Assembly: GCA_036268015.1 (NCBI GenBank)
Contig: DATAUX010000224.1
Coordinates: 1 to 43,114, forward strand
Direction of reading: 5' to 3'
DNA length: 43,114 nucleotides
Source: Solirubrobacteraceae bacterium
GTDB taxonomy: Bacteria > Actinomycetota > Thermoleophilia > Solirubrobacterales > Solirubrobacteraceae
Part shown: piece after piece, positions 1 through 43,114 of the stretch
Layout of the letters: each line of letters begins with the position of its first letter
Position numbering within the stretch: position 1 is the stretch's first letter
Translations under genes and position numbers: made by a program
Notes under the pieces: generated by a model
What the model was told of the DNA's origin: nothing
Databases searched by the model: none
The model's input: only the letters and a program-made list of their open reading frames with translations

Positions 1-817
1 GATCGAGCGGGGGGCCCGGCTGCGGGTGATCGACATCCTCGACGCGGCCGATGTCAACGGCGTCTTCGACGCGGATCGCCCGGACGTCGTCTTCCACATG
101 GCGGCGCAGATCGACGTGCGCAAGTCGCTCTCGCGGCCGGCCTGGGATGCGGAGATCAACGTCCAGGGGACGATCAACGTGCTCGAGGCCGCCCGGCGGA
201 GCTCGCTCGGCCGGCTGGTGAACACGTCGACGGGTGGGGCGATCTACGGCGACGCGGACGTGATTCCGACGCCGGAGACGGCGCAGACGCGCCCGGAGGC
301 GGCCTACGGGCAGAGCAAGCTCTCAGCCGAGGGGTACTGCGGTCTGTACGAGCGGCTCTACGGTCTCTCGGTCGTCACGCTGCGCTATGGCAACGTCTAC
401 GGCCCGCGGCAGGATCCGCTGGGCGAGGCCGGTGTCGTCGCGATGTTCTGCGGCCGGCTGATGCAGGCGGCCCGGCCGACCGTCTACGGCGACGGGATGC
501 AGACCCGGGACTACGTGTATGTCGGCGATGTCGTCGAGGCCAATCTGGCGGCCGCCGCCCGCGACGAGGTTCGCGGGGCGGTCAACATCGGGACGGGCCG
601 GGAGAGCACGGTCCTCGACCTGGTCGCCGCGATGGGCCCGCTGGCCGGGGCCGGCGACTTCACGCCGGAGTTCGCGCCGGCCCGGCTCGGTGAGCTCGAC
701 CGCAGCTGCCTGGACGTGAGCCGGGCGGCCGAGCTGCTCGGGTGGAGCGCGTCGACCGAGCTGCTCGACGGGCTGCGCCGGACGATGGAGGCGACGCTCC
801 CGGCCCCAGGCCCGTGA
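1..817 (+). CDS. NAD-dependent epimerase/dehydratase (UDP-glucose 4-epimerase-like extended SDR), 5' end cut by window edge
   Basis: ORF 26..817 stays open in the same frame back to base 2. SDR hallmarks are present: VFHMAAQ, catalytic YGQSK (YxxxK) and RYGNVYGPRQ. Stop TGA 815-817 overlaps the GTG of the next gene. Confidence 0.85.
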   Translation, partial: IERGARLRVIDILDAADVNGVFDADRPDVVFHMAAQIDVRKSLSRPAWDAEINVQGTINVLEAARRSSLGRLVNTSTGGAIYGDADVIPTPETAQTRPEAAYGQSKLSAEGYCGLYERLYGLSVVTLRYGNVYGPRQDPLGEAGVVAMFCGRLMQAARPTVYGDGMQTRDYVYVGDVVEANLAAAARDEVRGAVNIGTGRESTVLDLVAAMGPLAGAGDFTPEFAPARLGELDRSCLDVSRAAELLGWSASTELLDGLRRTMEATLPAPGP

Positions 818-1776
818 CCTCGGCCGGCCGGCGGGCGCTGATCACCGGCATCTCCGGCCAGGACGGGTCGTATCTCGCCGAGCAGCTCGTCGAGGCGGGG
901 TACGCCGTCCACGGGATCGTCCGGCCGACCAGCTCGCTCGCCAATCTCGCGGGGATCCGCGACCGGATCACGCTCCACGAGGGCGAGTTCCGGGACCCGG
1001 CGTCGTTCCGCCGGGCGCTCGAGCGCAGCGCGCCCGACGAGGTCTACCACCTGGCGGCGCCGACGTTCGTCCCCGACAGCTGGCTCGACCCGGCCGGAAC
1101 GCTCGAGGCGATCGCGGTCGCCAGCGCGGATCTCCTGACCGCCGTGCGCGAGGACTCGCCCGGCGCGCGCGTTGTCGTCGCGAGCTCGCGCGAGATCTTC
1201 GGCAACCCGCGGTCGACGCCCCAGGACGAGTCGACCCCGTGCGAGCCGTCGTCGCCGTACGGGGTCGCCAAGCTCGCCGTCCACCAACTCGTCGGGCTGC
1301 TCCGCGACCGCCACGAGATGCACGCGTCGTCGGCGATCCTCTTCAACCACGAGTCGGTCCGCCGGCCGGCGCAGTTCGTCACGCGGAAGGTCACGCGGGC
1401 GGCCGCGGCGATCAGCCTCGGCCTCGAGGACGAGCTCGTGCTCGGCGATCTGGACGCCGTCCGCGACTGGTCGGCCGCGATCGACGTGATGGCCGGCCTG
1501 CGACTGATCGCCGGGCGCGACGAGCCGGGCGACTTCGTCCTCGCGAGCGGGGTCGGCCATTCGGTCGGGGATCTCGTCCGGGCGGCGTTCGCGTACGTCG
1601 ACCTCGACCCGGCTGTCCACCTGCGGCTCGACGACGCCCTGCGCCGGGCGCCGGAACCCGTCGATCCGGTCGGCGACCCGACCCGGGCGCGCGAGCTGCT
1701 CGGCTGGCGGGCGGTGATCAGCTTCGAGCAGCTGATCGGCGAGATGGTTCGCGCGGACCTCGACCTGCTCGCCTGA
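814..1776 (+). CDS. GDP-mannose 4,6-dehydratase family protein (divergent paralogue)
   Basis: Within ORF 742..1776. GTG at 814 forms a GTGA overlap with the upstream stop. Family motifs: [24 protein letters not shown] (YxxxK), ILFNHES-RRP-FVTRKV. It encodes 320 aa, the same length as the canonical copy at 5483..6445. Confidence 0.75.
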   Translation: MTSAGRRALITGISGQDGSYLAEQLVEAGYAVHGIVRPTSSLANLAGIRDRITLHEGEFRDPASFRRALERSAPDEVYHLAAPTFVPDSWLDPAGTLEAIAVASADLLTAVREDSPGARVVVASSREIFGNPRSTPQDESTPCEPSSPYGVAKLAVHQLVGLLRDRHEMHASSAILFNHESVRRPAQFVTRKVTRAAAAISLGLEDELVLGDLDAVRDWSAAIDVMAGLRLIAGRDEPGDFVLASGVGHSVGDLVRAAFAYVDLDPAVHLRLDDALRRAPEPVDPVGDPTRARELLGWRAVISFEQLIGEMVRADLDLLA

Positions 1777-1781
1777 CCGGC

Positions 1782-3329
1782 GTGGACCGGTACGACCGGC
1801 GGGAGTTCGTCGTCCGGGCCGGGGCCGCCGGCCTGGCGCTCGGGCTCGGCGCGTGCGGGGCGACCGGCGACCCTCCGGCGGCCGCCGGGCCGCCGGCCTC
1901 CGGGAAGGTCCGGCGGGCGAGCGGTGGCGCGTCGCTCGGCGACCTTCGCGCGGCCGTTCGCGGTCGGGTCGTCACGGCCGGGTCGGCCGGCTATGCCGGG
2001 GCGAAGCAGACCTACAACGAGGCCTACGACGGCGACCGGCCGATCGCGGTCGTCGCCCCGCTCGACGAGGCCGACGTCCGGGCGGCGCTGGTCTGGGCCG
2101 GTCGCCGGGACGTGGCGGTCCGGCCGCGGGCCGGCGGCCACAGCTACGCGGGCTACTCGACGGGGGACGGCGCCCTCGTGATCGACCTGCGCCGGCTCGA
2201 CGGCGTCGGCTTCGACCGGTCGTCCGGCGTCGCGTCGATCGGCCCGGGCGCCCAGCTGATCGACGTCTACAGTGGCCTCGCGACGCACGGCGTGACGGTT
2301 CCGGCGGGGTCGTGTCCGTCGGTCGGGATCGGCGGCCACGCGCTCGGCGGCGGGATCGGCCTGGCCGGGCGGGCGCTCGGCCTGACCACCGACAACATCC
2401 TCGGGGCGCGGGTGATCACGGCCGACGGCAGGCTCCGGCAGGCGGGGACCGGCCCGGGGCAGGATGCCGATCTGCTGTGGGCGCTGCGGGGGGCCGGGGC
2501 GGGGAACTTCGGCATCGTGACCCGGCTGCGGATGCGGACCCACCGGGTCGGTCCGACCGCCTGGTTCTCGGTCTCTTGGCCGTGGTCGTCGGCCGGCGCG
2601 GCGCTGGCCGCGTGGCAGCGGCTGGTGCCCGGGGCGCCGGACGCCCTGACGTCGGTCTTCCACCTTTCGACCGGGGCCGGCGGGCCGCTCGTCAGCGCGA
2701 GCGGTCAGTACTTCGGGTCGACGGGGCGGCTGGCCGGCCTGCTGCGGCCGTTGACCGGCGTCGGCGGCGCGCGACTGTCGACCGGGACCGACACCTACCT
2801 CGACCTGATGCGGCGGTGGGCCGGCTGCCTGGAGATCGGTCTCGCGAGCTGCCGGACCGAGCCGGCCGGCGTCCTCCCGCGGGCCCGGTTCGCGGCGAAG
2901 TCCGACTTCGTGGCGCGGGACCTGCCGGCCCGCGGGCGGGATCTTCTGATCCGGGCGGTCGAGCGGGCGTCGACCGACCGGTCGCTGTCGAGCGCGGCGA
3001 TCCTGCTCGACTCGTACGGCGGCGCGATCAACCGGATCGGGCCGGCGGCGACGGCCTTCGTCCACCGGCGGGCCCGGTTCGGGGTCCAGTACCTGACGTA
3101 CTACCCGTCGGCCGCCGAACTCGGCGGGGCCCGGGCGTGGCTGGCCGGTGCGTGGAAGCCGCTGCGGCCGTACGTGTCGGGCGAGGCCTACCAGAACTAC
3201 ATCGATCCGGAGCTGGCCGGGTGGGAGCGGGCGTACTACGGGAGCAACTATCCGCGCCTGCAGAGCGCGAAGGCGACCTACGACCCGGATCGCCGGTTCC
3301 ACTTCGCCCAGTCGATCCGGCCGGCCTGA
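1782..3329 (+). CDS. Tat-exported lipoprotein FAD-linked oxidase with berberine-bridge-enzyme-like C-terminus
   Basis: Inside ORF 1239..3329, with GTG at 1782 six nt after the upstream stop. The N-terminus VDRYDRREFVVRAGAAGLALGLGACG carries a twin-arginine motif plus an LGAC lipobox. PCMH-type FAD-binding motifs are RAGGHSYAGYS and GSCPSVGIGGHALGGG. The C-terminal BBE-like motif is YQNYIDPEL...YYGSNYPRL. Confidence 0.8.
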   Translation: MDRYDRREFVVRAGAAGLALGLGACGATGDPPAAAGPPASGKVRRASGGASLGDLRAAVRGRVVTAGSAGYAGAKQTYNEAYDGDRPIAVVAPLDEADVRAALVWAGRRDVAVRPRAGGHSYAGYSTGDGALVIDLRRLDGVGFDRSSGVASIGPGAQLIDVYSGLATHGVTVPAGSCPSVGIGGHALGGGIGLAGRALGLTTDNILGARVITADGRLRQAGTGPGQDADLLWALRGAGAGNFGIVTRLRMRTHRVGPTAWFSVSWPWSSAGAALAAWQRLVPGAPDALTSVFHLSTGAGGPLVSASGQYFGSTGRLAGLLRPLTGVGGARLSTGTDTYLDLMRRWAGCLEIGLASCRTEPAGVLPRARFAAKSDFVARDLPARGRDLLIRAVERASTDRSLSSAAILLDSYGGAINRIGPAATAFVHRRARFGVQYLTYYPSAAELGGARAWLAGAWKPLRPYVSGEAYQNYIDPELAGWERAYYGSNYPRLQSAKATYDPDRRFHFAQSIRPA

Positions 3330-3375
3330 GCGGCCCGCGGGTTTGGGGGTGGCCGGGAGCGGGAACGCGAGTCGC

Positions 3376-4218
3376 ATGAGATCTTCACAGACAGCCGTTC
3401 CAACTCTTCCCCTCCCGGGCGAGGTCGAGATCCCCCAGCTCGGCTTCGGCGTCTTCCAGGTCCCGCCCAAGGACACCGCGGAGGTCGTCACCCACGCCCT
3501 GAGCGCCGGATACCGGCACATCGACACGGCCGCGGCATACCGCAACGAGGCCGGCGTCGGGGCGGCGATCCACGCGGCCGGGCTGGCTCGCGACGACGTC
3601 TTCATCACGACGAAGTGCTTCAACGACGACCACGGCTACGACCAGGCGATCCGCGCGTGCAAGGCCAGTCTCGAGCAGCTCGAGGTCTCCCACCTCGACC
3701 TCTACCTGATCCACTGGCCGGTCCCCGCCCACGACAGGTACGTCGAGACCTGGAAGGCTCTGATCGACCTCCAGGCCGACGGTCTGACCCGGGCGATCGG
3801 CGTGTCGAACTTCCAGCCGGCGCACCTCGAGCGGATCATCGCGGAGACGGGGGTCACGCCGGCCGTCAACCAGGTCGAGCTGCATCCGCGCTTCCAGCAG
3901 GCTGGCCTGCGCCGCGAGCACGCCGACCTCGGGATCGTCACCGAGGCGTGGAGCCCGCTCGCCCAGGGGCTGGTCCTCGACGACCCGACGATCGAGGCGA
4001 TCGCCGACGAGCACGGCAGGACGCCGAGTCAGATCGTGATCCGCTGGCACCTCCAGCTGGGGAACGTCGTGATCCCGAAGTCGGTCACCCCAGACCGGAT
4101 CGTCGAGAACTTCGACGTCCTAGACTTCCACCTCAGCCAGGCGGAGATGGCGTCGATCGAGGCGCTGGACGCCGGCCAGCGGACGGGACCGGACCCGGAC
4201 ACCTTCATCCGGCCGTAA
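3376..4218 (+). CDS. aldo/keto reductase (2,5-diketo-D-gluconate reductase-like)
   Basis: ATG at 3376 inside ORF 3148..4218. AKR motifs: GFGVFQV, HIDTAAAYRNE, DLYLIHWP, VIPKSVTPDRIVENF. Confidence 0.9.
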   Translation: MRSSQTAVPTLPLPGEVEIPQLGFGVFQVPPKDTAEVVTHALSAGYRHIDTAAAYRNEAGVGAAIHAAGLARDDVFITTKCFNDDHGYDQAIRACKASLEQLEVSHLDLYLIHWPVPAHDRYVETWKALIDLQADGLTRAIGVSNFQPAHLERIIAETGVTPAVNQVELHPRFQQAGLRREHADLGIVTEAWSPLAQGLVLDDPTIEAIADEHGRTPSQIVIRWHLQLGNVVIPKSVTPDRIVENFDVLDFHLSQAEMASIEALDAGQRTGPDPDTFIRP

Positions 4219-4250
4219 CGACGGCCGGAGCGGCCATACAAGGGAGAGAC

Positions 4251-4985
4251 ATGAGGCGGACGATGCTGACGGGGGCGCTGCTCGTCGGAGGCCTGCTCGG
4301 GCTTCCGGCCGCCGGCGCGCAGGCGGCGACGCAGTGCACCGGCCTGCTCACCGACCAGACGATCAACGGGCCGCTCCAGGTCCCGCCGAACTCCGTCTGC
4401 GCCCTGATGGGCGTCAGGGTCAACGGCAGCGTCTCGATCGGAAAGGGCGCGGCGTTCGCGCTCGGCTACAGGAACGCGCCTCGCGGCAACACGATCACCG
4501 GGGCGATCAACGGCACCGACATCCAATCGTTCGACACCGACGTCCCCGGCTCGACCGTCGACGGAGCGATCGACCTCAAAGGCGTCACGACGGTTCCGTA
4601 CCTCAGTCTCCTCAGCACGCTCGGCCTGCCGGACCTCGACACCGACGGGGCGAATTTCTTCACGGCGCTCGACGTCCACGGTGCCACGGACATCACGGGG
4701 AGCCTGGCCGGCGCCCGGTGGGACGACGACACGGGTTACCCGAGCGACTTCGCCGGCGGCTTCAGCTACACCGGGAACGCGGCCTATCTCAGCCTGGTCA
4801 ACGGCAGCACGATCGGCAGCGCGATGACCGTCAAGGGGAACACCGGTGGCGGAGAGCTCGGAAGGCTGGCCGGCCTGAAGATCGGTGGCAGCCTGAGCTG
4901 CGGCAACGCCCCGGCCTTCAGCGTGTACGCGGTCCAGGTCACCGGCCACGACGGCGCGACCAGCGCGACCGGCGGCCTCTGCTGA
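4251..4985 (+). CDS. secreted hypothetical protein (Gly/Thr/Asn-rich, beta-helix-like by composition)
   Basis: ATG at 4251 is preceded by AGGGAGAG. The signal peptide is MRRTMLTGALLVGGLLGLPAAGAQA. GC3 is high. I recognise no family. Confidence 0.65.
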   Translation: MRRTMLTGALLVGGLLGLPAAGAQAATQCTGLLTDQTINGPLQVPPNSVCALMGVRVNGSVSIGKGAAFALGYRNAPRGNTITGAINGTDIQSFDTDVPGSTVDGAIDLKGVTTVPYLSLLSTLGLPDLDTDGANFFTALDVHGATDITGSLAGARWDDDTGYPSDFAGGFSYTGNAAYLSLVNGSTIGSAMTVKGNTGGGELGRLAGLKIGGSLSCGNAPAFSVYAVQVTGHDGATSATGGLC

Positions 4986-5050
4986 GCGGGTGACCGGCTG
5001 CCTCTGCTGAGCGGGTGACCGGCGGCCTCTGCTGAGCGGGCGACGGGCGG
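4976..5050. repeat. 25-bp tandem repeat x3 (CCTCTGCTGAGCGGGTGACCGGYKG) spanning the stop codon of the 4251..4985 gene
   Basis: Units lie at 4976-5000, 5001-5025 and 5026-5050 with 1-3 mismatches. Each unit re-copies the ...CTC TGC TGA end of the CDS. Confidence 0.9.
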
Positions 5051-5068
5051 CCGCTGCCGGGCCTCGTC

Positions 5069-5100
5069 GGGCAGGTCTGCGCGCCTGACGCGGCCTGCCC
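5069..5100 (+). terminator. terminator-like GC hairpin
   Basis: GGGCAGG (5069-5075) pairs with CCTGCCC (5094-5100) around an 18-nt GC-rich loop. It is followed by TCGCGTCTTGT, so there is only a weak U tract. Confidence 0.35.
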
Positions 5101-5139
5101 TCGCGTCTTGTGGCGATAGCGTTAGTCTTCGCTCGCCGC

Positions 5140-5469
5140 ATGACCCAGCACCTCCAATCGATGCGCGCCCCGCGGGCCCAGATCAACACGCCGTGCATGC
5201 TGCGACGGCGGACTGGCTCGCCGATTCCAGCCCACACGGTCGAGCTCGGACCGGAGGGGATGCGGGTCTCGAGCCCCCGCCCGCTGTCAGCCGACGAGGC
5301 GGTCGACTTCGACATCCCCGGCCTCGAGATGCGGGTCGGCGGCCACGCGCGGGTGCTCCGTCAGCAGCGTCTGAACGTCTACGTCCTGCGCTTCGAGCGG
5401 CTCCCGGAGCCGATGGTCCGCTGCCTCCACGCGCTGGCGATCAACTCGCCGGCCCCGCCGCTCGACTGA
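5140..5469 (+). CDS. PilZ-like small protein with degenerate c-di-GMP motifs
   Basis: ORF 5110..5469 (GTG 5110; ATG 5140 preferred). GC3 is high. It has a PilZ-like layout: SMRAPRAQI...(about 25 aa)...ELGPEGMRV, then beta-strand-like RVGGHARVLR...VYVLRFERL. Confidence 0.45.
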   Translation: MTQHLQSMRAPRAQINTPCMLRRRTGSPIPAHTVELGPEGMRVSSPRPLSADEAVDFDIPGLEMRVGGHARVLRQQRLNVYVLRFERLPEPMVRCLHALAINSPAPPLD

Positions 5470-5482
5470 GCCCGGGCGCCGG

Positions 5483-6445
5483 TCAGCGGGCGAGCAGCCT
5501 GCGGTCGGCGTCGACCATCAGCCGGATCATCGTCTCGAAGCTCGTCCGCGGCTCCCAGCCGAGGATCCGCTTGGCCTTCGAACCGTCGCCGACGAGCTGG
5601 TCGACCTCGGCCGGCCTGATCATCGCCGGGTCGGTCTGGACCTTGCCGTCGAGCTCGAGGCCGGCCTGGTCGAAGGCGATCTCCAGGCACTCGCGGACGG
5701 AGTGGGTGACGCCGGTCGCGATCACGAAGTCCTCGGGCTCGTCCTGCTGGAGCATCAGCCACATCGCCTCGACGTAGTCCTTCGCGTAGCCCCAGTCGCG
5801 CTCGGCATCGAGGTTGCCGAGGCTGATCCTGTCGACCAGGCCGAGGGCGATCGCCGCCGCGTGCCAGGTGATCTTCCGCGTCACGAACTCCAGCCCGCGC
5901 CGCTCGGACTCGTGGTTGAAGAGGATCCCGCTGGTCGCGTGGAGGGCGTATGACTCGCGGTAGTTGACCGTGATGAAGTGGCCGTAGGCCTTGGCCACGC
6001 CGTACGGCGACCGCGGGTAGAACGGCGTCAGCTCGGTCTGGGGAATCTCGCGCACCTTGCCGAACATCTCGCTCGACGACGCCTGGTAGAAGCGGGCCTC
6101 CGGGCAGACCTCGCGCATCGCCTCGAGCATCCGGGTGACGCCGACGCCGGTGAACTCCGCCGTCAGCGTCGGCTGGAGCCACGACACGGCGACATAGGAC
6201 ATCGCCGCGAGGTTGTAGATCTCCTGGGGATTGGACGCACGCATCGTGTCGACCAGCGATCGCTGGTCGAGCACGTCGCCCTGATGGAGCACGATCCGGT
6301 CGCGGAGATGCTCGATCCGGTCGAACTTCTCGGTCGACGACCGGCGGACCATCCCGTGCACCTCGTACCCCCGGTCGAGCAGCAGCTCCGCGAGGTAAGA
6401 GCCGTCCTGGCCGGTGATTCCGGTGATCAACGCAGTCGGGCTCAT
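5483..6445 (-). CDS. gmd: GDP-mannose 4,6-dehydratase
   Basis: Begins [23 protein letters not shown]. Motifs: [57 protein letters not shown]. The ATG overlaps the upstream stop (ATGA at 6442-6445). Confidence 0.93.
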
Positions 6446-7407
6446 AGGGCCACGGCCTCCTGTTCGTTTAGCCAGCGGGCGGTGCCGGCGATTCCTTCGT
6501 GTACATCGATCCTGGCTTCCCACCCGAGCAGTCTCCTGGCCTTCTCGACGGACGGCCACCGCCGGGGAACGTCGACCGCGAAGCTCGGCAGGTGCGCGAG
6601 TTCGAACGCGTCCGGGTCGGCCCCGCAGGCGTCCCAGACGATCCGGGCGATCGCGGCGACGGTCAGCTCGTCGGCGGCCGAGATGTTGAAGTCCTCGTTC
6701 AGGCCGGCCGGCGAGCGCATCGCGGCGACGATGCCGTCGGCGATGTCGTCGACGTGCGTCAGCGTCCGGGTCTGGTCTCCCGAGCCGAAGATCTCGAGCG
6801 GGCGCTGGCCGGCCAGGACCTTGCGGATCAGGTCGGGCACGGCGTGGGCGATGCCCGGCTCGTCGGTCGGCATCTCGCCGGGACCGTACGCGTTGAACGG
6901 CCTGCAGATCGTGTACGGCAGCCCGTGCTCGTCGTGGGCCGCCCGGCAGTAGACCTCGCCGGTCAGCTTGGAGAAGCCGTAGGCCGACCGGGGGACCGGA
7001 CAGTCGTCGATGTAGTCCTCGGGCGTCGGGAACAGCTCGGCCCGCTCGAAGACCATCGACGACGAGACGTAGACGAAGCGGTCGACGTCCGCGTCGAGGG
7101 CGGCCCGGACGACGGCGTTGTAGAGCGCGTTGTTGACCTCGGTCAGCGTGTGCGGCAGGCGGTGGAAGTTGGCGATCCCGCCGACGATCGCCGCGCAGTG
7201 GATGACATGGGTGCAGCCGGACATCGCGAGCCTGGCCTGCTCGAGCAGGCGGAGGTCTCCGGTGTGCACCTCGCAGCCCTCGCGAATCCACTGGGGCGCG
7301 TCGCGCTGGTCTGAGACGCGAACCTCGAAGTTCGGGTCGCCGATCAGCCGGCGGACCAGCGCCTGCCCGATCATCCCGACGCCGCCGGTGACCAGGACGC
7401 GGCTCAC
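6442..7407 (-). CDS. NAD-dependent epimerase/dehydratase; by operon context a candidate GDP-4-keto-6-deoxymannose reductase/epimerase
   Basis: Begins [18 protein letters not shown] (Rossmann fold) and has [11 protein letters not shown] (YxxxK). GTG at 7407 overlaps the upstream stop (GTGA). Confidence 0.85.
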
Positions 7408-8639
7408 CCGGCGGCCACCAGGTCGCGGAGCTCGGCGGCGAACGCGAACACCTGGCCGGCGCCCCAGCAGTTCCACGGGTCGATCACAATCGCGCCCTCG
7501 GGAATCGCGGCGAGTGCCTCGGGCGTGCAGAAGACGCTGTGGTTGGTCGCGACGATCACGGCCTCGGCCCCGTCGAGCACGTCCTCGAAGCTCGCGGTCG
7601 GCGTGTCGACGAGCGGATCGTGGACGGCGACATCGGCCAGCTCGCGCTCGAGCAGGCGGATCAGCTTGTGCGACAGCGAATCCCGCTCGTCGTCGGTGTC
7701 CGCCTTGAAGGCCAGGCCGAGCACGGCGATCTTGCGTCCGTCGAGGCCGCCGAGCCGGCGTTTGGCGCCGCCGACGAGAAACAGGGGGACGGACTCGTTG
7801 ACCCGCGAGACGGCCAGCAGCATGCCGGGCGCGGCGGAGCGCTCCTCGGAGAAGGTGAAGTCCTTGCGCAGGCAGGTCCCGGCCGTGAAGCCCGGCCGGG
7901 CGATCCCGCCGCGGGGATAGTCGCGGTTGATCAGGTCGATCACCTCGAAGACGTTGGCCCCGTGCTGCTCGCAGTCCATCATCAGGAGGTTCGGCAGGGC
8001 GAAGTTCGTGTAGCGGAGGATGTTCGTCCAGATCTTGGCCAGCTCGGCCTGGGCCGGGGTCGTCTGGACGATCGGGGCGCCGAACACGCCGAACAGCTCG
8101 GCGGCGGCCTGACCGGACGCTTCGCCGACGCCGCCGATGATGCATGGAAGGGTGTCGATCTCCTCGAGGAACCGGCCGGCGGCGATCCGCTCGGGCGCGT
8201 GCGAGACGTGCACGTCGATCCCGATCTCGAAGCCCCGGTGCTTGCGCAGGTAGCCGGCGACGAAGGCCGTCGTCCCGGGGGCGATCGTCGACCGGAGGAT
8301 CACCGAGTGGCCGTTGCGGAGCACCGGCAGGAGGTCGTCGAGGGCCTGTCGGATGTCACGCATGTCGATCTCGATGTGCGAGAACGAAGGCGTCCCGAGC
8401 GTGATCACGATGTGTCGTGCCTGGGCTGCGTCGGCGATCCGGTCCGACAGCGACAGGTTGGTCCGGTCGAGCAGTTCCTGTGTGCCCGTCTCCCGGAACG
8501 GCATCCGCCCGGCGCGCAGGGCCTCGAGGCGGGCCGGGTCGTTGTCGATACCGAGCACCGACTGTCCCCGGTCGGCGAAGCACAGGGCCAGAGGCAGGCC
8601 GACTCGGCCCAGGCCGACGATCGAGACGTCGTAGCTCAT
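7404..8639 (-). CDS. nucleotide-sugar 6-dehydrogenase (UDP-glucose/GDP-mannose dehydrogenase family)
   Basis: ORF 7404..8639. Begins [34 protein letters not shown]. Central [11 protein letters not shown] (catalytic Cys region) and C-terminal [15 protein letters not shown]. Confidence 0.9.
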
Positions 8640-8767
8640 CGCAGGAGCAGGCTACCGGGCACCGGCCGGCAATCCGGTCTGGTCGGGGTCTGCCAGGTCG
8701 GCGGCATAGACTCGCGGCGGCGACAGAGGTGTTGCCATTTCCACATGATCCTGCTCGAACGCGTCAA

Positions 8768-9712
8768 ATGACCAATTGTCTCGTTGTCGGCGGCGGGTTT
8801 CTCGGCAGCCATGTCGCGGCGGCCCTGGCGACCGCCGGGCACCCGGTCATGCTCTACAGCCGGTCGTTCAGCGCCTGGCTCGACGAACCGCACGTAGCCG
8901 GCGCCGGAATCCGGCGGGTGCACGGAACGCTCCCACCGGGAGAAGGCCTGACCGAGCTGATCGATGCGGCCGAGATCGTCTTCTACCTGGGCGGGTCGAG
9001 CACGCCGGCGATGGCCGGGACCGACCCCGGCTGGTCGATCTCGAGCTCGGTCGTCCCGGCGACCGCGCTGCTCGACCTGATGCGGCCGACCGCCACCCGG
9101 CGGATCGTCGTCGCCTCGTCGGGCGGGACCGTCTACGGCGTGGTGAACCGGCTGCCGACTCCCGAGACCCACGCGACCGAGCCGATCAGCATCCATGGCC
9201 ACAACTCGCTGACCGTCGAGCGGTACGCGATGTTCTACGCCCGCCACCACGGCTTCGAGCCGGTGATCCTCCGCTACGCGAACCCCTACGGTCCCGGCCA
9301 GCTGGCCCGGCGCGGGCAGGGGGTGATCGCGGCCTGGTGCGACGCGCTGGCCGGTGGCCGGCCGATCTGCATCTACGGTGATCCGGCGACCCGGCGCGAT
9401 CTGCTCTACGTCGACGACGCCGCGCTCGCGACGGTCGCGGCCGGCTTCGAGGCTGACGCGCCAGGCATCTACAACGTCGGGTCCGGCTGCTCCGTCTCAC
9501 TCGAGGAGCTGGCCGGCCGCCTCCAGGCCGTCTCCGGCCGCCACGCCCCGGTCGAGCGCCAGCCCCACCGGCCGGTCGACGTCCCGGCCACCCAACTCGA
9601 CTGCTCGCTGCTGGCCGTCCAGACCGGCTGGAAGGCCGTCACCAAGCTCGACGACGGGCTCCGCTCGAGCTGGGCGTGGGCGCGGCGCGGCGCCCTTCGA
9701 GCCGCTGGCTAG
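8768..9712 (+). CDS. NAD-dependent epimerase/dehydratase
   Basis: ATG at 8768 inside ORF 8417..9712. Begins MTNCLVVGGGFLGSHVA. Motif RYANPYGPGQ. Divergent from the 8639 operon. Confidence 0.85.
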   Translation: MTNCLVVGGGFLGSHVAAALATAGHPVMLYSRSFSAWLDEPHVAGAGIRRVHGTLPPGEGLTELIDAAEIVFYLGGSSTPAMAGTDPGWSISSSVVPATALLDLMRPTATRRIVVASSGGTVYGVVNRLPTPETHATEPISIHGHNSLTVERYAMFYARHHGFEPVILRYANPYGPGQLARRGQGVIAAWCDALAGGRPICIYGDPATRRDLLYVDDAALATVAAGFEADAPGIYNVGSGCSVSLEELAGRLQAVSGRHAPVERQPHRPVDVPATQLDCSLLAVQTGWKAVTKLDDGLRSSWAWARRGALRAAG

Positions 9713-9722
9713 GCCCGCGCCG

Positions 9723-9741
9723 GCGCTCTCTCGCAGAGCGC
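9723..9741 (+). terminator. terminator-like hairpin after the epimerase gene
   Basis: GCGCTCT-ctcgc-AGAGCGC: a 7-bp stem with a 5-nt loop, 11 nt after stop 9712. No U tract. Confidence 0.3.
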
Positions 9742-10083
9742 AGCCCGCCGTGCCGGTGGGGGTCCGATCTCTGACGACGAAGCGCGCCTGCGGTGCCGCC
9801 GAGACTACCGCTTGACTTCTGGCGTCCGCGTACAATAAGCGACAGACTGCCGGTCCCCGTGGACTGTCGGGGGTGGAGCGCCACAGACATCATCAAAGTG
9901 TCGATGTTCGTACGAACGGCGCCGGAGACGCGCGCTCTCGCGCCGGCCGACCCGGCCCGCGTGAGCGCGTCGGCGAGCGTCGGACCGGTCTGCAGCGCGC
10001 CGCCGTCCCGCACGGCACAATCGGCGGCGGCCGACCCGGCCCGGCCCGGAATCCTTCCGCGACCGGGTCGGCGCCGCCGGGCC

Positions 10084-10905
10084 TCAGTGTCCGGCTGCCA
10101 GCTGACTTCGATGGGCCGCGTACTGCCGGGCGAACCCGACCACGAAACGCGGGTTGTAGCGGGCGTACCGACGCCACAGCCGGCGCGGCTCGTGCATCAG
10201 CCGGTAGGTCCATTCGAGTCCGAGGCTCTGCATCCATGACGGCGCCTGGGGCACCAGGCCGGCGTGGAAGTCGAAGGCCGCGCCGACGCCGATCAGCATC
10301 GGCACGTCGAGCCGCTCGCGCAGCCGTCCCATCCAGATCTCCTGCTTCGGCTGGCCGGTCCCGACCCAGACGACGTCGGCGCCCGACGCGTTGATCTGCT
10401 CGACGATCCAGTCGTCCTCGCTCTGCGTCGGCGGCGTGAACGGCGGCGCGTAGCCGCCGACGATGCGCACGCCGGGAAACCGCTCGCGCAGGTTGCGGGC
10501 CAGCGCCATCAGGGCGCCCTGGTTGCGACCGCCGTACAGGTACATCCGCAGGCCGGACGTCGCCGCCCGCTCGCAGTACCGGGCCATCAGCTCGGGTCCG
10601 TAGACGCGCGACGTGCCCGTGCTGTGGCCGAGCGCGTGCAGCGCCCAGACCAGGGGCTGCCCATCCGGGACGGCGAGCGTGGCTCCGAGCACGGCGTCGC
10701 GGGTCGCCTGGTCCTCCTGGGCGACCATCACGAGGTGGACCGCCGCAGCCGTGAGGTAGCCCCGCGATCTGCTGGCGACCATCGCGTCCATCCAGTCCAT
10801 CGTGGCCTCGTAGTCCGACAGGGCCAGCGGGACGCCGAGCACATCGGCCTGCGGGAGCGGCAGCGGCGTCGGCACTACCTGTTGCGTTGGTGTAGGGCTG
10901 GTCAT
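10084..10905 (-). CDS. WecB/TagA/CpsF-family glycosyltransferase (N-acetylmannosaminyl(uronosyl)transferase-like)
   Basis: ORF 10084..10905. Family motifs: VPDGQPLVWA, MYLYGG, FPGVRIVGGYAPPF, ADVVWVGTGQPKQEIW, IGVGAAFDFHAG, EWTYRL..EPRRLWRRY. Confidence 0.9.
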   Translation of the reverse strand: MTSPTPTQQVVPTPLPLPQADVLGVPLALSDYEATMDWMDAMVASRSRGYLTAAAVHLVMVAQEDQATRDAVLGATLAVPDGQPLVWALHALGHSTGTSRVYGPELMARYCERAATSGLRMYLYGGRNQGALMALARNLRERFPGVRIVGGYAPPFTPPTQSEDDWIVEQINASGADVVWVGTGQPKQEIWMGRLRERLDVPMLIGVGAAFDFHAGLVPQAPSWMQSLGLEWTYRLMHEPRRLWRRYARYNPRFVVGFARQYAAHRSQLAAGH

Positions 10906-11036
10906 TGCCGGGCCTACCCCCTAAATGTAGGGTTGGTCATTTACCGTACCTACCCCATAAACGCAGTTTCGCACGAAAGGTTGTGCACTTGCTCGGAGGA
11001 GTCGACGATCCGTCGGACTACACTGGTCGGCGAGCG

Positions 11037-12284
11037 ATGCGGGTGGGCATTATCGGACTCGGCTACGTCGGGCTGCCCCTCGCGGTCGCGTTCGCCCGTG
11101 CCGGGACCGAGGTCGTCGCCGTCGACATCGATCCGCGGAAGATCGAGGCGATCAGGGCGGGACGGTCCTACATCGAGGACGTCGACTCCGACGAGCTGGC
11201 CGGCCTGCGCGACCTGATCGACCCGACCACGCACTACGACGGCCTCGCCCGGACCGACGCGATCCTGATCTGCGTGCCGACGCCGCTGACCGGCAACCGG
11301 GAGCCCGACCTGACGCCGCTGCTGGACGCGGCGACAGGTCTGGCCGGGGTCGTCCGCCGGGGTCAGCTCGTCGTGCTCGAGTCGACGACCTACCCGGGGA
11401 CGACCCGCGGGCGGCTCGTCCCGCTGCTCGAGGAGTCGGGCCTCGCCGCGGGTCGGGACTTCCACCTCGCGTTCTCGCCCGAACGGGTCGATCCCGGCCG
11501 GACGGACTACACGCTGCGGTCGACGCCGAAGGTCGTCGGCGGGCTGACCGAGGCGTGCGGCGACCGGGCCGAGGAGGTCTACGGGATCGTCTGCGACCAG
11601 ATCGTCCGCGTCTCGACGCCCGAGGCGGCCGAGCTGGCCAAGCTGCTCGAGAACATCTTCCGGTCGGTCAACATCGCCCTCGTCAACGAGCTGGCGATGC
11701 TCACCGACAGGATGGGGATCGACATCTGGGAGGTGATCGACGCGGCCGCGACCAAGCCGTACGGGTTCATGCGTTTCGAGCCCGGCCCGGGCATGGGCGG
11801 CCACTGCCTGCCGGTCGACCCGTTCTACCTGTCGTGGCGGGCCCGCGAGTTCGACATGTCGACCGAGTTCATCGAGCTGGCCGGGAAGATCAACCAGCAG
11901 ATGCCCTACCACTGCGTCAGCAAGGTCGAGCGGGCGCTCAACGACTACGGGAAGGCCGTCCGCGGGTCGAAGATCGCCGTGCTCGGCGTCAGCTACAAGC
12001 CCGGCGTCGCCGACGTCCGCGAGTCGCCCGCGCTGAAGATCATCGCCCTGCTCGGCGGTCTGGGCGCCGACCTCGCCTACCACGATCGGTTCGTCCCCGA
12101 CCTGCCGGACTACGGCCTTCGGTCGGTGCCGATCGACGACGCGCTCGCCGGCGCCGACCTCGCGCTGATAGTCACCGCCCACGCCGGACTCGACTACGCC
12201 GGCCTGGCCGACCTCGTGCCGTGTGTGATCGACCTTCGCGGGGCGACCCGGTCGCGGAACGCCGCCAACCTCCTGCGGCTCTGA
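11037..12284 (+). CDS. UDP-N-acetyl-D-hexosamine 6-dehydrogenase (WbpA/WecC-like nucleotide-sugar dehydrogenase)
   Basis: ATG at 11037 inside ORF 10905..12284. Begins MRVGIIGLGYVGLPLAVAFA. Motifs PGPGMGGHCLPVDP (catalytic Cys) and LGVSYKPGVADVRESPA. Confidence 0.9.
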   Translation: MRVGIIGLGYVGLPLAVAFARAGTEVVAVDIDPRKIEAIRAGRSYIEDVDSDELAGLRDLIDPTTHYDGLARTDAILICVPTPLTGNREPDLTPLLDAATGLAGVVRRGQLVVLESTTYPGTTRGRLVPLLEESGLAAGRDFHLAFSPERVDPGRTDYTLRSTPKVVGGLTEACGDRAEEVYGIVCDQIVRVSTPEAAELAKLLENIFRSVNIALVNELAMLTDRMGIDIWEVIDAAATKPYGFMRFEPGPGMGGHCLPVDPFYLSWRAREFDMSTEFIELAGKINQQMPYHCVSKVERALNDYGKAVRGSKIAVLGVSYKPGVADVRESPALKIIALLGGLGADLAYHDRFVPDLPDYGLRSVPIDDALAGADLALIVTAHAGLDYAGLADLVPCVIDLRGATRSRNAANLLRL

Positions 12285-12314
12285 GCTCGTGAGCCGATCA
12301 GGCGAGGCCTGCGC

Positions 12315-13325
12315 GTGAGCCGGCCGGTGACGGTCGCCGTGGTCGGCCTCGGCTACTGGGGTCCGAACCTCGCCCGGAACTTCGACGCCCTGCCGGGCTG
12401 CGAGCTGCGCTGGTGCTGCGACGGCGACCCGGCGGTCCGCGAGCGCCTGGCCCAGACGTTCGGCGGCGCGCGCTTCACCGACTCGCTCGACGCGGTCCTC
12501 GCCGACCCCGAGCTCGACGCCGTCGTCCTCGCGACACCGGTTCCCAGCCACGCCGACCTGGCGCTCCGCGTGCTGGAGGCGGGCAAGCACTGCTTCGTCG
12601 AGAAGCCGCTGGCCAGGTCGGCCGAGGATGCCCAACGTGTCGTCGACGCGGCGGCCGCGGCCGACCGGGTCGTGATGGTCGGACACCTGCTCGAATATCA
12701 CCCGGGCGTCCGCAAGCTCAAGGACGTCGTCGAGTCGGGCGAGCTCGGCGAGATCCACTACGTCTACTCCAACCGGCTCAACCTCGGCCAGCTGCGGGCC
12801 GACGAGAACGCCCTCTGGAGTCTCGGCGCCCACGACGTCTCCGTCCTCCTGATGCTCGCCGGCGAGGAGCCGTACGAGGTCACCGCCCGCGGCGAGTCGT
12901 ACATGCGCAACGGCATCGAGGACGTCGTCTTCGGCTTCCTGCGCTTCCCGTCCGGCCTGGCGGCCCATCTCCATCTGAGCTGGCTCGATCCCCACAAGGA
13001 GCGGCGGTTCACGGTCGTCGGATCGAAGCGGATGGCGACCTTCGACGACATGGCGCTCGAGCGGAAGCTGACGATCTACGACAAGGGCTTCGACGAGGCG
13101 GCCGACAGCTACGGCGAGTACATCACCCGGTCGGGCGAGGCGACCAGCCCGCAGATCGCGAACGCCGAGCCGCTGCGCCTGGAGTGTCAGCACTTCGTCG
13201 AGTGCGTCCGCGACGGGACGGTCCCGACCTCGGACGGCCGCAGCGGCCTGCGGGTCGTCCGCGTGCTCGAAGACCTCCAGGACGCGCTCGAGCGATCGCG
13301 TCGAAGTCCGGCCGGATCGCGATGA
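12315..13325 (+). CDS. Gfo/Idh/MocA-family oxidoreductase (WbpB-like UDP-GlcNAcA 3-dehydrogenase)
   Basis: ORF 12315..13325. Motifs VAVVGLGYWGPNLARNF and HCFVEKPLA. Lies between the WbpA-like and WbpD-like genes. Confidence 0.85.
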   Translation: MSRPVTVAVVGLGYWGPNLARNFDALPGCELRWCCDGDPAVRERLAQTFGGARFTDSLDAVLADPELDAVVLATPVPSHADLALRVLEAGKHCFVEKPLARSAEDAQRVVDAAAAADRVVMVGHLLEYHPGVRKLKDVVESGELGEIHYVYSNRLNLGQLRADENALWSLGAHDVSVLLMLAGEEPYEVTARGESYMRNGIEDVVFGFLRFPSGLAAHLHLSWLDPHKERRFTVVGSKRMATFDDMALERKLTIYDKGFDEAADSYGEYITRSGEATSPQIANAEPLRLECQHFVECVRDGTVPTSDGRSGLRVVRVLEDLQDALERSRRSPAGSR

Positions 13326-14035
13326 CCCTGCGCGCCGACGATCGCGGGCCTGGCCTCCACGTCGGCGAGGATGTCGAGATCGCCGGGGATGTCGTCTTCG
13401 GGGCGCATGTCACCGTCCACGACGGGACGCGGATCGGGCCGGGTTGCGTGATCGAGGATGGCGTCGTGCTCGGCAAGCGGCCCCGCCTGGCCCGGCACTC
13501 GGCGGGCCGCGGGCGGCCGCTGGCGGGCGTCGAGCTCGGCGCGCGGGTGACCGTGTGCAGCGGGGCCGTCGTCTTCGCCGGCGGGGTGATCGCAGACGAG
13601 GCGATCGTCGGCGACCAGTCGTTCGTCCGCGAGCGGACCCGGGTCGGCCGGGCGAGCGTCGTCGGCCGGGGGAGCGTGCTCGACAACGACGTCGTCGTCG
13701 GCGATCGGGTGCGGATCCAGACGAACGTGTACATCACGGCCTGGTCGGTCGTCGAGGACGATGTCTTCGTCGGGCCGGGGGCGTCGACGACGAACGACGA
13801 CACGATGTCCCGTCACGGACCGGACTACGCCCTCCGGGGGGCGACGCTGCGCCGGGCGTGTCGAGTCGGCGGGGCCGCCGTGCTGGTCCCGGGTGTCGAG
13901 ATCGGCGAGGAGGCGTTCGTCGCGGCGGGGGCGGTCGTCACCCGCGACGTCCCGGCCCGGGCGGTCGTGATGGGTGTCCCGGCGCGGGTCGTCCGCCGGG
14001 TCTCCGACGCCGACCTGCTCGAGCGGTGGCGCTGA
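13322..14035 (+). CDS. left-handed beta-helix (hexapeptide) N-acetyltransferase, WbpD-like
   Basis: ATG at 13322 overlaps the upstream stop (ATGA). Hexapeptide repeats [LIV]-G-x4 run throughout, for example IGPGCVIEDGVVLG, VGRASVVGRGSVLDNDVVVGDRVRIQ. Confidence 0.85.
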   Translation: MTLRADDRGPGLHVGEDVEIAGDVVFGAHVTVHDGTRIGPGCVIEDGVVLGKRPRLARHSAGRGRPLAGVELGARVTVCSGAVVFAGGVIADEAIVGDQSFVRERTRVGRASVVGRGSVLDNDVVVGDRVRIQTNVYITAWSVVEDDVFVGPGASTTNDDTMSRHGPDYALRGATLRRACRVGGAAVLVPGVEIGEEAFVAAGAVVTRDVPARAVVMGVPARVVRRVSDADLLERWR

Positions 14036-14226
14036 GCGGGGTGACCCGGACTGCGAAGCTGGGGCGCGGGGTTCCGGCTGTCGAACGCCGCCCGGCAGGC
14101 GATCGACGCGGACGGGGGCCTCGGGTTCTACACCCGGCTGAGGTGGGCCGGGACGGATCTCGCGCCGCCTGGTCGCGAGGTGTCGTCCGAATGAATGGAT
14201 CCGTTGAGACCGGGTAGCCCGTCGTC

Positions 14227-14469
14227 ATGGTGTTGGGAATCGCAGCCGTGGCGCTCGGGCTCTGGTGCTGTGGATGGGTCGTCCGGCGACCCGCCGCGGT
14301 CGCCGAGCGCCAGCAGGAGGACCGGGCGATGCCGTGGATCGGCAACCACCGCCTCCACGGTTGGACGGAGAAGGTGATCGCGATGCTGCCGCTGGGGGCC
14401 GAGCGGGTTCTCCTCTTCCTGCTCGGCCTGATGATCGTCGCCGGCGGAGCCGTCGACATCGCCGGCTGA
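14227..14469 (+). CDS. small hypothetical membrane protein (2 predicted TM)
   Basis: ORF 14227..14469. GC3 is very high and there are two hydrophobic segments. No family recognised. Confidence 0.45.
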   Translation: MVLGIAAVALGLWCCGWVVRRPAAVAERQQEDRAMPWIGNHRLHGWTEKVIAMLPLGAERVLLFLLGLMIVAGGAVDIAG

Positions 14470-14536
14470 TGCCGACGGTCTCGGGCCACCTCCGGTGTCC
14501 AGTCCACCTCCCGATTGCCGGAGGGGCTGACACACG

Positions 14537-14911
14537 TTGATCCGCGACCGGGCCAGCGCCGTCCGGCCATGGGCGACGACGGCTGCCCCGTATCTCGTCG
14601 TCATCCTGTCCGCCGGGTTCCACGTCATCCCGCGATGGACCGGGGACGCGGCGCCCGGTGTCTGGCTCGCCCATCTCGCGCTCCAGCGCGATCAGGCGCT
14701 GGCCAAGGAGGTTCTCGGCGCCAGCTTCGCGATCGCCGCCGTCGTGCGGCTCGTCGGCGGCGTCGCGGGTGCCCCGATCGCCGTCCGGGCGGGTGTGCTC
14801 GAGGTGGTGGGGACGTTGGCCGTCTTCTGCCTGGGGGCGCGACCCGCGGATCGGGATGCGCACGGAGCTGGGTTCGCGCTCGCCCCGGGCGTGCGAGGAT
14901 CCGACCGATGA
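14537..14911 (+). CDS. hypothetical membrane protein
   Basis: ORF 14537..14911 with a TTG start. GC3 is high and there are 3-4 hydrophobic segments. The stop overlaps the ATG of the next gene (ATGA). Confidence 0.45.
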   Translation: MIRDRASAVRPWATTAAPYLVVILSAGFHVIPRWTGDAAPGVWLAHLALQRDQALAKEVLGASFAIAAVVRLVGGVAGAPIAVRAGVLEVVGTLAVFCLGARPADRDAHGAGFALAPGVRGSDR

Positions 14912-15990
14912 GACGGTTGACGTTGTGCGCCCCCGCGGTCGTCGTGTGCCTGCTCTTCGCCGCCCCCGCCGGCGCGGCCGGCGGGGCCACGGTCTTTCGG
15001 ACTCTCAACGCCGACGGGACCGGGACGTTGAGCGCGAGCACGCCGACCCAGCCCGCCGCCGAGACCTGGTCGTGGGAAGCGTGCGCCGCTGACGGCACGT
15101 CGTGCGTCCCGTTCGCGACCGGCGCGACGATCACGACGAACGGGGCAGGCCCGAACACGGTGTTCGAGGCCACGGCAAGCGACGGCCCGACCGCGGCGAG
15201 CCCGGTCTGGGCCGGCAGCCTGACGTCGATCTCCCCACCGAGCGTCTCCGGCGCGCTCCGGGCGAACGCCCTCGTCACGCCCAACCCCGGCGGTTGGACC
15301 GGCGGCTGGCCCGACGACTACCACCAGACGCAGCTCGCCGCCTGCACGGACCCGCAGGGCACCCAGTGCATAACGCTGACCGACACCCACTTCGCCGGCG
15401 GCTGTGTCGGCGGCGCCGCGGTGATCGACCCGGCGTTCGCCGGCCGCTACCTCCGCGTCGCCGACCACATCGTCGGCCCGAACGAGCTGATCGCCGACTA
15501 CGCCCTCAGCTCGCCGTACGGGTCGGCGATCTGGGCCGCCGGCCCGCGGACGTCCGTGGCCGTGCTCGGCGTGATCGCCCCGGCGACCGGCCCGCCGACG
15601 GCGAGCTGTGCCGTCCCCTACGACGGCGCGGCGGGCCCGCCCGTGACGACCCCCGGGACGCCGCCGCCGGCCGCGTCGCCGGCCCCCGCCCCGGCACCGC
15701 CGTCGAGCGCCAGGCGCCAGCCGTCGGCGACCGCGGCGCTGAGCGCAACCGGTGGAGCCGTCGTGCACGCGACCGCGAAGTGCGCGGTCACGCTCGAGGC
15801 CAGCCACGGCCGCCACCATGTCCACGTCACCCACACGGTCGCCGCCTCGAAGACCGTCGACATTCGCATTCCGCCCGCCCGGCTGCGGCGACTCGGGTCC
15901 GGAAGGACCGTGTTCGCCGTGCTCGTGAACGGGATCCGCCGCACGACGCGCGTGGTCGAGATCCCCCGCGTGATCGCGATCCCCGGGTAG
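14908..15990 (+). CDS. secreted hypothetical protein with Pro/Ala-rich linker
   Basis: ATG at 14908 inside ORF 14515..15990. Signal peptide MRRLTLCAPAVVVCLLFAAPAGAAG. Several Cys pairs and a PPAASPAPAPAPP linker. Confidence 0.65.
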   Translation: MRRLTLCAPAVVVCLLFAAPAGAAGGATVFRTLNADGTGTLSASTPTQPAAETWSWEACAADGTSCVPFATGATITTNGAGPNTVFEATASDGPTAASPVWAGSLTSISPPSVSGALRANALVTPNPGGWTGGWPDDYHQTQLAACTDPQGTQCITLTDTHFAGGCVGGAAVIDPAFAGRYLRVADHIVGPNELIADYALSSPYGSAIWAAGPRTSVAVLGVIAPATGPPTASCAVPYDGAAGPPVTTPGTPPPAASPAPAPAPPSSARRQPSATAALSATGGAVVHATAKCAVTLEASHGRHHVHVTHTVAASKTVDIRIPPARLRRLGSGRTVFAVLVNGIRRTTRVVEIPRVIAIPG

Positions 15991-16027
15991 CGCCGCGCCG
16001 CCATCGCCGGCGGCCGACCGGGCCGGC

Positions 16028-17101
16028 TCAGCGCAGCGCGGCGACCACCGCGTCCGCCTGCGCCCGGTCGAGAACCGGGCTCATCGGGATCGCGAGATGC
16101 GTTCGGGCGGCCTCGTCGGTGCCCGGCAGGTCCAGCTCGCAGAGCATCGCCGGCTGGCGGTGGATCGGCCGCCGGTAGTACGCCTTGTGGCCGATTCCGG
16201 CCGCGCCCAGCGCCAGCGCGACGTCCTCGATCCGCTGGCTGCGGATCACGTAGAGGTGCCACGCCGGCCGTGACCCGTCGGTCGGCCGCGGCAGGTCGAC
16301 GAGCTCGCCGAGGCCGCCCGCCGCGTAGTGGTCGCCGGCCGCCCGCCGGCCGTCCGCCCACCGGTCGACATGTGGCAGCTGGACCCGCAGCACGGCCGCC
16401 TGGAGCTCGTCGAGGCGCGAGTTGTAGCCGACATGCTCGTGCGTCTGCTTGTCGTGCGACCCGTGGAAGCGCAGCATCCTGACCCGCTCGGCGATCTCAG
16501 CGTCGCTCGTCGTGACCGCGCCCCCGTCGCCGAACCCGCCGAGATTCTTCGACGGGAAGAACGACCACGTCGCAGCCGTCCCCAGGCCACCCGGCCGGCC
16601 GGCCGTGCAGATCGACCCGGCCGCCTGGGCGGCGTCCTCGAGGACCGGCACACCGAGCGCCTCGATCTCGGCGACCGGCGCGAGGTTTCCGAACAGGTGG
16701 ACCGCGATCACCGCCTTGGTCCGGGGCGTCAGGGCCGCCTTGACGGTCTCGGCCGTCACGCAGAACGTCTCCGGGTCGATGTCGCAGAAGACCGGGACCG
16801 CCCCGATCGGCGGGATCGCCTCGGCGCTCGCGAAGAAGCTGAACGACGGGACGACGACCTCGTCGCCGGGGCCGACACCGATCGCCCGCAGGGCGATCGT
16901 GATCGCCTCCGTCCCGTTCGCCACGCCGATCCCGTGCGCGGCCCCGCAGAAGCTCGCGAACTCGTCCTCGAAGGCCGCGACCTCCGGCCCGAGGATGTAC
17001 CGACCGCCGTCGAGGACCCGGTCGATCGCCGCCCGCAGGTCGGCTCGCAGGGGTTCCTGCGGCGTCTTCGTGTCGAACAGGTCCACCTTCAAGTCGCCCA
17101 T
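16028..17101 (-). CDS. DegT/DnrJ/EryC1/StrS-family PLP aminotransferase (WbpE-like)
   Basis: ATG at 17101 inside ORF 16028..17629. Motifs GPEVAAFEDEFA, VANGTEAITIAL, SFFPSKNLGGFGDGG (PLP Lys), YNSRLDELQAA. Confidence 0.9.
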   Translation of the reverse strand: MGDLKVDLFDTKTPQEPLRADLRAAIDRVLDGGRYILGPEVAAFEDEFASFCGAAHGIGVANGTEAITIALRAIGVGPGDEVVVPSFSFFASAEAIPPIGAVPVFCDIDPETFCVTAETVKAALTPRTKAVIAVHLFGNLAPVAEIEALGVPVLEDAAQAAGSICTAGRPGGLGTAATWSFFPSKNLGGFGDGGAVTTSDAEIAERVRMLRFHGSHDKQTHEHVGYNSRLDELQAAVLRVQLPHVDRWADGRRAAGDHYAAGGLGELVDLPRPTDGSRPAWHLYVIRSQRIEDVALALGAAGIGHKAYYRRPIHRQPAMLCELDLPGTDEAARTHLAIPMSPVLDRAQADAVVAALR

Positions 17102-17147
17102 CGTATGCCCTCCGATCGGCGTCGTTAGGCTCCCGACCCTCACCGCC

Positions 17148-18305
17148 ATGGCCGATCTCCCCGAAACCGCTCCGAAAGAGGAAGCACAGCTGCCGGCGAG
17201 CACGTCCGTCGCAGACGGTCGCCCCCGCGCCGTCCGGCCCGACTTCTGGCGCGGGCGCCGGGTCCTCGTGACCGGGCACACCGGCTTCAAGGGGGCCTGG
17301 CTGTCGCTCTGGCTCCAGCGGCTCGGCGCCGAGCTGACCGGCTTCTCGCTCGGCCCGCCGACGGACCCGTCGCTGTTCGTGCTCGGCAACGTCGCCGACG
17401 GCATGCGGACCGTCGATGGTGACATCCGCGACCACGAGGCCGTCACCCGGGCGGTCGCCGACGCCGCGCCCGAGGTCGTCATCCACATGGCCGCCCAGCC
17501 GATGGTCAGGCGGTCGTTCGCCGAGCCGAGACTCACATATGAGACGAATGTCATGGGCACCGTCAACCTGCTCGACGCCGTTCGCCTCGACGGCCGCGCC
17601 CGTGTCGTGATCAACGTGACAACGGACAAGTGCTACGAGAATCGCGAGTGGGAATGGGGTTACCGCGAGCACGAGCCGATGGGTGGACACGACCCGTACT
17701 CGAGCTCGAAGGGCTGCTCCGAGCTCGTCACCAGCGCGTTTCGCCGGTCCTTCTTCGCCGACCCCGACGGCCCCCGGCTGGCGTCGGCCCGCGCCGGAAA
17801 CGTGATCGGAGGAGGCGACTGGGGCGAGGATCGACTTGTTCCCGACATCATGCGCGCCGCCCTCGGCGGGTCGCCGCTTCGCCTCCGCAACCCGAACTCG
17901 ATCCGGCCGTGGCAGCACGTCGTCAATCCGCTGAGCGGTTATCTGCTGCTTGCCGAGGCCCTCTGGGGCTCGGCCGCCTTCGCGGATGCCTGGAACTTCG
18001 GGCCCGCCGACGAGGACGCCCGCCCGGTCGGCTGGATCCTCGACCGGTTGTCCGCCGCCTGGCCCGAGCGCCTCGAATGGGCCGTCGACGACGGTCCCCA
18101 TCCGCACGAGGCCCAGTACCTCAAGCTCGACTCGTCCCGCGCCCGCGGCCGGCTCGGCTGGCGGCCGACGGTCGGGCTGGACGCGGCCCTGAAGAGCATC
18201 GCCGACTGGCACGTCGCACTCCGCGACGCCGCCGACATGAAGGCCGTCACGCTCGGCCAGATCGAGCTGCTCGCCGCCGGTGGGAAGATCCCCGACTCGG
18301 GCTGA
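17148..18305 (+). CDS. rfbG: CDP-glucose 4,6-dehydratase
   Basis: ATG at 17148 inside ORF 16449..18305. Motifs FWRGRRVLVTGHTGFKGAWLSLWL, TTDKCYEN, DPYSSSKGCSELV, IRPWQHVVNPLSGYL. Confidence 0.9.
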   Translation: MADLPETAPKEEAQLPASTSVADGRPRAVRPDFWRGRRVLVTGHTGFKGAWLSLWLQRLGAELTGFSLGPPTDPSLFVLGNVADGMRTVDGDIRDHEAVTRAVADAAPEVVIHMAAQPMVRRSFAEPRLTYETNVMGTVNLLDAVRLDGRARVVINVTTDKCYENREWEWGYREHEPMGGHDPYSSSKGCSELVTSAFRRSFFADPDGPRLASARAGNVIGGGDWGEDRLVPDIMRAALGGSPLRLRNPNSIRPWQHVVNPLSGYLLLAEALWGSAAFADAWNFGPADEDARPVGWILDRLSAAWPERLEWAVDDGPHPHEAQYLKLDSSRARGRLGWRPTVGLDAALKSIADWHVALRDAADMKAVTLGQIELLAAGGKIPDSG

Positions 18306-18329
18306 CGCCGGCAGGCTAGAGTCGGGCGG

Positions 18330-19148
18330 ATGAGCTCACACGCCGACAAGGTCGCCGCCTTCCGTGCCCTCCACGTCCCCGGCCGGCCGCTCCTGCTCCC
18401 GAACCCGTGGGACGCCGGCAGCGCCCGGCTGCTCGCCTCACTCGGCTACCGCGCCGTCGCGACCACCAGCAGCGGCCACGCCGCCACGCTCGGTCGCCGC
18501 GACGGCCTCGTGACCCGCGACGAGGCGCTCGACCACGCCGCTTCGATCGTCGCGGCCGTCGATCTGCCCGTCTCCGCCGACCTCGAGAACGGCTTCGCCG
18601 ACGACCCGGACGCCGTCTTCGCCACGATCGCCGCGGCCGCCGGGATCGGTCTTGCCGGCGCGTCGATCGAGGACTTCGCCAACCGCGCCGACCAGCCGAT
18701 CTACCCGATCGAGCTCGCCGCCGAGCGAGTCGCCGCGGCCGCCCGTGCCGCGCACGCGGACCCCGGGCTCGTCCTCACCGCCCGGGCCGAGAACCTGATC
18801 CGCGGGAATCCCGATCTCGACGACACGATCGCCCGCCTCCAGGCCTACGAGGCCGCCGGCGCCGACGTCCTCTACGCCCCCGGCCTGACCACGCTCGACG
18901 AGATCCGCCGCGTCGTCGACGCCGTCGGCCTACCCGTCAACGTCCTCGTCCGCCCGGGTGTCGCCACCGTCGCCGAGCTCGCCGACGCCGGCGTCGCCCG
19001 GATCTCGGTCGGCGGCGCGTTCAGCCAGGTCGCGCTCGCCGCGCTCGACGGCGCCGCCCGCGAGCTGATCGAGCACGGCACGTACTCGTTCCTCGGGGTC
19101 GCCGCCCACGGCCGCGACGTCGCCGCCGCGGCGTTCGCCGAACGCTGA
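18330..19148 (+). CDS. isocitrate lyase/PEP mutase superfamily protein (no KxCGH catalytic loop seen)
   Basis: ORF 18330..19148. Motifs LLLPNPWDAGSARL, ATTSSG, ADLENGF, ASIEDF. Confidence 0.8.
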   Translation: MSSHADKVAAFRALHVPGRPLLLPNPWDAGSARLLASLGYRAVATTSSGHAATLGRRDGLVTRDEALDHAASIVAAVDLPVSADLENGFADDPDAVFATIAAAAGIGLAGASIEDFANRADQPIYPIELAAERVAAAARAAHADPGLVLTARAENLIRGNPDLDDTIARLQAYEAAGADVLYAPGLTTLDEIRRVVDAVGLPVNVLVRPGVATVAELADAGVARISVGGAFSQVALAALDGAARELIEHGTYSFLGVAAHGRDVAAAAFAER

Positions 19149-19158
19149 CCGGCCGCGG

Positions 19159-20109
19159 TCAGTCGTCGCTCAGCCACCGCTTGTCGATCTTGACGATGTA
19201 CGTGTACTTCGGGTTGACGATCTGCGTCGCCCGGGCCTCGGCGACCTGACCCAGGAGCATCAGGGCGCCCTCGACGGTGAACCCGTGGTCGGCCGCCATC
19301 CACTCGACGAGGTCCCGCACGGCCAGGCGGAAGGCGTCCTCGAGCGGACGGGCGCACGCGATCACGCCGATCTGCGACTCGGTCTCGATCCGCGGCCAGC
19401 GCATCTCCGGCGGACGGGGTGCGAGGTCGAGGCGAACCGTCGTGTCCGTCCGGCATTCGATGCCGCCCAGGCCGCAGAGCTCGCCGTCGCCCTGGCGGGC
19501 GTGGCAGTCGCCGAGCGCGAACAGGGCCCCGTCGACCGCGATCGGCAGGTAGACCCGGCAGCCCGGGCCGATCTCCTGGACGTCGAGGTTCCCCCCGTGA
19601 CGGCCGTTGTCGACCGTGCTGACCGCCTCGACGAGCGGCGCGCAGCCGATCACGCCGACCATCGGCCTGATCGGGATCGGACGGCCGCCCGGCCACTCGA
19701 TCAGGCCGTCGGCGATCCGCACGACGTTCGCATGGACGCCGAACTCACGCTCCCTGATCCAGTCGGTGAACGGCGACAGGCCGGGTACGAGACCGGTCAG
19801 TCCCGGGCTGTGGACGTCGATCGCCTCGATCTCGCAGACCACCACGTGGTCGGCGGTCGCTCCCCGGATCTCGATCGGCCCGGTCGCCGGGTTCAACCAC
19901 GGCGGCCTGACCATCTCGACGGAGAACGCGTCGCCGTCGTCGTGGAGCACGTCGCCGATGTTGAGCTCCGTCTCGATCCGGACCCGGGTCCCCGGATCGA
20001 CGCTGAGCACCGGCGGATGATCCGGCCCGAGCGTGTACAGCAGGCCGTCGGATCGCTTCAGCTCGACGGCGCCGGCCGCCGGCACCGCCGGCCCGGGTCG
20101 ACTGGTCAC
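19159..20109 (-). CDS. acetamidase/formamidase-family amidohydrolase (copy 1)
   Basis: GTG at 20109 overlaps the permease stop (GTGA). Family motifs: NPATGPIEIRGA, DNGRHGGNLD, FALGDCHARQGDGELCG. Confidence 0.85.
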   Translation of the reverse strand: MTSRPGPAVPAAGAVELKRSDGLLYTLGPDHPPVLSVDPGTRVRIETELNIGDVLHDDGDAFSVEMVRPPWLNPATGPIEIRGATADHVVVCEIEAIDVHSPGLTGLVPGLSPFTDWIREREFGVHANVVRIADGLIEWPGGRPIPIRPMVGVIGCAPLVEAVSTVDNGRHGGNLDVQEIGPGCRVYLPIAVDGALFALGDCHARQGDGELCGLGGIECRTDTTVRLDLAPRPPEMRWPRIETESQIGVIACARPLEDAFRLAVRDLVEWMAADHGFTVEGALMLLGQVAEARATQIVNPKYTYIVKIDKRWLSDD

Positions 20110-21587
20110 GCCGGGTCGCTCGCGAGCGCCGCGACCGGCGCCGGCTCGGTCGCCAGCGCCCCGGCCGGCGTCTCCTCGCCGAGGTCGCGGAACGCGTAGT
20201 CGAGATCGATCGGCTGGTGCCGGGCGTCCCGCGCGAGGAGGTAGATCCCGCCGAGCAGGGTCCAGCCGACGATCACGTACGGCGACCACTTCAGCGGGGC
20301 TCCCGGGTTCGGGTAGAAGGCCGTGTAGACCGCCGGGATCAGGATCGCGATCCCGACGGCCGGGATCACGAGGTTCCGCAGGTAGCCCTTCTCCGGCTCG
20401 ACCTTGTGGAAGTAGACCATCGCCGCGAGCAGGATCAGGATGAACGCGACGGCCCCGGCCAGCCCGTTCGTGAAGCCGAGGAACCCGAATGCCTTCGTCG
20501 TGTTCCAGGCCCCGCCCATGACCAGCGTGACGATCACCGACACGGCGATCTGGACCGAGATCGCGAAGTACGGCGTCTGCCGGGTCCCGGTCCGGCCGAA
20601 CGCGCTCGGCAGGGCCTTCGCCCGGCCCATCCCGTACTGGATCCGGACGACCGCGTTGTGGCTGGCGATCGTGTTCCCGAGGACCGACGTCATGATCACC
20701 AGGGACAGCGCGTCCCGCCATCCCGAGCCGAGCCCGACCCGCCGGAACGCGGCCCACCACGGCGTCCCGTCGGCCGCGTTGGCGCTCGTCAGCGCGGCGA
20801 TCCCGTGGACGCCGAAGGCCGAGACCATCGCGAAGCAGGCGAACAGCAGGAGCAGCCCGATGCTGATCAGGGCGACGAAGATCGCCCGGGGGACGTTGCC
20901 GTGTGGGTCGCGGACCTCCTCGCCGAGCGTGAACGACTGCTCGAAGCCGAGGAAGATCAGCACGCCGCTGGCGACCGCCAACGACAGGCCGGTGAACCCG
21001 CCGGCCGCGTGGGTCGGCGTCAGCGACCCGAGCGACAGGTGGCTGACCTTCGAGACGAGCGCGATGCTCGCGATCAGCAGGACCAGGTTCGCGAGGATCG
21101 CCAGGCCCAGGTCGATCCGCGTCGAGATCCTGATCCCGACGAGCGACAGCGTCAGGGCGATGCCGGCCGCCAGCATCGAGTAGATCCACCACGGCAGGTC
21201 GATCCCGAAGACGTAGTCGAGTCCCGAGTGCGCATACAGGCCGAAGGCCAGCAGCAGCTGCGGTACGAAGAGCACGTAGTACATGAACGACAGCCACGCC
21301 GACAGGAAGCCGGCCCGCTCACCGAGTCCGTGACTGACGTACGAGTAGATCGAGGCCGCGCTCGGCAGCTGGCGCGCGAAGCGCGTGATCGTCAGGGCGA
21401 CGATGCACATCGCAAAGCCGCAGACCAGGACGATGAACGGGGCCGAGAAGCCGGCGCTGATCGCGATCAGCGGGGCCACCGACAGGGCACCCAGGAGCGG
21501 GCCCATCGCCTCGACCGACAGCGCGAGCGACTCCCAGAACCCGATCGAGCGCTTTCGCAGGCCGGTCTTCGCCTCTGAGGCACCCAT
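20106..21587 (-). CDS. APC-superfamily amino-acid/amide permease (about 12 TM)
   Basis: ORF 20106..21587, hydrophobic throughout. The N-terminal LRKRSIGFWESLALSVEAMGP resembles the APC signature region. SD-like AGAGGAA lies upstream. Confidence 0.9.
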   Translation of the reverse strand: MGASEAKTGLRKRSIGFWESLALSVEAMGPLLGALSVAPLIAISAGFSAPFIVLVCGFAMCIVALTITRFARQLPSAASIYSYVSHGLGERAGFLSAWLSFMYYVLFVPQLLLAFGLYAHSGLDYVFGIDLPWWIYSMLAAGIALTLSLVGIRISTRIDLGLAILANLVLLIASIALVSKVSHLSLGSLTPTHAAGGFTGLSLAVASGVLIFLGFEQSFTLGEEVRDPHGNVPRAIFVALISIGLLLLFACFAMVSAFGVHGIAALTSANAADGTPWWAAFRRVGLGSGWRDALSLVIMTSVLGNTIASHNAVVRIQYGMGRAKALPSAFGRTGTRQTPYFAISVQIAVSVIVTLVMGGAWNTTKAFGFLGFTNGLAGAVAFILILLAAMVYFHKVEPEKGYLRNLVIPAVGIAILIPAVYTAFYPNPGAPLKWSPYVIVGWTLLGGIYLLARDARHQPIDLDYAFRDLGEETPAGALATEPAPVAALASDPA

Positions 21588-21647
21588 CCGTACATTCCTC
21601 TCTCTGTGGTGGTGGCGGCCCGGCGCGAGCCGGCCCCGCCGAGTCGG

Positions 21648-22577
21648 TCAGCCCGAAGCCGGTTCCGCCTCCGGAAGTCCGTCGTAGAACGCCCGGTCGA
21701 TGCAGACCCGCGCCGTACGCAGCCCGTTGACGACCTGGCAGACCTCGAGATCCGCCTTCACGGTCACAAGCAGGTAGGCCAGGTCCTCGCCGATTCCCTT
21801 CTCCTCGACCAGCGCGTCGACGATGTCTCGCGTGGCCAGCGCGCCGGCCTCCTCGAGCGTCGTCGCCGACCCGATGAACATCAGCCGCTCGGCCGTCCTG
21901 ATCCGCGGCCGCCGGATCGGCCTCCCGTCGCGGCGGATCTCGCAGCGCAGCGTGACCACCGCGTCGGTCTCCGGCGCCACCCCGCACAGCTCGCCGTCGC
22001 CCTGGAGCTGATGGCAGTCGCCGAGGAAGAGCAGCCCGCCCGGATGGAAGACCGGGAACTCGACGACCGAGCCCGCGCAGACGAAGCGGGTGTCCATGTT
22101 TCCGCCGTGGTCCCCCGGCAGGACGCTCGGCACGGCCGCTCCGGCCGGTGCCACGCCGAGACAGCCGAGGTTCGGCCTGAGCGCCAGGCGCAGGCCGCCC
22201 GGAAAGACGATCTCGCCGTCGGTGACCGGGTGGAACTCGAGCGGGAGCCGCGGCCAGTCGAGGATCCCGATGCCCGGGATCACCCCCTGCGCGCCGAGTC
22301 CCTCGACCCGGATCTCGTCGATGTGGACCTCGAGCACGTCGCCCGGCTTCGCACCCCGCACGGCGATCGGCCCGGTCAGCGGGTCACATCGCTCGATCGC
22401 CAGGCCGCTGAGGTCGTCGCCCGGAACGAGCCCGAACTCGCCGAACGCGCTCGTCGTCTCGACGATCACGGTCTCGCCCGCCGAGACGGTCAGCGCCGGC
22501 GGGTGCTCGGCCGAGTAGCTGAAGACCTTCGCGGTCCGCGGGACCCGGGTCAGCTCGGGAATCGTGACTCCGCCCAT
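21648..22577 (-). CDS. acetamidase/formamidase-family amidohydrolase (copy 2)
   Basis: ORF 21648..22628. ATG 22577 is preferred over TTG 22628 because GC3 drops upstream. Motifs: DPLTGPIAVRGA, GDHGGNMD, FLGDCHQLQGDGELCG. Confidence 0.85.
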   Translation of the reverse strand: MGGVTIPELTRVPRTAKVFSYSAEHPPALTVSAGETVIVETTSAFGEFGLVPGDDLSGLAIERCDPLTGPIAVRGAKPGDVLEVHIDEIRVEGLGAQGVIPGIGILDWPRLPLEFHPVTDGEIVFPGGLRLALRPNLGCLGVAPAGAAVPSVLPGDHGGNMDTRFVCAGSVVEFPVFHPGGLLFLGDCHQLQGDGELCGVAPETDAVVTLRCEIRRDGRPIRRPRIRTAERLMFIGSATTLEEAGALATRDIVDALVEEKGIGEDLAYLLVTVKADLEVCQVVNGLRTARVCIDRAFYDGLPEAEPASG

Positions 22578-22652
22578 GCCCGGCAGGCTAGACCCGTCCG
22601 CCCGTCCTCGACATGGCCCGTCGTCCAAGATCGCGGCCCTTCGTTTCTACAC

Positions 22653-22663
22653 TTGGTATTACC
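22653..22663. promoter_or_regulatory. TTGGTATTACC box (GntR/FCD-type TGGT-N3-ACC half-palindrome), internal to the operon
   Basis: The 11-mer is identical to 24798-24808. It sits 1 nt after the amidase stop and upstream of formamidase copy 2, in a locally AT-richer spacer. Confidence 0.4.
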
Positions 22664-22664
22664 G

Positions 22665-23999
22665 TCAGACACGATTCCGGGTCATCGGGGCAAGCCGTTC
22701 GAGCATCCACTCGGCCGTCGCGAGCGTCCGGGCGTCCTGGAACGGAGCTCCGACGACCTGGATGCCCACCGGCAGCCGGCTCGGCGTCCAGGCCAGCGGG
22801 ACCGACACGCACGGCGCGCCGATCAGCGTCCACGCCCGGCAGAACTGCGGGTCGCCGGTGAAGTCGAGCCCGAGCGGCGGGGTCCCGGTCGAGCTCGGCG
22901 TGAGCACGCCGTCATAGCCGGCGAGCAGCGCCGCGATCGCCGGGCCGAGCTCGGTGGCCGTCCGCTTCGCGTCGGCGTACGCCGACGCAGGGATCGCCGC
23001 GCCGGCCTGGAGCGCCGTGCGCAGGGCGTCGCTCAGGAGATCGCCGCTGGATTCGAGCTCGCGAGCCAGGCTCGCCGCCGACTCGACGTCCTGGATCACG
23101 ATCTGCGCGGCCACGAGCTGCTCGAACGCGCGCGGGAGGTCGAGGTCCTCGAGGCTGGCGCCCGCATCCCAGGCCGCGAGGGCGACGTCCTCGAGCGCGG
23201 CCCGGGCCGCCGGTGCGACGTCCGTCCAGGCCGCCGTCCTCGCGAACGCGAGGCGCGGCCGGCGGTCGAGCTCGTGGCCGAGACAGACCGGCTCGGCGCC
23301 CGGCGGGCTCGCCAGAACCCCGGCGCTCAGGCGGATGTCGCGGATGCTCCGGCCGATCAGGCCGACCGTGTCGAGCGAGCGCGCGAGCAGCTTGACCCCG
23401 TCCCGAGGCAGCAGCCCGAACGTCGGCTTGTAGCCGACCACGCCGCAGTAGGACGCCGGCCGGTTGATCGACCCGGCCGTCTGCGTCCCGGTCGCGAGCG
23501 GGACCGTTCCCGCCGCGACGGCCGCCGCCGACCCGCTCGACGATCCGCCCGGCGTGCGCGACCGGTCGAGTGGGTTGAGCGTGTCGGCCGCCGACATCCA
23601 CGCGAACTCCGAGCACTTCGTCTTCCCGGCGATCATCGCCCCGGCGGCCGCCAGCCGGCGGACCGCCTCCGCGTCCCAATACGGCCGGTGCCCCTCGTAG
23701 ATCGGCGATCCGTAGGTCGTCGGCAGGTCCGCCGTGTCGAAGTTGTCCTTCACGCCGACCGGCAGCCCGAACAGCGGCAGCCGCGCGCGGGCGGCTCTGC
23801 CGAGCCGGTCGAGCTGCCCGGCCCGGTCCAGGAGGGCGTCTGCGTCGATCGCCGACCAGGCGCCCAGCTCATCGCCGTCGGACGCCGTCAGGAAGGCCTC
23901 GGCCACCTCCAGGCAACTCAGCTCGCCGCCTCGCAGGGCGCAGGCCACGGCGACCGCGTCGCGGCCGCCGAGCAGCGATCCGTCGCCGGTCGCTCTCAC
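22665..23999 (-). CDS. amidase (amidase-signature family)
   Basis: GTG at 23999 overlaps the upstream stop (GTGA). AS motifs: GLPVGVKDNF, GGSSSGSAAAVAAG, GTQTAGSINRPASYCGVVGYKPT. Confidence 0.9.
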   Translation of the reverse strand: MRATGDGSLLGGRDAVAVACALRGGELSCLEVAEAFLTASDGDELGAWSAIDADALLDRAGQLDRLGRAARARLPLFGLPVGVKDNFDTADLPTTYGSPIYEGHRPYWDAEAVRRLAAAGAMIAGKTKCSEFAWMSAADTLNPLDRSRTPGGSSSGSAAAVAAGTVPLATGTQTAGSINRPASYCGVVGYKPTFGLLPRDGVKLLARSLDTVGLIGRSIRDIRLSAGVLASPPGAEPVCLGHELDRRPRLAFARTAAWTDVAPAARAALEDVALAAWDAGASLEDLDLPRAFEQLVAAQIVIQDVESAASLARELESSGDLLSDALRTALQAGAAIPASAYADAKRTATELGPAIAALLAGYDGVLTPSSTGTPPLGLDFTGDPQFCRAWTLIGAPCVSVPLAWTPSRLPVGIQVVGAPFQDARTLATAEWMLERLAPMTRNRV

Positions 24000-24766
24000 G
24001 GCGTGGCCGACAAGGCGATCGGATCGCCGGCGAGGAGGCTGCCCCAGCCGGCGATCCTGGGGTCGATCGCGACCATCCGCAGCGCCTTCCACAGGGTCAC
24101 GGCGATCGAGTCGAAGACCGGCTTGCCGAGCTCCCGCTCGAGCTCGTCGACGATCGGGGCTCCGGCGACTCCCGTGCAGATCAGCAGGACGCACTCGGCA
24201 TCCGGCGCGTCGGCAGCCCGCACCAGACCGCGGACCGCCTCATCGGAGACGAGCGCCATCTCCCGATTGTCGATCACGCCGCCGTGGGCGCTCGCGACGA
24301 CCTGCACTCCCTCGCCGGCGTAGACGTCGGCGATCCGGGCGGCCACGTCCGCCGTGTAGGGCACGGCCAGCCCGCACCGCTCGAGACCCAGCTCGGCGAT
24401 CACCTCCAGCTGCGCGAGCGTCGAAGTCGAGCTCGGAACGCCCGTCTCCGCGGAGATCAGCTCGCAGAGCTCCTGGTCGGCCCGGGCTCCGCTCCACGCG
24501 CCGGACGTCCCGTTCCAGACGATCGCGTCGACCGCCGCGTCGCTCAGCAGCGCGGCCGCCGGGAGCATCGCGGCCGGCCCGAACTGCTCGGTATGCCGCG
24601 CCTCGAGGCTGATCGCCTCGACCTTGACCCGCGTGAAGTGATGCGAGACCCGATCGTCGAGCTCCCTGCTGATCAGCGACGTCAGCGGCTCGAGGACGGT
24701 GTTGCTCGACGGGGTGATGTGGCCGATCTTCCGTCGGTCGACCGACGGCACGTATCCGCGGTTCAA
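23996..24766 (-). CDS. Asp/Glu/hydantoin-racemase-superfamily enzyme, arylmalonate decarboxylase/maleate isomerase-like (single-Cys type)
   Basis: The longest ORF is 23996..24814 (GTG). GC3 collapses in codons 1-16, and GAGGA lies 4 nt before TTG 24766, so TTG 24766 is preferred (GTG 24751 is also possible). Motifs IGHITPSSNTVLEP, WNGTSGAW, LLICTGVAG. Confidence 0.75.
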   Translation of the reverse strand: MNRGYVPSVDRRKIGHITPSSNTVLEPLTSLISRELDDRVSHHFTRVKVEAISLEARHTEQFGPAAMLPAAALLSDAAVDAIVWNGTSGAWSGARADQELCELISAETGVPSSTSTLAQLEVIAELGLERCGLAVPYTADVAARIADVYAGEGVQVVASAHGGVIDNREMALVSDEAVRGLVRAADAPDAECVLLICTGVAGAPIVDELERELGKPVFDSIAVTLWKALRMVAIDPRIAGWGSLLAGDPIALSATP

Positions 24767-24797
24767 AACATCCTCATGCTCGGATCGCTCCGGCCGG

Positions 24798-24809
24798 TTG
24801 GTATTACCA
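24798..24809. promoter_or_regulatory. TTGGTATTACCA palindromic box (TGGTA-T-TACCA), candidate operator of the adjacent GntR/FCD regulator
   Basis: An 11-bp palindrome lies 32-43 nt upstream of the preferred start of the first operon gene. The TGGT-N3-ACCA core matches FadR-subfamily operators such as the E. coli PdhR box. Confidence 0.45.
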
Positions 24810-24848
24810 CCCACCGCAGAAGGTACGCGGCCGGGCGGCCCGCGTCAA

Positions 24849-24907
24849 GTGAGCTCACGCGATCGGGCATGTGTCACCCCGCGCCGCGATCGCATGTGTC
24901 ACCCCGC
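24849..24907. promoter_or_regulatory. promoter-region repeats: 10-bp palindrome GTGAGCTCAC plus 2 x 16-bp direct repeat GCATGTGTCACCCCGC
   Basis: The palindrome is at 24849-24858. The direct repeats are at 24867-24882 and 24892-24907 (25-bp period), each containing the 7-bp palindrome GTGTCAC. A related CTGTCAC lies at 24915-24921. Confidence 0.35.
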
Positions 24908-25041
24908 TCGGGCACTGTCACAAGGTTCGTCTGTTGGTGTCGTCGTGCCCCGCCGGCCCGCGACAGGGCGCTCGCCGCCTCCGCGACGGGTCGGGCCGGT
25001 CGGTCAGGTCCGTCGCCGCCGCGAGCGCCCCGCGACCGTGG

Positions 25042-25800
25042 TCAGGCGAGCCGCGCCCGGCCGGGATCGGAGCGCAGCACCGAGCGCATCCCGCGCTCGG
25101 ACTCGGCGAGGTGGTCGCGCATCGCCTGCCGGGCTCCGTCGGGATCGCCGGCGGCGATCCGGTCGATGATCCGCTCGTGCGCCTGCTGCACCTCGCGGAC
25201 GATCGCCGCGTCCGAGAGGGTGGGCAGCTGGACCGTCAGCAGAACCTCGCGGATCGAGTCGATCAGGATCTCGAAGAAGGCGTTGTCGGTGGCCGTCGCG
25301 ATCGCCCGGTGAAACTCCGTGTCGACGAGCGCGGCGTCCTGCGCCGGCAGCCCGACCCGGAGCCGGGCGGCCGCCGTGCGCAGGGCGTCGACCTGGTCGG
25401 CCGACGCGCGTCCGGCCGCGAGGCCGGCATTCTCGACCTCGACGAGCGCGCGCACCTCCATCAGCTTGCCGTAGTCGAGGCGCTGGCCCCGGAGGTACAG
25501 GGTCAGCGACTCGGTCACCGTCTCGCGTCCGAGCGCCTGGACGACGTGCCCGCGGCGGGGATTGTCGGCCAGGAGTCCCTTGGCCGTCAGCGACCGCACG
25601 GCTTCGCGGACGACCGGACGCGACACGCCGAAGAGCTCGCCGAGCTCGCGCTCCGATGGCAGCTTGTCCCCCGGCTCGAGGCGGCCCGAGACGATCGAGT
25701 CGGCGACGGCGCTGGCGACCTTGTCGGCCAGGCCGACGCCCCGTTCGAGCCGCTCGAAGCTGCTCAGCACGCCTGGCGCGATCGGTTCCTCCAATCCCAT
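25042..25800 (-). CDS. GntR-family transcriptional regulator, FadR subfamily (FCD C-terminal domain)
   Basis: Inside ORF 25042..26109; ATG at 25800 (alternative 25842). Winged-helix motif LPSERELGELFGVSRPVVREAVRSL. FCD motifs DTEFHRAIATATDN and AHERIIDRIAAGD. Confidence 0.9.
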   Translation of the reverse strand: MGLEEPIAPGVLSSFERLERGVGLADKVASAVADSIVSGRLEPGDKLPSERELGELFGVSRPVVREAVRSLTAKGLLADNPRRGHVVQALGRETVTESLTLYLRGQRLDYGKLMEVRALVEVENAGLAAGRASADQVDALRTAAARLRVGLPAQDAALVDTEFHRAIATATDNAFFEILIDSIREVLLTVQLPTLSDAAIVREVQQAHERIIDRIAAGDPDGARQAMRDHLAESERGMRSVLRSDPGRARLA

Positions 25801-25951
25801 CAACGGGAGGGTATCGGCGCGGTCGACGGAATGGTCGGGCATCGATGCCGCGAGGCTGGATATCGGCGGGGCCTCCCCGGCTGCACGCCCGCCGGCGCGG
25901 GCTCGGCCCGGGCGGGTTTGCGCCCGCGGCTGGCCGGGTAACTCACTGAAC

Positions 25952-26188
25952 ATGGAATACGGAACCTCGATACTCCTCATCGCAGTCGGCGCGATCCTCA
26001 AGTTCGCGGTCACGACCACCGTCTCCGGAATCTCGCTGCAGACGGTCGGCGTGATCCTGATGCTGGTCGGTGCGCTCGGGCTCCTCCTGTCGATCGTCTC
26101 GATCGCCACGTGGCGGCGTGATCGTCGTGATGTCGTCGTCGCCCCGGATCGCGTCGTCGTCCCGGATCGCGACCGCCCGCTCTACTGA
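25952..26188 (+). CDS. DUF6458-like small membrane protein (2 TM)
   Basis: ATG at 25952 inside ORF 25562..26188. MEYGTSILLIAVGAILKFAV...VGVILMLVGALGLLLSIV resembles the actinobacterial DUF6458 family as I remember it. Confidence 0.7.
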   Translation: MEYGTSILLIAVGAILKFAVTTTVSGISLQTVGVILMLVGALGLLLSIVSIATWRRDRRDVVVAPDRVVVPDRDRPLY

Positions 26189-26240
26189 GCAGGGGGTCGC
26201 GTCACAGGATGTGGCGTCAGGGAGCCAGATCCGGGCCGCC

Positions 26241-26342
26241 CGACGCGGGGTCCGGTCGACCAGGGCCGACGCGGGGTCCGGTCGACCAGGGCCGACGCGG
26301 GTCCGGACGACCAGGGCCGACGCGGGTCCGGACGACCGGGGC
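26241..26342. repeat. tandem repeat, 4 units of 26/26/25/25 bp (CGACGCGGGGTCCGGTCGACCAGGGC and variant)
   Basis: Units 26241-26266 and 26267-26292 are identical. Units 26293-26317 and 26318-26342 are a 25-bp variant. A partial fifth copy runs into an imperfect hairpin at 26344-26369. Confidence 0.9.
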
Positions 26343-26413
26343 CGACCAGGGTCGGTCTCGCCCTGGGTCTGATCGCAAGCGGGGGGCGAGCAGGCGGTCT
26401 GCGCGAGAACCCG

Positions 26414-26502
26414 AGTACTGGACCGTCCAGTACTGGCTGAGTACTGATCAGTACTCGCCCAGTACTCCTCGGTACCGGCCCGGTACTGGACCGTCCAGTA
26501 CC
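26414..26502. repeat. array of eight GTAC-centred sites forming three perfect palindromes, phased at 10-11 bp
   Basis: GTAC starts at 26415, 26430, 26441, 26451, 26462, 26472, 26483 and 26498. Palindromes: 26414-26434 AGTACTGGACcGTCCAGTACT, 26439-26456 GAGTACTGATCAGTACTC, 26482-26502 GGTACTGGACcGTCCAGTACC. Confidence 0.9.
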
Positions 26503-26582
26503 CGACGCGATCCGGAGAATTGGCATCGTGTCTCGGCTGCTCGACACTGGGGCTGCGAATCTCTCGAGGAGCGGGCCCCGGA

Positions 26583-28850
26583 TCAGGCCGGGACTGGGGT
26601 GGCGGCGCGGTCGGACTCGCGGTCGAGCACCGCGACCAGCGCTTCGACGGCCTGCGCGTCGAACTGACTCCCCGCGCAGCGCACCAGCTCGGCGCGAGCC
26701 GACGCTGGTCCGATCGACGGCCGGTACGCCCGGTCGCTCGTCATCGCCTCGTAGGCGTCGGCTACCGCGAGGATGCGGGCCTCGAGTGCGACCCCACGCC
26801 CCGCGAGTCCGCCGGGATAGCCCCGGCCGTCGGGCCGCTCGTGGTGGGCGGCCACCCATGGCCGGATGTCTGCGAGGCAGGGGTGCTCGAGGATCTGCGA
26901 GCCGAGCGCCGGATGCGTCCGGATCGTCGCGAGCTCGTCAGGACCAAGCGCTCCCGGCTTGTTGAGGATCGCGTCGGGCACGCCGACCTTGCCGATGTCG
27001 TGGAGCAGGCCGGCCAGCCTGACCCGGCCGATCCGATGCTCGGAGAGACCGAGCTCGCGGGCCATCATCTCCGCGTACCGGCCGACCGTCTCCGAATGCC
27101 GGGCGCTCCCGCTGAAGCGGAGGTCGACGGCTCCGGCCAGGTCGAGCATGACCGCTGTGAACCGCTCGCCCTCGACGTCACGGCCGCGCCCGCCGAAGTC
27201 CGCGTGGTCGGGCGTATCCCGGCTGAACGCGACACTCCGGTTGCGACCGCTCTGCTTGGCTGCGTAGAGGGCGTCGTCGGCCGCGTGGATGAGCGACGCG
27301 GCGGTCTCGCCGTGGCCGGGGAAGGCCGCCAGGCCGAAGCTGATCGTGATCGGCACGGCATCGCCGGCGAACTCGTCGAGCACGGCCCGCCGCAGTCGCT
27401 CGGCCACGACGAGGCCGCCGGCCTGGTCGGTGTCCGGAAGGATCAGGGCGAACTCCTCGCCGCCGACCCGGGCGACGGTGTCGATCTTTCTCCGGGACGA
27501 TTCGAGGACGTCGGTGATCCGCTGGAGCACGATGTCGCCGATCTGATGACCCGACCGGTCGTTGACCGTCTTGAAGTGATCGATGTCGGCCGCGACGAGC
27601 GTGATCTCCTGCCGGCTGCGCCGGGCCCGCTCGAGTTCGAGGTCGAGCAGCTCGCGGAACCCCCGCCGGTTGAGCAGCTTCGTCAGCGGATCGGTACGCG
27701 CCGCGTCGTAGAGGCGGCCGATCAGCAGCTCGACGTGCGCGCGCATCGTCCAGATCAGGGCGGCCGTGACGAGCAGCGTGCCCATCGTCACGACCCACCA
27801 GCTCGCCGCACCGGACGGCGGCGCGACGATCAAGAGGACGCCATAGGCGACGCCGACGTAGGCGATCTGGGCGGCCGTCTGTCGCTTGGTGAGGAAGTAC
27901 GACGAGTAGAGGAAGATCCAGACATAGAAGAAGATCAGCGGGCTCGGCCGCTCGGCCGAGAAGTAGGCGACGCCCGTGATCAGCGTGGTCCCCCAGGTCA
28001 GGGCCACCGGCAGCAGCCAGGTCGGCACGCTTCGCGCCCGCCGGACGAGGACGGCGGAGACGACGTACGCATTGGCGACGATGATCAGCAGGCCGAGCGC
28101 GTTCGGCCGGATCGCGTGCGGAAGCAGCAGCGTGAGCAGCGCGAGGCTGCCGCCGGCCAGGTACAGCCCGCCGAGGGCCTTTGCCATCAGCGCAACGCCG
28201 AAGCTCGAGTCGCCCCGGGTCAGGTGCCCGCTGGAGCGCTCTGGCGGGCAATCGCCGGCCATCCAGGCCGGCCGCTCGGCCGAGGCTCCCGGGAGGACGC
28301 TTGCGTGCCGGCCGCAGACCGCCGTGAAGGCGGGCCTGCAGCCGGTCTCGAAGCCGCTCGCCGGGTACGCACACAGAAGCGAGAAGGACCTATCGCGGCC
28401 GAGCTCGTTCCAGAGGTCTTCGAGCTCGAGCGTCGCCGAGACGTCGCCGTCGTCCCAGAGCAGGGCGACCATCTCGCCGTAGATCCGCACCGATCGTCCG
28501 CCGGCGGCCGCCCTGTCGATCACGCCGCCGATCCGCTCGCGGAAGCGGACGGGGTCGGGCGAACCGTCGACGATCAACGTGTCGAGCAGCTCGGACGCGT
28601 CGAGCGCCAGATACCGCCCGTCGGCGGTCGCCCCGTCCAGATCGATCCCCGCGGCCCGGAGCACGGCGGCGAAGGCGGCTCGGTGCTCGGCCGTCGCGAC
28701 GACGATCGCCGCGTCGTCTGAGCGGAGCGCCGGCCCGATGAAGGAGCCGACCGTCGCGGCCAGGTCGGCGTCGGTCTCGTAGAACTCGACGACGTGCTCG
28801 TGGCGGCGTCCCGCGCCCGAGCCGGCGCGCGAAGCCAGTGGTGACCGCAT
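26583..28850 (-). CDS. MEDS sensor domain - 6 TM - GGDEF diguanylate cyclase - HD-GYP phosphodiesterase
   Basis: Inside ORF 26583..29030; ATG at 28850 (alternatives 28868, 28880). MEDS: HVVEFYETDADL...IYGEMVALLW...LLCAYP. GGDEF: RKID I-site 5 aa before GGEEF. HD-GYP: LLHDIGK and HHERPDGRGYPGG. Confidence 0.9.
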   Translation of the reverse strand: MRSPLASRAGSGAGRRHEHVVEFYETDADLAATVGSFIGPALRSDDAAIVVATAEHRAAFAAVLRAAGIDLDGATADGRYLALDASELLDTLIVDGSPDPVRFRERIGGVIDRAAAGGRSVRIYGEMVALLWDDGDVSATLELEDLWNELGRDRSFSLLCAYPASGFETGCRPAFTAVCGRHASVLPGASAERPAWMAGDCPPERSSGHLTRGDSSFGVALMAKALGGLYLAGGSLALLTLLLPHAIRPNALGLLIIVANAYVVSAVLVRRARSVPTWLLPVALTWGTTLITGVAYFSAERPSPLIFFYVWIFLYSSYFLTKRQTAAQIAYVGVAYGVLLIVAPPSGAASWWVVTMGTLLVTAALIWTMRAHVELLIGRLYDAARTDPLTKLLNRRGFRELLDLELERARRSRQEITLVAADIDHFKTVNDRSGHQIGDIVLQRITDVLESSRRKIDTVARVGGEEFALILPDTDQAGGLVVAERLRRAVLDEFAGDAVPITISFGLAAFPGHGETAASLIHAADDALYAAKQSGRNRSVAFSRDTPDHADFGGRGRDVEGERFTAVMLDLAGAVDLRFSGSARHSETVGRYAEMMARELGLSEHRIGRVRLAGLLHDIGKVGVPDAILNKPGALGPDELATIRTHPALGSQILEHPCLADIRPWVAAHHERPDGRGYPGGLAGRGVALEARILAVADAYEAMTSDRAYRPSIGPASARAELVRCAGSQFDAQAVEALVAVLDRESDRAATPVPA

Positions 28851-29086
28851 CCGGCCCGCAGGACCCATCACCCTGGCCATCGGCCCGGCGCACGGGCGAC
28901 TTGAGATCGGCGAGCCGCCCGCCCCCGGCGCCGGCCGCCAGCGCCCGGGGCACTCCGGGTCAGCTCGAAGCCCGACCGTTCTCTGACGCGATTCCCAGGC
29001 TGCTCTCGGGGTCGCCGGCGATCCTTTCACGAGTCGCAGCGGCCACTCGATGCGATCCGCCCGACCACCAAAGGAGATCGATCAGG

Positions 29087-29317
29087 ATGAGACAGATCAA
29101 ACTAGCAATCGCCACCCTCGCCGCCACCGGCGCACTCGTCGGAGGCGGCGCCGCGATCGCGAGCGCCGCTTCGACCACGACCGCCGCGACCGGAACCACG
29201 GCCGCGACGACGACCGACCACGCCGGACCGCCCGCCGGCGCCAAGGGCACGCCGCCCGCCGGTGCGAAGGGCACGCCGCCGGCCGGCGCCGCGAAGGGTG
29301 ACTGCCCGAACATGTAG
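29087..29317 (+). CDS. small secreted Thr/Ala/Pro-rich repeat protein (76 aa)
   Basis: A strong SD (AAGGAG) lies 10 nt before ATG 29087. Signal peptide MRQIKLAIATLAATGALVGGGAAIASA. Contains 3 x PPAGAKGT-like repeats and ends GDCPNM. Confidence 0.6.
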   Translation: MRQIKLAIATLAATGALVGGGAAIASAASTTTAATGTTAATTTDHAGPPAGAKGTPPAGAKGTPPAGAAKGDCPNM

Positions 29318-29695
29318 GACTCGATCGACCGCAGTGCGCCGGCTCCGCCTCCTCCTCGGCGGGGTCGGCGCCCGGGCGGCCCGGCCCGGCCGCTCGGCGG
29401 CCGGAGCCGCGCGTTACGCTCGCACCCCCGAATCCCGCTCGAACTCCGGCTCCGCCTGATCCTCTCCGACACCCAGCTGCCGCCCGAGCGCCGGGCGTTC
29501 CGCCTGCCGCGCGTCGTCTCCGGTCCGGCCGCCCGCGGCCTGGTCGCGATCGTCCTCGCCGGCTGCGGCGGCGGATCCGCGGCGGGCGCCGGGTCGAGCT
29601 CGAATCCGAGCCGCCCGACCGCCCGGCCGACCGTCGTCGCGAGCGATCTGGCCAACCCGCGGCAGCTGACCGTCGCCGCGGACGGGGCGATCTAC

Positions 29696-30664
29696 GTGGC
29701 CGAGGCCGGCGACGGCGGCCGCAGCGACTGCGCGAAGCCGGCCGGCCAGGCCGCCGCCGTCTGCATCGGCGACACCGGGTCGATCGCCCGGATCGCCGAT
29801 CGCCGGACGGTGCCCGTGATCACCGGGCTCCCGTCGGTCGCCTCGGCCGGTGGTCAGGAGGCGAGCGGTCCGGCGGACGTCGTCGCCGTCGACGGGAGGC
29901 TGGCGTTCGTGATCCAGGACACGGACCTGTTCGCGTCCGGCGCCAACCAGTTCGGACGGCTCGGCAAGCCGCTCGGCCACCTCGCACTGGCCGCGACGAA
30001 CGGGACCGGCGGATTCCGGCTGGGCGCCGACCTCGCCCGCTACGAGGCGACGCACGACCCCGACCGCGGGGCCGCGGCCGACAGCCGGATCGAGAGCGAT
30101 CCCTACGGACTGGTCGCCTACAGGGGCGGCTACGTCGTCGCGGACGCCGCCGCCAACGACCTGCTCGGGGTCGACAAGTCCGGCGCCGTGCGTGTGATCG
30201 CGGTCCTCCCGACCCAGACCGAGACGACCTCGTCCGGGACGGTGGTCGCCCAGTCGGTGCCGACGTCGGTCGCCGTCGGCCCGGACGGCGCGCTCTACGT
30301 CGGCGAGTTGACCGGCGCCCCGTTCAAGGTCGGCGCCGCGCGGATCTGGCGGGTCGTGCCCGGCCATCCGCCGACCGTCTACGCGACCGGTTTCACCGAC
30401 GTCTCGGCGATCGCCTTCGATCACCGCGGCCGCCTGCTCGTGCTCGAGATCGACCGGCTCGGCCTCACCGACACGAGCGGCTCCGGCGAGCTGATCCGCG
30501 TCACCACCGAGGGCCGGCGAGCGGTCCTCCTGACCCACGGCCTCGTCTCACCGACCGGCGTCGCCGTCGGTCCGGACGGATCGATCTACATCTCGAACTA
30601 CGGGAGCTCCCCGAGCACGGGAGCCGGGCCGCACGGCGAGATCCTCCGCCTCGCGCCCGGCTGA
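29696..30664 (+). CDS. ScyD/ScyE-family beta-propeller protein; the coding region probably extends upstream to a lipoprotein signal with no canonical start
   Basis: ORF 29696..30664 has family-like motifs AEAGDGG...C...CIGDTGSIARI, GALYVGELTG and GSIYISNYG. The same frame is open back to 29318 and encodes RGLVAIVLAGCGGGS (lipobox) at about 29534-29578, but holds no ATG/GTG/TTG. Confidence 0.7.
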   Translation: MAEAGDGGRSDCAKPAGQAAAVCIGDTGSIARIADRRTVPVITGLPSVASAGGQEASGPADVVAVDGRLAFVIQDTDLFASGANQFGRLGKPLGHLALAATNGTGGFRLGADLARYEATHDPDRGAAADSRIESDPYGLVAYRGGYVVADAAANDLLGVDKSGAVRVIAVLPTQTETTSSGTVVAQSVPTSVAVGPDGALYVGELTGAPFKVGAARIWRVVPGHPPTVYATGFTDVSAIAFDHRGRLLVLEIDRLGLTDTSGSGELIRVTTEGRRAVLLTHGLVSPTGVAVGPDGSIYISNYGSSPSTGAGPHGEILRLAPG

Positions 30665-30669
30665 GCGCG

Positions 30670-31938
30670 TCAGGCGTCGAAGGTGACGGCCATCGTCGTC
30701 GGGTACGGCCCCGTCTTGACGAGCTTCCCGGCGTCACCGGCAGCCCGGGCGACGTTCGACTGCTTGAGCACGGCCTTCGCGATCAGCGGAATCTGCAGCG
30801 CATTGGCAAAGCGCCCGAAGCAGACGTGCATGCCCGCGCCGAAGTGCAGGTAGTCGTGGGCCGGCCGCCCCGGGCGGAAGCCGTTGGGATCGTCGATCAC
30901 GGCCGGATCGAGCATCGCCGACTGCGTCGCCGCGAAGGTCACGGTCCCGGCCTTGATCAGCGACTCGTGCATCGTGCCCTCGGCGACGACGAAGTCGGTC
31001 AGCGCCCGCCGGATCAGTCCCGGCCCCTGGGGCGCCAGGCGCATCCCCTCCCAGAGGATCGCCCGGACCGTGTCGTCGTCGCCGGCGAGGGCCGCGTCGT
31101 GGGCGCTCGCGAGCGCGTCGGGATGGTCGAGGATGACGTCGAGCGCGAAGCTCGTCGCCGTCGCGATCGTCGGCACGAAGCCGGTCATCAGGCCGATCAG
31201 GTTGGCGGCGATCTGCTCGTCGGCGAACGCGGTGTCCGGGTTCGCCTGCATCGCCAGCAGACGGCCGAGGACGTCCTCGGCGGCGGTCCCCGCCGCCTTG
31301 CGCTCGGCGATCACGCCCGCGAGGTACGGCTTCCACTCGCCGACCGCGGCGAGCGCGGCCGCGTGGATCTTCGGGTCGTTCGTGACGTTGACGAAGATGT
31401 CCTCGAACATCGCGCAGGCCCACTCGATCAGCTTGTCCTCACTCGGCCCGGGCGTGCCGAACCAGTGCCCGATCAGGCGGGCCGGGACCCGCTTGGCGAG
31501 GTCGGGGATCTCGACCCGACCGTCCCGGGCAGCCGCCTCGCCGACGAGCTCGTCGGCGGCCTGGGTCACGAAGCCGACCAGGTCCGGCATGTCCGAGCGC
31601 GGGGCCGCGAGGCGGAGGATCGAGATGTCGTGCTCGTACTCCGGCGAGTCGTCGAGGCCGAGGATGAAGTCGCCGACGAGCGCCTGCATCTTCTCGTTGT
31701 ACGGGGCGACGCCGAACGACTCGTCGTTGGTCAGGACCTCGACGACGTCCGGGTAGCGGGTGACGATCGCGATGTCATGGATGTGGAGGACCGGTTTCAG
31801 CGTGCGGAGCAGGTCGAACAGCGGCTGGGGGTGGGCCGTGACCTCCGCGGTCAGCTTGGCCTTCCCCTCGGCCACGAATCGGTCGACATCGGCCCCCAGC
31901 CGGCTGCCGAAATGCTCGAGCTCGTCATCGATGCTCAC
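30670..31938 (-). CDS. cytochrome P450 (atypical I-helix)
   Basis: GTG at 31938 overlaps the DyP stop (GTGA). Heme loop HFGAGMHVCFGRF, EXXR as WEGMR, PERF-like DPNGFRPGRP. The I-helix reads GLMTGFVPTIAT. Confidence 0.9.
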   Translation of the reverse strand: MSIDDELEHFGSRLGADVDRFVAEGKAKLTAEVTAHPQPLFDLLRTLKPVLHIHDIAIVTRYPDVVEVLTNDESFGVAPYNEKMQALVGDFILGLDDSPEYEHDISILRLAAPRSDMPDLVGFVTQAADELVGEAAARDGRVEIPDLAKRVPARLIGHWFGTPGPSEDKLIEWACAMFEDIFVNVTNDPKIHAAALAAVGEWKPYLAGVIAERKAAGTAAEDVLGRLLAMQANPDTAFADEQIAANLIGLMTGFVPTIATATSFALDVILDHPDALASAHDAALAGDDDTVRAILWEGMRLAPQGPGLIRRALTDFVVAEGTMHESLIKAGTVTFAATQSAMLDPAVIDDPNGFRPGRPAHDYLHFGAGMHVCFGRFANALQIPLIAKAVLKQSNVARAAGDAGKLVKTGPYPTTMAVTFDA

Positions 31939-33302
31939 GCTGCACCACCCCCCGCTGCCGCAGCAAGGAACTGCAGGCCATTGATTCCGGGCACGAAGAA
32001 GTACTCGCCGCCCCTGACGGTGACGACCCGCTCGAGCGGTCCGACGAAGAACGGCGGGTCGCCGGGGACGATCATCTTCTTGACGGTCGCCGGGTCCTCC
32101 TGGTCCTGCGGCCCGAGCAGGACGTCCTGATCCTCGCCGAGGCCGAACGTGTTGCCCGCGCCGAGCCACTGGGACTGGACGAACTCGAACTGGCGGGCGA
32201 TGCTCGCCTGGAGCGTGATGAAGATCACGCCGCGGTCCCTGCCGTCGTCCTCGGCGCCGGCCGCCAGCGGCGGTCCGTAGGGGAGTCCGCGGCGGATCAG
32301 CCGGTGGCGGTTGACGAGCTGGCCGTCGAACGGCAGGCTGTCGCGGGGGTTCACGCGGCGGGTGTGGGCGCCGATCGGACACTTCAGCCCATTCGGGTCG
32401 TCCGCGTACCGGGACGAGTTGTTGCGCTGCTCGTCGGCCACGATCGCCGGGTCCGGCTGCTCGGGCGAGAGCTCGAGCGGCGTGCCGTCGCGCCAGCGGC
32501 CGACGACCTTGGCGGCCAGCAGCTCCTCGCCGCCGGGGTAGAGCTTCGCCGACTCGGTCAGACGACCGCGGAACTTCGCGACGTCCTGGTAGAGCTTCCG
32601 GTAGACGAGGTACGACGCGTTCGTCGTCAGCTCGGCCGCCGGCGGCGCGTCCGGCAGGACGCCCTCCTCGTCGGGGTAGCCGAGGATGAACTCGCCGGCC
32701 CGGATCGGCCGCCAGCCGCCCTCCTTGGTGACGGCGCCCTGCCCCGGCAGCATCGGTACGCCGCTGCCCTCGATCGCCGGCTGGGCGAACCCGTCGGCAT
32801 AGCCGAAGTGCTCGCGCATCGTCGGCAGCAGGGCGCCGACGTCCTCGTAGACGACGGTCAGGCCGCCGCTCGCGGCGATCCCCGCGCGCAGCCGCTTGTC
32901 GTGGGCCTCGAGCGCGGCCTCGTGCTTCGCGCTGATCATCACGAAGACGTGGATCTCGTCGCCTCCGAAACCGCCCTCCCAGTGCTCGGGAGCGCTCTCG
33001 CCGGTGTCGCCGAGCAGGTCGGCCCGGGCGGCCATGCCCTGGCGAAACTCCTCGGGGAAACCGGCCATGCACGCGTCGGGCAGCTCGAGCTTCGCAAGCC
33101 CGGCGTAGCTGAAGGCGAGATTCACACCGGACTCCGGCTTGACCGACCAGGTCGCCGCCGTCTGGACCTCCTCGGTGATCGTCGAGATCCAAGCCGCCGC
33201 ACCCGCGGCGTCGTCGATCCGCAGGAACAGGTAACGCGCGATCGGAAGCGTGTAACCGCGGACGACGAAGCCCTGGATCCGCGCGAGGTCGAGGTCGGTC
33301 AC
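31935..33302 (-). CDS. Dyp-type (dye-decolorizing) heme peroxidase
   Basis: ORF 31935..33302. GXXDG motif FGYADGFAQP, proximal-His region CPIGAHTRRVNPRD, and C-terminal GVIFITLQASIARQFEFVQSQW. GTG at 33302 overlaps the upstream stop (GTGA). Confidence 0.92.
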   Translation of the reverse strand: MTDLDLARIQGFVVRGYTLPIARYLFLRIDDAAGAAAWISTITEEVQTAATWSVKPESGVNLAFSYAGLAKLELPDACMAGFPEEFRQGMAARADLLGDTGESAPEHWEGGFGGDEIHVFVMISAKHEAALEAHDKRLRAGIAASGGLTVVYEDVGALLPTMREHFGYADGFAQPAIEGSGVPMLPGQGAVTKEGGWRPIRAGEFILGYPDEEGVLPDAPPAAELTTNASYLVYRKLYQDVAKFRGRLTESAKLYPGGEELLAAKVVGRWRDGTPLELSPEQPDPAIVADEQRNNSSRYADDPNGLKCPIGAHTRRVNPRDSLPFDGQLVNRHRLIRRGLPYGPPLAAGAEDDGRDRGVIFITLQASIARQFEFVQSQWLGAGNTFGLGEDQDVLLGPQDQEDPATVKKMIVPGDPPFFVGPLERVVTVRGGEYFFVPGINGLQFLAAAAGGGAA

Positions 33303-33847
33303 GCCGGGAAGCTCCGCTCGAAGGCCGCCTTGAGCGCGGCCGGCGCCATGCCCTGGGAGTTCATCGCGAAGGCGATCACGCTGTGGCGGGCCGCCAGGCT
33401 GCTCTTGACATCCTCGACGGTCCGCTCGCCGTACGCGCCGAAGAACAGCGAGCTCTCGACGTGGTGCTTGCGCATATACGCCGCGAACGCCGCCGCGTCC
33501 CCGCTCCCCGGGTAGCCGCAGCAGTGGCTCCAGATCTCGTCCGCCGCGGCGCCGAGGCCTGTGCGCAGGGATTCGAGGTACGAGTCGAGGTCCCTGCCGT
33601 CGAAGTTGCTCGTGAAGAGCAGCTGGCCGAGCTTGAGGTGGTCGCGCTGCCCCTTGCCCTCGTAGACCACGTCGCCGAGCACCACCCAGCGGGCGAAGTG
33701 TGTCCTGGCGACCTTGGCGAGCGGGCTCGCCGGGCCGCCCTCGAGTGCGTTGAGATGCCGCGCGAGGGAGTTCTCGTGGCCCTCGCGGATCGCCGTCAAC
33801 ACGGTCAGCGAGTGAGCCTGCCCGGAGATGTCGTGACGCCCGTTCAC
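33299..33847 (-). CDS. hypothetical protein, paralogue B of the 33844..34419 product
   Basis: GTG at 33847 overlaps the upstream stop (GTGA). GC3 is high. It shares blocks with paralogue A: LTVLT, HFARWVVL, LLFTSNFDG..LDSYLE, IW..CCGYPG. Confidence 0.7.
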   Translation of the reverse strand: MNGRHDISGQAHSLTVLTAIREGHENSLARHLNALEGGPASPLAKVARTHFARWVVLGDVVYEGKGQRDHLKLGQLLFTSNFDGRDLDSYLESLRTGLGAAADEIWSHCCGYPGSGDAAAFAAYMRKHHVESSLFFGAYGERTVEDVKSSLAARHSVIAFAMNSQGMAPAALKAAFERSFPA

Positions 33848-34419
33848 AGGTCGCCCTGGACCTTCGTCAGAAACGCGACGTACGCCGCCTGGAAGGCATC
33901 GGGATCGAGGCCGGCCGAGGCCTTCCTGAAGTCGGCGAGGGCCGCCTCGACCCGCCCGGCGGAGACGATCTCCGTCGTCGTGTGTCCGGGGTAGGCGGAC
34001 CAGTAGTGGTTGGCGACGTACTCGTTGCGACGGATGTACTGCTTGAAGGGCTCGACCGGCAGCGGTCCCGGGAAGCCGAGCGACGTTCCCCAGATCGCCT
34101 TCATGCGCAGGGCGACGACCTCCGAGAAGGCGTCGATGTACTGGTCCCAGGTGCCGTTGAAGTTGCTCTCGAAGAAGAGGTACGGGTGGCTCGGGCGCTG
34201 GCCCTCCCCGTCGGTCCCATCCGGGAAGCGCTTGATCAGCGTCCACCGGGCGTAGTGGATGAACGAGAGGGTCTCGAGCTTCTTCAGCGTGAAAGACAGG
34301 TTCCGACCCGCCCAGAAGACGATCGGGAGCAGTATCGGCCCCAGGCGATTGACCGGTGTGAGCACGGTGATCGCGGTCGCCTTCCCCTCGATATTCGCCA
34401 CGGCGGCAATGTATTCCAT
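33844..34419 (-). CDS. hypothetical protein, paralogue A (first gene of the DyP/P450 operon)
   Basis: ORF 33844..34419 with an ATG start and high GC3. Blocks: ITVLT, IHYARWTLI, YLFFESNFNGTWDQYIDAF, IWGTSLGFPG. Confidence 0.7.
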   Translation of the reverse strand: MEYIAAVANIEGKATAITVLTPVNRLGPILLPIVFWAGRNLSFTLKKLETLSFIHYARWTLIKRFPDGTDGEGQRPSHPYLFFESNFNGTWDQYIDAFSEVVALRMKAIWGTSLGFPGPLPVEPFKQYIRRNEYVANHYWSAYPGHTTTEIVSAGRVEAALADFRKASAGLDPDAFQAAYVAFLTKVQGDL

Positions 34420-34540
34420 CGACGTGACGTTGGCCAGGGCGTTCGGCTGCCCGAACCGCCGCTCGCCGCCTCCTTCGCGTCAGCTCACCGCGGACCCAAA
34501 TCCGCGTTTCGGCGTGCCCCGGTCGGGTAGGGGTGACGCC

Positions 34541-34717
34541 ATGGCCTCGACCAGCCTCGTGTCCGCAGGGATCTCGGCGTTGATCTGGCTCGTGATCTCG
34601 CTGGCGACCGGCGGCTCCGCGCTCTTCTCGGTCGGCGGCGCGATCGTCTGTGGCCTGGTCGTGTTCCTGATCGGATATGCCTTCCGCCTCGTCGTGTCCC
34701 GGAGTCGCTCGCTCTAG
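34541..34717 (+). CDS. small hypothetical membrane protein (58 aa, 2 TM)
   Basis: ATG at 34541 inside ORF 34259..34717, with AGGGGTGA upstream. GC3 is high. Its TAG shares the CTAG tetranucleotide with the convergent gene's stop. Confidence 0.4.
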   Translation: MASTSLVSAGISALIWLVISLATGGSALFSVGGAIVCGLVVFLIGYAFRLVVSRSRSL

Positions 34718-35403
34718 CCGGCCGCGGTGCCGGCTGTGACCGGGATCGCCAACCGCGCGGCTCCCGGCGAGTGGCTTCCGATCACGAGCTTGAGGCGGGC
34801 CGGGACGGCGTTGCGCAACTCGAAGACCAGCTTGACCCGCTTGCTCGTGCCCGGCGCCAGCTGCTTGAGGACGAGCGTCTGCCAGAGCGTGTGCGAGAGG
34901 GCTGAGGCGACCGGCAGCGACGGTCGGTAGACGGTGGCGCCGGCGACGAGGTCGACGAGCCCGACCGACGCGGTGCTCGGCGTGGCCGACACCCCGCGCA
35001 CGGCGAGCTTGACGATCACGAGGTGGCCGTGGACGCCCGCCGCCGAGCCCGGCAGGTCGAGGCTGGTCGCCCGCTGGACCGACAGCGGCGAGTAGGCGAC
35101 GCCGCGCGCGACCACGCCCGACCCGCTGCGGAAGGTCGACATCGTCGAATGCGGCCGGGTCGTTGGTGTCGGAGATCGGGGCGGCCGGGTTGCGAAGACG
35201 CTCGGGGGAGCCGGCGTGACCGCCCGCAGCAGGGGGATCAGCACGAGGATGCCGAGCACGAGGCCGACGACCGCCACACACAGTGCGACGTCGGGCCGCC
35301 AGGCTACGCTCGCGTCCGGCTGGCGCCGCCCCGATCCACGTCGGCCCGCGTGGGAGGACCGGCCGGGCATGGGGTGGTGTTCGCTGACCATCCTGCGGTC
35401 CAT
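34714..35403 (-). CDS. membrane-anchored protein with DUF4352-like Ig-fold ectodomain
   Basis: ORF 34714..35502. ATG 35403 is preferred because GGAGA lies 9 nt upstream. One TM (ALCVAVVGLVLGILVLIPLL), a Pro/Thr linker, then a beta-rich domain ending KRVKLVFEL. Confidence 0.55.
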   Translation of the reverse strand: MDRRMVSEHHPMPGRSSHAGRRGSGRRQPDASVAWRPDVALCVAVVGLVLGILVLIPLLRAVTPAPPSVFATRPPRSPTPTTRPHSTMSTFRSGSGVVARGVAYSPLSVQRATSLDLPGSAAGVHGHLVIVKLAVRGVSATPSTASVGLVDLVAGATVYRPSLPVASALSHTLWQTLVLKQLAPGTSKRVKLVFELRNAVPARLKLVIGSHSPGAARLAIPVTAGTAAG

Positions 35404-35651
35404 CCGATCTCGTCTCCACTCGTCGTCGTGGCACCGATCGGCCGGCGCCGATGGCGTCCGGCGCGACCCTTTGTTGGCGTGCTCGACGAAAGATGCCTGC
35501 AATGCCGGGGGTCGCGCGCGTTTGACGCAAAGCTTGCAACTCCTTCCGGGCCTCCTCGCCGGATCCGGACGGGACCGGCGACCGTTGCGGCGGTCCTTCC
35601 CGGCGGCATTAGGCTGTGCGCGACATCCACATCGACCCAGGGAGTGGAAGG

Positions 35652-36698
35652 GTGAACACTACGGCGCAGCAGACCGGCGGCGAGGATCTCCGAGCGGACT
35701 TCGTGTTCGAGGGCGGTGGGGTCAAGGGCATCGGCCTGTCCGGCGCTTACCGCGAGCTGAGCGACCGCGGCTACCACGCACAGTGCGTCGCCGGCACGTC
35801 GGCCGGGGCGATCAACGCCGCGCTGGTCGCCTGCGGGTTCGACGGGGCGGAGGTCGAGGACGTCGCCCTCCACCGGATGAAGTTCCCCGAGTTCGAGGAC
35901 CGGAACTTCCTCGGCCGGTTCGGCAAGCCCGGCGAGGCGGCCGAGTTCTTCAAGACGCGCGGCATGCACAGCGGCGACTACTTCCTCACCTGGATGCGGG
36001 AGCTGCTCGCCGAGAAGGGGATCACCAAGTTCGGCCAGCTGCGCGACCCCGACGCCAAGTCCCCGGCCCGCGAGTACCGCCTCCAGGTGATCGCCTCTGA
36101 TCTCAGTGCCCGCAGCATGCTCGTCCTCCCGCGCGACGCCGCGAAGATCGGCTTCGAGCCCGACGATCTCGAGATCGCCCTGGCCGTGCGGATGAGCATG
36201 TCGATCCCGGTCTTCTTCAACCCGGTCACGCCCGTCGACGCCGACGGGCAGACCCACGTGATCGTCGACGGCGGCCTGCTCTCGAACTATCCGATCTGGC
36301 TCTTCGACGCGCCCGGCGACACCCAGCCGGAGTTCCCGACCTTCGGGATGCTGCTCGTCGCACCCAACCAGAAGGCCCCGCTGGTCGCGACCGGCGCCGA
36401 CGACGCACTCGCCGACGTGACGTCGGATCTCGGCTTCCTCAAGGCGATGGAGGCGACCGTGACCCAGGCTCACGACCGCTTCTACGTCGAGCAGGCCAAC
36501 TACGCCCGGACGATCCCGATCCCGACGCTCGGCGTCAAGACGACCGAGTTCGACGTCTCGCCCGAGCGCACCCAGGCGCTCTTCGACTCCGGCCGCTCGG
36601 CCGCCGCCCAGTTCCTCGAGACCTGGGACTTCCAGGGCTACAAGGACAAGTTCCGCAGCGGCACCACGCCGACCCGCCGCGACACCGTGACGCCCTGA
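35652..36698 (+). CDS. patatin-like phospholipase
   Basis: ORF 35616..36698. GTG 35652 is preferred because GGAG lies 7 nt upstream. Oxyanion motif FEGGGVKG, nucleophile GTSAG (GxSxG), catalytic Asp in IVDGGLLSNYP. Confidence 0.9.
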   Translation: MNTTAQQTGGEDLRADFVFEGGGVKGIGLSGAYRELSDRGYHAQCVAGTSAGAINAALVACGFDGAEVEDVALHRMKFPEFEDRNFLGRFGKPGEAAEFFKTRGMHSGDYFLTWMRELLAEKGITKFGQLRDPDAKSPAREYRLQVIASDLSARSMLVLPRDAAKIGFEPDDLEIALAVRMSMSIPVFFNPVTPVDADGQTHVIVDGGLLSNYPIWLFDAPGDTQPEFPTFGMLLVAPNQKAPLVATGADDALADVTSDLGFLKAMEATVTQAHDRFYVEQANYARTIPIPTLGVKTTEFDVSPERTQALFDSGRSAAAQFLETWDFQGYKDKFRSGTTPTRRDTVTP

Positions 36699-36732
36699 CG
36701 GACGCCGCTCCGCCGGCACGACCCGGCACCGA

Positions 36733-37110
36733 GTGAAGGTCCTCGACACAGCGTGGCGATCGACCATCTCCGCGGCGTCGATCCCGGCCGTCGACCTGCT
36801 GCGCCGCCTGATCGATCAGGGCGAATCGCTGGCCGCCAGTGAGCTCGTGCGCTTCGAGCTCGTCGCCGGCGTCCGCCCCCGCGAGATCGAGCTCCCCGAG
36901 CGGTTCTGCGCGGCGCTCGTCTGGGTCGCCGTCGACGAGACCGTCACGCGCGCGGCCGGTGCGCTGGCCCGCGAGCATCGCTGCGCGTTCGGCGGCATCG
37001 AGGACGTCGACCATCTGATCGCGGCGACCGCGCTGATCCTCGACGCCGACCTGTTGACGACGAACGTCCGCCACTTTCCCATGCTCCCGGGCCTCCAGCC
37101 GGCCTACTGA
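36733..37110 (+). CDS. PIN-domain protein (VapC-like), no cognate antitoxin ORF visible
   Basis: ORF 36733..37110 with a GTG start. Motifs VLDTAW (first acidic residue), SELVRFEL, IEDVDHLIAATA, LLTTNVRHFP. Confidence 0.75.
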   Translation: MKVLDTAWRSTISAASIPAVDLLRRLIDQGESLAASELVRFELVAGVRPREIELPERFCAALVWVAVDETVTRAAGALAREHRCAFGGIEDVDHLIAATALILDADLLTTNVRHFPMLPGLQPAY

Positions 37111-37153
37111 CCGGCCACACCGCCGGCGGCGGCCGGCTCACCGAGCTCGGACT

Positions 37154-37942
37154 ATGCTCCGCTCGGTGAAGGCAGTGATACTCGCCGGCGGCCTCGGCTC
37201 GCGACTGGCCGAGGAGACCGCCCTGCGACCCAAGCCGATGGTCGAGATCGGCGGCAAGCCGATCCTCTGGCACGTGATGAAGATCTACGCGTCGCACGGG
37301 ATCTGCGACTTCGTGATCTGCCTCGGCTACAAGGGCTACGTGATCAAGGAGTACTTCGCCAACTACGGGCTGCACACCTCGGACGTCTCGTTCGATCTCG
37401 GGCTCGGCACCAGGCAGGTTCACCGCTCGGAGACCGAGGCCTGGCGGGTTACGCTGATCGACACGGGCGACGGCACGCAGACCGGGAGCCGTCTGCGCCG
37501 GGTGATGCCCTACCTCGAGGGTGAGTCGGACTTCTGCTTCACCTACGGAGACGGACTCGCCGACGTCGACATCACGCGTCTCGTCGCCTTCCACCGGGCA
37601 CAGGGGACGATCGCCACGGTGACCGCCGTCCAGCCGCCCGGCCGGTTCGGCGCGCTCGCCGTCGACGGCGACCGGGTCGAGGCCTTCAAGGAGAAACCGC
37701 GCGGCGATGGCGGTTGGACCAACGGCGGCTTCTTCGTCCTCAAGCCGGCCGTCGTCGACTACATCGCCGGCGGCTCCGACGTCGTCTGGGAGCAGGAGCC
37801 CGTCCGCGATCTGGCCCGCGACGGCCAACTCTCGTCATACCGCCATCGCGGCTTCTGGCAGCCGATGGACACGGTTCGCGACCGCAGCGCGCTCGAGCGG
37901 CTCTGGGAATCCGGCGACCCACCATGGCGGAGCTGGGATTGA
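37154..37942 (+). CDS. rfbF: glucose-1-phosphate cytidylyltransferase
   Basis: ORF 37154..37942. Motifs KAVILAGGLGSRL, RPKPMVEIGGKPILWHVMKIY, CLGYKGYVIKEYF, GGWINGGFFV-like GGWTNGGFFV, GFWQPMDT. Confidence 0.92.
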   Translation: MLRSVKAVILAGGLGSRLAEETALRPKPMVEIGGKPILWHVMKIYASHGICDFVICLGYKGYVIKEYFANYGLHTSDVSFDLGLGTRQVHRSETEAWRVTLIDTGDGTQTGSRLRRVMPYLEGESDFCFTYGDGLADVDITRLVAFHRAQGTIATVTAVQPPGRFGALAVDGDRVEAFKEKPRGDGGWTNGGFFVLKPAVVDYIAGGSDVVWEQEPVRDLARDGQLSSYRHRGFWQPMDTVRDRSALERLWESGDPPWRSWD

Positions 37943-37952
37943 CCCGCCCAAC

Positions 37953-40508
37953 TTGAAGCCGCCGCCCGCGGATCCGCCCGGCGCGTCCGGCCCCCGCCGA
38001 CCGCCGGGCCGGCCGGTCCGCTGGTCCGCCGCCGTGATCGGCCGCGTCCGCGGGCGTGATGGCGTCGTCGTCGTCGGCCTGCTCGCGCTCGGCCTGCTGC
38101 TCGTCTACCCGGCCGTCCTCGGCGGTCGGGTCCTCGCGCCCGAGGACATCCTCCTCTTCAGCCCTCCGCTCGAGTCGCTCCGGCCGGACTCGTTGATCCG
38201 GCCGGCCAACTACCTGCTCTCCGACTCGGTCGTCGTCTTCCACCCCGATCTGGCCTGGGTCCGCGGCGTGCTGCGCTCCGGACACCTCCCGCTCTGGGAT
38301 CCCGACATCCTCACCGGCGAGCCGCTGCTCGCGACCCAGCAGACGGCGATGCTGTTCCCGCTCAGCCTGCTCGCCTACGTCCTCCCGTTCTGGTCGGCGC
38401 TGGGGATCATCGCCGTCCTCAAGGTGCTCCTCGCCGGACTCGGGACCTGGTGGGTCTGCCGAACGCTCGGCCTCCGGCCCGCCGCGGCCTGGCTCGCCGC
38501 GGTGACCTACGGACTCGGCACCTACTTCGTCGTCTGGCTCGACCACCCCCAGACCAACGTCTGGCTGCTCGTCCCCTGGCTCCTGCTCGCCGTCCGCCGC
38601 GTCGCTCGCCGCCGCGACCTGCGCGGGGTCGCGCTGCTCGGCGCCGCCGTCGGACTCGCCCTGCTCGGAGGGCATCCCGAGAGCGTCTTCCTTGTCGGGC
38701 TCCTCGTCGTCGCCTTCGCCGCGAACGAGGTGGCCGGCCCGGGTGCGTCCGCCTGGCTCGCCGGCTCACGACGAGGCGTGCTCGCCCGGCTGGTCGCCGG
38801 CGCCGTGCTCGGAGCGCTCTGCGGCCTCGTCGTCGTCGTCCCCTTCATCGAGCAGATCGGCCAGTCCGTGAACGCCGCGCGCGGCGGCGCCAACCTTCCC
38901 CAACGAGCCCTGCTCAGCCTGTTCATGCCCGACTTCTGGGGCAGACCCGACACCGGGTTCTCGGGGAACGGCCCGATCAACTACGCCGAGCGGACGCTCT
39001 ACATCGGCGCGCTCCCCCTCCTGCTCGCCCTCGCCGGCCTCCACCGCAGGATGCGCCGGGAGCAGCGCTTCTTCCTCCTCACACTGCTCGGCGCCCTCGT
39101 TCTCGCGGTCCACCTGCCCGGCCTCGGCGGCCTCCCCCGGCTCCCGGTCCTCAAGGAGGTCGCCCTCGCCCGCGCCCTCGTGATCGCGTCGTTCTCGCTC
39201 GCGATGCTCGCCGCCTACGGTCTCGAGAGCTTCCTCGACGGTGACGCGCCCCACCGGCGGCGCATGCTCCTGGTCGGATCGCTCGTCGGCCTCGTCCCGG
39301 TCGTCGCGGAGCTGATCGGCGGCCGCGGCGTCGGTCGTCTGCCGCGTTTCGCCGATCTCGCCCCCAGCCTCTGGGGTCGGACGGTCAACCAGGCGCAGGC
39401 CGAGGCCGGCGCCATGACGCGCTGGGTCCTGGCCGCCGGGCTCGGCCTCGTCCTGCTGTACCTGCTCGGCCGCTCCCGGCGCCGGCGGGTCCTGATCGCC
39501 GTGACGCTCGGCTGGTGTGCGATCGACCTGCTGGCCCTCGACCACGGCTACCAGCCGGCGATCTCGCAGGCGCTCGCCGACCCGCCGGCGACCCCGTCGA
39601 TCGTCGCGGCCCGGGCCGCCGAGGGTCACGGGCGGGTCGCCGGCCTCGGCCAGTACCTGATCTCCAACGTCGCCGAGCGCTATGGCCTGCGCGACGTACG
39701 CGGCCACGAGCTGCCCGTGAACCGGCGCTTCATCGACCTCTTCGCCGGCCTCGGCGGCACCGTCGCTCCCGGCACCCTGCTCTACACCAATCGGAAGACC
39801 GGCCGGCTGCTCGACGACCTCGGCGTCAGCGCCTTCCTCACCGGCCCCACCCTGAGCCCGAAGCTCGCCCAGCTGCGCCTCGTCTCGGCCACCGCCGACG
39901 GTCGCGTCTATCGCAACACGACCGCCCTCCCGCGGGCCTACCTGGCCAGCAGCTGGACGCCCGTTCCCAACCGGACGGCGGCGCTCGCCGCGACGCTCCG
40001 GAGCACCCCCGTCGAGCTGCGCCGGACCCCTGTGATCGAGACCGCGAGCGCCCCTCCGGCCAGCCGCCCGAGGCGGCGCGGAAGCTCGACCGTCGCGTTC
40101 ACGACCGACGCCGCCGACGAGGTCAAGCTGAGCGTCGGGTCTCCCACCGGCGGCTACCTCGTCCTGCTCGACTCCTACTACCCCGGCTGGCAGGCGACCA
40201 TCGACGGCCGTCGTGTCTCGATCCAGGCGGCCAACGAGGCCTTCCGCGGTGTCCGCGTCCCGCCCGGAGCTCACCAGGTCGACTTCCGCTACCGCCCGAC
40301 CTCGGTCCTCGCCGGTGGGCTCGCCAGCCTCGCCGGCTGGCTGATCGTCCTGCTCGGCCTGATCGTCAGGCCCCGTCGACCCCGCCGGCAGGGCCGACCC
40401 GGCCGACCCACGACCGGCTGGCGAGATCGCCGACCACCTCGCTTGCGGCGGTCGGGCTCCGAAAAGACAGCCGACACGATGCCGGATGGTGTGCGCATGA
40501 TCGTTTAG
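37953..40508 (+). CDS. YfhO-family polytopic membrane protein (GT-C-type glycosyltransferase candidate)
   Basis: Inside ORF 37707..40508. TTG 37953 is preferred because GC3 stays high from there (alternative GTG 38034). At least 12 hydrophobic segments. N-terminal LPLWDPDILTGEPLLATQQTAMLFPLSLL is YfhO-like. Large C-terminal extracytoplasmic domain with a final TM. Confidence 0.75.
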   Translation: MKPPPADPPGASGPRRPPGRPVRWSAAVIGRVRGRDGVVVVGLLALGLLLVYPAVLGGRVLAPEDILLFSPPLESLRPDSLIRPANYLLSDSVVVFHPDLAWVRGVLRSGHLPLWDPDILTGEPLLATQQTAMLFPLSLLAYVLPFWSALGIIAVLKVLLAGLGTWWVCRTLGLRPAAAWLAAVTYGLGTYFVVWLDHPQTNVWLLVPWLLLAVRRVARRRDLRGVALLGAAVGLALLGGHPESVFLVGLLVVAFAANEVAGPGASAWLAGSRRGVLARLVAGAVLGALCGLVVVVPFIEQIGQSVNAARGGANLPQRALLSLFMPDFWGRPDTGFSGNGPINYAERTLYIGALPLLLALAGLHRRMRREQRFFLLTLLGALVLAVHLPGLGGLPRLPVLKEVALARALVIASFSLAMLAAYGLESFLDGDAPHRRRMLLVGSLVGLVPVVAELIGGRGVGRLPRFADLAPSLWGRTVNQAQAEAGAMTRWVLAAGLGLVLLYLLGRSRRRRVLIAVTLGWCAIDLLALDHGYQPAISQALADPPATPSIVAARAAEGHGRVAGLGQYLISNVAERYGLRDVRGHELPVNRRFIDLFAGLGGTVAPGTLLYTNRKTGRLLDDLGVSAFLTGPTLSPKLAQLRLVSATADGRVYRNTTALPRAYLASSWTPVPNRTAALAATLRSTPVELRRTPVIETASAPPASRPRRRGSSTVAFTTDAADEVKLSVGSPTGGYLVLLDSYYPGWQATIDGRRVSIQAANEAFRGVRVPPGAHQVDFRYRPTSVLAGGLASLAGWLIVLLGLIVRPRRPRRQGRPGRPTTGWRDRRPPRLRRSGSEKTADTMPDGVRMIV

Positions 40509-40519
40509 GGTCAGCCCGG

Positions 40520-41752
40520 ATGCCCGGTCCTCTCTGCCGATTCTGTGCCCAGCCGCTCGAGCATGTCTTCGCCGATCTGGGGATGTCGCCGCTCGCCAAC
40601 AGTTATCTCGCCGGCGGTCAGCTTGCCGCGATGGAGCCGTTCTATCCGCTGCTGGCCTACGTCTGCTCGGGGTGTCTGCTCGTCCAGCTCGAGGAGTTCG
40701 AGACGCCCGATCGGATCTTCAGCGATTACGCGTACTTCTCGTCGTATTCGACGACCTGGCTCGACCATTCTCGCGACTATGTCGAGCGGATGGTTGAGCG
40801 GTTCCGGCTCGGCGAGTCGAGTCATGTCGTCGAGCTCGCGTCCAACGACGGGTATCTGCTCCAGTACTTCCATGCCCGGCACATCCCCGTGCTCGGGATC
40901 GAGCCGGCCGCGAACGTCGCCAAGCTCGCCCTGCAGAAGGGGATTCCGACGCTCGTCGAGTTCTTCGGCGTCGAGACCGCCCGGTCGCTCGTGCCCGACT
41001 CGCGGGCCGATCTCCTGCTCGGCAACAACGTCCTCGCGCACGTTCCCGATCTCAACGACTTCGTCGCCGGGATGAAGATCCTGCTCAAGCCGGGTGGCGT
41101 GATCACGATGGAGTTTCCCCATCTGCTGAGCCTCGTCGAGCAGAACCAGTGGGACACGATCTATCACGAGCACTTCTCCTACTTCAGCTTCCGCACCGTC
41201 CGCGCCGTGTTCGCCGCTCACGGGCTGCGCCTGTTCGACGTCGACCGGCTGCCGACGCACGGCGGGTCGCTGCGGATCTACGGGGCGCATGCCGAAGACG
41301 CGGGCAAGCCGGACACCGACCGGACGGTCGACCTGCTCGAGCTCGAGCGGGCCGCCGGGTTCGAGGAGCTCGCGACCTACGTCGACTACGGTCGGCGGGT
41401 CGCGCTCGACAAGATGCAGATCCTCGCGTTCCTGATCGACTGCAAGCGGGCCGGGAAGACCGTCGTCGGCTATGGCGCGCCGGCGAAGGGCAACACGCTG
41501 CTCAACTACTGCGGGATCGGTCCCGAGTTCATCGACTACACGTGTGACCTGAACCCCCACAAGCAGGGTCACTTCCTGCCCGGCAGTCACATCCCGATCC
41601 GCTCGCCCGACGCGATCCGCGAGACCCGGCCCGACGTCGTGCTGATCCTCCCGTGGAACCTCAAGGACGAGATCATCGACCAGCTCGCCTACGTCCGCGA
41701 ATGGGGCGGCCGGTTCGCCGCCCGCTCGCCGGAGCTCAGCCTCCAGGCATGA
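40520..41752 (+). CDS. SAM-dependent NDP-hexose C-methyltransferase (TylCIII-like; Zn-ribbon + methyltransferase + C-methyltransferase C-terminal domain)
   Basis: ATG at 40520 inside ORF 39515..41752. Motifs CRFC...CSGC, VVELASNDGYLL (SAM motif I), HEHFSYFS, GYGAPAKGNTLLNY. Confidence 0.9.
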   Translation: MPGPLCRFCAQPLEHVFADLGMSPLANSYLAGGQLAAMEPFYPLLAYVCSGCLLVQLEEFETPDRIFSDYAYFSSYSTTWLDHSRDYVERMVERFRLGESSHVVELASNDGYLLQYFHARHIPVLGIEPAANVAKLALQKGIPTLVEFFGVETARSLVPDSRADLLLGNNVLAHVPDLNDFVAGMKILLKPGGVITMEFPHLLSLVEQNQWDTIYHEHFSYFSFRTVRAVFAAHGLRLFDVDRLPTHGGSLRIYGAHAEDAGKPDTDRTVDLLELERAAGFEELATYVDYGRRVALDKMQILAFLIDCKRAGKTVVGYGAPAKGNTLLNYCGIGPEFIDYTCDLNPHKQGHFLPGSHIPIRSPDAIRETRPDVVLILPWNLKDEIIDQLAYVREWGGRFAARSPELSLQA

Positions 41753-42285
41753 GATTCGAGGCGACGCCGCTCCCCGGGCTCTGGGTGATCGACGTCGACC
41801 CGGTCACCGACGACCGCGGCTGGTTCGCCCGGACCTTCGATGCCGCCGAGTTCGCCGCCCACGGCCTGCCGGCGACCGTCGTCCAGTGCAACGCCTCGTT
41901 CAACGCCCGCCGCGACACGCTTCGCGGCATGCACTACCAGGCCGACCCCCACGGCGAGACGAAGCTCGTCCGCTGCGTCAGCGGTGCCGTCTTCGACGTC
42001 GCCGTCGACCTGCGTCCCGACTCGCCGACCTTCGCCCGCTGGCACGGCGTCGAGCTGACCGCGGCCAACCGCAGGATGCTCTATATCCCGGTCGGTTTCG
42101 CCCACGGCTTCCAGACACTGACCGACGACTCCGAGCTGCTGTATCTGATGGGCCACGAGTACGTCCCCGACGCAGCCCGCGGAGTCCGCTTCGACGACCC
42201 GGCCTTTGCAATCGACTGGCCCGCCCCGACCGGCGAGCGAATCGTCTCCGAGCGCGATCTCGGCTATCCGGACTTCGACGCGTGA
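41749..42285 (+). CDS. NDP-4-keto-6-deoxyhexose 3,5-epimerase (RmlC-like cupin)
   Basis: ATG at 41749 overlaps the upstream stop (ATGA). Motifs DDRGWFARTF, RGMHYQ, KLVRCVSGAVFDVAVDLR, YIPVGFAHGFQTL. Confidence 0.9.
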   Translation: MRFEATPLPGLWVIDVDPVTDDRGWFARTFDAAEFAAHGLPATVVQCNASFNARRDTLRGMHYQADPHGETKLVRCVSGAVFDVAVDLRPDSPTFARWHGVELTAANRRMLYIPVGFAHGFQTLTDDSELLYLMGHEYVPDAARGVRFDDPAFAIDWPAPTGERIVSERDLGYPDFDA

Positions 42286-42292
42286 AGCGCGC

Positions 42293-43114
42293 TTGAGCCC
42301 GGCTTCGGCGACCGCCGCGACCGACCACCTCGATACCGCCGAGGCAGGTGGCCGGGCGCTGCGTGGGGGCGTCCTGCGGAGCGCCGGATATGCCGGCGGG
42401 ATACTCCTCTCGCTGGCCTCGGCCCCGATCCTGATCCGCCATCTCGGGACGATCGGCTTCGGCCAGTACGTCACGGCCGTCTCGATCGTCGCCGTCGTGC
42501 TCGGCCTCACCGAGGGCGGACTCAACGCGATCGCGCTCCGCGAGTACGCCACGCTCCGCGGCGCCCAGCGCGACCAGTTGATGCGCAACGCGCTCGGCGT
42601 CCGCCTCGTCCTTTCGACCGTCGGAGTCCTCGGTGCGATCGGCTTCACAGCCCTGGCCGGCTACGGCTCGACGCTGGTGCTCGGCGTCACGGCGGCCGGC
42701 GCCGGCCTGATCGTCCAGCTGATGCAGAGCATCCTCTCCGTCCCGCTCCAGAGCCAGCTCTCGCTCGGCCGGGCCTCGCTGGTCGACTTCGTTCGTCAGG
42801 TGGTCAGCGTGTCGCTGATCATTCTGCTCGCGCTCACCGGCGCCGGCCTCGTCGCCCTGCTGGCGGTCGCGATCCCAGCGTCGGTGATCTCGCTCGCGCT
42901 GACCGCCGTGCTCGTCCGCCGGCTGACCCCGCTGCGCCCGGCCTTCCACCCGCGCGATTGGTGGCCGCTGCTGCGCGACAGCGTGCCCTACGCCGCGGCG
43001 ATCGCCGTGAACGTCGTCTACTTCCGCGTCGCGATCATCCTCACGTCGCTCCTCTCGACAAAGGCGCAGACCGGATATTTCGCCGTCTCCTTCCGGATCA
43101 TCGAAGTGCTCGTC
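42293..43114 (+). CDS. Wzx-like polysaccharide flippase (MOP superfamily), 3' end cut by window edge
   Basis: Absent from the ORF track because there is no stop before the window end. My translation from TTG 42293 is open through 43114 (274 codons). It has high GC3 and successive TM segments, for example GYAGGILLSLASAPILIRHLG..FGQYV, typical of the polysaccharide-biosynthesis-protein N-terminus. Confidence 0.7.
   Translation, partial: MSPASATAATDHLDTAEAGGRALRGGVLRSAGYAGGILLSLASAPILIRHLGTIGFGQYVTAVSIVAVVLGLTEGGLNAIALREYATLRGAQRDQLMRNALGVRLVLSTVGVLGAIGFTALAGYGSTLVLGVTAAGAGLIVQLMQSILSVPLQSQLSLGRASLVDFVRQVVSVSLIILLALTGAGLVALLAVAIPASVISLALTAVLVRRLTPLRPAFHPRDWWPLLRDSVPYAAAIAVNVVYFRVAIILTSLLSTKAQTGYFAVSFRIIEVLV

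Follow-up and report, generated by a model that had tools for sequence, protein, structure and literature searches.

In the whole stretch of DNA analysed here (the window, 43,114 bp), eight GTAC-centred sites are packed between two converging genes, and the array that they form is probably an unusual, minor variant of an ordinary regulatory site, in which consensus operators of a TetR subgroup are multiplied and lie outside any promoter. The agreement of the two outer palindromes of the array with the operator consensus of a subgroup of TetR_N + TetR_C_7 proteins, established by sequence comparison, is well supported, whereas binding of a repressor at the array is plausible but unproven and the physiological function of the array is conjecture. 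The protein matches of the window genes fall in Solirubrobacteraceae (Thermoleophilia) and in soil metagenomes.

The GTAC array and its convergent spacer

The gene calls of the window were heavily overlapping mechanical open reading frames in DNA of ~71% GC, and these were sorted by third-position GC and by Pfam. The genes around the array, the repeats of the spacer and the parts of the array itself are as follows, with positions counted in the window.

25042 to ~25840, minus strand: gene of a GntR/FCD regulator (Pfam and third-position GC)
25952–26188, plus strand: gene of a DUF6458 small membrane protein, 78 aa, forming the left flank, with its stop at 26188 (Pfam)
26189–26582, no strand: convergent spacer of 394 bp between two converging stop codons, containing the array
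26240–26357, no strand: tandem repeat with a 25/26-bp unit in 4.7 copies, in the same spacer, 57 bp from the array and not part of the operator array
26412–26504, either strand: the whole array as an imperfect inverted repeat, with arms 26412–26455 and 26461–26504 that are 77% complementary and a loop CGCCC
26414–26434, no strand: outer operator 1 (candidate), a 21-bp perfect palindrome with the core GTACTGGACCGTCCAGTAC at 26415–26433 and 10-nt arms that are 100% complementary
26439–26456, no strand: inner palindrome GAGTACTGATCAGTACTC, perfect, 18 bp, with GTACs at 26441 and 26451, 10 bp apart
26461–26476, no strand: second inner GTAC pair AGTACTCCTCGGTACC, with GTACs at 26462 and 26472, 10 bp apart
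26482–26502, no strand: outer operator 2 (candidate), a 21-bp perfect palindrome with the identical 19-nt core GTACTGGACCGTCCAGTAC at 26483–26501 and 10-nt arms that are 100% complementary
26583–29030, minus strand: gene of a MEDS-GGDEF-HD-GYP protein, an enzyme of both c-di-GMP synthesis and breakdown, forming the right flank, with its stop at 26583 and an uncertain start codon (Pfam)

The eight GTAC sites start at 26415, 26430, 26441, 26451, 26462, 26472, 26483 and 26498, giving start-to-start spacings of 15/11/10/11/10/11/15 bp over the span 26415–26501, and they are embedded in five AGTACT hexamers and in one hexamer each of GGTACC, GGTACT and AGTACC. A recount of the window confirmed the eight sites in 89 bp and the spacings that the first-pass annotation had reported, together with its two near-identical 21-bp outer palindromes sharing a 19-nt core, whose 10-nt arms are fully complementary, and its 18-bp perfect palindrome at 26439–26456. 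Four more GTACs lie between the two outer palindromes, which are 68 bp apart, and a 21-bp periodicity of the array was picked up both by TRF and by the repeat search. The annotation had also put the GC content at about 70–72% and the frequency of GTAC at roughly one per 400 bp, close to the measured values, which are a GC fraction of 0.71 in the array neighbourhood and 95 GTAC in 43,114 bp, or ~1 per 454 bp. Its view that the clustering is far from chance was borne out as well, since 500 dinucleotide-preserving shuffles placed at most 4 GTAC in an 89-bp span and 20,000 random placements of 95 sites at most 6, so that the observed cluster of 8 is far beyond chance. The hexamer AGTACT occurs nine times in the window, where 1.1 are expected, and five of the nine lie within the array. 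The 43-kb window holds no further copy of the array, nor any partial copy within 3 mismatches.

Among the DNA-level roles proposed earlier for such a cluster were a centromere or partition site and a set of restriction or methylation targets. The array is helically phased, as are the iteron arrays of parC type, and its sites coincide with known restriction sites, GTAC being that of RsaI and AGTACT that of ScaI. An active restriction system against GTAC or AGTACT is at odds with the counts, however, as the sites are not avoided and the window carries 87 GTAC and 4 AGTACT outside the array, where ~54 and 1.1 are expected in total. A centromere is likewise at odds with the window, an ordinary chromosomal context with no par genes (ParA/ParM, ParB/ParR), and neither role fits with the lack of conservation of the array across species that is described below. 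A partition site is not supported, and a centromere-like or nucleoid-organising platform, or a restriction or methylation target cluster, is extremely unlikely.

Both genes that flank the spacer were confirmed by Pfam, and with them the gene-free convergent setting between the stops at 26188 and 26583 that had been recognised at first sight. The open reading frames of the 394-bp spacer comprise only Arg/Pro-rich non-coding frames, none of them credible. The Rfam search of the spacer gave a best E of 0.2, exclusively with eukaryotic families, and a scan of the spacer for sigma-70-type consensus promoters returned nothing; a TAnnnT −10 element follows none of the array sites, and no downstream open reading frame or Rfam RNA that the array could control was found. 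The earlier remark that no promoter is needed at this position holds, and this is still the main oddity of the array. The other genes of the window include sugar-nucleotide and polysaccharide genes, an amidase cluster, a permease, a patatin gene and a PIN-domain gene, and no TetR, partition, transposase or RAYT-like gene is present among the annotated ones. The repeat search of the window reported no direct repeats flanking the array. The array is an orphan: it lacks a promoter, a TetR gene beside it and a gene that it could control.

Candidate operators of a TetR subgroup

Metagenome contigs were scanned for the 19-mer with its central base left free, GTACTGGACNGTCCAGTAC, and 37 contigs matched. 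In at least 21 of these 37 contigs (~16 distinct loci) the palindrome adjoins a gene of one TetR subgroup, usually divergent from it. The proteins of the subgroup share a conserved N-terminus, ...RSARKRRAILDAAT..FL..GYLGTSMD..A..VSKQTVYKHFADK..., and are assigned by Pfam to TetR_N + TetR_C_7, and the partner genes of their loci are those of alpha/beta-hydrolase, DUF1569/DinB, glyoxalase and SGL/SMP-30 proteins. The operator overlaps promoter elements, for example TTGACA, 17 nt and TAGTAT at locus L007, and a second, degenerate operator copy is usual at 27–38 bp in the metagenome loci. A few matches to GTACTGGACNGTCCAGTAC, in coding sequence or in satellite DNA of 35% GC, are due to chance. The tandem 19-mer array of locus L041 was rejected as such a chance match, being a 40-bp satellite on a contig of 35% GC without open reading frames. 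The viral contigs gave one match, a single operator in a promoter, and the 89-bp architecture was found on none of the metagenome contigs that match the 19-mer.

The link between operator and regulator was also observed in a pattern-free test, for which three subgroup members were chosen by protein homology alone; in all three loci the region that separates the TetR gene from a divergently oriented SGL gene contains two sites with 1–4 mismatches. In the position matrix, which was trained on 21 sites outside the pattern selection, A3C4, A8C9, G11T12 and G16T17 are invariant or nearly so. Both outer sites of the window score 32.6, which is the matrix maximum (the training sites score at least 24.1), the next best score in the 43 kb is 10.3, and the inner sites fall below zero with the full 19-bp matrix. 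The candidate operator of the subgroup is GTACT-GGAC-N-GTCC-AGTAC, in which four NNAC half-sites follow one another at 5-bp intervals; in outer operator 1 these are GTAC, GGAC, GTCC and GTAC. Operator pairs in real promoters are 27–41 bp apart, compared with the 68 bp between the full operators of the window. The multi-site protein-binding platform or "operator stack" that the first-pass annotation had suggested gains support from these comparisons, in that the outer palindromes are exact consensus operators and that the GTAC cores, as described in the next section, are conserved relative to their spacers.

A protein search at E ≤ 1e-20 shows the subgroup to be very abundant (3242 proteins), and the solved structures nearest to it are those of the uncharacterised protein 3bhq, MexL (8wrf), NalC and AefR. 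No published description of this operator was found in literature searches, and a search with the sequence string gave primers only. A TetR gene of this subgroup was found neither in the 43-kb window nor in ~50 kb of related Solirubrobacteraceae loci. The few taxon labels seen for the subgroup are Streptosporangiaceae, Frankiaceae and 'Actinomycetes', with no Thermoleophilia label found among them; as these point to other actinobacterial families, it is unproven that this genome encodes a cognate binder.

The autoregulatory operators of TetR_C_7 proteins (AefR/MexL/NalC-like) resemble the array in having the identical 19-bp consensus and more than one site; they differ in lying in promoters and beside the TetR gene, whereas the array does neither and extra GTAC pairs fill its gap. 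Multi-dimer platforms on phased half-sites are formed in the TetR family by EthR (55-bp operator), QacR (IR1) and SlmA (SBS sites), and serve the repression of ethA or qacA, or nucleoid occlusion. The SBS sites of SlmA are, like the array, not promoter operators, but the platforms of EthR, QacR and SlmA all have a known function and none is evident for the array. Two further regulators were rejected as binders. The nearby GntR/FCD regulator has its own divergent promoter (~25800–25952), in which there is no GTAC, and the relatives keep this GntR gene and not the array, while the BldD box, TNAC-N5-GTNA, does not fit GTAC. A scan of 185,579 genomes for AGTACTS-N2-3-SAGTACTS-N2-3-SAGTACT was uninformative, its 40 matches being almost all perfect 10–11-bp minisatellites in unrelated taxa.

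MexL was rejected as a model for the operator, its reported motif TGTAATTT being unrelated (PMC11865548). DarR is a TetR-family protein that acts as a dimer of dimers on overlapping palindromes, with the operator ATACT-N4-AGTAT read by four subunits, each on a T-x-C motif (PMC10636190). The inner units of the array, GTACT-N4-AGTAC, have the same geometry and agree with the DarR operator at 4/5 bases per half-site (PMC10636190). DarR differs from the subgroup in its recognition helix (T-K-G-x-x-Y-Y vs S-K-Q-T-V-Y-K), TACT and AGTA are separated by 9 nt in the outer array sites instead of 4, and DarR operators lie in the promoters of darR and its targets, whereas the array lies outside any promoter and no DarR-like gene turned up. 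In Mycobacterium smegmatis, the c-di-GMP-responsive regulators LtmA and HpoR recognise GGACA-NN-TGTCC (PMC3526308, PMC5909442). The half-site CTGGAC, as in TCTGGACA-NN-TGTCCAGA, is common to them and to the array, which moreover adjoins a c-di-GMP enzyme gene; both were rejected as binders, since the difference between a GGAC-GTCC gap of 4 nt and one of 1 nt in the array is too large for the same dimer.

Array interior, strains and related species

When the array is laid out as three 21-bp units, the inner GTAC cores show 0/16 mismatches, compared with 12/26 at the non-core positions (P = 8.7e-4). Because the mismatches avoid the GTAC cores and the inner mirror spacers are not complementary (they pair at just 2/5 and 2/4 positions), this contrast in the sequences favours specific recognition over hairpin selection or neutral decay. 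The GTAC pairs with a 10-bp spacing (26441/26451 and 26462/26472) match one operator half in their AC...GT register, which for the 26441/26451 pair is that of A3C4...G11T12; the pairs with an 11-bp spacing are out of this register. Each inner 10-bp GTAC pair may represent a candidate single-dimer site, and the array can be read as two full operators with two single-dimer sites between them, the successive centres being 23.5, 21 and 23.5 bp apart. A comparable arrangement is seen in a real promoter, that of the TetR-SGL locus L014, where an overlapping GTAC comes 11 bp after a perfect operator, just as it does in the window, and 33 of 41 bases in the left part of the array are shared with the operator region of this locus.

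As a whole, the array is an inverted repeat with 44-nt arms and a 5-nt loop that folds into a single hairpin, with predicted energies of −64.3 kcal/mol on the plus strand (z −7.4 vs shuffles) and −65.4 kcal/mol on the minus strand (z −6.35 vs shuffles). The earlier judgement that the stems are poor RNA hairpins does not hold for the whole array, whose long hairpin had been overlooked. The absolute energy is ordinary for this genome, as 120-nt segments of the window have a mean of −52.8 ± 8.5 kcal/mol, the array being ~1.3 SD below this mean and outside the 15 most stable segments. The predicted hairpin lies 80 nt past the GGDEF stop and 226 nt past the DUF6458 stop. There is no U-tract after the array stem, and a terminator scan of the spacer was empty; terminators without a U-tract are reported in actinobacteria, and absence of the tract does not exclude termination. 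Since the inner mirror spacers are not complementary, the long hairpin looks like a by-product of self-complementary sites.

The array is also present on two contigs from near-identical strains (L001 and L002). Both outer palindromes are unchanged across the three strains, and three point changes were observed, all in the array interior: G26439C in L001 and L002, which costs the inner palindrome its outermost base pair, and C26444T and C26458T in L001. L001 has GTAT in place of the left GTAC of the inner palindrome, so that an invariant base of the inner site is broken, and among the strains the array interior carries more changes than the flanking spacer. One unit of the 26240–26357 tandem repeat is missing in L001 and L002, its copy number thus differing between strains, and L002 also lacks 21 bp at 26530–26550.

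In species with a 75–81% identical GGDEF protein the array is absent from the orthologous spacer although the gene order is kept, so no long-term constraint is visible. The spacers of related species carry other tandem repeats, mutually unrelated, and the array, being absent from these orthologous spacers, is by such comparison young and lineage-specific. L084, L006 and L004 have an extra, conserved membrane-protein gene between the GGDEF and DUF6458 genes, which is missing from L003 and from the window; the window spacer holds no remnant of it, and in L084 the extra gene has a different upstream palindrome, TGTGTGACC..GGTCACACA. Repeat turnover and the gain and loss of genes are concentrated in this spacer.

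Such turnover is relevant to the idea that the array is a neutral by-product of local slipped-strand amplification (a 21-bp unit in ~3 copies between two copies of the palindrome) without a binding partner, whose only effect would be that of an I-shaped, U-tract-less hairpin terminator, a kind described in high-GC actinobacteria. It would account for the different, unrelated tandem repeats of every related species in this spacer, for the second tandem repeat 57 bp away with its strain-variable copy number, for the 21-bp periodicity, for the hairpin of −64 kcal/mol (z = −7 vs shuffles) and for conservation in near-identical strains only. It would not account for two exact 19-bp consensus operators of an unrelated protein family, which cannot arise by chance, nor for mismatches in the 21-bp units that avoid the GTAC cores (P = 8.7e-4), unlike neutral repeat decay. 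The poor complementarity of the inner mirror spacers (2/5 and 2/4) implies that the stem is not what is kept, and a terminator role is weakened by the absent U-tract and by an energy only ~1.3 SD below the mean of the 120-nt window segments. This origin is possible, though on balance doubtful.

The gain and loss of genes in the spacer, as with the extra membrane-protein gene that L084, L006 and L004 have and the window and L003 lack, would also suit a stranded promoter-operator, left behind when a TetR or TetR-controlled gene was deleted from the spacer and later partly duplicated, and the 33/41 identity with the TetR-SGL operator region of L014 points in the same direction. No coding remnant of a TetR, SGL or extra gene is found in the spacer, however, none of the relatives examined has a TetR gene at this position, and the extra gene of L084 is preceded by a palindrome other than that of the array (TGTGTGACC..GGTCACACA), which makes this course of events improbable.

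A dispersed palindromic repeat of the REP, REPIN or MITE type that landed in an extragenic spacer is very improbable. The array shares with REPIN/BIME palindromes and I-shaped terminators an extragenic, convergent position and a long hairpin, its two inverted palindrome copies forming one such hairpin in REPIN-like fashion. It differs from them in being single-copy as far as seen, in its non-complementary inner spacers and in the absence of a U-tract. The advised search for the motifs elsewhere found the 19-mer on the 37 metagenome contigs, but the array in only one copy in 43 kb, with no partial copies at ≤3 mismatches, and in none of the orthologous spacers. The matches outside the window are promoter operators or chance coding matches, none of them with the 89-bp architecture, and the annotated genes of the window include no transposase or RAYT-like gene.

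Proposed origin and significance of the array

The reading that we prefer, and to which we give about an even chance, is that the array is an orphan, recently formed cluster of operator sites of the TetR_N + TetR_C_7 (AefR/MexL-like) kind, which may serve as a decoy or a roadblock or have no function. In such a cluster, the outer 19-bp palindromes would be full operators, each bound, as the examples of QacR and DarR suggest, by two dimers that sit on opposite helix faces, one on half-sites 1 and 3 (GTAC...GTCC, starts 10 bp apart) and the other on half-sites 2 and 4. The inner GTAC pairs would each be able to hold one dimer, and all sites are phased about one helical turn apart; both the binding and this stoichiometry we infer. 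The cluster most likely originated when operator-like sequence was duplicated locally, and recently, in a spacer that is prone to repeats and evolves fast. If a cognate repressor is encoded, its binding to the array would titrate it or put a roadblock, releasable by ligand, in the way of read-through transcription, and the transcript hairpin may help to end both convergent transcripts; the array may also be without a selected function.

A more specific version, quite improbable in our estimation, is a ligand-gated roadblock or insulator, in which the repressor, with up to six dimers on one DNA face, would keep transcription of the DUF6458 gene from running into the antisense strand of the c-di-GMP enzyme gene, and vice versa, and in which a small-molecule ligand would free the repressor and so permit antisense transcription. 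If this were true, the MEDS-GGDEF-HD-GYP gene would be under TetR control from its 3' end, without an operator in its promoter.

If no protein binds it, the array is merely a young palindromic repeat in a hypervariable spacer. Should a protein occupy the orphan operator cluster in vivo, the cluster would provide a clear natural example of repressor sites of high affinity that lie away from promoters, and it would bear on how frequently transcription factors are titrated by decoys or act as roadblocks between convergent genes. A further outcome of the analysis is a candidate operator for a TetR subgroup of soil Actinobacteria that is very abundant but uncharacterised.

Repeats and gene content downstream of the MEDS-GGDEF-HD gene

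The spacer downstream of the MEDS-GGDEF-HD gene is a hypervariable repeat hot spot, and the tandem repeats 3' of the orthologous gene were different and mutually unrelated in each of the related species, as listed below.

Spacers compared in the related species
L003, 6320-6805
L004, 6338-7464: arrays of 27-bp and 34/105-bp repeats
L005, 6329-6675: 16-bp CGAACAACGTTCGTCT, at least six copies, at the contig end
L006, 7547-8036: 41-bp repeat, three copies
L084, 1809-2153: repeat of about 30 bp, five copies

The convergent spacer of the window harbors a tandem repeat of 4.7 copies at 26240-26357 (unit GGGTCCGGTCGACCAGGGCCGACGCG, 25/26 bp), every unit of which contains an 8-bp palindrome, either GGTCGACC or GTCCGGAC, and this repeat is one unit shorter in the near-identical strains L001 and L002. 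Shortly after the GGDEF stop, 26530-26550 (GTCTCGGCTGCTCGACACTGG) includes a small GTGTC/GACAC hairpin, and these 21 bp are deleted in strain L002.

Three relatives carry a conserved membrane-protein gene between the GGDEF and DUF6458 genes (L084, 2154-3101; L006, 6341-7546; L004, 7465-8451), with 47-63% identity among the three copies and no match in Pfam. The gene is absent from both the window and L003, with no remnant of it in either.

Gene boundaries and other repeats in the window

As called mechanically, the GntR/FCD ORF (25042-26109, minus strand) extends about 90 codons antisense through the DUF6458 gene, since the two frames have their third-codon positions in common; the real regulator comprises only the C-terminal 255-265 aa of this ORF. 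Similarly, the plus-strand ORF 25562-26188 is real only from 25952, which leaves the DUF6458 gene at 25952-26188. The PIN-domain ORF at 36691-37110 (plus strand) overlaps the end of the patatin-like phospholipase gene (35613-36698), and no antitoxin partner was identified for it.

Other repeats in the window
4967-5057: tandem repeat, 25 bp, 3.6 copies
10891-10961: 36-bp direct repeat TGTAGGGCTGGTCATTTACCGGACCTACCCCATAAA, two copies
20109-20170: tandem repeat, 30 bp, 2.1 copies
29228-29290: tandem repeat, 24 bp, 2.6 copies, within the small Ala/Thr-rich ORF 29087-29314

The direct repeat, which is richer in AT than the sequence around it, sits where a WecG/TagA glycosyltransferase gene (minus strand) and a UDP-glucose dehydrogenase gene (plus strand) diverge; it is a possible binding site for a regulator. 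The Ala/Thr-rich ORF is conserved in L003 (66% identity), where it lies upstream of the GGDEF gene.

Operator and AGTACT matches elsewhere

In L041, a metagenome contig of 35% GC without ORFs, a 40-bp satellite (2900-3318) carries a copy or near-copy of the outer-operator 19-mer in each unit; it is probably eukaryotic satellite DNA that matches by chance. AGTACT is also part of perfect 10-11-bp minisatellites that are present in many bacterial genomes of unrelated taxa (L044-L083), with hosts including eight Streptomyces, Shewanella and Nitrososphaera.

Among soil Actinobacteria (loci L007-L043 and L086-L088), a TetR_C_7 subgroup shares one candidate operator, GTACT-GGAC-N-GTCC-AGTAC, mostly in two copies 27-41 bp apart. 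The genes divergent from those of the subgroup are of several kinds (SGL/SMP-30, alpha/beta-hydrolase, DinB/DUF1569, glyoxalase). The subgroup carries the JGI label 'mexJK repressor', yet the published motif of MexL is unrelated to this operator; the subgroup is very abundant and uncharacterised.

What the first reader, a model, noticed from the sequence alone, without database searches (positions are those of the whole stretch)
30670..34419. Four-gene operon joined only by GTGA overlaps: two paralogous unknown proteins, DyP peroxidase, atypical P450
On the minus strand, four ORFs are joined by three identical 4-nt start/stop overlaps (GTGA at 33844-33847, 33299-33302 and 31935-31938). That implies obligate co-translation and fixed stoichiometry. 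Two of the products are heme enzymes of different superfamilies: a DyP (peroxide-consuming) and a P450. They are preceded by two about 185-aa paralogues whose family I cannot name. I know of no described pathway built on a DyP+P450 pair with such accessory proteins. The unit is flanked by unrelated genes and has its own 120-bp upstream spacer. It looks like a self-contained oxidative module, for example peroxide-shunt chemistry on a lipid or aromatic substrate.
Basis: partly seen in the sequence, partly recalled or inferred. Interest (0 to 1): 0.75.

Follow-up and report, generated by a model that had tools for sequence, protein, structure and literature searches.

The report
DyP peroxidase module with unknown partners
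The four overlapping genes are one copy of a widespread, undescribed bacterial enzyme system in which two small proteins of an unnamed family always accompany a DyP haem peroxidase, often with a P450, giving the first testable clue to what this class of DyP does in cells.

Summary
Four minus-strand genes (A 191 aa, B 182 aa, DyP 455 aa, P450 422 aa) are joined by three GTGA overlaps, and A and B are paralogues.

The conserved core is A-B-DyP. In 160 related loci from at least six phyla, a DyP follows A/B wherever the contig allows (128 of 128). A P450 is adjacent in about half.

In other lineages the P450 is replaced by a mini-catalase; the two were never seen together. That mini-catalase belongs to the clade that is elsewhere fused to lipoxygenases, COX-like peroxidases and RoxA-like dioxygenases.

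Natural fusions join the parts in most combinations: A-B, B-A, A-B-DyP, DyP-P450, DyP-catalase, catalase-B-A, and all four domains in one chain. The parts therefore very probably work together physically.

A and B have no Pfam, NCBIfam or PDB relative. AlphaFold models give a paired ferredoxin-like alpha+beta barrel. B carries near-invariant His, Arg and Cys.

My best inference, not shown, is a redox-partner-free hydroperoxide relay on a lipid-like substrate, analogous to LOX-AOS and DOX-CYP fusions. A peroxide-detoxification role is the main rival. I found no description of the system in the searchable literature.

The parts
33844..34419 (-). Gene A: 191-aa small protein (185 aa if the GTG at 34401 is the start). 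A-type member of an unnamed ferredoxin-like alpha+beta-barrel family.
   Evidence: ORF. No Pfam, NCBIfam or PDB match. 897 close homologues. AlphaFold model with pLDDT 73 has a beta-alpha-alpha-beta-beta-alpha-alpha core plus C-terminal helices; the best Foldseek matches are dimeric alpha+beta barrels. Conserved residues over 118 A-type domains: Asn86, Tyr94, Phe83, Phe98, Trp110, Ala142-Tyr143.
33299..33847 (-). Gene B: 182-aa paralogue of A (B-type). It carries the near-invariant His50, Arg53 and Cys109.
   Evidence: 26% identical to A, E = 3e-16. 369 close homologues, named only 'hypothetical protein' in Solirubrobacteraceae MAGs. Over 125 B-type domains, His is conserved in 100%, Arg in 99% and Cys in 98%.
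31935..33302 (-). Class V (C-type) DyP-type haem peroxidase, 455 aa. The catalytic motifs are intact and there is no signal peptide.
   Evidence: Pfam DyP_N and Dyp_perox_C; TIGR01413 scores 109.5 bits against a cut-off of 100.5. The best solved relative is Deinococcus radiodurans DrDyP (8re3), 286 bits over the full length. The GYADG, GAHTRRVNPRD and RLIRRGLPY motifs are conserved in 127 associated DyPs.
30670..31938 (-). Cytochrome P450, 422 aa. The Cys-ligand loop and ExxR are canonical, but the I-helix reads GFVPT and lacks the acidic residue.
   Evidence: Pfam p450 scores 55.6 bits against a cut-off of 22.8. Only weak matches to named P450 families. The I-helix signature G[FW][VI]PT is conserved in orthologues down to about 37% identity. 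No ferredoxin or reductase is among the conserved neighbours.
33844..33847 (-). GTGA stop/start overlap between A and B.
   Evidence: Sequence. The -4 spacing is kept in 77 of 83 homologous loci.
33299..33302 (-). GTGA stop/start overlap between B and DyP.
   Evidence: Sequence. The spacing is -4 in 58 and -1 in 9 of 82 homologous loci.
31935..31938 (-). GTGA stop/start overlap between DyP and P450.
   Evidence: Sequence. The spacing is -4 in 16 of the 18 loci that have a downstream P450.
34420..34543 (-). Upstream non-coding spacer, the presumed promoter region of the operon.
   Evidence: It lies between the ATG of A and the divergent 57-aa ORF. The sigma-70 consensus scan found nothing, which is uninformative for this organism type.
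35616..36698 (+). Patatin-like phospholipase, divergent and 1.2 kb upstream. It is possibly linked functionally, as a supplier of free fatty acid.
   Evidence: Pfam Patatin, E = 1e-29. A patatin gene lies within the flanks of 8 of 70 and 3 of 23 related loci, in different positions. In L085 it is the fourth gene, directly after DyP on the same strand. This is an inference, not a demonstrated link.

Best explanation
SHOWN. The four genes encode one version of a conserved cytoplasmic multi-haem enzyme system.
- Its invariant core is a pair of paralogous ferredoxin-like alpha+beta-barrel proteins, A and B, plus a catalytically intact class V DyP peroxidase.
- A and B are predicted to form a pseudo-dimeric barrel. 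B holds a near-invariant His-Arg-Cys site. A appears to be its degenerate structural partner.
- A P450 is the optional fourth component here. Other lineages carry a mini-catalase in its place.
- The parts are translationally coupled and are fused to one another in most combinations in nature, so they very probably act as a physical complex.

INFERRED (most likely mechanism). The system is a hydroperoxide relay that needs no NAD(P)H or redox partner.
- The A/B + DyP core oxygenates a lipid-like substrate to an organic hydroperoxide, or uses such a hydroperoxide as oxidant. The substrate is probably a free unsaturated fatty acid, supplied in some loci by a patatin lipase.
- The P450, or in other lineages the mini-catalase, then rearranges or dehydrates that hydroperoxide.
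- This parallels lipoxygenase/catalase-related-AOS fusions, fungal dioxygenase-P450 (Ppo/LDS) fusions and CYP74 enzymes.
- The data do not say which of A/B or DyP makes the hydroperoxide.
For: Core conservation:
- A/B is followed by DyP in 77 of 77 GTDB loci and 51 of 51 metagenome loci where the contig allows. No locus had room for a DyP and lacked one.
- The core occurs in Actinomycetota, Chloroflexota, Nitrospirota, Dormibacterota and Acidobacteriota (Granulicella plasmid), and in Cyanobacteriota as the catalase-B-A fusion followed by DyP.

Fusions:
- Among the top 150 representatives there are 60 A-B and 18 B-A tandems.
- A-B-DyP and B-A-DyP fusions.
- DyP-P450 in one ORF, in L091, L067, L121 and L122.
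- A | B | DyP-catalase in L176, catalase-B-A | DyP in L088, L090 and L177, and all four domains in the single chain P0428.

Structure:
- The tandem A-B model has pLDDT 86 and pTM 0.86. It shows two ferredoxin-like halves.
- Its best PDB matches are tandem ABM-type proteins: WhiE-ORFI, sulfur oxygenase reductase and an anthrone-oxidase-like protein.

The P450 is linked, and interchangeable with the mini-catalase:
- Two different P450 families were recruited, upstream or downstream.
- A P450 is present in 34 of 70 and 15 of 23 assessable loci.
- P450 and mini-catalase were never seen together.

Link to hydroperoxide chemistry:
- Both P450 families lack the I-helix acid needed for O2 activation, and no redox-partner gene is conserved nearby.
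- The mini-catalase clade shares the motif R-D-[QA]-H-x-K-x-H-G. Elsewhere it is fused to lipoxygenase, animal haem peroxidase and RoxA-like dioxygenase domains.
- Catalase-related AOS/HPL and P450s acting on fatty-acid hydroperoxides are established convergent solutions (PMC5617202, PMC8124189, PMC13049297).

Lipid hints:
- Patatin recurs near the module and is in the operon in L085.
- Fatty-acid genes lie next to the Sphingobium and Paracoccus versions.

DyP motifs are intact in 127 associated DyPs.
Against: - No biochemical data exist for any member.
- About half of the loci have only A-B-DyP, so a second haem enzyme is not required.
- The P450 is not a CYP74 or CYP152 member. Its nearest named relatives are ordinary class I bacterial P450s, and it may retain the I-helix Thr.
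- The mini-catalases have Gln/Ala-His rather than the Thr-His pair. From my recollection, not checked here, Thr-His is a hallmark of fatty-acid-hydroperoxide-reactive catalase-related proteins.
- Patatin and fatty-acid genes are adjacent in only a minority of loci.
- From general knowledge, not tested here, these bacteria are not known for polyunsaturated fatty acids.
- Relatives in Deinococcus respond to oxidative stress (PMC5731708), and the Granulicella copy sits near Fur and KatG. Both fit a defence role equally well.
Confidence: 0.45

Rival explanations
1. Peroxide-defence module. DyP, together with the P450 or mini-catalase, reduces H2O2 or organic and lipid hydroperoxides formed under oxidative or desiccation stress. 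A/B acts as an accessory subunit: an activator of the DyP, or a Cys-based electron donor or sensor.
For: - DrDyP (DR_A0145) and its catalase-like neighbour DR_A0146 both increase after UVC/vacuum stress (PMC5731708).
- DR_A0146 lacks catalase activity (PMC6300522).
- Isolated DrDyP is inactive at pH 7.5, with six-coordinate low-spin haem, and its authors suggest that partner proteins may govern its activity (PMC10820274).
- The Granulicella copy lies near a Fur-family regulator and KatG.
- B has a near-invariant Cys-Arg-His site, which recalls thiol peroxidases (the resemblance is my inference).
- The hosts are aerobic soil bacteria.
Against: - It does not explain why the mini-catalase clade is otherwise fused to lipoxygenases and other dioxygenases.
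- It does not explain why two P450 families were recruited, or why patatin recurs.
- The Cys is not conserved in the single-copy A/B-like relatives.
- The neighbour clustering of the GTDB loci found no recurrent neighbour family beyond A/B, DyP, P450 and patatin, apart from clade-limited synteny, so no shared stress regulator.
Confidence: 0.25
2. Tailoring cassette for a small aromatic or natural-product substrate. An ABM-like A/B cyclase or oxygenase, a DyP and a P450 together carry out radical oxidation or coupling.
For: - The best structural matches of A-B are ABM-type polyketide enzymes: WhiE-ORFI, AbxO, an anthrone-oxidase-like protein and SnoaB.
- The nearest solved P450s are diketopiperazine-coupling enzymes: NasF5053, NzeB and NascB.
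Against: - The structural matches are weak (TM 0.3-0.4), and the P450 matches fall far below the family cut-offs (67 bits against 500).
- The neighbour clustering of the GTDB loci found no recurrent neighbour family of any other kind; core biosynthetic genes (PKS, NRPS, CDPS) were not searched for by name.
- The module sits in unrelated contexts in different genomes.
Confidence: 0.12
3. Haem or iron handling. A/B is an IsdG-like haem-binding or haem-degrading barrel that works with an EfeB-like DyP to extract iron from haem or to load haem into the partner enzymes.
For: - IsdG appears among the weak fold matches.
- A TonB-dependent receptor and a Fur-family regulator lie next to the Granulicella copy.
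- Every partner is a haem protein.
Against: - The IsdG Asn-Trp-His triad (from my recollection, not checked) was not recognisable among the conserved residues of A or B.
- The DyP scores 23 bits against a cut-off of 428 for the EfeB equivalog and shows no Tat signal (sequence).
- EfeU/EfeO or haem transporters were not searched for by name, but no such family recurred among the neighbours.
- Fusion of a chaperone to three different client folds would be unusual.
Confidence: 0.05
4. The four genes are merely adjacent, and the overlaps are a by-product of compact high-GC genomes.
For: From general knowledge, 4-nt ATGA/GTGA overlaps are the commonest overlap class in prokaryotes.
Against: - 128 of 128 assessable loci keep A/B next to DyP.
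- The overlaps are conserved.
- Multiple independent domain fusions exist.
Confidence: 0.01

Closest known systems
Deinococcus radiodurans DrDyP (DR_A0145, PDB 8RE2/8RE3) and its neighbour, the catalase-like DR_A0146
   Same: - DrDyP is the closest solved relative of the window's DyP: 286 bits over the full length, with the same GxxDG, His and Arg motifs.
- It is a class V/C DyP of unknown physiological role.
- It is encoded next to a catalase-like gene that has no catalase activity. This matches the DyP + mini-catalase versions of the module.
   Different: - The window has a P450 instead of a mini-catalase, and two separate A/B genes.
- I could not retrieve DR_A0146, so I do not know whether DR_A0146 or a neighbour contains an A/B-like domain.
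Catalase-related allene oxide synthase / hydroperoxide lyase fused to lipoxygenase (corals, cyanobacteria)
   Same: - A dioxygenase is coupled, often by fusion, to a haem enzyme that converts the resulting fatty-acid hydroperoxide without any reductant (PMC5617202).
- The mini-catalase that replaces the P450 in sister systems belongs to a clade that is itself fused to lipoxygenases.
   Different: - There is no lipoxygenase here. The partner is DyP plus A/B.
- The window uses a P450, not a mini-catalase.
- The substrate and the reaction are unknown.
Fungal dioxygenase-P450 fusion enzymes (Ppo / linoleate diol synthases) and CYP74 enzymes
   Same: - A haem peroxidase-type domain is paired with a self-sufficient P450 that acts on a hydroperoxide (PMC13049297, PMC8124189).
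- Natural DyP-P450 fusions exist in this system.
- The P450 lacks the I-helix acid and has no redox partner nearby.
   Different: - The peroxidase is a DyP (dimeric alpha+beta-barrel fold), not a COX-like animal haem peroxidase.
- The P450 is not a member of CYP74 or of the fungal CYP6001-type families, and its Cys loop is canonical.
- An extra obligatory A/B pair is present.
ABM / dimeric alpha+beta-barrel superfamily (WhiE-ORFI, ActVA-Orf6/SnoaB-type cofactor-free oxygenases, sulfur oxygenase reductase, IsdG)
   Same: - The predicted fold is the same: two ferredoxin-like beta-alpha-beta units forming a barrel.
- Tandem-repeat members are the best structural matches.
   Different: - There is no sequence match to any Pfam or NCBIfam model.
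- TM-scores are low (0.3-0.6).
- Each half has a long helical extension.
- The conserved residues are different: His-Arg-Cys in B.
Other DyP gene contexts: encapsulin-DyP cargo systems and EfeUOB
   Same: In all of these a DyP is encoded in an operon with dedicated partner proteins.
   Different: - No encapsulin shell, EfeU or EfeO family recurred among the neighbours, although they were not searched for by name.
- There is no Tat signal.
- The DyP is class V, not class A or B.

Membership tests
DyP-type peroxidase (class V / C-type) | Sequence membership: DyP_N + Dyp_perox_C domains and TIGR01413. | tested here: met
   PF21105 E = 7.6e-13. PF20628 scores 21.2 bits against a cut-off of 20. TIGR01413 scores 109.5 bits against 100.5.
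DyP-type peroxidase (class V / C-type) | Catalytic residues: the GxxDG distal Asp, the distal Arg and the proximal His. | tested here: met
   GYADG, RLIRRGLPY and GAHTRRVNPRD are present. They align with DrDyP and are conserved in 127 associated DyPs.
DyP-type peroxidase (class V / C-type) | Class V: long form (about 450 aa), closest to the C/D-type enzymes. | tested here: met
   The best PDB matches are DrDyP, an ancestral D-type DyP, fungal DyPs, AnaPX and DyP2. The EfeB equivalog scores only 23 bits against a cut-off of 428.
DyP-type peroxidase (class V / C-type) | Haem binding and H2O2-dependent peroxidase activity. | not testable with these tools
   This needs expression, UV-vis spectroscopy and activity assays.
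Cytochrome P450 | Cys-ligand loop FxxGxHxCxG and the ExxR motif. | tested here: met
   FGAGMHVCFG and EGMR are present. Pfam p450 scores 55.6 bits against a cut-off of 22.8.
Cytochrome P450 | I-helix acid-alcohol pair (A/G-G-x-D/E-T-T) used for O2 activation. | tested here: not met
   The I-helix reads G-F-V-P-T-I, with the acid replaced by Pro and the Thr probably retained. This rests on the HMMER alignment to 9vgm and on spacing to the HPD turn. The signature is conserved as G[FW][VI]PT.
Cytochrome P450 | Ferredoxin / ferredoxin-reductase partner encoded nearby, or a fused reductase domain. | tested here: not met
   No such family appears among the conserved neighbours. The natural fusions are to DyP, not to a reductase. 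Partners encoded elsewhere in the genome cannot be excluded.
CYP74 / CYP152 (peroxide- or hydroperoxide-using P450s) | Sequence membership and the characteristic modified Cys loop (CYP74) or Arg-Pro I-helix (CYP152). | tested here: not met
   The nearest named relatives are ordinary bacterial class I P450s, at scores far below their cut-offs. The Cys loop is canonical. The family hallmarks themselves come from my own knowledge.
ABM / dimeric alpha+beta-barrel superfamily (for A and B) | Ferredoxin-like beta-alpha-beta fold that pairs into a barrel. | tested here: met
   The AlphaFold models have pLDDT 73 (A alone) and pLDDT 86, pTM 0.86 (natural A-B fusion). Foldseek matches PeHNL, At3g17210, ABM proteins, WhiE-ORFI and SOR with probabilities up to 1.00, but with TM-scores of only 0.3-0.6. 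This rests on predictions only.
ABM / dimeric alpha+beta-barrel superfamily (for A and B) | Sequence match to a described family (ABM PF03992, Dabb, EthD, MLI and others). | tested here: not met
   No Pfam or NCBIfam hit. No PDB sequence hit, even with a profile.
Dioxygenase + hydroperoxide-converting haem enzyme pairs (LOX-cAOS, DOX-CYP) | Two catalytic partners linked genetically, including by natural fusion. | tested here: met
   DyP-P450, DyP-catalase, catalase-B-A and A-B-DyP fusions, plus a chain with all four domains.
Dioxygenase + hydroperoxide-converting haem enzyme pairs (LOX-cAOS, DOX-CYP) | The downstream haem partner belongs to a clade known to act on fatty-acid hydroperoxides. 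| tested here: inconclusive
   The mini-catalase alternative shares a clade and a distal motif with lipoxygenase-fused proteins. It lacks the Thr-His pair, a hallmark I recall but did not check, and none of these proteins has been characterised. The P450 itself has no characterised close relative.
Dioxygenase + hydroperoxide-converting haem enzyme pairs (LOX-cAOS, DOX-CYP) | The upstream partner forms a hydroperoxide from an unsaturated lipid and O2. | not testable with these tools
   This needs enzyme assays with fatty acids, O2 electrode measurements and LC-MS.
Encapsulin-DyP cargo system | An adjacent encapsulin shell gene and a C-terminal targeting peptide on the DyP. | tested here: not met
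   No Linocin_M18/encapsulin Pfam appears in the gene lists that carry Pfam annotation, and no other neighbour family recurs in the clustering. The DyP is class V, not class B, and its C-terminus (…LAAAAGGGAA) overlaps the P450 start. I recognised no targeting peptide by eye, and ran no dedicated motif search.
Known anti-phage defence systems | A match to the PADLOC models. | tested here: not met
   A, B, DyP, P450 and the fusion proteins have no hits. Only the patatin weakly matches generic phospholipase effectors.

The most novel reading that the evidence does not exclude
Class V DyPs, together with the previously unrecognised A/B alpha+beta-barrel family, form a fourth class of lipid dioxygenase/peroxidase machinery, alongside lipoxygenases, COX-like haem peroxidases and di-haem RoxA/diol-synthase enzymes. 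This machinery would feed P450 or mini-catalase 'allene-oxide-synthase-like' partners. That would amount to a widespread, often plasmid-borne, bacterial oxylipin-type pathway in soil Actinomycetota, Acidobacteriota, Nitrospirota, Cyanobacteriota and Alphaproteobacteria. It would also give these DyPs their long-sought physiological function.
Probability: 0.3. Interest if true: 0.88.

Novelty: new variant of a known kind. Interest (0 to 1): 0.76.

Why it matters
The physiological substrates and roles of DyP peroxidases are a long-standing open question. The DrDyP structure paper states this explicitly and finds the isolated enzyme inactive at neutral pH (PMC10820274).

This analysis shows that class V DyPs of this type are practically never encoded alone. 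They come with an obligatory partner family that has no name. That family has at least 3,555 clusters at 50% identity and is absent from Pfam, NCBIfam and the PDB. They often also come with a second haem enzyme, P450 or mini-catalase, and nature has fused the parts in most combinations.

This turns 'what do DyPs do?' into a concrete experiment: co-express the partners and look for complex formation and hydroperoxide chemistry on lipids.

If the relay model is right, it adds a new enzyme class to bacterial oxylipin biology and a reductant-free multi-haem oxidation cassette for biocatalysis. If it is wrong, the A/B family is still a large unexplored partner of haem peroxidases.

Tried and rejected
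- Sequence annotation of A and B gave nothing. I tried Pfam, NCBIfam, PDB with a single sequence and with a profile, and PADLOC. The weak DUF5106 hit (19 bits against a cut-off of 28) is spurious.
- The promoter and terminator consensus scan found nothing useful.
- The first metagenome scan, with the 25-sequence tandem alignment, failed because it had no conserved stretch. I repeated it with 7 sequences.
- Literature searches returned nothing relevant. I searched DyP + P450 + context, DyP + neighbourhood, DyP + catalase-related + hydroperoxide, and DyP + oxylipin. The octadecanoid review held no relevant passage in the stored part.
- I could not retrieve the DR_A0146 sequence, so its domain make-up remains unverified. 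It did not appear among the named hits, nor in the plasmid searches.
- I looked for the Thr-His hallmark of hydroperoxide-reactive catalase-related proteins. The clade has Gln/Ala-His instead.
- I considered A/B as an extra copy of DyP or chlorite-dismutase domains. Foldseek gives DyP and Cld only E of about 0.07, so this is not supported beyond the shared superfold.
- I considered a conflict or defence reading, because of the NB-ARC/WD40 neighbours in three cyanobacterial loci, a toxin-like neighbour and a conjugative-element context. The Solirubrobacterales loci do not support it and PADLOC gives nothing, so I kept it only as a note.
- The reading of L098 as a DyP-P450 fusion was dropped, because the ORF that holds the P450 there is only 428 aa.

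Full report
**1. The observation**

- A, 33844-34419, ATG start, 191 aa
- B, 33299-33847, GTG start, 182 aa
- a DyP, 31935-33302, GTG start, 455 aa
- a P450, 30670-31938, GTG start, 422 aa

Each junction reads GTGA, so the GTG start of the downstream gene overlaps the TGA stop of the upstream one.

A and B are paralogues: 26% identity over 183 residues, E = 3e-16. DyP and P450 pass curated thresholds (PF21105, PF20628, TIGR01413, PF00067). A and B match nothing in Pfam or NCBIfam.

The flanks are unrelated:
- an amidase cluster
- a GGDEF/HD-GYP protein
- a convergent NHL beta-propeller whose stop lies 5 nt from the P450 stop
- a divergent 57-aa membrane ORF
- a patatin gene
- envelope-polysaccharide genes

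A 4-nt overlap is ordinary for high-GC operons (general knowledge). In homologous loci, however, the -4 spacing is kept at A-B in 77 of 83, at B-DyP in 58 of 82 (with -1 in nine more), and at DyP-P450 in 16 of 18. Translational coupling therefore appears to be under selection.

**2. The unit is conserved, and its core is a triad**

Homologues of A (897) and of B (369) come almost entirely from soil metagenomes and Solirubrobacteraceae MAGs. All are called 'hypothetical protein'.

A scan of one genome per GTDB species returned 80 loci. These are mostly Solirubrobacterales, with some Thermoleophilaceae, Acidimicrobiia, Chloroflexota, Nitrospirota and Dormibacterota. A metagenome scan seeded with divergent tandem A-B proteins returned 80 more.

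By tblastn, A/B is followed by a DyP in 77 of 77 and 51 of 51 loci where the contig allows. There is not one case with room for a DyP and none present.

A cultured example is Granulicella tundricola plasmid pACIX901. It encodes hypothetical 198 aa, hypothetical 210 aa, then 'dyp-type peroxidase'.

A P450 lies within the flanks in 34 of 70 assessable GTDB loci and 15 of 23 assessable metagenome loci. It is usually directly downstream and sometimes upstream. It belongs to two distinct P450 families, which points to repeated recruitment.

Clustering of all flanking ORFs of the GTDB loci found no other widely shared neighbour. The exceptions were clade-limited synteny and a patatin-like phospholipase. 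Patatin occurs in 8 of 70 and 3 of 23 loci, in several arrangements. In L085 it is the fourth gene, directly after DyP.

**3. Natural fusions**

A profile search of 1.84 billion representative proteins found 3,555 clusters at 50% identity with E <= 1e-3.

Among the best 150 representatives, the architectures are A-B (60), B-A (18), A alone (21), B alone (31), A-B-X (10), X-B-A (6) and B-A-X (1). Nearly every two-domain protein pairs one A-type with one B-type domain; three do not.

X is either a DyP (P0242, P0245, P0275, P0342) or a mini-catalase domain.

Further arrangements:
- L091 has an A-B fusion overlapped by an 885-aa DyP-P450 fusion.
- L067 (a Nitrospirota MAG), L121 and L122 also carry DyP and P450 in one 880-891-aa ORF.
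- L176 is A | B | DyP-catalase.
- L088, L090 and the cyanobacterium Altericista (L177) are catalase-B-A | DyP.
- P0428 (1,303 aa) has two A/B-type domains, a DyP and a mini-catalase in one chain.

P450 and mini-catalase were never seen in the same locus: 59 loci had a P450, at least 8 had a mini-catalase, and none had both. This pattern is what non-orthologous replacement of one role would produce.

**4. What A and B are**

No solved structure is related by sequence, even when searched with a profile.

AlphaFold2 of A gives pLDDT 73 and a beta-alpha-alpha-beta-beta-alpha-alpha core with C-terminal helices. Its best Foldseek matches are dimeric alpha+beta-barrel proteins: PeHNL, At3g17210, an ABM protein, MLMI, SnoaB and IsdG. 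E-values are about 1e-2, probabilities reach 0.99, and target-normalised TM-scores are 0.5-0.6.

A natural A-B fusion (P0250) folds with pLDDT 86 and pTM 0.86 into two such halves. Its best matches are tandem ferredoxin-like repeat proteins: WhiE-ORFI (E = 4e-6, TM 0.40), sulfur oxygenase reductase, AbxO, an anthrone-oxidase-like protein and CT0912. DyP and chlorite dismutase appear only at E of about 0.07.

Conservation differs between the two types:
- Over 125 B-type domains, His50 is conserved in 100%, Arg53 in 99% and Cys109 in 98%.
- Over 118 A-type domains, the conserved residues are mainly structural aromatics plus Asn86. The corresponding His is not invariant.

I read this as one functional pocket, in B, paired with a degenerate scaffold, A. 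This is an inference.

More distant single-copy relatives of 157-248 aa keep the H-x-x-R and FDG-x-WD-x-YI motifs. They sit next to class V DyPs, usually with a 'catalase family protein', on plasmids of Rhizobium, Sphingobium, Paracoccus and Rhodococcus. In Nostoc, Gloeothece and Streptomyces they sit next to the DyP without one. None of them has a Pfam or NCBIfam family.

**5. The haem enzymes**

The DyP's closest solved relative is D. radiodurans DrDyP (8RE2/8RE3), at 286 bits. The GxxDG Asp, the distal Arg and the proximal His are present, and they are conserved in 127 associated DyPs. It has no Tat signal or other signal peptide and is far from the EfeB equivalog.

Three published points about DrDyP are relevant:
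- It is inactive at pH 7.5, with six-coordinate low-spin haem, and its authors ask what triggers activity (PMC10820274).
- Its gene lies next to the catalase-like DR_A0146, which has no catalase activity (PMC6300522).
- Both proteins rise after UVC/vacuum stress (PMC5731708).

The P450 has a canonical Cys loop and ExxR. Its I-helix reads G-F-V-P-T, conserved as G[FW][VI]PT. The second associated P450 family reads A-G-Y-[LI]-[TS]-T-T. Both lack the acidic residue used for O2 activation. No ferredoxin or reductase gene is conserved nearby.

The mini-catalase that replaces the P450 shares 36-42% identity and the distal motif R-D-[QA]-H-x-K-x-H-G with proteins that are fused to lipoxygenase (PF00305), animal haem peroxidase (PF03098), RoxA-like di-haem cytochrome c (PF21419) and DyP.

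**6. How it most likely works**

Shown: this is a conserved, translationally coupled, fusion-prone system made of A/B + DyP + (P450 or mini-catalase).

Inferred: P450s and catalase-related proteins are the two known convergent solutions for converting fatty-acid hydroperoxides without a reductant. Examples are CYP74 and DOX-CYP enzymes on one side and cAOS/HPL-LOX on the other (PMC8124189, PMC13049297, PMC5617202). This mini-catalase clade otherwise partners with lipid and isoprenoid dioxygenases.

The most economical model is therefore a hydroperoxide relay. A/B + DyP makes or uses an organic, probably lipid, hydroperoxide, and the P450 transforms it. Patatin, and in Sphingobium and Paracoccus neighbouring fatty-acid genes including an oleate hydratase, fit a fatty-acid substrate, but they are present in only a minority of loci.

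I cannot tell whether the hydroperoxide-forming step belongs to A/B or to the DyP. For A/B the precedents are cofactor-free or metal-dependent ABM-type oxygenases and SOR. For the DyP the route would be a protein radical, as in COX-like dioxygenases.

I put this model at about 0.45. The main rival, a peroxide or lipid-peroxide defence module with A/B as an activator or Cys-based partner, I put at about 0.25. It draws on the Deinococcus stress data and the Fur/KatG neighbourhood in Granulicella. Natural-product tailoring (about 0.12) and haem/iron handling (about 0.05) fit less well. Chance adjacency is excluded.

**7. Comparison with known systems, and novelty**

The DyP is a bona fide class V DyP. 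The P450 is a bona fide P450 that fails the acid-alcohol test and belongs to no hydroperoxide-specialised family. A and B resemble ABM-type barrels in predicted fold only.

The system works like LOX-cAOS and DOX-CYP pairs in its genetic logic, but it shares neither the dioxygenase nor the accessory proteins with them. It is not an encapsulin-DyP system, an EfeUOB system or a known defence system.

Six literature searches aimed at this question found no description of the A/B family or of a DyP-P450 or DyP-mini-catalase module. The library holds open-access papers only, so an earlier description cannot be excluded.

I rate it a new variant of a known kind, namely coupled haem oxygenase/hydroperoxide-converting systems, built on an uncharacterised partner family. 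Interest is 0.76, because it makes the long-standing question of DyP physiological function directly testable.

**8. Caveats**
- All functional statements rest on comparative genomics and predicted structures.
- tblastn-based counts depend on contig length and on my thresholds.
- The background frequency of P450 or patatin genes per genome was not measured.
- Most loci come from MAGs.
- The start codon of A (ATG 34419 or GTG 34401) is unresolved.
- The domain content of DR_A0146 is unverified.

Noticed in passing
L180 2206-5323; L182 2073-5329; L179 3246-6528; L173 4995-7999: Plasmids of cultured Sphingobium cloacae, Paracoccus yeei, Rhodococcus koreensis and Rhizobium rosettiformans carry a simpler relative of the module: a mini-catalase, one A/B-like small protein and a class V DyP. 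In Sphingobium the divergent neighbouring operon encodes TetR, an acyl-CoA thioesterase, a 3-hydroxyacyl-CoA dehydrogenase and an oleate hydratase. In Paracoccus an acyl-CoA dehydrogenase and ETF genes lie nearby.
   Followed up: partly
L174 6362-7390; L175 3887-4900: In Nostoc sp. HK-01 and Streptomyces sp. NBC_01579, the A/B-like + DyP pair is accompanied by a shared hypothetical protein of about 340 aa. It has no Pfam or NCBIfam match and may be a third alternative partner.
   Followed up: partly
L088 5390-8905; L090 7194-10409; L177 9828-13550: All three cyanobacterial-type catalase-B-A | DyP loci have a large NB-ARC/NACHT-WD40 (STAND, CHAT or VMAP-type) gene convergent directly after the DyP. 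This may be shared synteny, or a hint of a conflict or signalling context.
   Followed up: no
L087 8001-9905; L089 6001-7932: A-B-mini-catalase fusions occur without an adjacent DyP. One sits in a conjugative-element-like stretch (TrbC, TraG-like). The other sits next to a 3,540-aa Tad3/ART-PolyVal toxin-like protein.
   Followed up: no
window 35616-36698 (+): A patatin-like phospholipase lies divergent from the operon. Patatin recurs near the module in about 11-13% of loci and is in the operon in L085 (10517-11527).
   Followed up: partly
window 34544-34717 (+) and 34714-35277 (-): A 57-aa ORF with two predicted TM segments lies divergent from gene A, and a 187-aa ORF with no family lies upstream. 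The 57-aa ORF is found only in the very closest relatives (L004-L007). The 187-aa ORF extends a little further (L004-L010).
   Followed up: partly
window 26583-29030 (-): An 815-aa protein combines a MEDS sensory domain, a GGDEF diguanylate cyclase domain and an HD-GYP-type HD domain. It is a c-di-GMP turnover protein unrelated to the finding.
   Followed up: no
window 29696-30664 (+): An NHL-repeat beta-propeller protein is convergent with the P450. Its stop codon lies 5 nt from the P450 stop, and no terminator-like structure separates them.
   Followed up: no
window 28838-29317 (+): A possible ORF has an Ala/Gly/Pro/Thr-rich tail containing the triplicated peptide GTPPAGAKG. It lies antisense to other ORFs and may not be a real gene.
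   Followed up: no

Follow-up and report, generated by a model that had tools for sequence, protein, structure and literature searches.

A conserved pair of paralogous, unannotated proteins as partner of cytoplasmic class C/V DyP-type peroxidases

Results

Gene content of the locus

The window, i.e. the whole stretch of 43,114 nucleotides of a Solirubrobacteraceae bacterium that was analysed, encodes two small adjacent proteins, here called A and B, followed by a DyP-type heme peroxidase and a cytochrome P450 (Table 1). Open reading frames and translations confirmed the coordinates (33299-34419) and lengths that an earlier sequence-only reading of this DNA had given for A and B. An alternative GTG start at 34401 would shorten A to 185 aa, the length typical of most homologs. 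The two 4-nt GTGA overlaps, one between A and B and one between B and the DyP gene, support translational coupling.

Table 1. Features of the A-B-DyP-P450 locus
Feature	Position	Strand	Basis or remark
Gene A, 191-aa A-type subunit, predicted DABB-like	33844..34419	-	ORF and translation, ATG start
GTGA overlap, A stop codon/B start codon	33844..33847	-	read from sequence
Gene B, 182-aa B-type subunit, predicted DABB-like, paralog of A	33299..33847	-	translation, GTG start
GTGA overlap, B stop codon/DyP start codon	33299..33302	-	read from sequence
Class C/V DyP-type heme peroxidase, 455 aa, without signal peptide	31935..33302	-	TIGR01413, PF21105, PF20628
Cytochrome P450, 422 aa, FGAGMHVCFG heme loop	30670..31938	-	frequent cassette accessory

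The DyP exceeds the TIGR01413 cutoff (109.5 vs 100.5 bits) and has DyP_N and Dyp_perox_C domains, and its GXXDG Asp170, proximal His313 and distal Arg334 are invariant in 19 orthologs. In profile searches its nearest solved structure was DrDyP of Deinococcus radiodurans (8re2/8re3, E 3e-113), and class D/C structures matched as well (E 1e-50 to 1e-81). The P450 is only remotely related to P450s of solved structure (best E 5e-16), and its match to TIGR04538 (E 1e-18) lies far below the cutoff.

A and B are true paralogs with 26% identity over 183 columns (BLASTP, E 3e-16). All five sequence blocks previously quoted as matching do align, and in every related locus a tblastn search with A picks up the B gene and one with B the A gene (E 1e-7 to 1e-22), so that the relationship cannot be attributed to chance. 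Together with the GTGA overlap this bears out the proposal of an old duplication whose copies persist as two distinct, coupled genes. Across 25 A and 25 B orthologs, 16 alignment columns were invariant (G12, H55, A57, R58, W59, L81, F83, S85, F87, Y94, W110, P117, G118, F125, Y128, Y143). As A and B of Solirubrobacterales retain the same 16 residues, these do not by themselves point to one active and one structural subunit.

A family without annotation

The sequence-only reading had placed A and B in an unrecognised family, and this was upheld. Pfam gave no above-threshold match for either protein, and hence no assignment to an annotated family (top score 19 bits, cutoff 28); NCBIfam had no match for A, B or their fused relatives, and PDB searches returned no sequence or profile match for the family. 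Fused and single-copy relatives likewise produced nothing above threshold in Pfam, NCBIfam or PDB sequence and profile searches. The sub-threshold Pfam match was to DUF5106; it covered the C-terminal helices alone and was dismissed. The Pfam families ABM (PF03992), Dabb (PF07876), EthD (PF07110) and others found no match in A, in B or in any of 59 fused relatives, even when E values of 1-10 were allowed, and Pfam scans recognised no cofactor motif in the family.

The family is large nonetheless: we found 897 homologs of A, every one of them labelled 'hypothetical', 369 homologs of B, and about 3,600 homologous sequence clusters. In the cluster look-up, clusters of fusion proteins were named just 'Dyp-type peroxidase family' or 'hypothetical protein', and literature searches found no relevant description of a DyP partner or operon.

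Among 263 sampled relatives there were 172 AB-AB tandems and 55 single-domain proteins. One A-type and one B-type half were combined in 194 of 205 two-domain proteins, in either order, and the only additional domains fused to the module were DyP (9) and a mini-catalase peroxidase (26). The two types of halves keep their own signatures across the family, with F83, Y94, F98 and F125 conserved at 97-99% in the A-type (Tyr94 99%) and His50 (100%), Arg53 (99%), Cys109 (97%) and Asp83 (90%) in the B-type. A and B of the window are thus best explained as the split form of a widespread, ancient and unannotated two-domain protein. Some lineages possess a single-copy A/B-like gene, so heterodimerisation is not universal.

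Association with DyP and accessory genes

The strongest point of the analysis is the conserved partnership of A/B with the adjacent DyP, to which it is in some cases fused. We compared 80 related loci, mostly from Solirubrobacterales but also from Chloroflexota, Nitrospirota, Dormiibacterota and Thermoleophilia, and all 78 that comprised enough sequence showed the gene order A-B-DyP. A DyP gene also lay immediately downstream of all nine fused A/B genes examined, which include those of Pedobacter, Sorangium, Cyanosarcina, Chloroflexia, Geobacteraceae and Actinomycetales. Moreover, plasmid-borne class-C DyPs of cultured bacteria were preceded by an A/B-like gene on the same strand in eight of nine sampled cases (seven directly before the DyP gene, one about 1.7 kb away), and the plasmid of Granulicella tundricola carries a split A/B pair upstream of its DyP, the three proteins being WP_013572739/40/41. 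Among the plasmid DyP matches listed there was no Deinococcus record, whereas a near relative of DrDyP should have ranked high. The association spans about nine phyla and is probably also physical, as co-location and fusion indirectly suggest. Clustering of neighboring ORFs, with a codon-position GC filter against spurious high-GC ORFs, revealed no universal partner besides DyP; P450 came next with 16 loci. The sequence-only reading had missed this conserved partnership with DyP.

Orthologs of the window P450 follow the DyP gene in at least 16 Solirubrobacterales loci as well as in Sorangium (43% identity, 8e-101), Geobacteraceae and the loci L099 and L098. The mini-catalase peroxidase domain that is fused to A/B tandems elsewhere is absent from the window. 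Its profile matches MAP-2744c (3e4w, E 7e-16) and true catalases (E 1e-12), and its core has a distal His and a proximal Tyr (R-x-x-V-Y) with H46, R331 and Y335 invariant in 10 sequences. DyP and mini-catalase are paired in Cyanosarcina, Rhodococcus, Sphingobium and Brucella; a 340-aa neighbor in Streptomyces and Nostoc was considered as a further mini-catalase and rejected on examination. In Pedobacter the cassette has flavin monooxygenase neighbors. Patatin genes also recur near the cassette, and the L086 and L099 patatins show no alignment to one another. Given such variable accessory genes (P450, FMO-like, mini-catalase, patatin), no single substrate can be named.

Predicted fold

AlphaFold (AF2) predicted a ferredoxin-like fold for A (pLDDT 77), with the secondary structure b-a-a-b-b-a-a-a-b followed by two C-terminal helices. 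The model of the fused homolog P0241 is compact and has two domains (pLDDT 89.5, pTM 0.89), and the b-a-b-b-a-b core is present in A and in both halves of P0241. The region of strand 4 was modelled less confidently for A alone than for the fused form. Foldseek matched A over about 100-107 columns to Dabb proteins (PeHNL, At3g17210, SP1), ABM proteins (9lmm, 4dn9, SnoaB), EthD, TcmI and MLMI, with probabilities of 0.85-1.0 and target-normalised TM-scores (TMt) of 0.44-0.60; for the Dabb, ABM, EthD and TcmI proteins alone, the TMt was 0.48-0.60 over about 100-105 columns. The whole chain of P0241 aligned to tandem proteins of the dimeric alpha+beta barrel (DABB) type, namely sulfur oxygenase reductase (SOR; E 2e-4), WhiE-ORFI (E 1e-3), Abx(+)O and CT0912, albeit with low TM-scores of 0.26-0.39. 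Judging from these models, A and B belong to the ferredoxin-like DABB superfamily. The best E values, 1e-2 for A and 2e-4 for the tandem, are weak, and with the low tandem TM-scores they mark the family as only remotely related to ABM and SOR enzymes.

The sequence-only reading had considered A and B possible relatives of the DyP/chlorite-dismutase (Cld) fold. An alpha+beta DABB fold was indeed predicted, yet the structures closest to it are those of ABM, Dabb, EthD and SOR proteins, and a specific kinship found no support: hhalign detected no similarity between the A/B profile and the adjacent DyP family (probability 0.35%, E 0.17), Dyp_perox and Chlor_dismutase gave no Pfam match in A/B even at E 10, DyP_N gave none either, and DyP structures were missing from the top 50 Foldseek matches of either model. 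Cld and HemQ ranked low (E 0.45-0.9, probability 0.11-0.15), and the A/B alignment lacks a conserved GXXDG motif. The likeness noted earlier to motifs of YfeX and of the adjacent DyP reflects a shared strand-helix topology without detectable homology. As for the idea that A and B form a unit of two ferredoxin-like domains mimicking DyP architecture, the two-domain unit is backed by the A-type/B-type fusions and the confident P0241 model, whereas the mimicry of the DyP family is not.

Discussion

A and B are a partner of DyP that stands outside the DyP family. With moderate confidence, we read them as a split two-domain DABB protein that forms an A:B heterodimer and acts as obligate partner of the class C/V DyP in handling or oxygenating the organic substrate or peroxide. 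The two subunits would assemble and serve the cytoplasmic DyP encoded directly downstream, in a cassette that often gains a dedicated P450 and/or mini-catalase peroxidase. The heterodimer would be the non-heme component that binds the organic substrate of the pathway and, by structural analogy to cofactor-independent ABM oxygenases, cyclases and decarboxylases, might oxygenate or rearrange it. It might thereby either make an organic (hydro)peroxide used by the heme enzymes or process their reactive product. The near-invariant His, Arg, Cys and Asp suggest that the main site would lie in the B-type half.

Alternatively, instead of being an enzyme, A/B might be a subunit that regulates or activates the peroxidase or handles its heme, a reading which we consider somewhat unlikely. 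Docking on the class C/V DyP or the mini-catalase would switch an inactive six-coordinate low-spin heme to an active state, or serve to deliver or insert the heme. All fusion partners are heme proteins of two unrelated folds (DyP and mini-catalase), but it is uncommon for a chaperone or insertion factor to be fused to its client. The frequent third gene encodes yet another heme protein, the P450, but Pedobacter has flavin monooxygenase neighbors in place of extra heme enzymes. Several DABB families bind heme, i.e. IsdG/MhuD, Cld and HemQ, and the B-type halves offer an invariant His and Cys; however, A/B has no detectable likeness to IsdG-type or Cld-type heme binders, and its conserved His, Arg, Asn, Tyr and Trp resemble ABM active sites for small molecules at least as closely as heme sites. 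A switch of this kind, like the partnership as such, would fit DrDyP, which is inactive at physiological pH, with a six-coordinate low-spin heme at pH 7.5, and whose authors suggest that other proteins may govern its activity (PMC10820274).

A purely structural role, in which A/B is a non-catalytic scaffold that, e.g., oligomerises or localises the peroxidase and has no ligand of its own, seems quite improbable. Dimerisation and oligomerisation are classic roles of DABB domains, fusions occur in both A-B and B-A order, and no cofactor motif is recognisable. Yet the near-complete conservation of polar and aromatic residues over about nine phyla (His50, Arg53, Cys109, Tyr94) is typical of active or binding sites and not of scaffolds, and the difference between A-type and B-type halves has been maintained just as widely. 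It is highly improbable that A and B are themselves single-domain DyP/Cld family members whose heterodimer binds heme like a two-domain DyP, a reading that draws on the broad superfamily fold, the two-domain fused homologs and the low-ranking Cld and HemQ matches but is largely refuted by the hhalign, Pfam and Foldseek searches and the missing GXXDG.

Returning to A:B as a substrate- or peroxide-handling partner, a more specific version would make it a novel cofactor-independent (or novel-metal) oxygenase that converts an endogenous organic substrate and O2 to an organic hydroperoxide, which is then channelled to DyP, mini-catalase and P450 partners. This proposal is hypothetical, built on fold-level resemblance to ABM enzymes, and we regard it as unlikely in this exact form. 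If true, it would make A:B a bacterial equivalent, without a lipoxygenase, of oxylipin-type fusions such as LOX-AOS and DOX-P450, and class C/V DyPs would be hydroperoxide-converting enzymes of a dedicated pathway, not general H2O2 peroxidases. It would also account for the apparent inactivity of isolated DrDyP at neutral pH.

The natural substrates and roles of DyPs, above all of the cytoplasmic class C/V enzymes, are a long-standing question, and DyPs have so far been studied almost wholly in isolation and on artificial dyes. Class C/V DyPs are accompanied by an unannotated partner module, either split as in the window, encoded by one fused gene, or fused to the DyP or mini-catalase itself, which offers a concrete handle on DyP function and makes it approachable by experiment in cultured carriers, among them Granulicella tundricola, Sphingobium cloacae, Rhodococcus koreensis and members of Pedobacter and Sorangium. 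An absent subunit may lie behind in-vitro oddities like the inactivity of DrDyP. As a new family, A/B merits a Pfam or NCBIfam model.

Comparison with known systems

The ABM/DABB enzymes (ActVA-Orf6 and SnoaB, and the tandems WhiE-ORFI, 9lmn, and Abx(+)O, 9ltx) provided the best or near-best Foldseek matches of both the A and P0241 models. They have in common with A/B the ferredoxin-like b-a-b-b-a-b domain, the putative pairing of two such domains as dimer or tandem, and a richness in His, Arg, Asn, Tyr and Trp, which in A/B may line a pocket. However, there is no sequence or Pfam similarity, TM-scores are only 0.35-0.6, and the A/B domain differs by its size of about 180 aa, a split first helix and two additional C-terminal helices. 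Moreover, A/B consists of two unlike members that are conserved as a pair, and it goes with heme peroxidases instead of polyketide synthase clusters. SOR (2cb2, 6qmv), the top Foldseek match of the fused tandem (E 2e-4, 376 columns), likewise holds two ferredoxin-like halves in one chain, but TM-scores of 0.26-0.32 and an rmsd of about 13 A set it apart, the conserved A/B residues include nothing equivalent to its 2-His-1-carboxylate iron site, and its biology is unrelated. The catalytic analogy with ABM and SOR enzymes may fail to transfer to A/B. With DyP, Cld and HemQ (CDE), A/B shares the broad alpha+beta barrel superfamily, the two-domain architecture and the genetic tie to DyP, but neither profile similarity, a significant structural match, nor the GXXDG and proximal-His context.

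In the joining of domains, parallels are lipoxygenase-allene oxide synthase (LOX-AOS, mini-catalase) fusions in corals and cyanobacteria and Ppo dioxygenase-P450 fusions in fungi, where a catalase-related or P450 heme domain converts the hydroperoxide made by the non-homologous domain joined to it. The same kind of mini-catalase is joined to the A/B tandem. Unlike these systems, A/B is neither a lipoxygenase nor a heme dioxygenase, any formation of peroxide by it is purely hypothetical, and its universal partner is DyP, not the mini-catalase. A further parallel is DrDyP (DR_A0145), to which the window DyP is closer than to any other homolog of solved structure. Its gene adjoins that of DR_A0146, a catalase-like protein without catalase activity (PMC6300522), an arrangement that matches the DyP and mini-catalase pairing of Cyanosarcina, Rhodococcus, Sphingobium and Brucella.

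Results

Two small paralogous genes, A and B, form together with a dye-decolorizing heme peroxidase (DyP) and a cytochrome P450 four tightly packed head-to-tail ORFs on the minus strand of the window (GC ~70%); the sequence-only reading had placed and sized A and B correctly. GTGA overlaps link the stop of A to the start of B and the stop of B to the start of DyP, and the DyP stop codon is overlapped by the proposed GTG start of the P450. This last overlap results from a short Ala/Gly-rich C-terminal extension of DyP (…LQFLAAAAGGGAA), which is missing in the closest orthologs, and related loci L001-L005 have a ~27-nt gap in its place. The start of A is ambiguous (ATG at 34419, 191 aa; GTG at 34401, 185 aa), the GTG corresponding to MAN[IV]EGK, the N-terminus of most A homologs (183-185 aa). 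A ScyD/ScyE-family gene (NF033206, E 5e-79) faces the operon's P450 end in convergent orientation, and its position next to the cassette is shared only by L001-L004, the closest relatives. Another nearby ORF carries GGEEF and HHERPDGRGYP motifs, read from its translation, that look like GGDEF and HD-GYP signalling domains.

Coordinates of the A/B cassette and of neighboring features in the window and in related loci (L numbers)
Feature	Locus	Position	Strand	Length
A	window	34419..33844	minus	191 aa
B	window	33847..33299	minus	182 aa
DyP-type peroxidase	window	33302..31935	minus	455 aa
DyP C-terminal extension	window	31935-31975	minus	
Cytochrome P450	window	31938..30670	minus	422 aa
ScyD/ScyE-family protein	window	29696-30664	plus	322 aa
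ORF with GGEEF and HHERPDGRGYP	window	26583-29030	minus	815 aa
Patatin-like phospholipase	window	35616-36698	plus	
P450 after DyP	L082	8924-10252		
P450 after DyP	L086 (Geobacteraceae MAG)	9407-10762		
P450 after DyP	L099	7618-8955		
P450 after DyP	L098	7746-9113		
Patatin domain	L086	10807-13641		
Patatin domain	L099	8998-11188		
Hypothetical protein adjoining DyP	L089 (Streptomyces plasmid)	3887-4900		~340 aa
Hypothetical protein adjoining DyP	L090 (Nostoc plasmid)	6362-7390		~340 aa
Fatty-acid genes	L093 (Sphingobium cloacae pSCLO_2)	1-2050		

The A/B pair is genetically locked to class C/V DyPs. A genome scan with one genome per species found 306 loci, 80 of which were kept. The order A-B-DyP, on one strand and abutting or overlapping, was found in all 78 loci with enough sequence, mainly from Solirubrobacterales and also from Chloroflexota, Nitrospirota, Dormiibacterota, Thermoleophilaceae and Paraconexibacteraceae, and filtered all-against-all clustering left A/B and DyP as the only universal neighbors, followed by the P450 (16 loci) and others (≤12). 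Where A and B are fused, DyP was the next gene in 9/9 cases looked up in long contigs (Pedobacter hartonius, Sorangium sp. So ce233, Cyanosarcina, Chloroflexia, Geobacteraceae, an Actinomycetales MAG and three others), even where the tandem already carries a fused catalase-related peroxidase (mini-catalase). Extra genes beside fused-gene cassettes encode a P450 (Sorangium, Geobacteraceae, L099), a mini-catalase (Cyanosarcina) or two FMO-like proteins (Pedobacter).

A reverse search from DyP found a relative on 85 PLSDB plasmids, nine of which were inspected. In Granulicella tundricola the A/B pair is split and overlaps DyP (HMM E 1e-50 and 1e-42), and a single A/B-like gene directly precedes DyP in Rhodococcus koreensis, Sphingobium cloacae, Brucella anthropi, Nostoc HK-01 and Gloeothece PCC 7822. 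In Streptomyces NBC_01579 the A/B-like gene is likewise upstream of DyP, with a ~340-aa gene in between (HMM E 1e-8 to 1e-18 for all six single genes), in Rhizobium T136 the A/B-like gene is ~1.7 kb upstream of DyP, and Streptomyces NBC_01340 has only a marginal match. Adjacent ‘catalase family protein’ genes in Rhodococcus, Sphingobium and Brucella match the mini-catalase profile (E 1e-52 to 1e-54). The ~340-aa proteins of L089 and L090 are 62% identical across phyla, have no Pfam match and are not mini-catalases, which suggests that a variant cassette with a further unannotated partner was transferred horizontally. On pSCLO_2, genes for oleate hydratase, 3-hydroxyacyl-CoA dehydrogenase and acyl-CoA thioesterase sit directly upstream of the TetR, mini-catalase, A/B-like and DyP cluster, which again hints that the setting may involve fatty acids.

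As paralogs, A and B belong to a new family within the dimeric alpha+beta barrel (DABB) superfamily. They share 26% identity over 183 columns (BLASTP, E 3e-16), and every block by which they had been judged paralogous from sequence is aligned. Each detected the other's gene by tblastn in all 80 related loci, and 25 A plus 25 B orthologs have 16 invariant columns, including H-x-A-R-W (strand 2) and L-x-F-x-S-N-F-[ND]-G (end of strand 3). The family is indeed unrecognised: Pfam gave no match above threshold for A and B and no recurring family for 59 fused relatives at E 1, NCBIfam none for A, B, fused or single-copy relatives, and PDB sequence and profile searches none; homologs were named ‘hypothetical’ or ‘uncharacterized’ in every case seen.

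In the AF2 model of A (pLDDT 77.4, from a 50-sequence A+B alignment), a b1-a-a-b2-b3-a-a-a-(b4) core precedes two long C-terminal helices. Its Foldseek matches in the PDB are weak and coherent (E 1e-2 to 1e-1, probability up to 1.0, target-normalised TM-scores mostly 0.44-0.60 across ~100-105 columns) and comprise single-domain DABB proteins, namely the Dabb proteins Passiflora hydroxynitrile lyase, At3g17210 and SP1, ABM proteins (SnoaB among them), and EthD, TcmI and MLMI. P0241, a natural A/B fusion of 391 aa, models well (59-sequence alignment, pLDDT 89.5, pTM 0.89), and both halves have the element order of A with a distinct fourth strand. Its best matches are chains of two ferredoxin-like halves: sulfur oxygenase reductase (E 2e-4), WhiE-ORFI (E 1e-3, TM 0.36-0.39), Abx(+)O (TMt 0.58) and CT0912. 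The two-domain unit of ferredoxin-like alpha+beta folds proposed in the sequence-only reading is thus supported, but specific kinship to DyP or chlorite dismutase is not: no DyP is among the top 50 matches of P0241, E values for chlorite dismutase and HemQ are no better than 0.45-0.9, and when the A/B profile was compared with 19 aligned partner DyPs, hhalign gave a probability of 0.35%.

The A/B profile matched 3,577 clusters among 1.84 billion representatives at E≤1e-3 (2,074 at E≤1e-10, 442 at E≤1e-30). Architectures of 263 sampled relatives were tandem (172), single (55), mini-catalase plus tandem (17), tandem plus mini-catalase (9), tandem plus DyP (9) and tandem with an unexplained insert (1), with no other domain type fused. 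DyP fusions contain PF21105 and PF20628 and match the partner-DyP profile (E 1e-100 to 1e-157); the mini-catalase domain of the remaining fusions matches MAP-2744c, a catalase-related peroxidase from M. avium paratuberculosis (3e4w, E 7e-16), as well as true catalases, with invariant distal His and proximal R-x-x-V-Y. Typed with separate A-only and B-only HMMs, 194/205 two-domain proteins combine one A-type and one B-type half (104 A-B, 90 B-A). The conserved unit is therefore the heterotypic pair, and the A/B split is older than the fusions and fissions. Family-wide, B-type halves conserve His50 (100%), Arg53 (99%), Cys109 (97%) and Asp83 (90%), and A-type halves Phe83, Tyr94, Phe98 and Phe125 (97-99%), with His55 and Arg58 at only 83-87%.

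The window P450 shares 28-43% identity (E 1e-26 to 1e-101) with those that come after DyP in Sorangium, Geobacteraceae, L099 and L098, and its best solved matches, cyclodipeptide-coupling P450s, reach only E ~1e-16 (best 5e-16); a dedicated P450 subfamily thus accompanies the cassette in distant phyla. None of the cassettes showed a ferredoxin or reductase gene. A patatin-like phospholipase gene diverges from A ~1.2 kb upstream, and genes with a patatin domain come after AB-DyP-P450 in L086 and L099 and are also found close to the trio in L001, L003, L004, L029, L031 and L062. A lipid connection is possible, but since the patatin of L086 does not align to that of L099, the link may be convergent or coincidental.

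Discussion

There is good support for A and B heterodimerising and acting together with DyP, and the three proteins probably work as a complex. With more modest support, the A/B module would be a non-heme, substrate-handling component; like its structural analogs it may act as a cofactor-independent oxygenase, isomerase or cyclase, and it may form an organic hydroperoxide consumed by the heme partners, much as in LOX-AOS and DOX-P450 fusions. That A/B is instead an activating or heme-handling subunit of DyP seems rather unlikely, and a scaffold role is less probable still. Mimicry of DyP, as first imagined from sequence, is largely excluded by the profile comparison with partner DyPs and by the structure searches with both models.

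The fold class is already known; however, a literature search for this DyP partner found no description, and neither the family nor its obligate heterotypic pairing nor its lock-step association with class C/V DyPs appears to have been described. Although the pair offers no new principle, it opens direct experimental access to the physiological role of the widely studied DyP family. The partner DyP is cytoplasmic, no signal peptide being visible in its sequence, and Asp170 of its GXXDG motif, the proximal His313 and Arg334 never vary. Among solved structures the nearest is DrDyP of Deinococcus radiodurans (8re2/8re3, E 3e-113); ancestral and fungal class D enzymes, AnaPX and DyP2 come next. 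The heme of DrDyP, a class C/V enzyme, is six-coordinate and low-spin, and the enzyme shows no activity at physiological pH; in the view of its authors, control of its in vivo activity may lie with other proteins (PMC10820274). In D. radiodurans, DR_A0145 adjoins the catalase-like DR_A0146, which is without catalase activity (PMC6300522), the same pairing of DyP and mini-catalase as in the Rhodococcus, Sphingobium, Brucella and Cyanosarcina cassettes.
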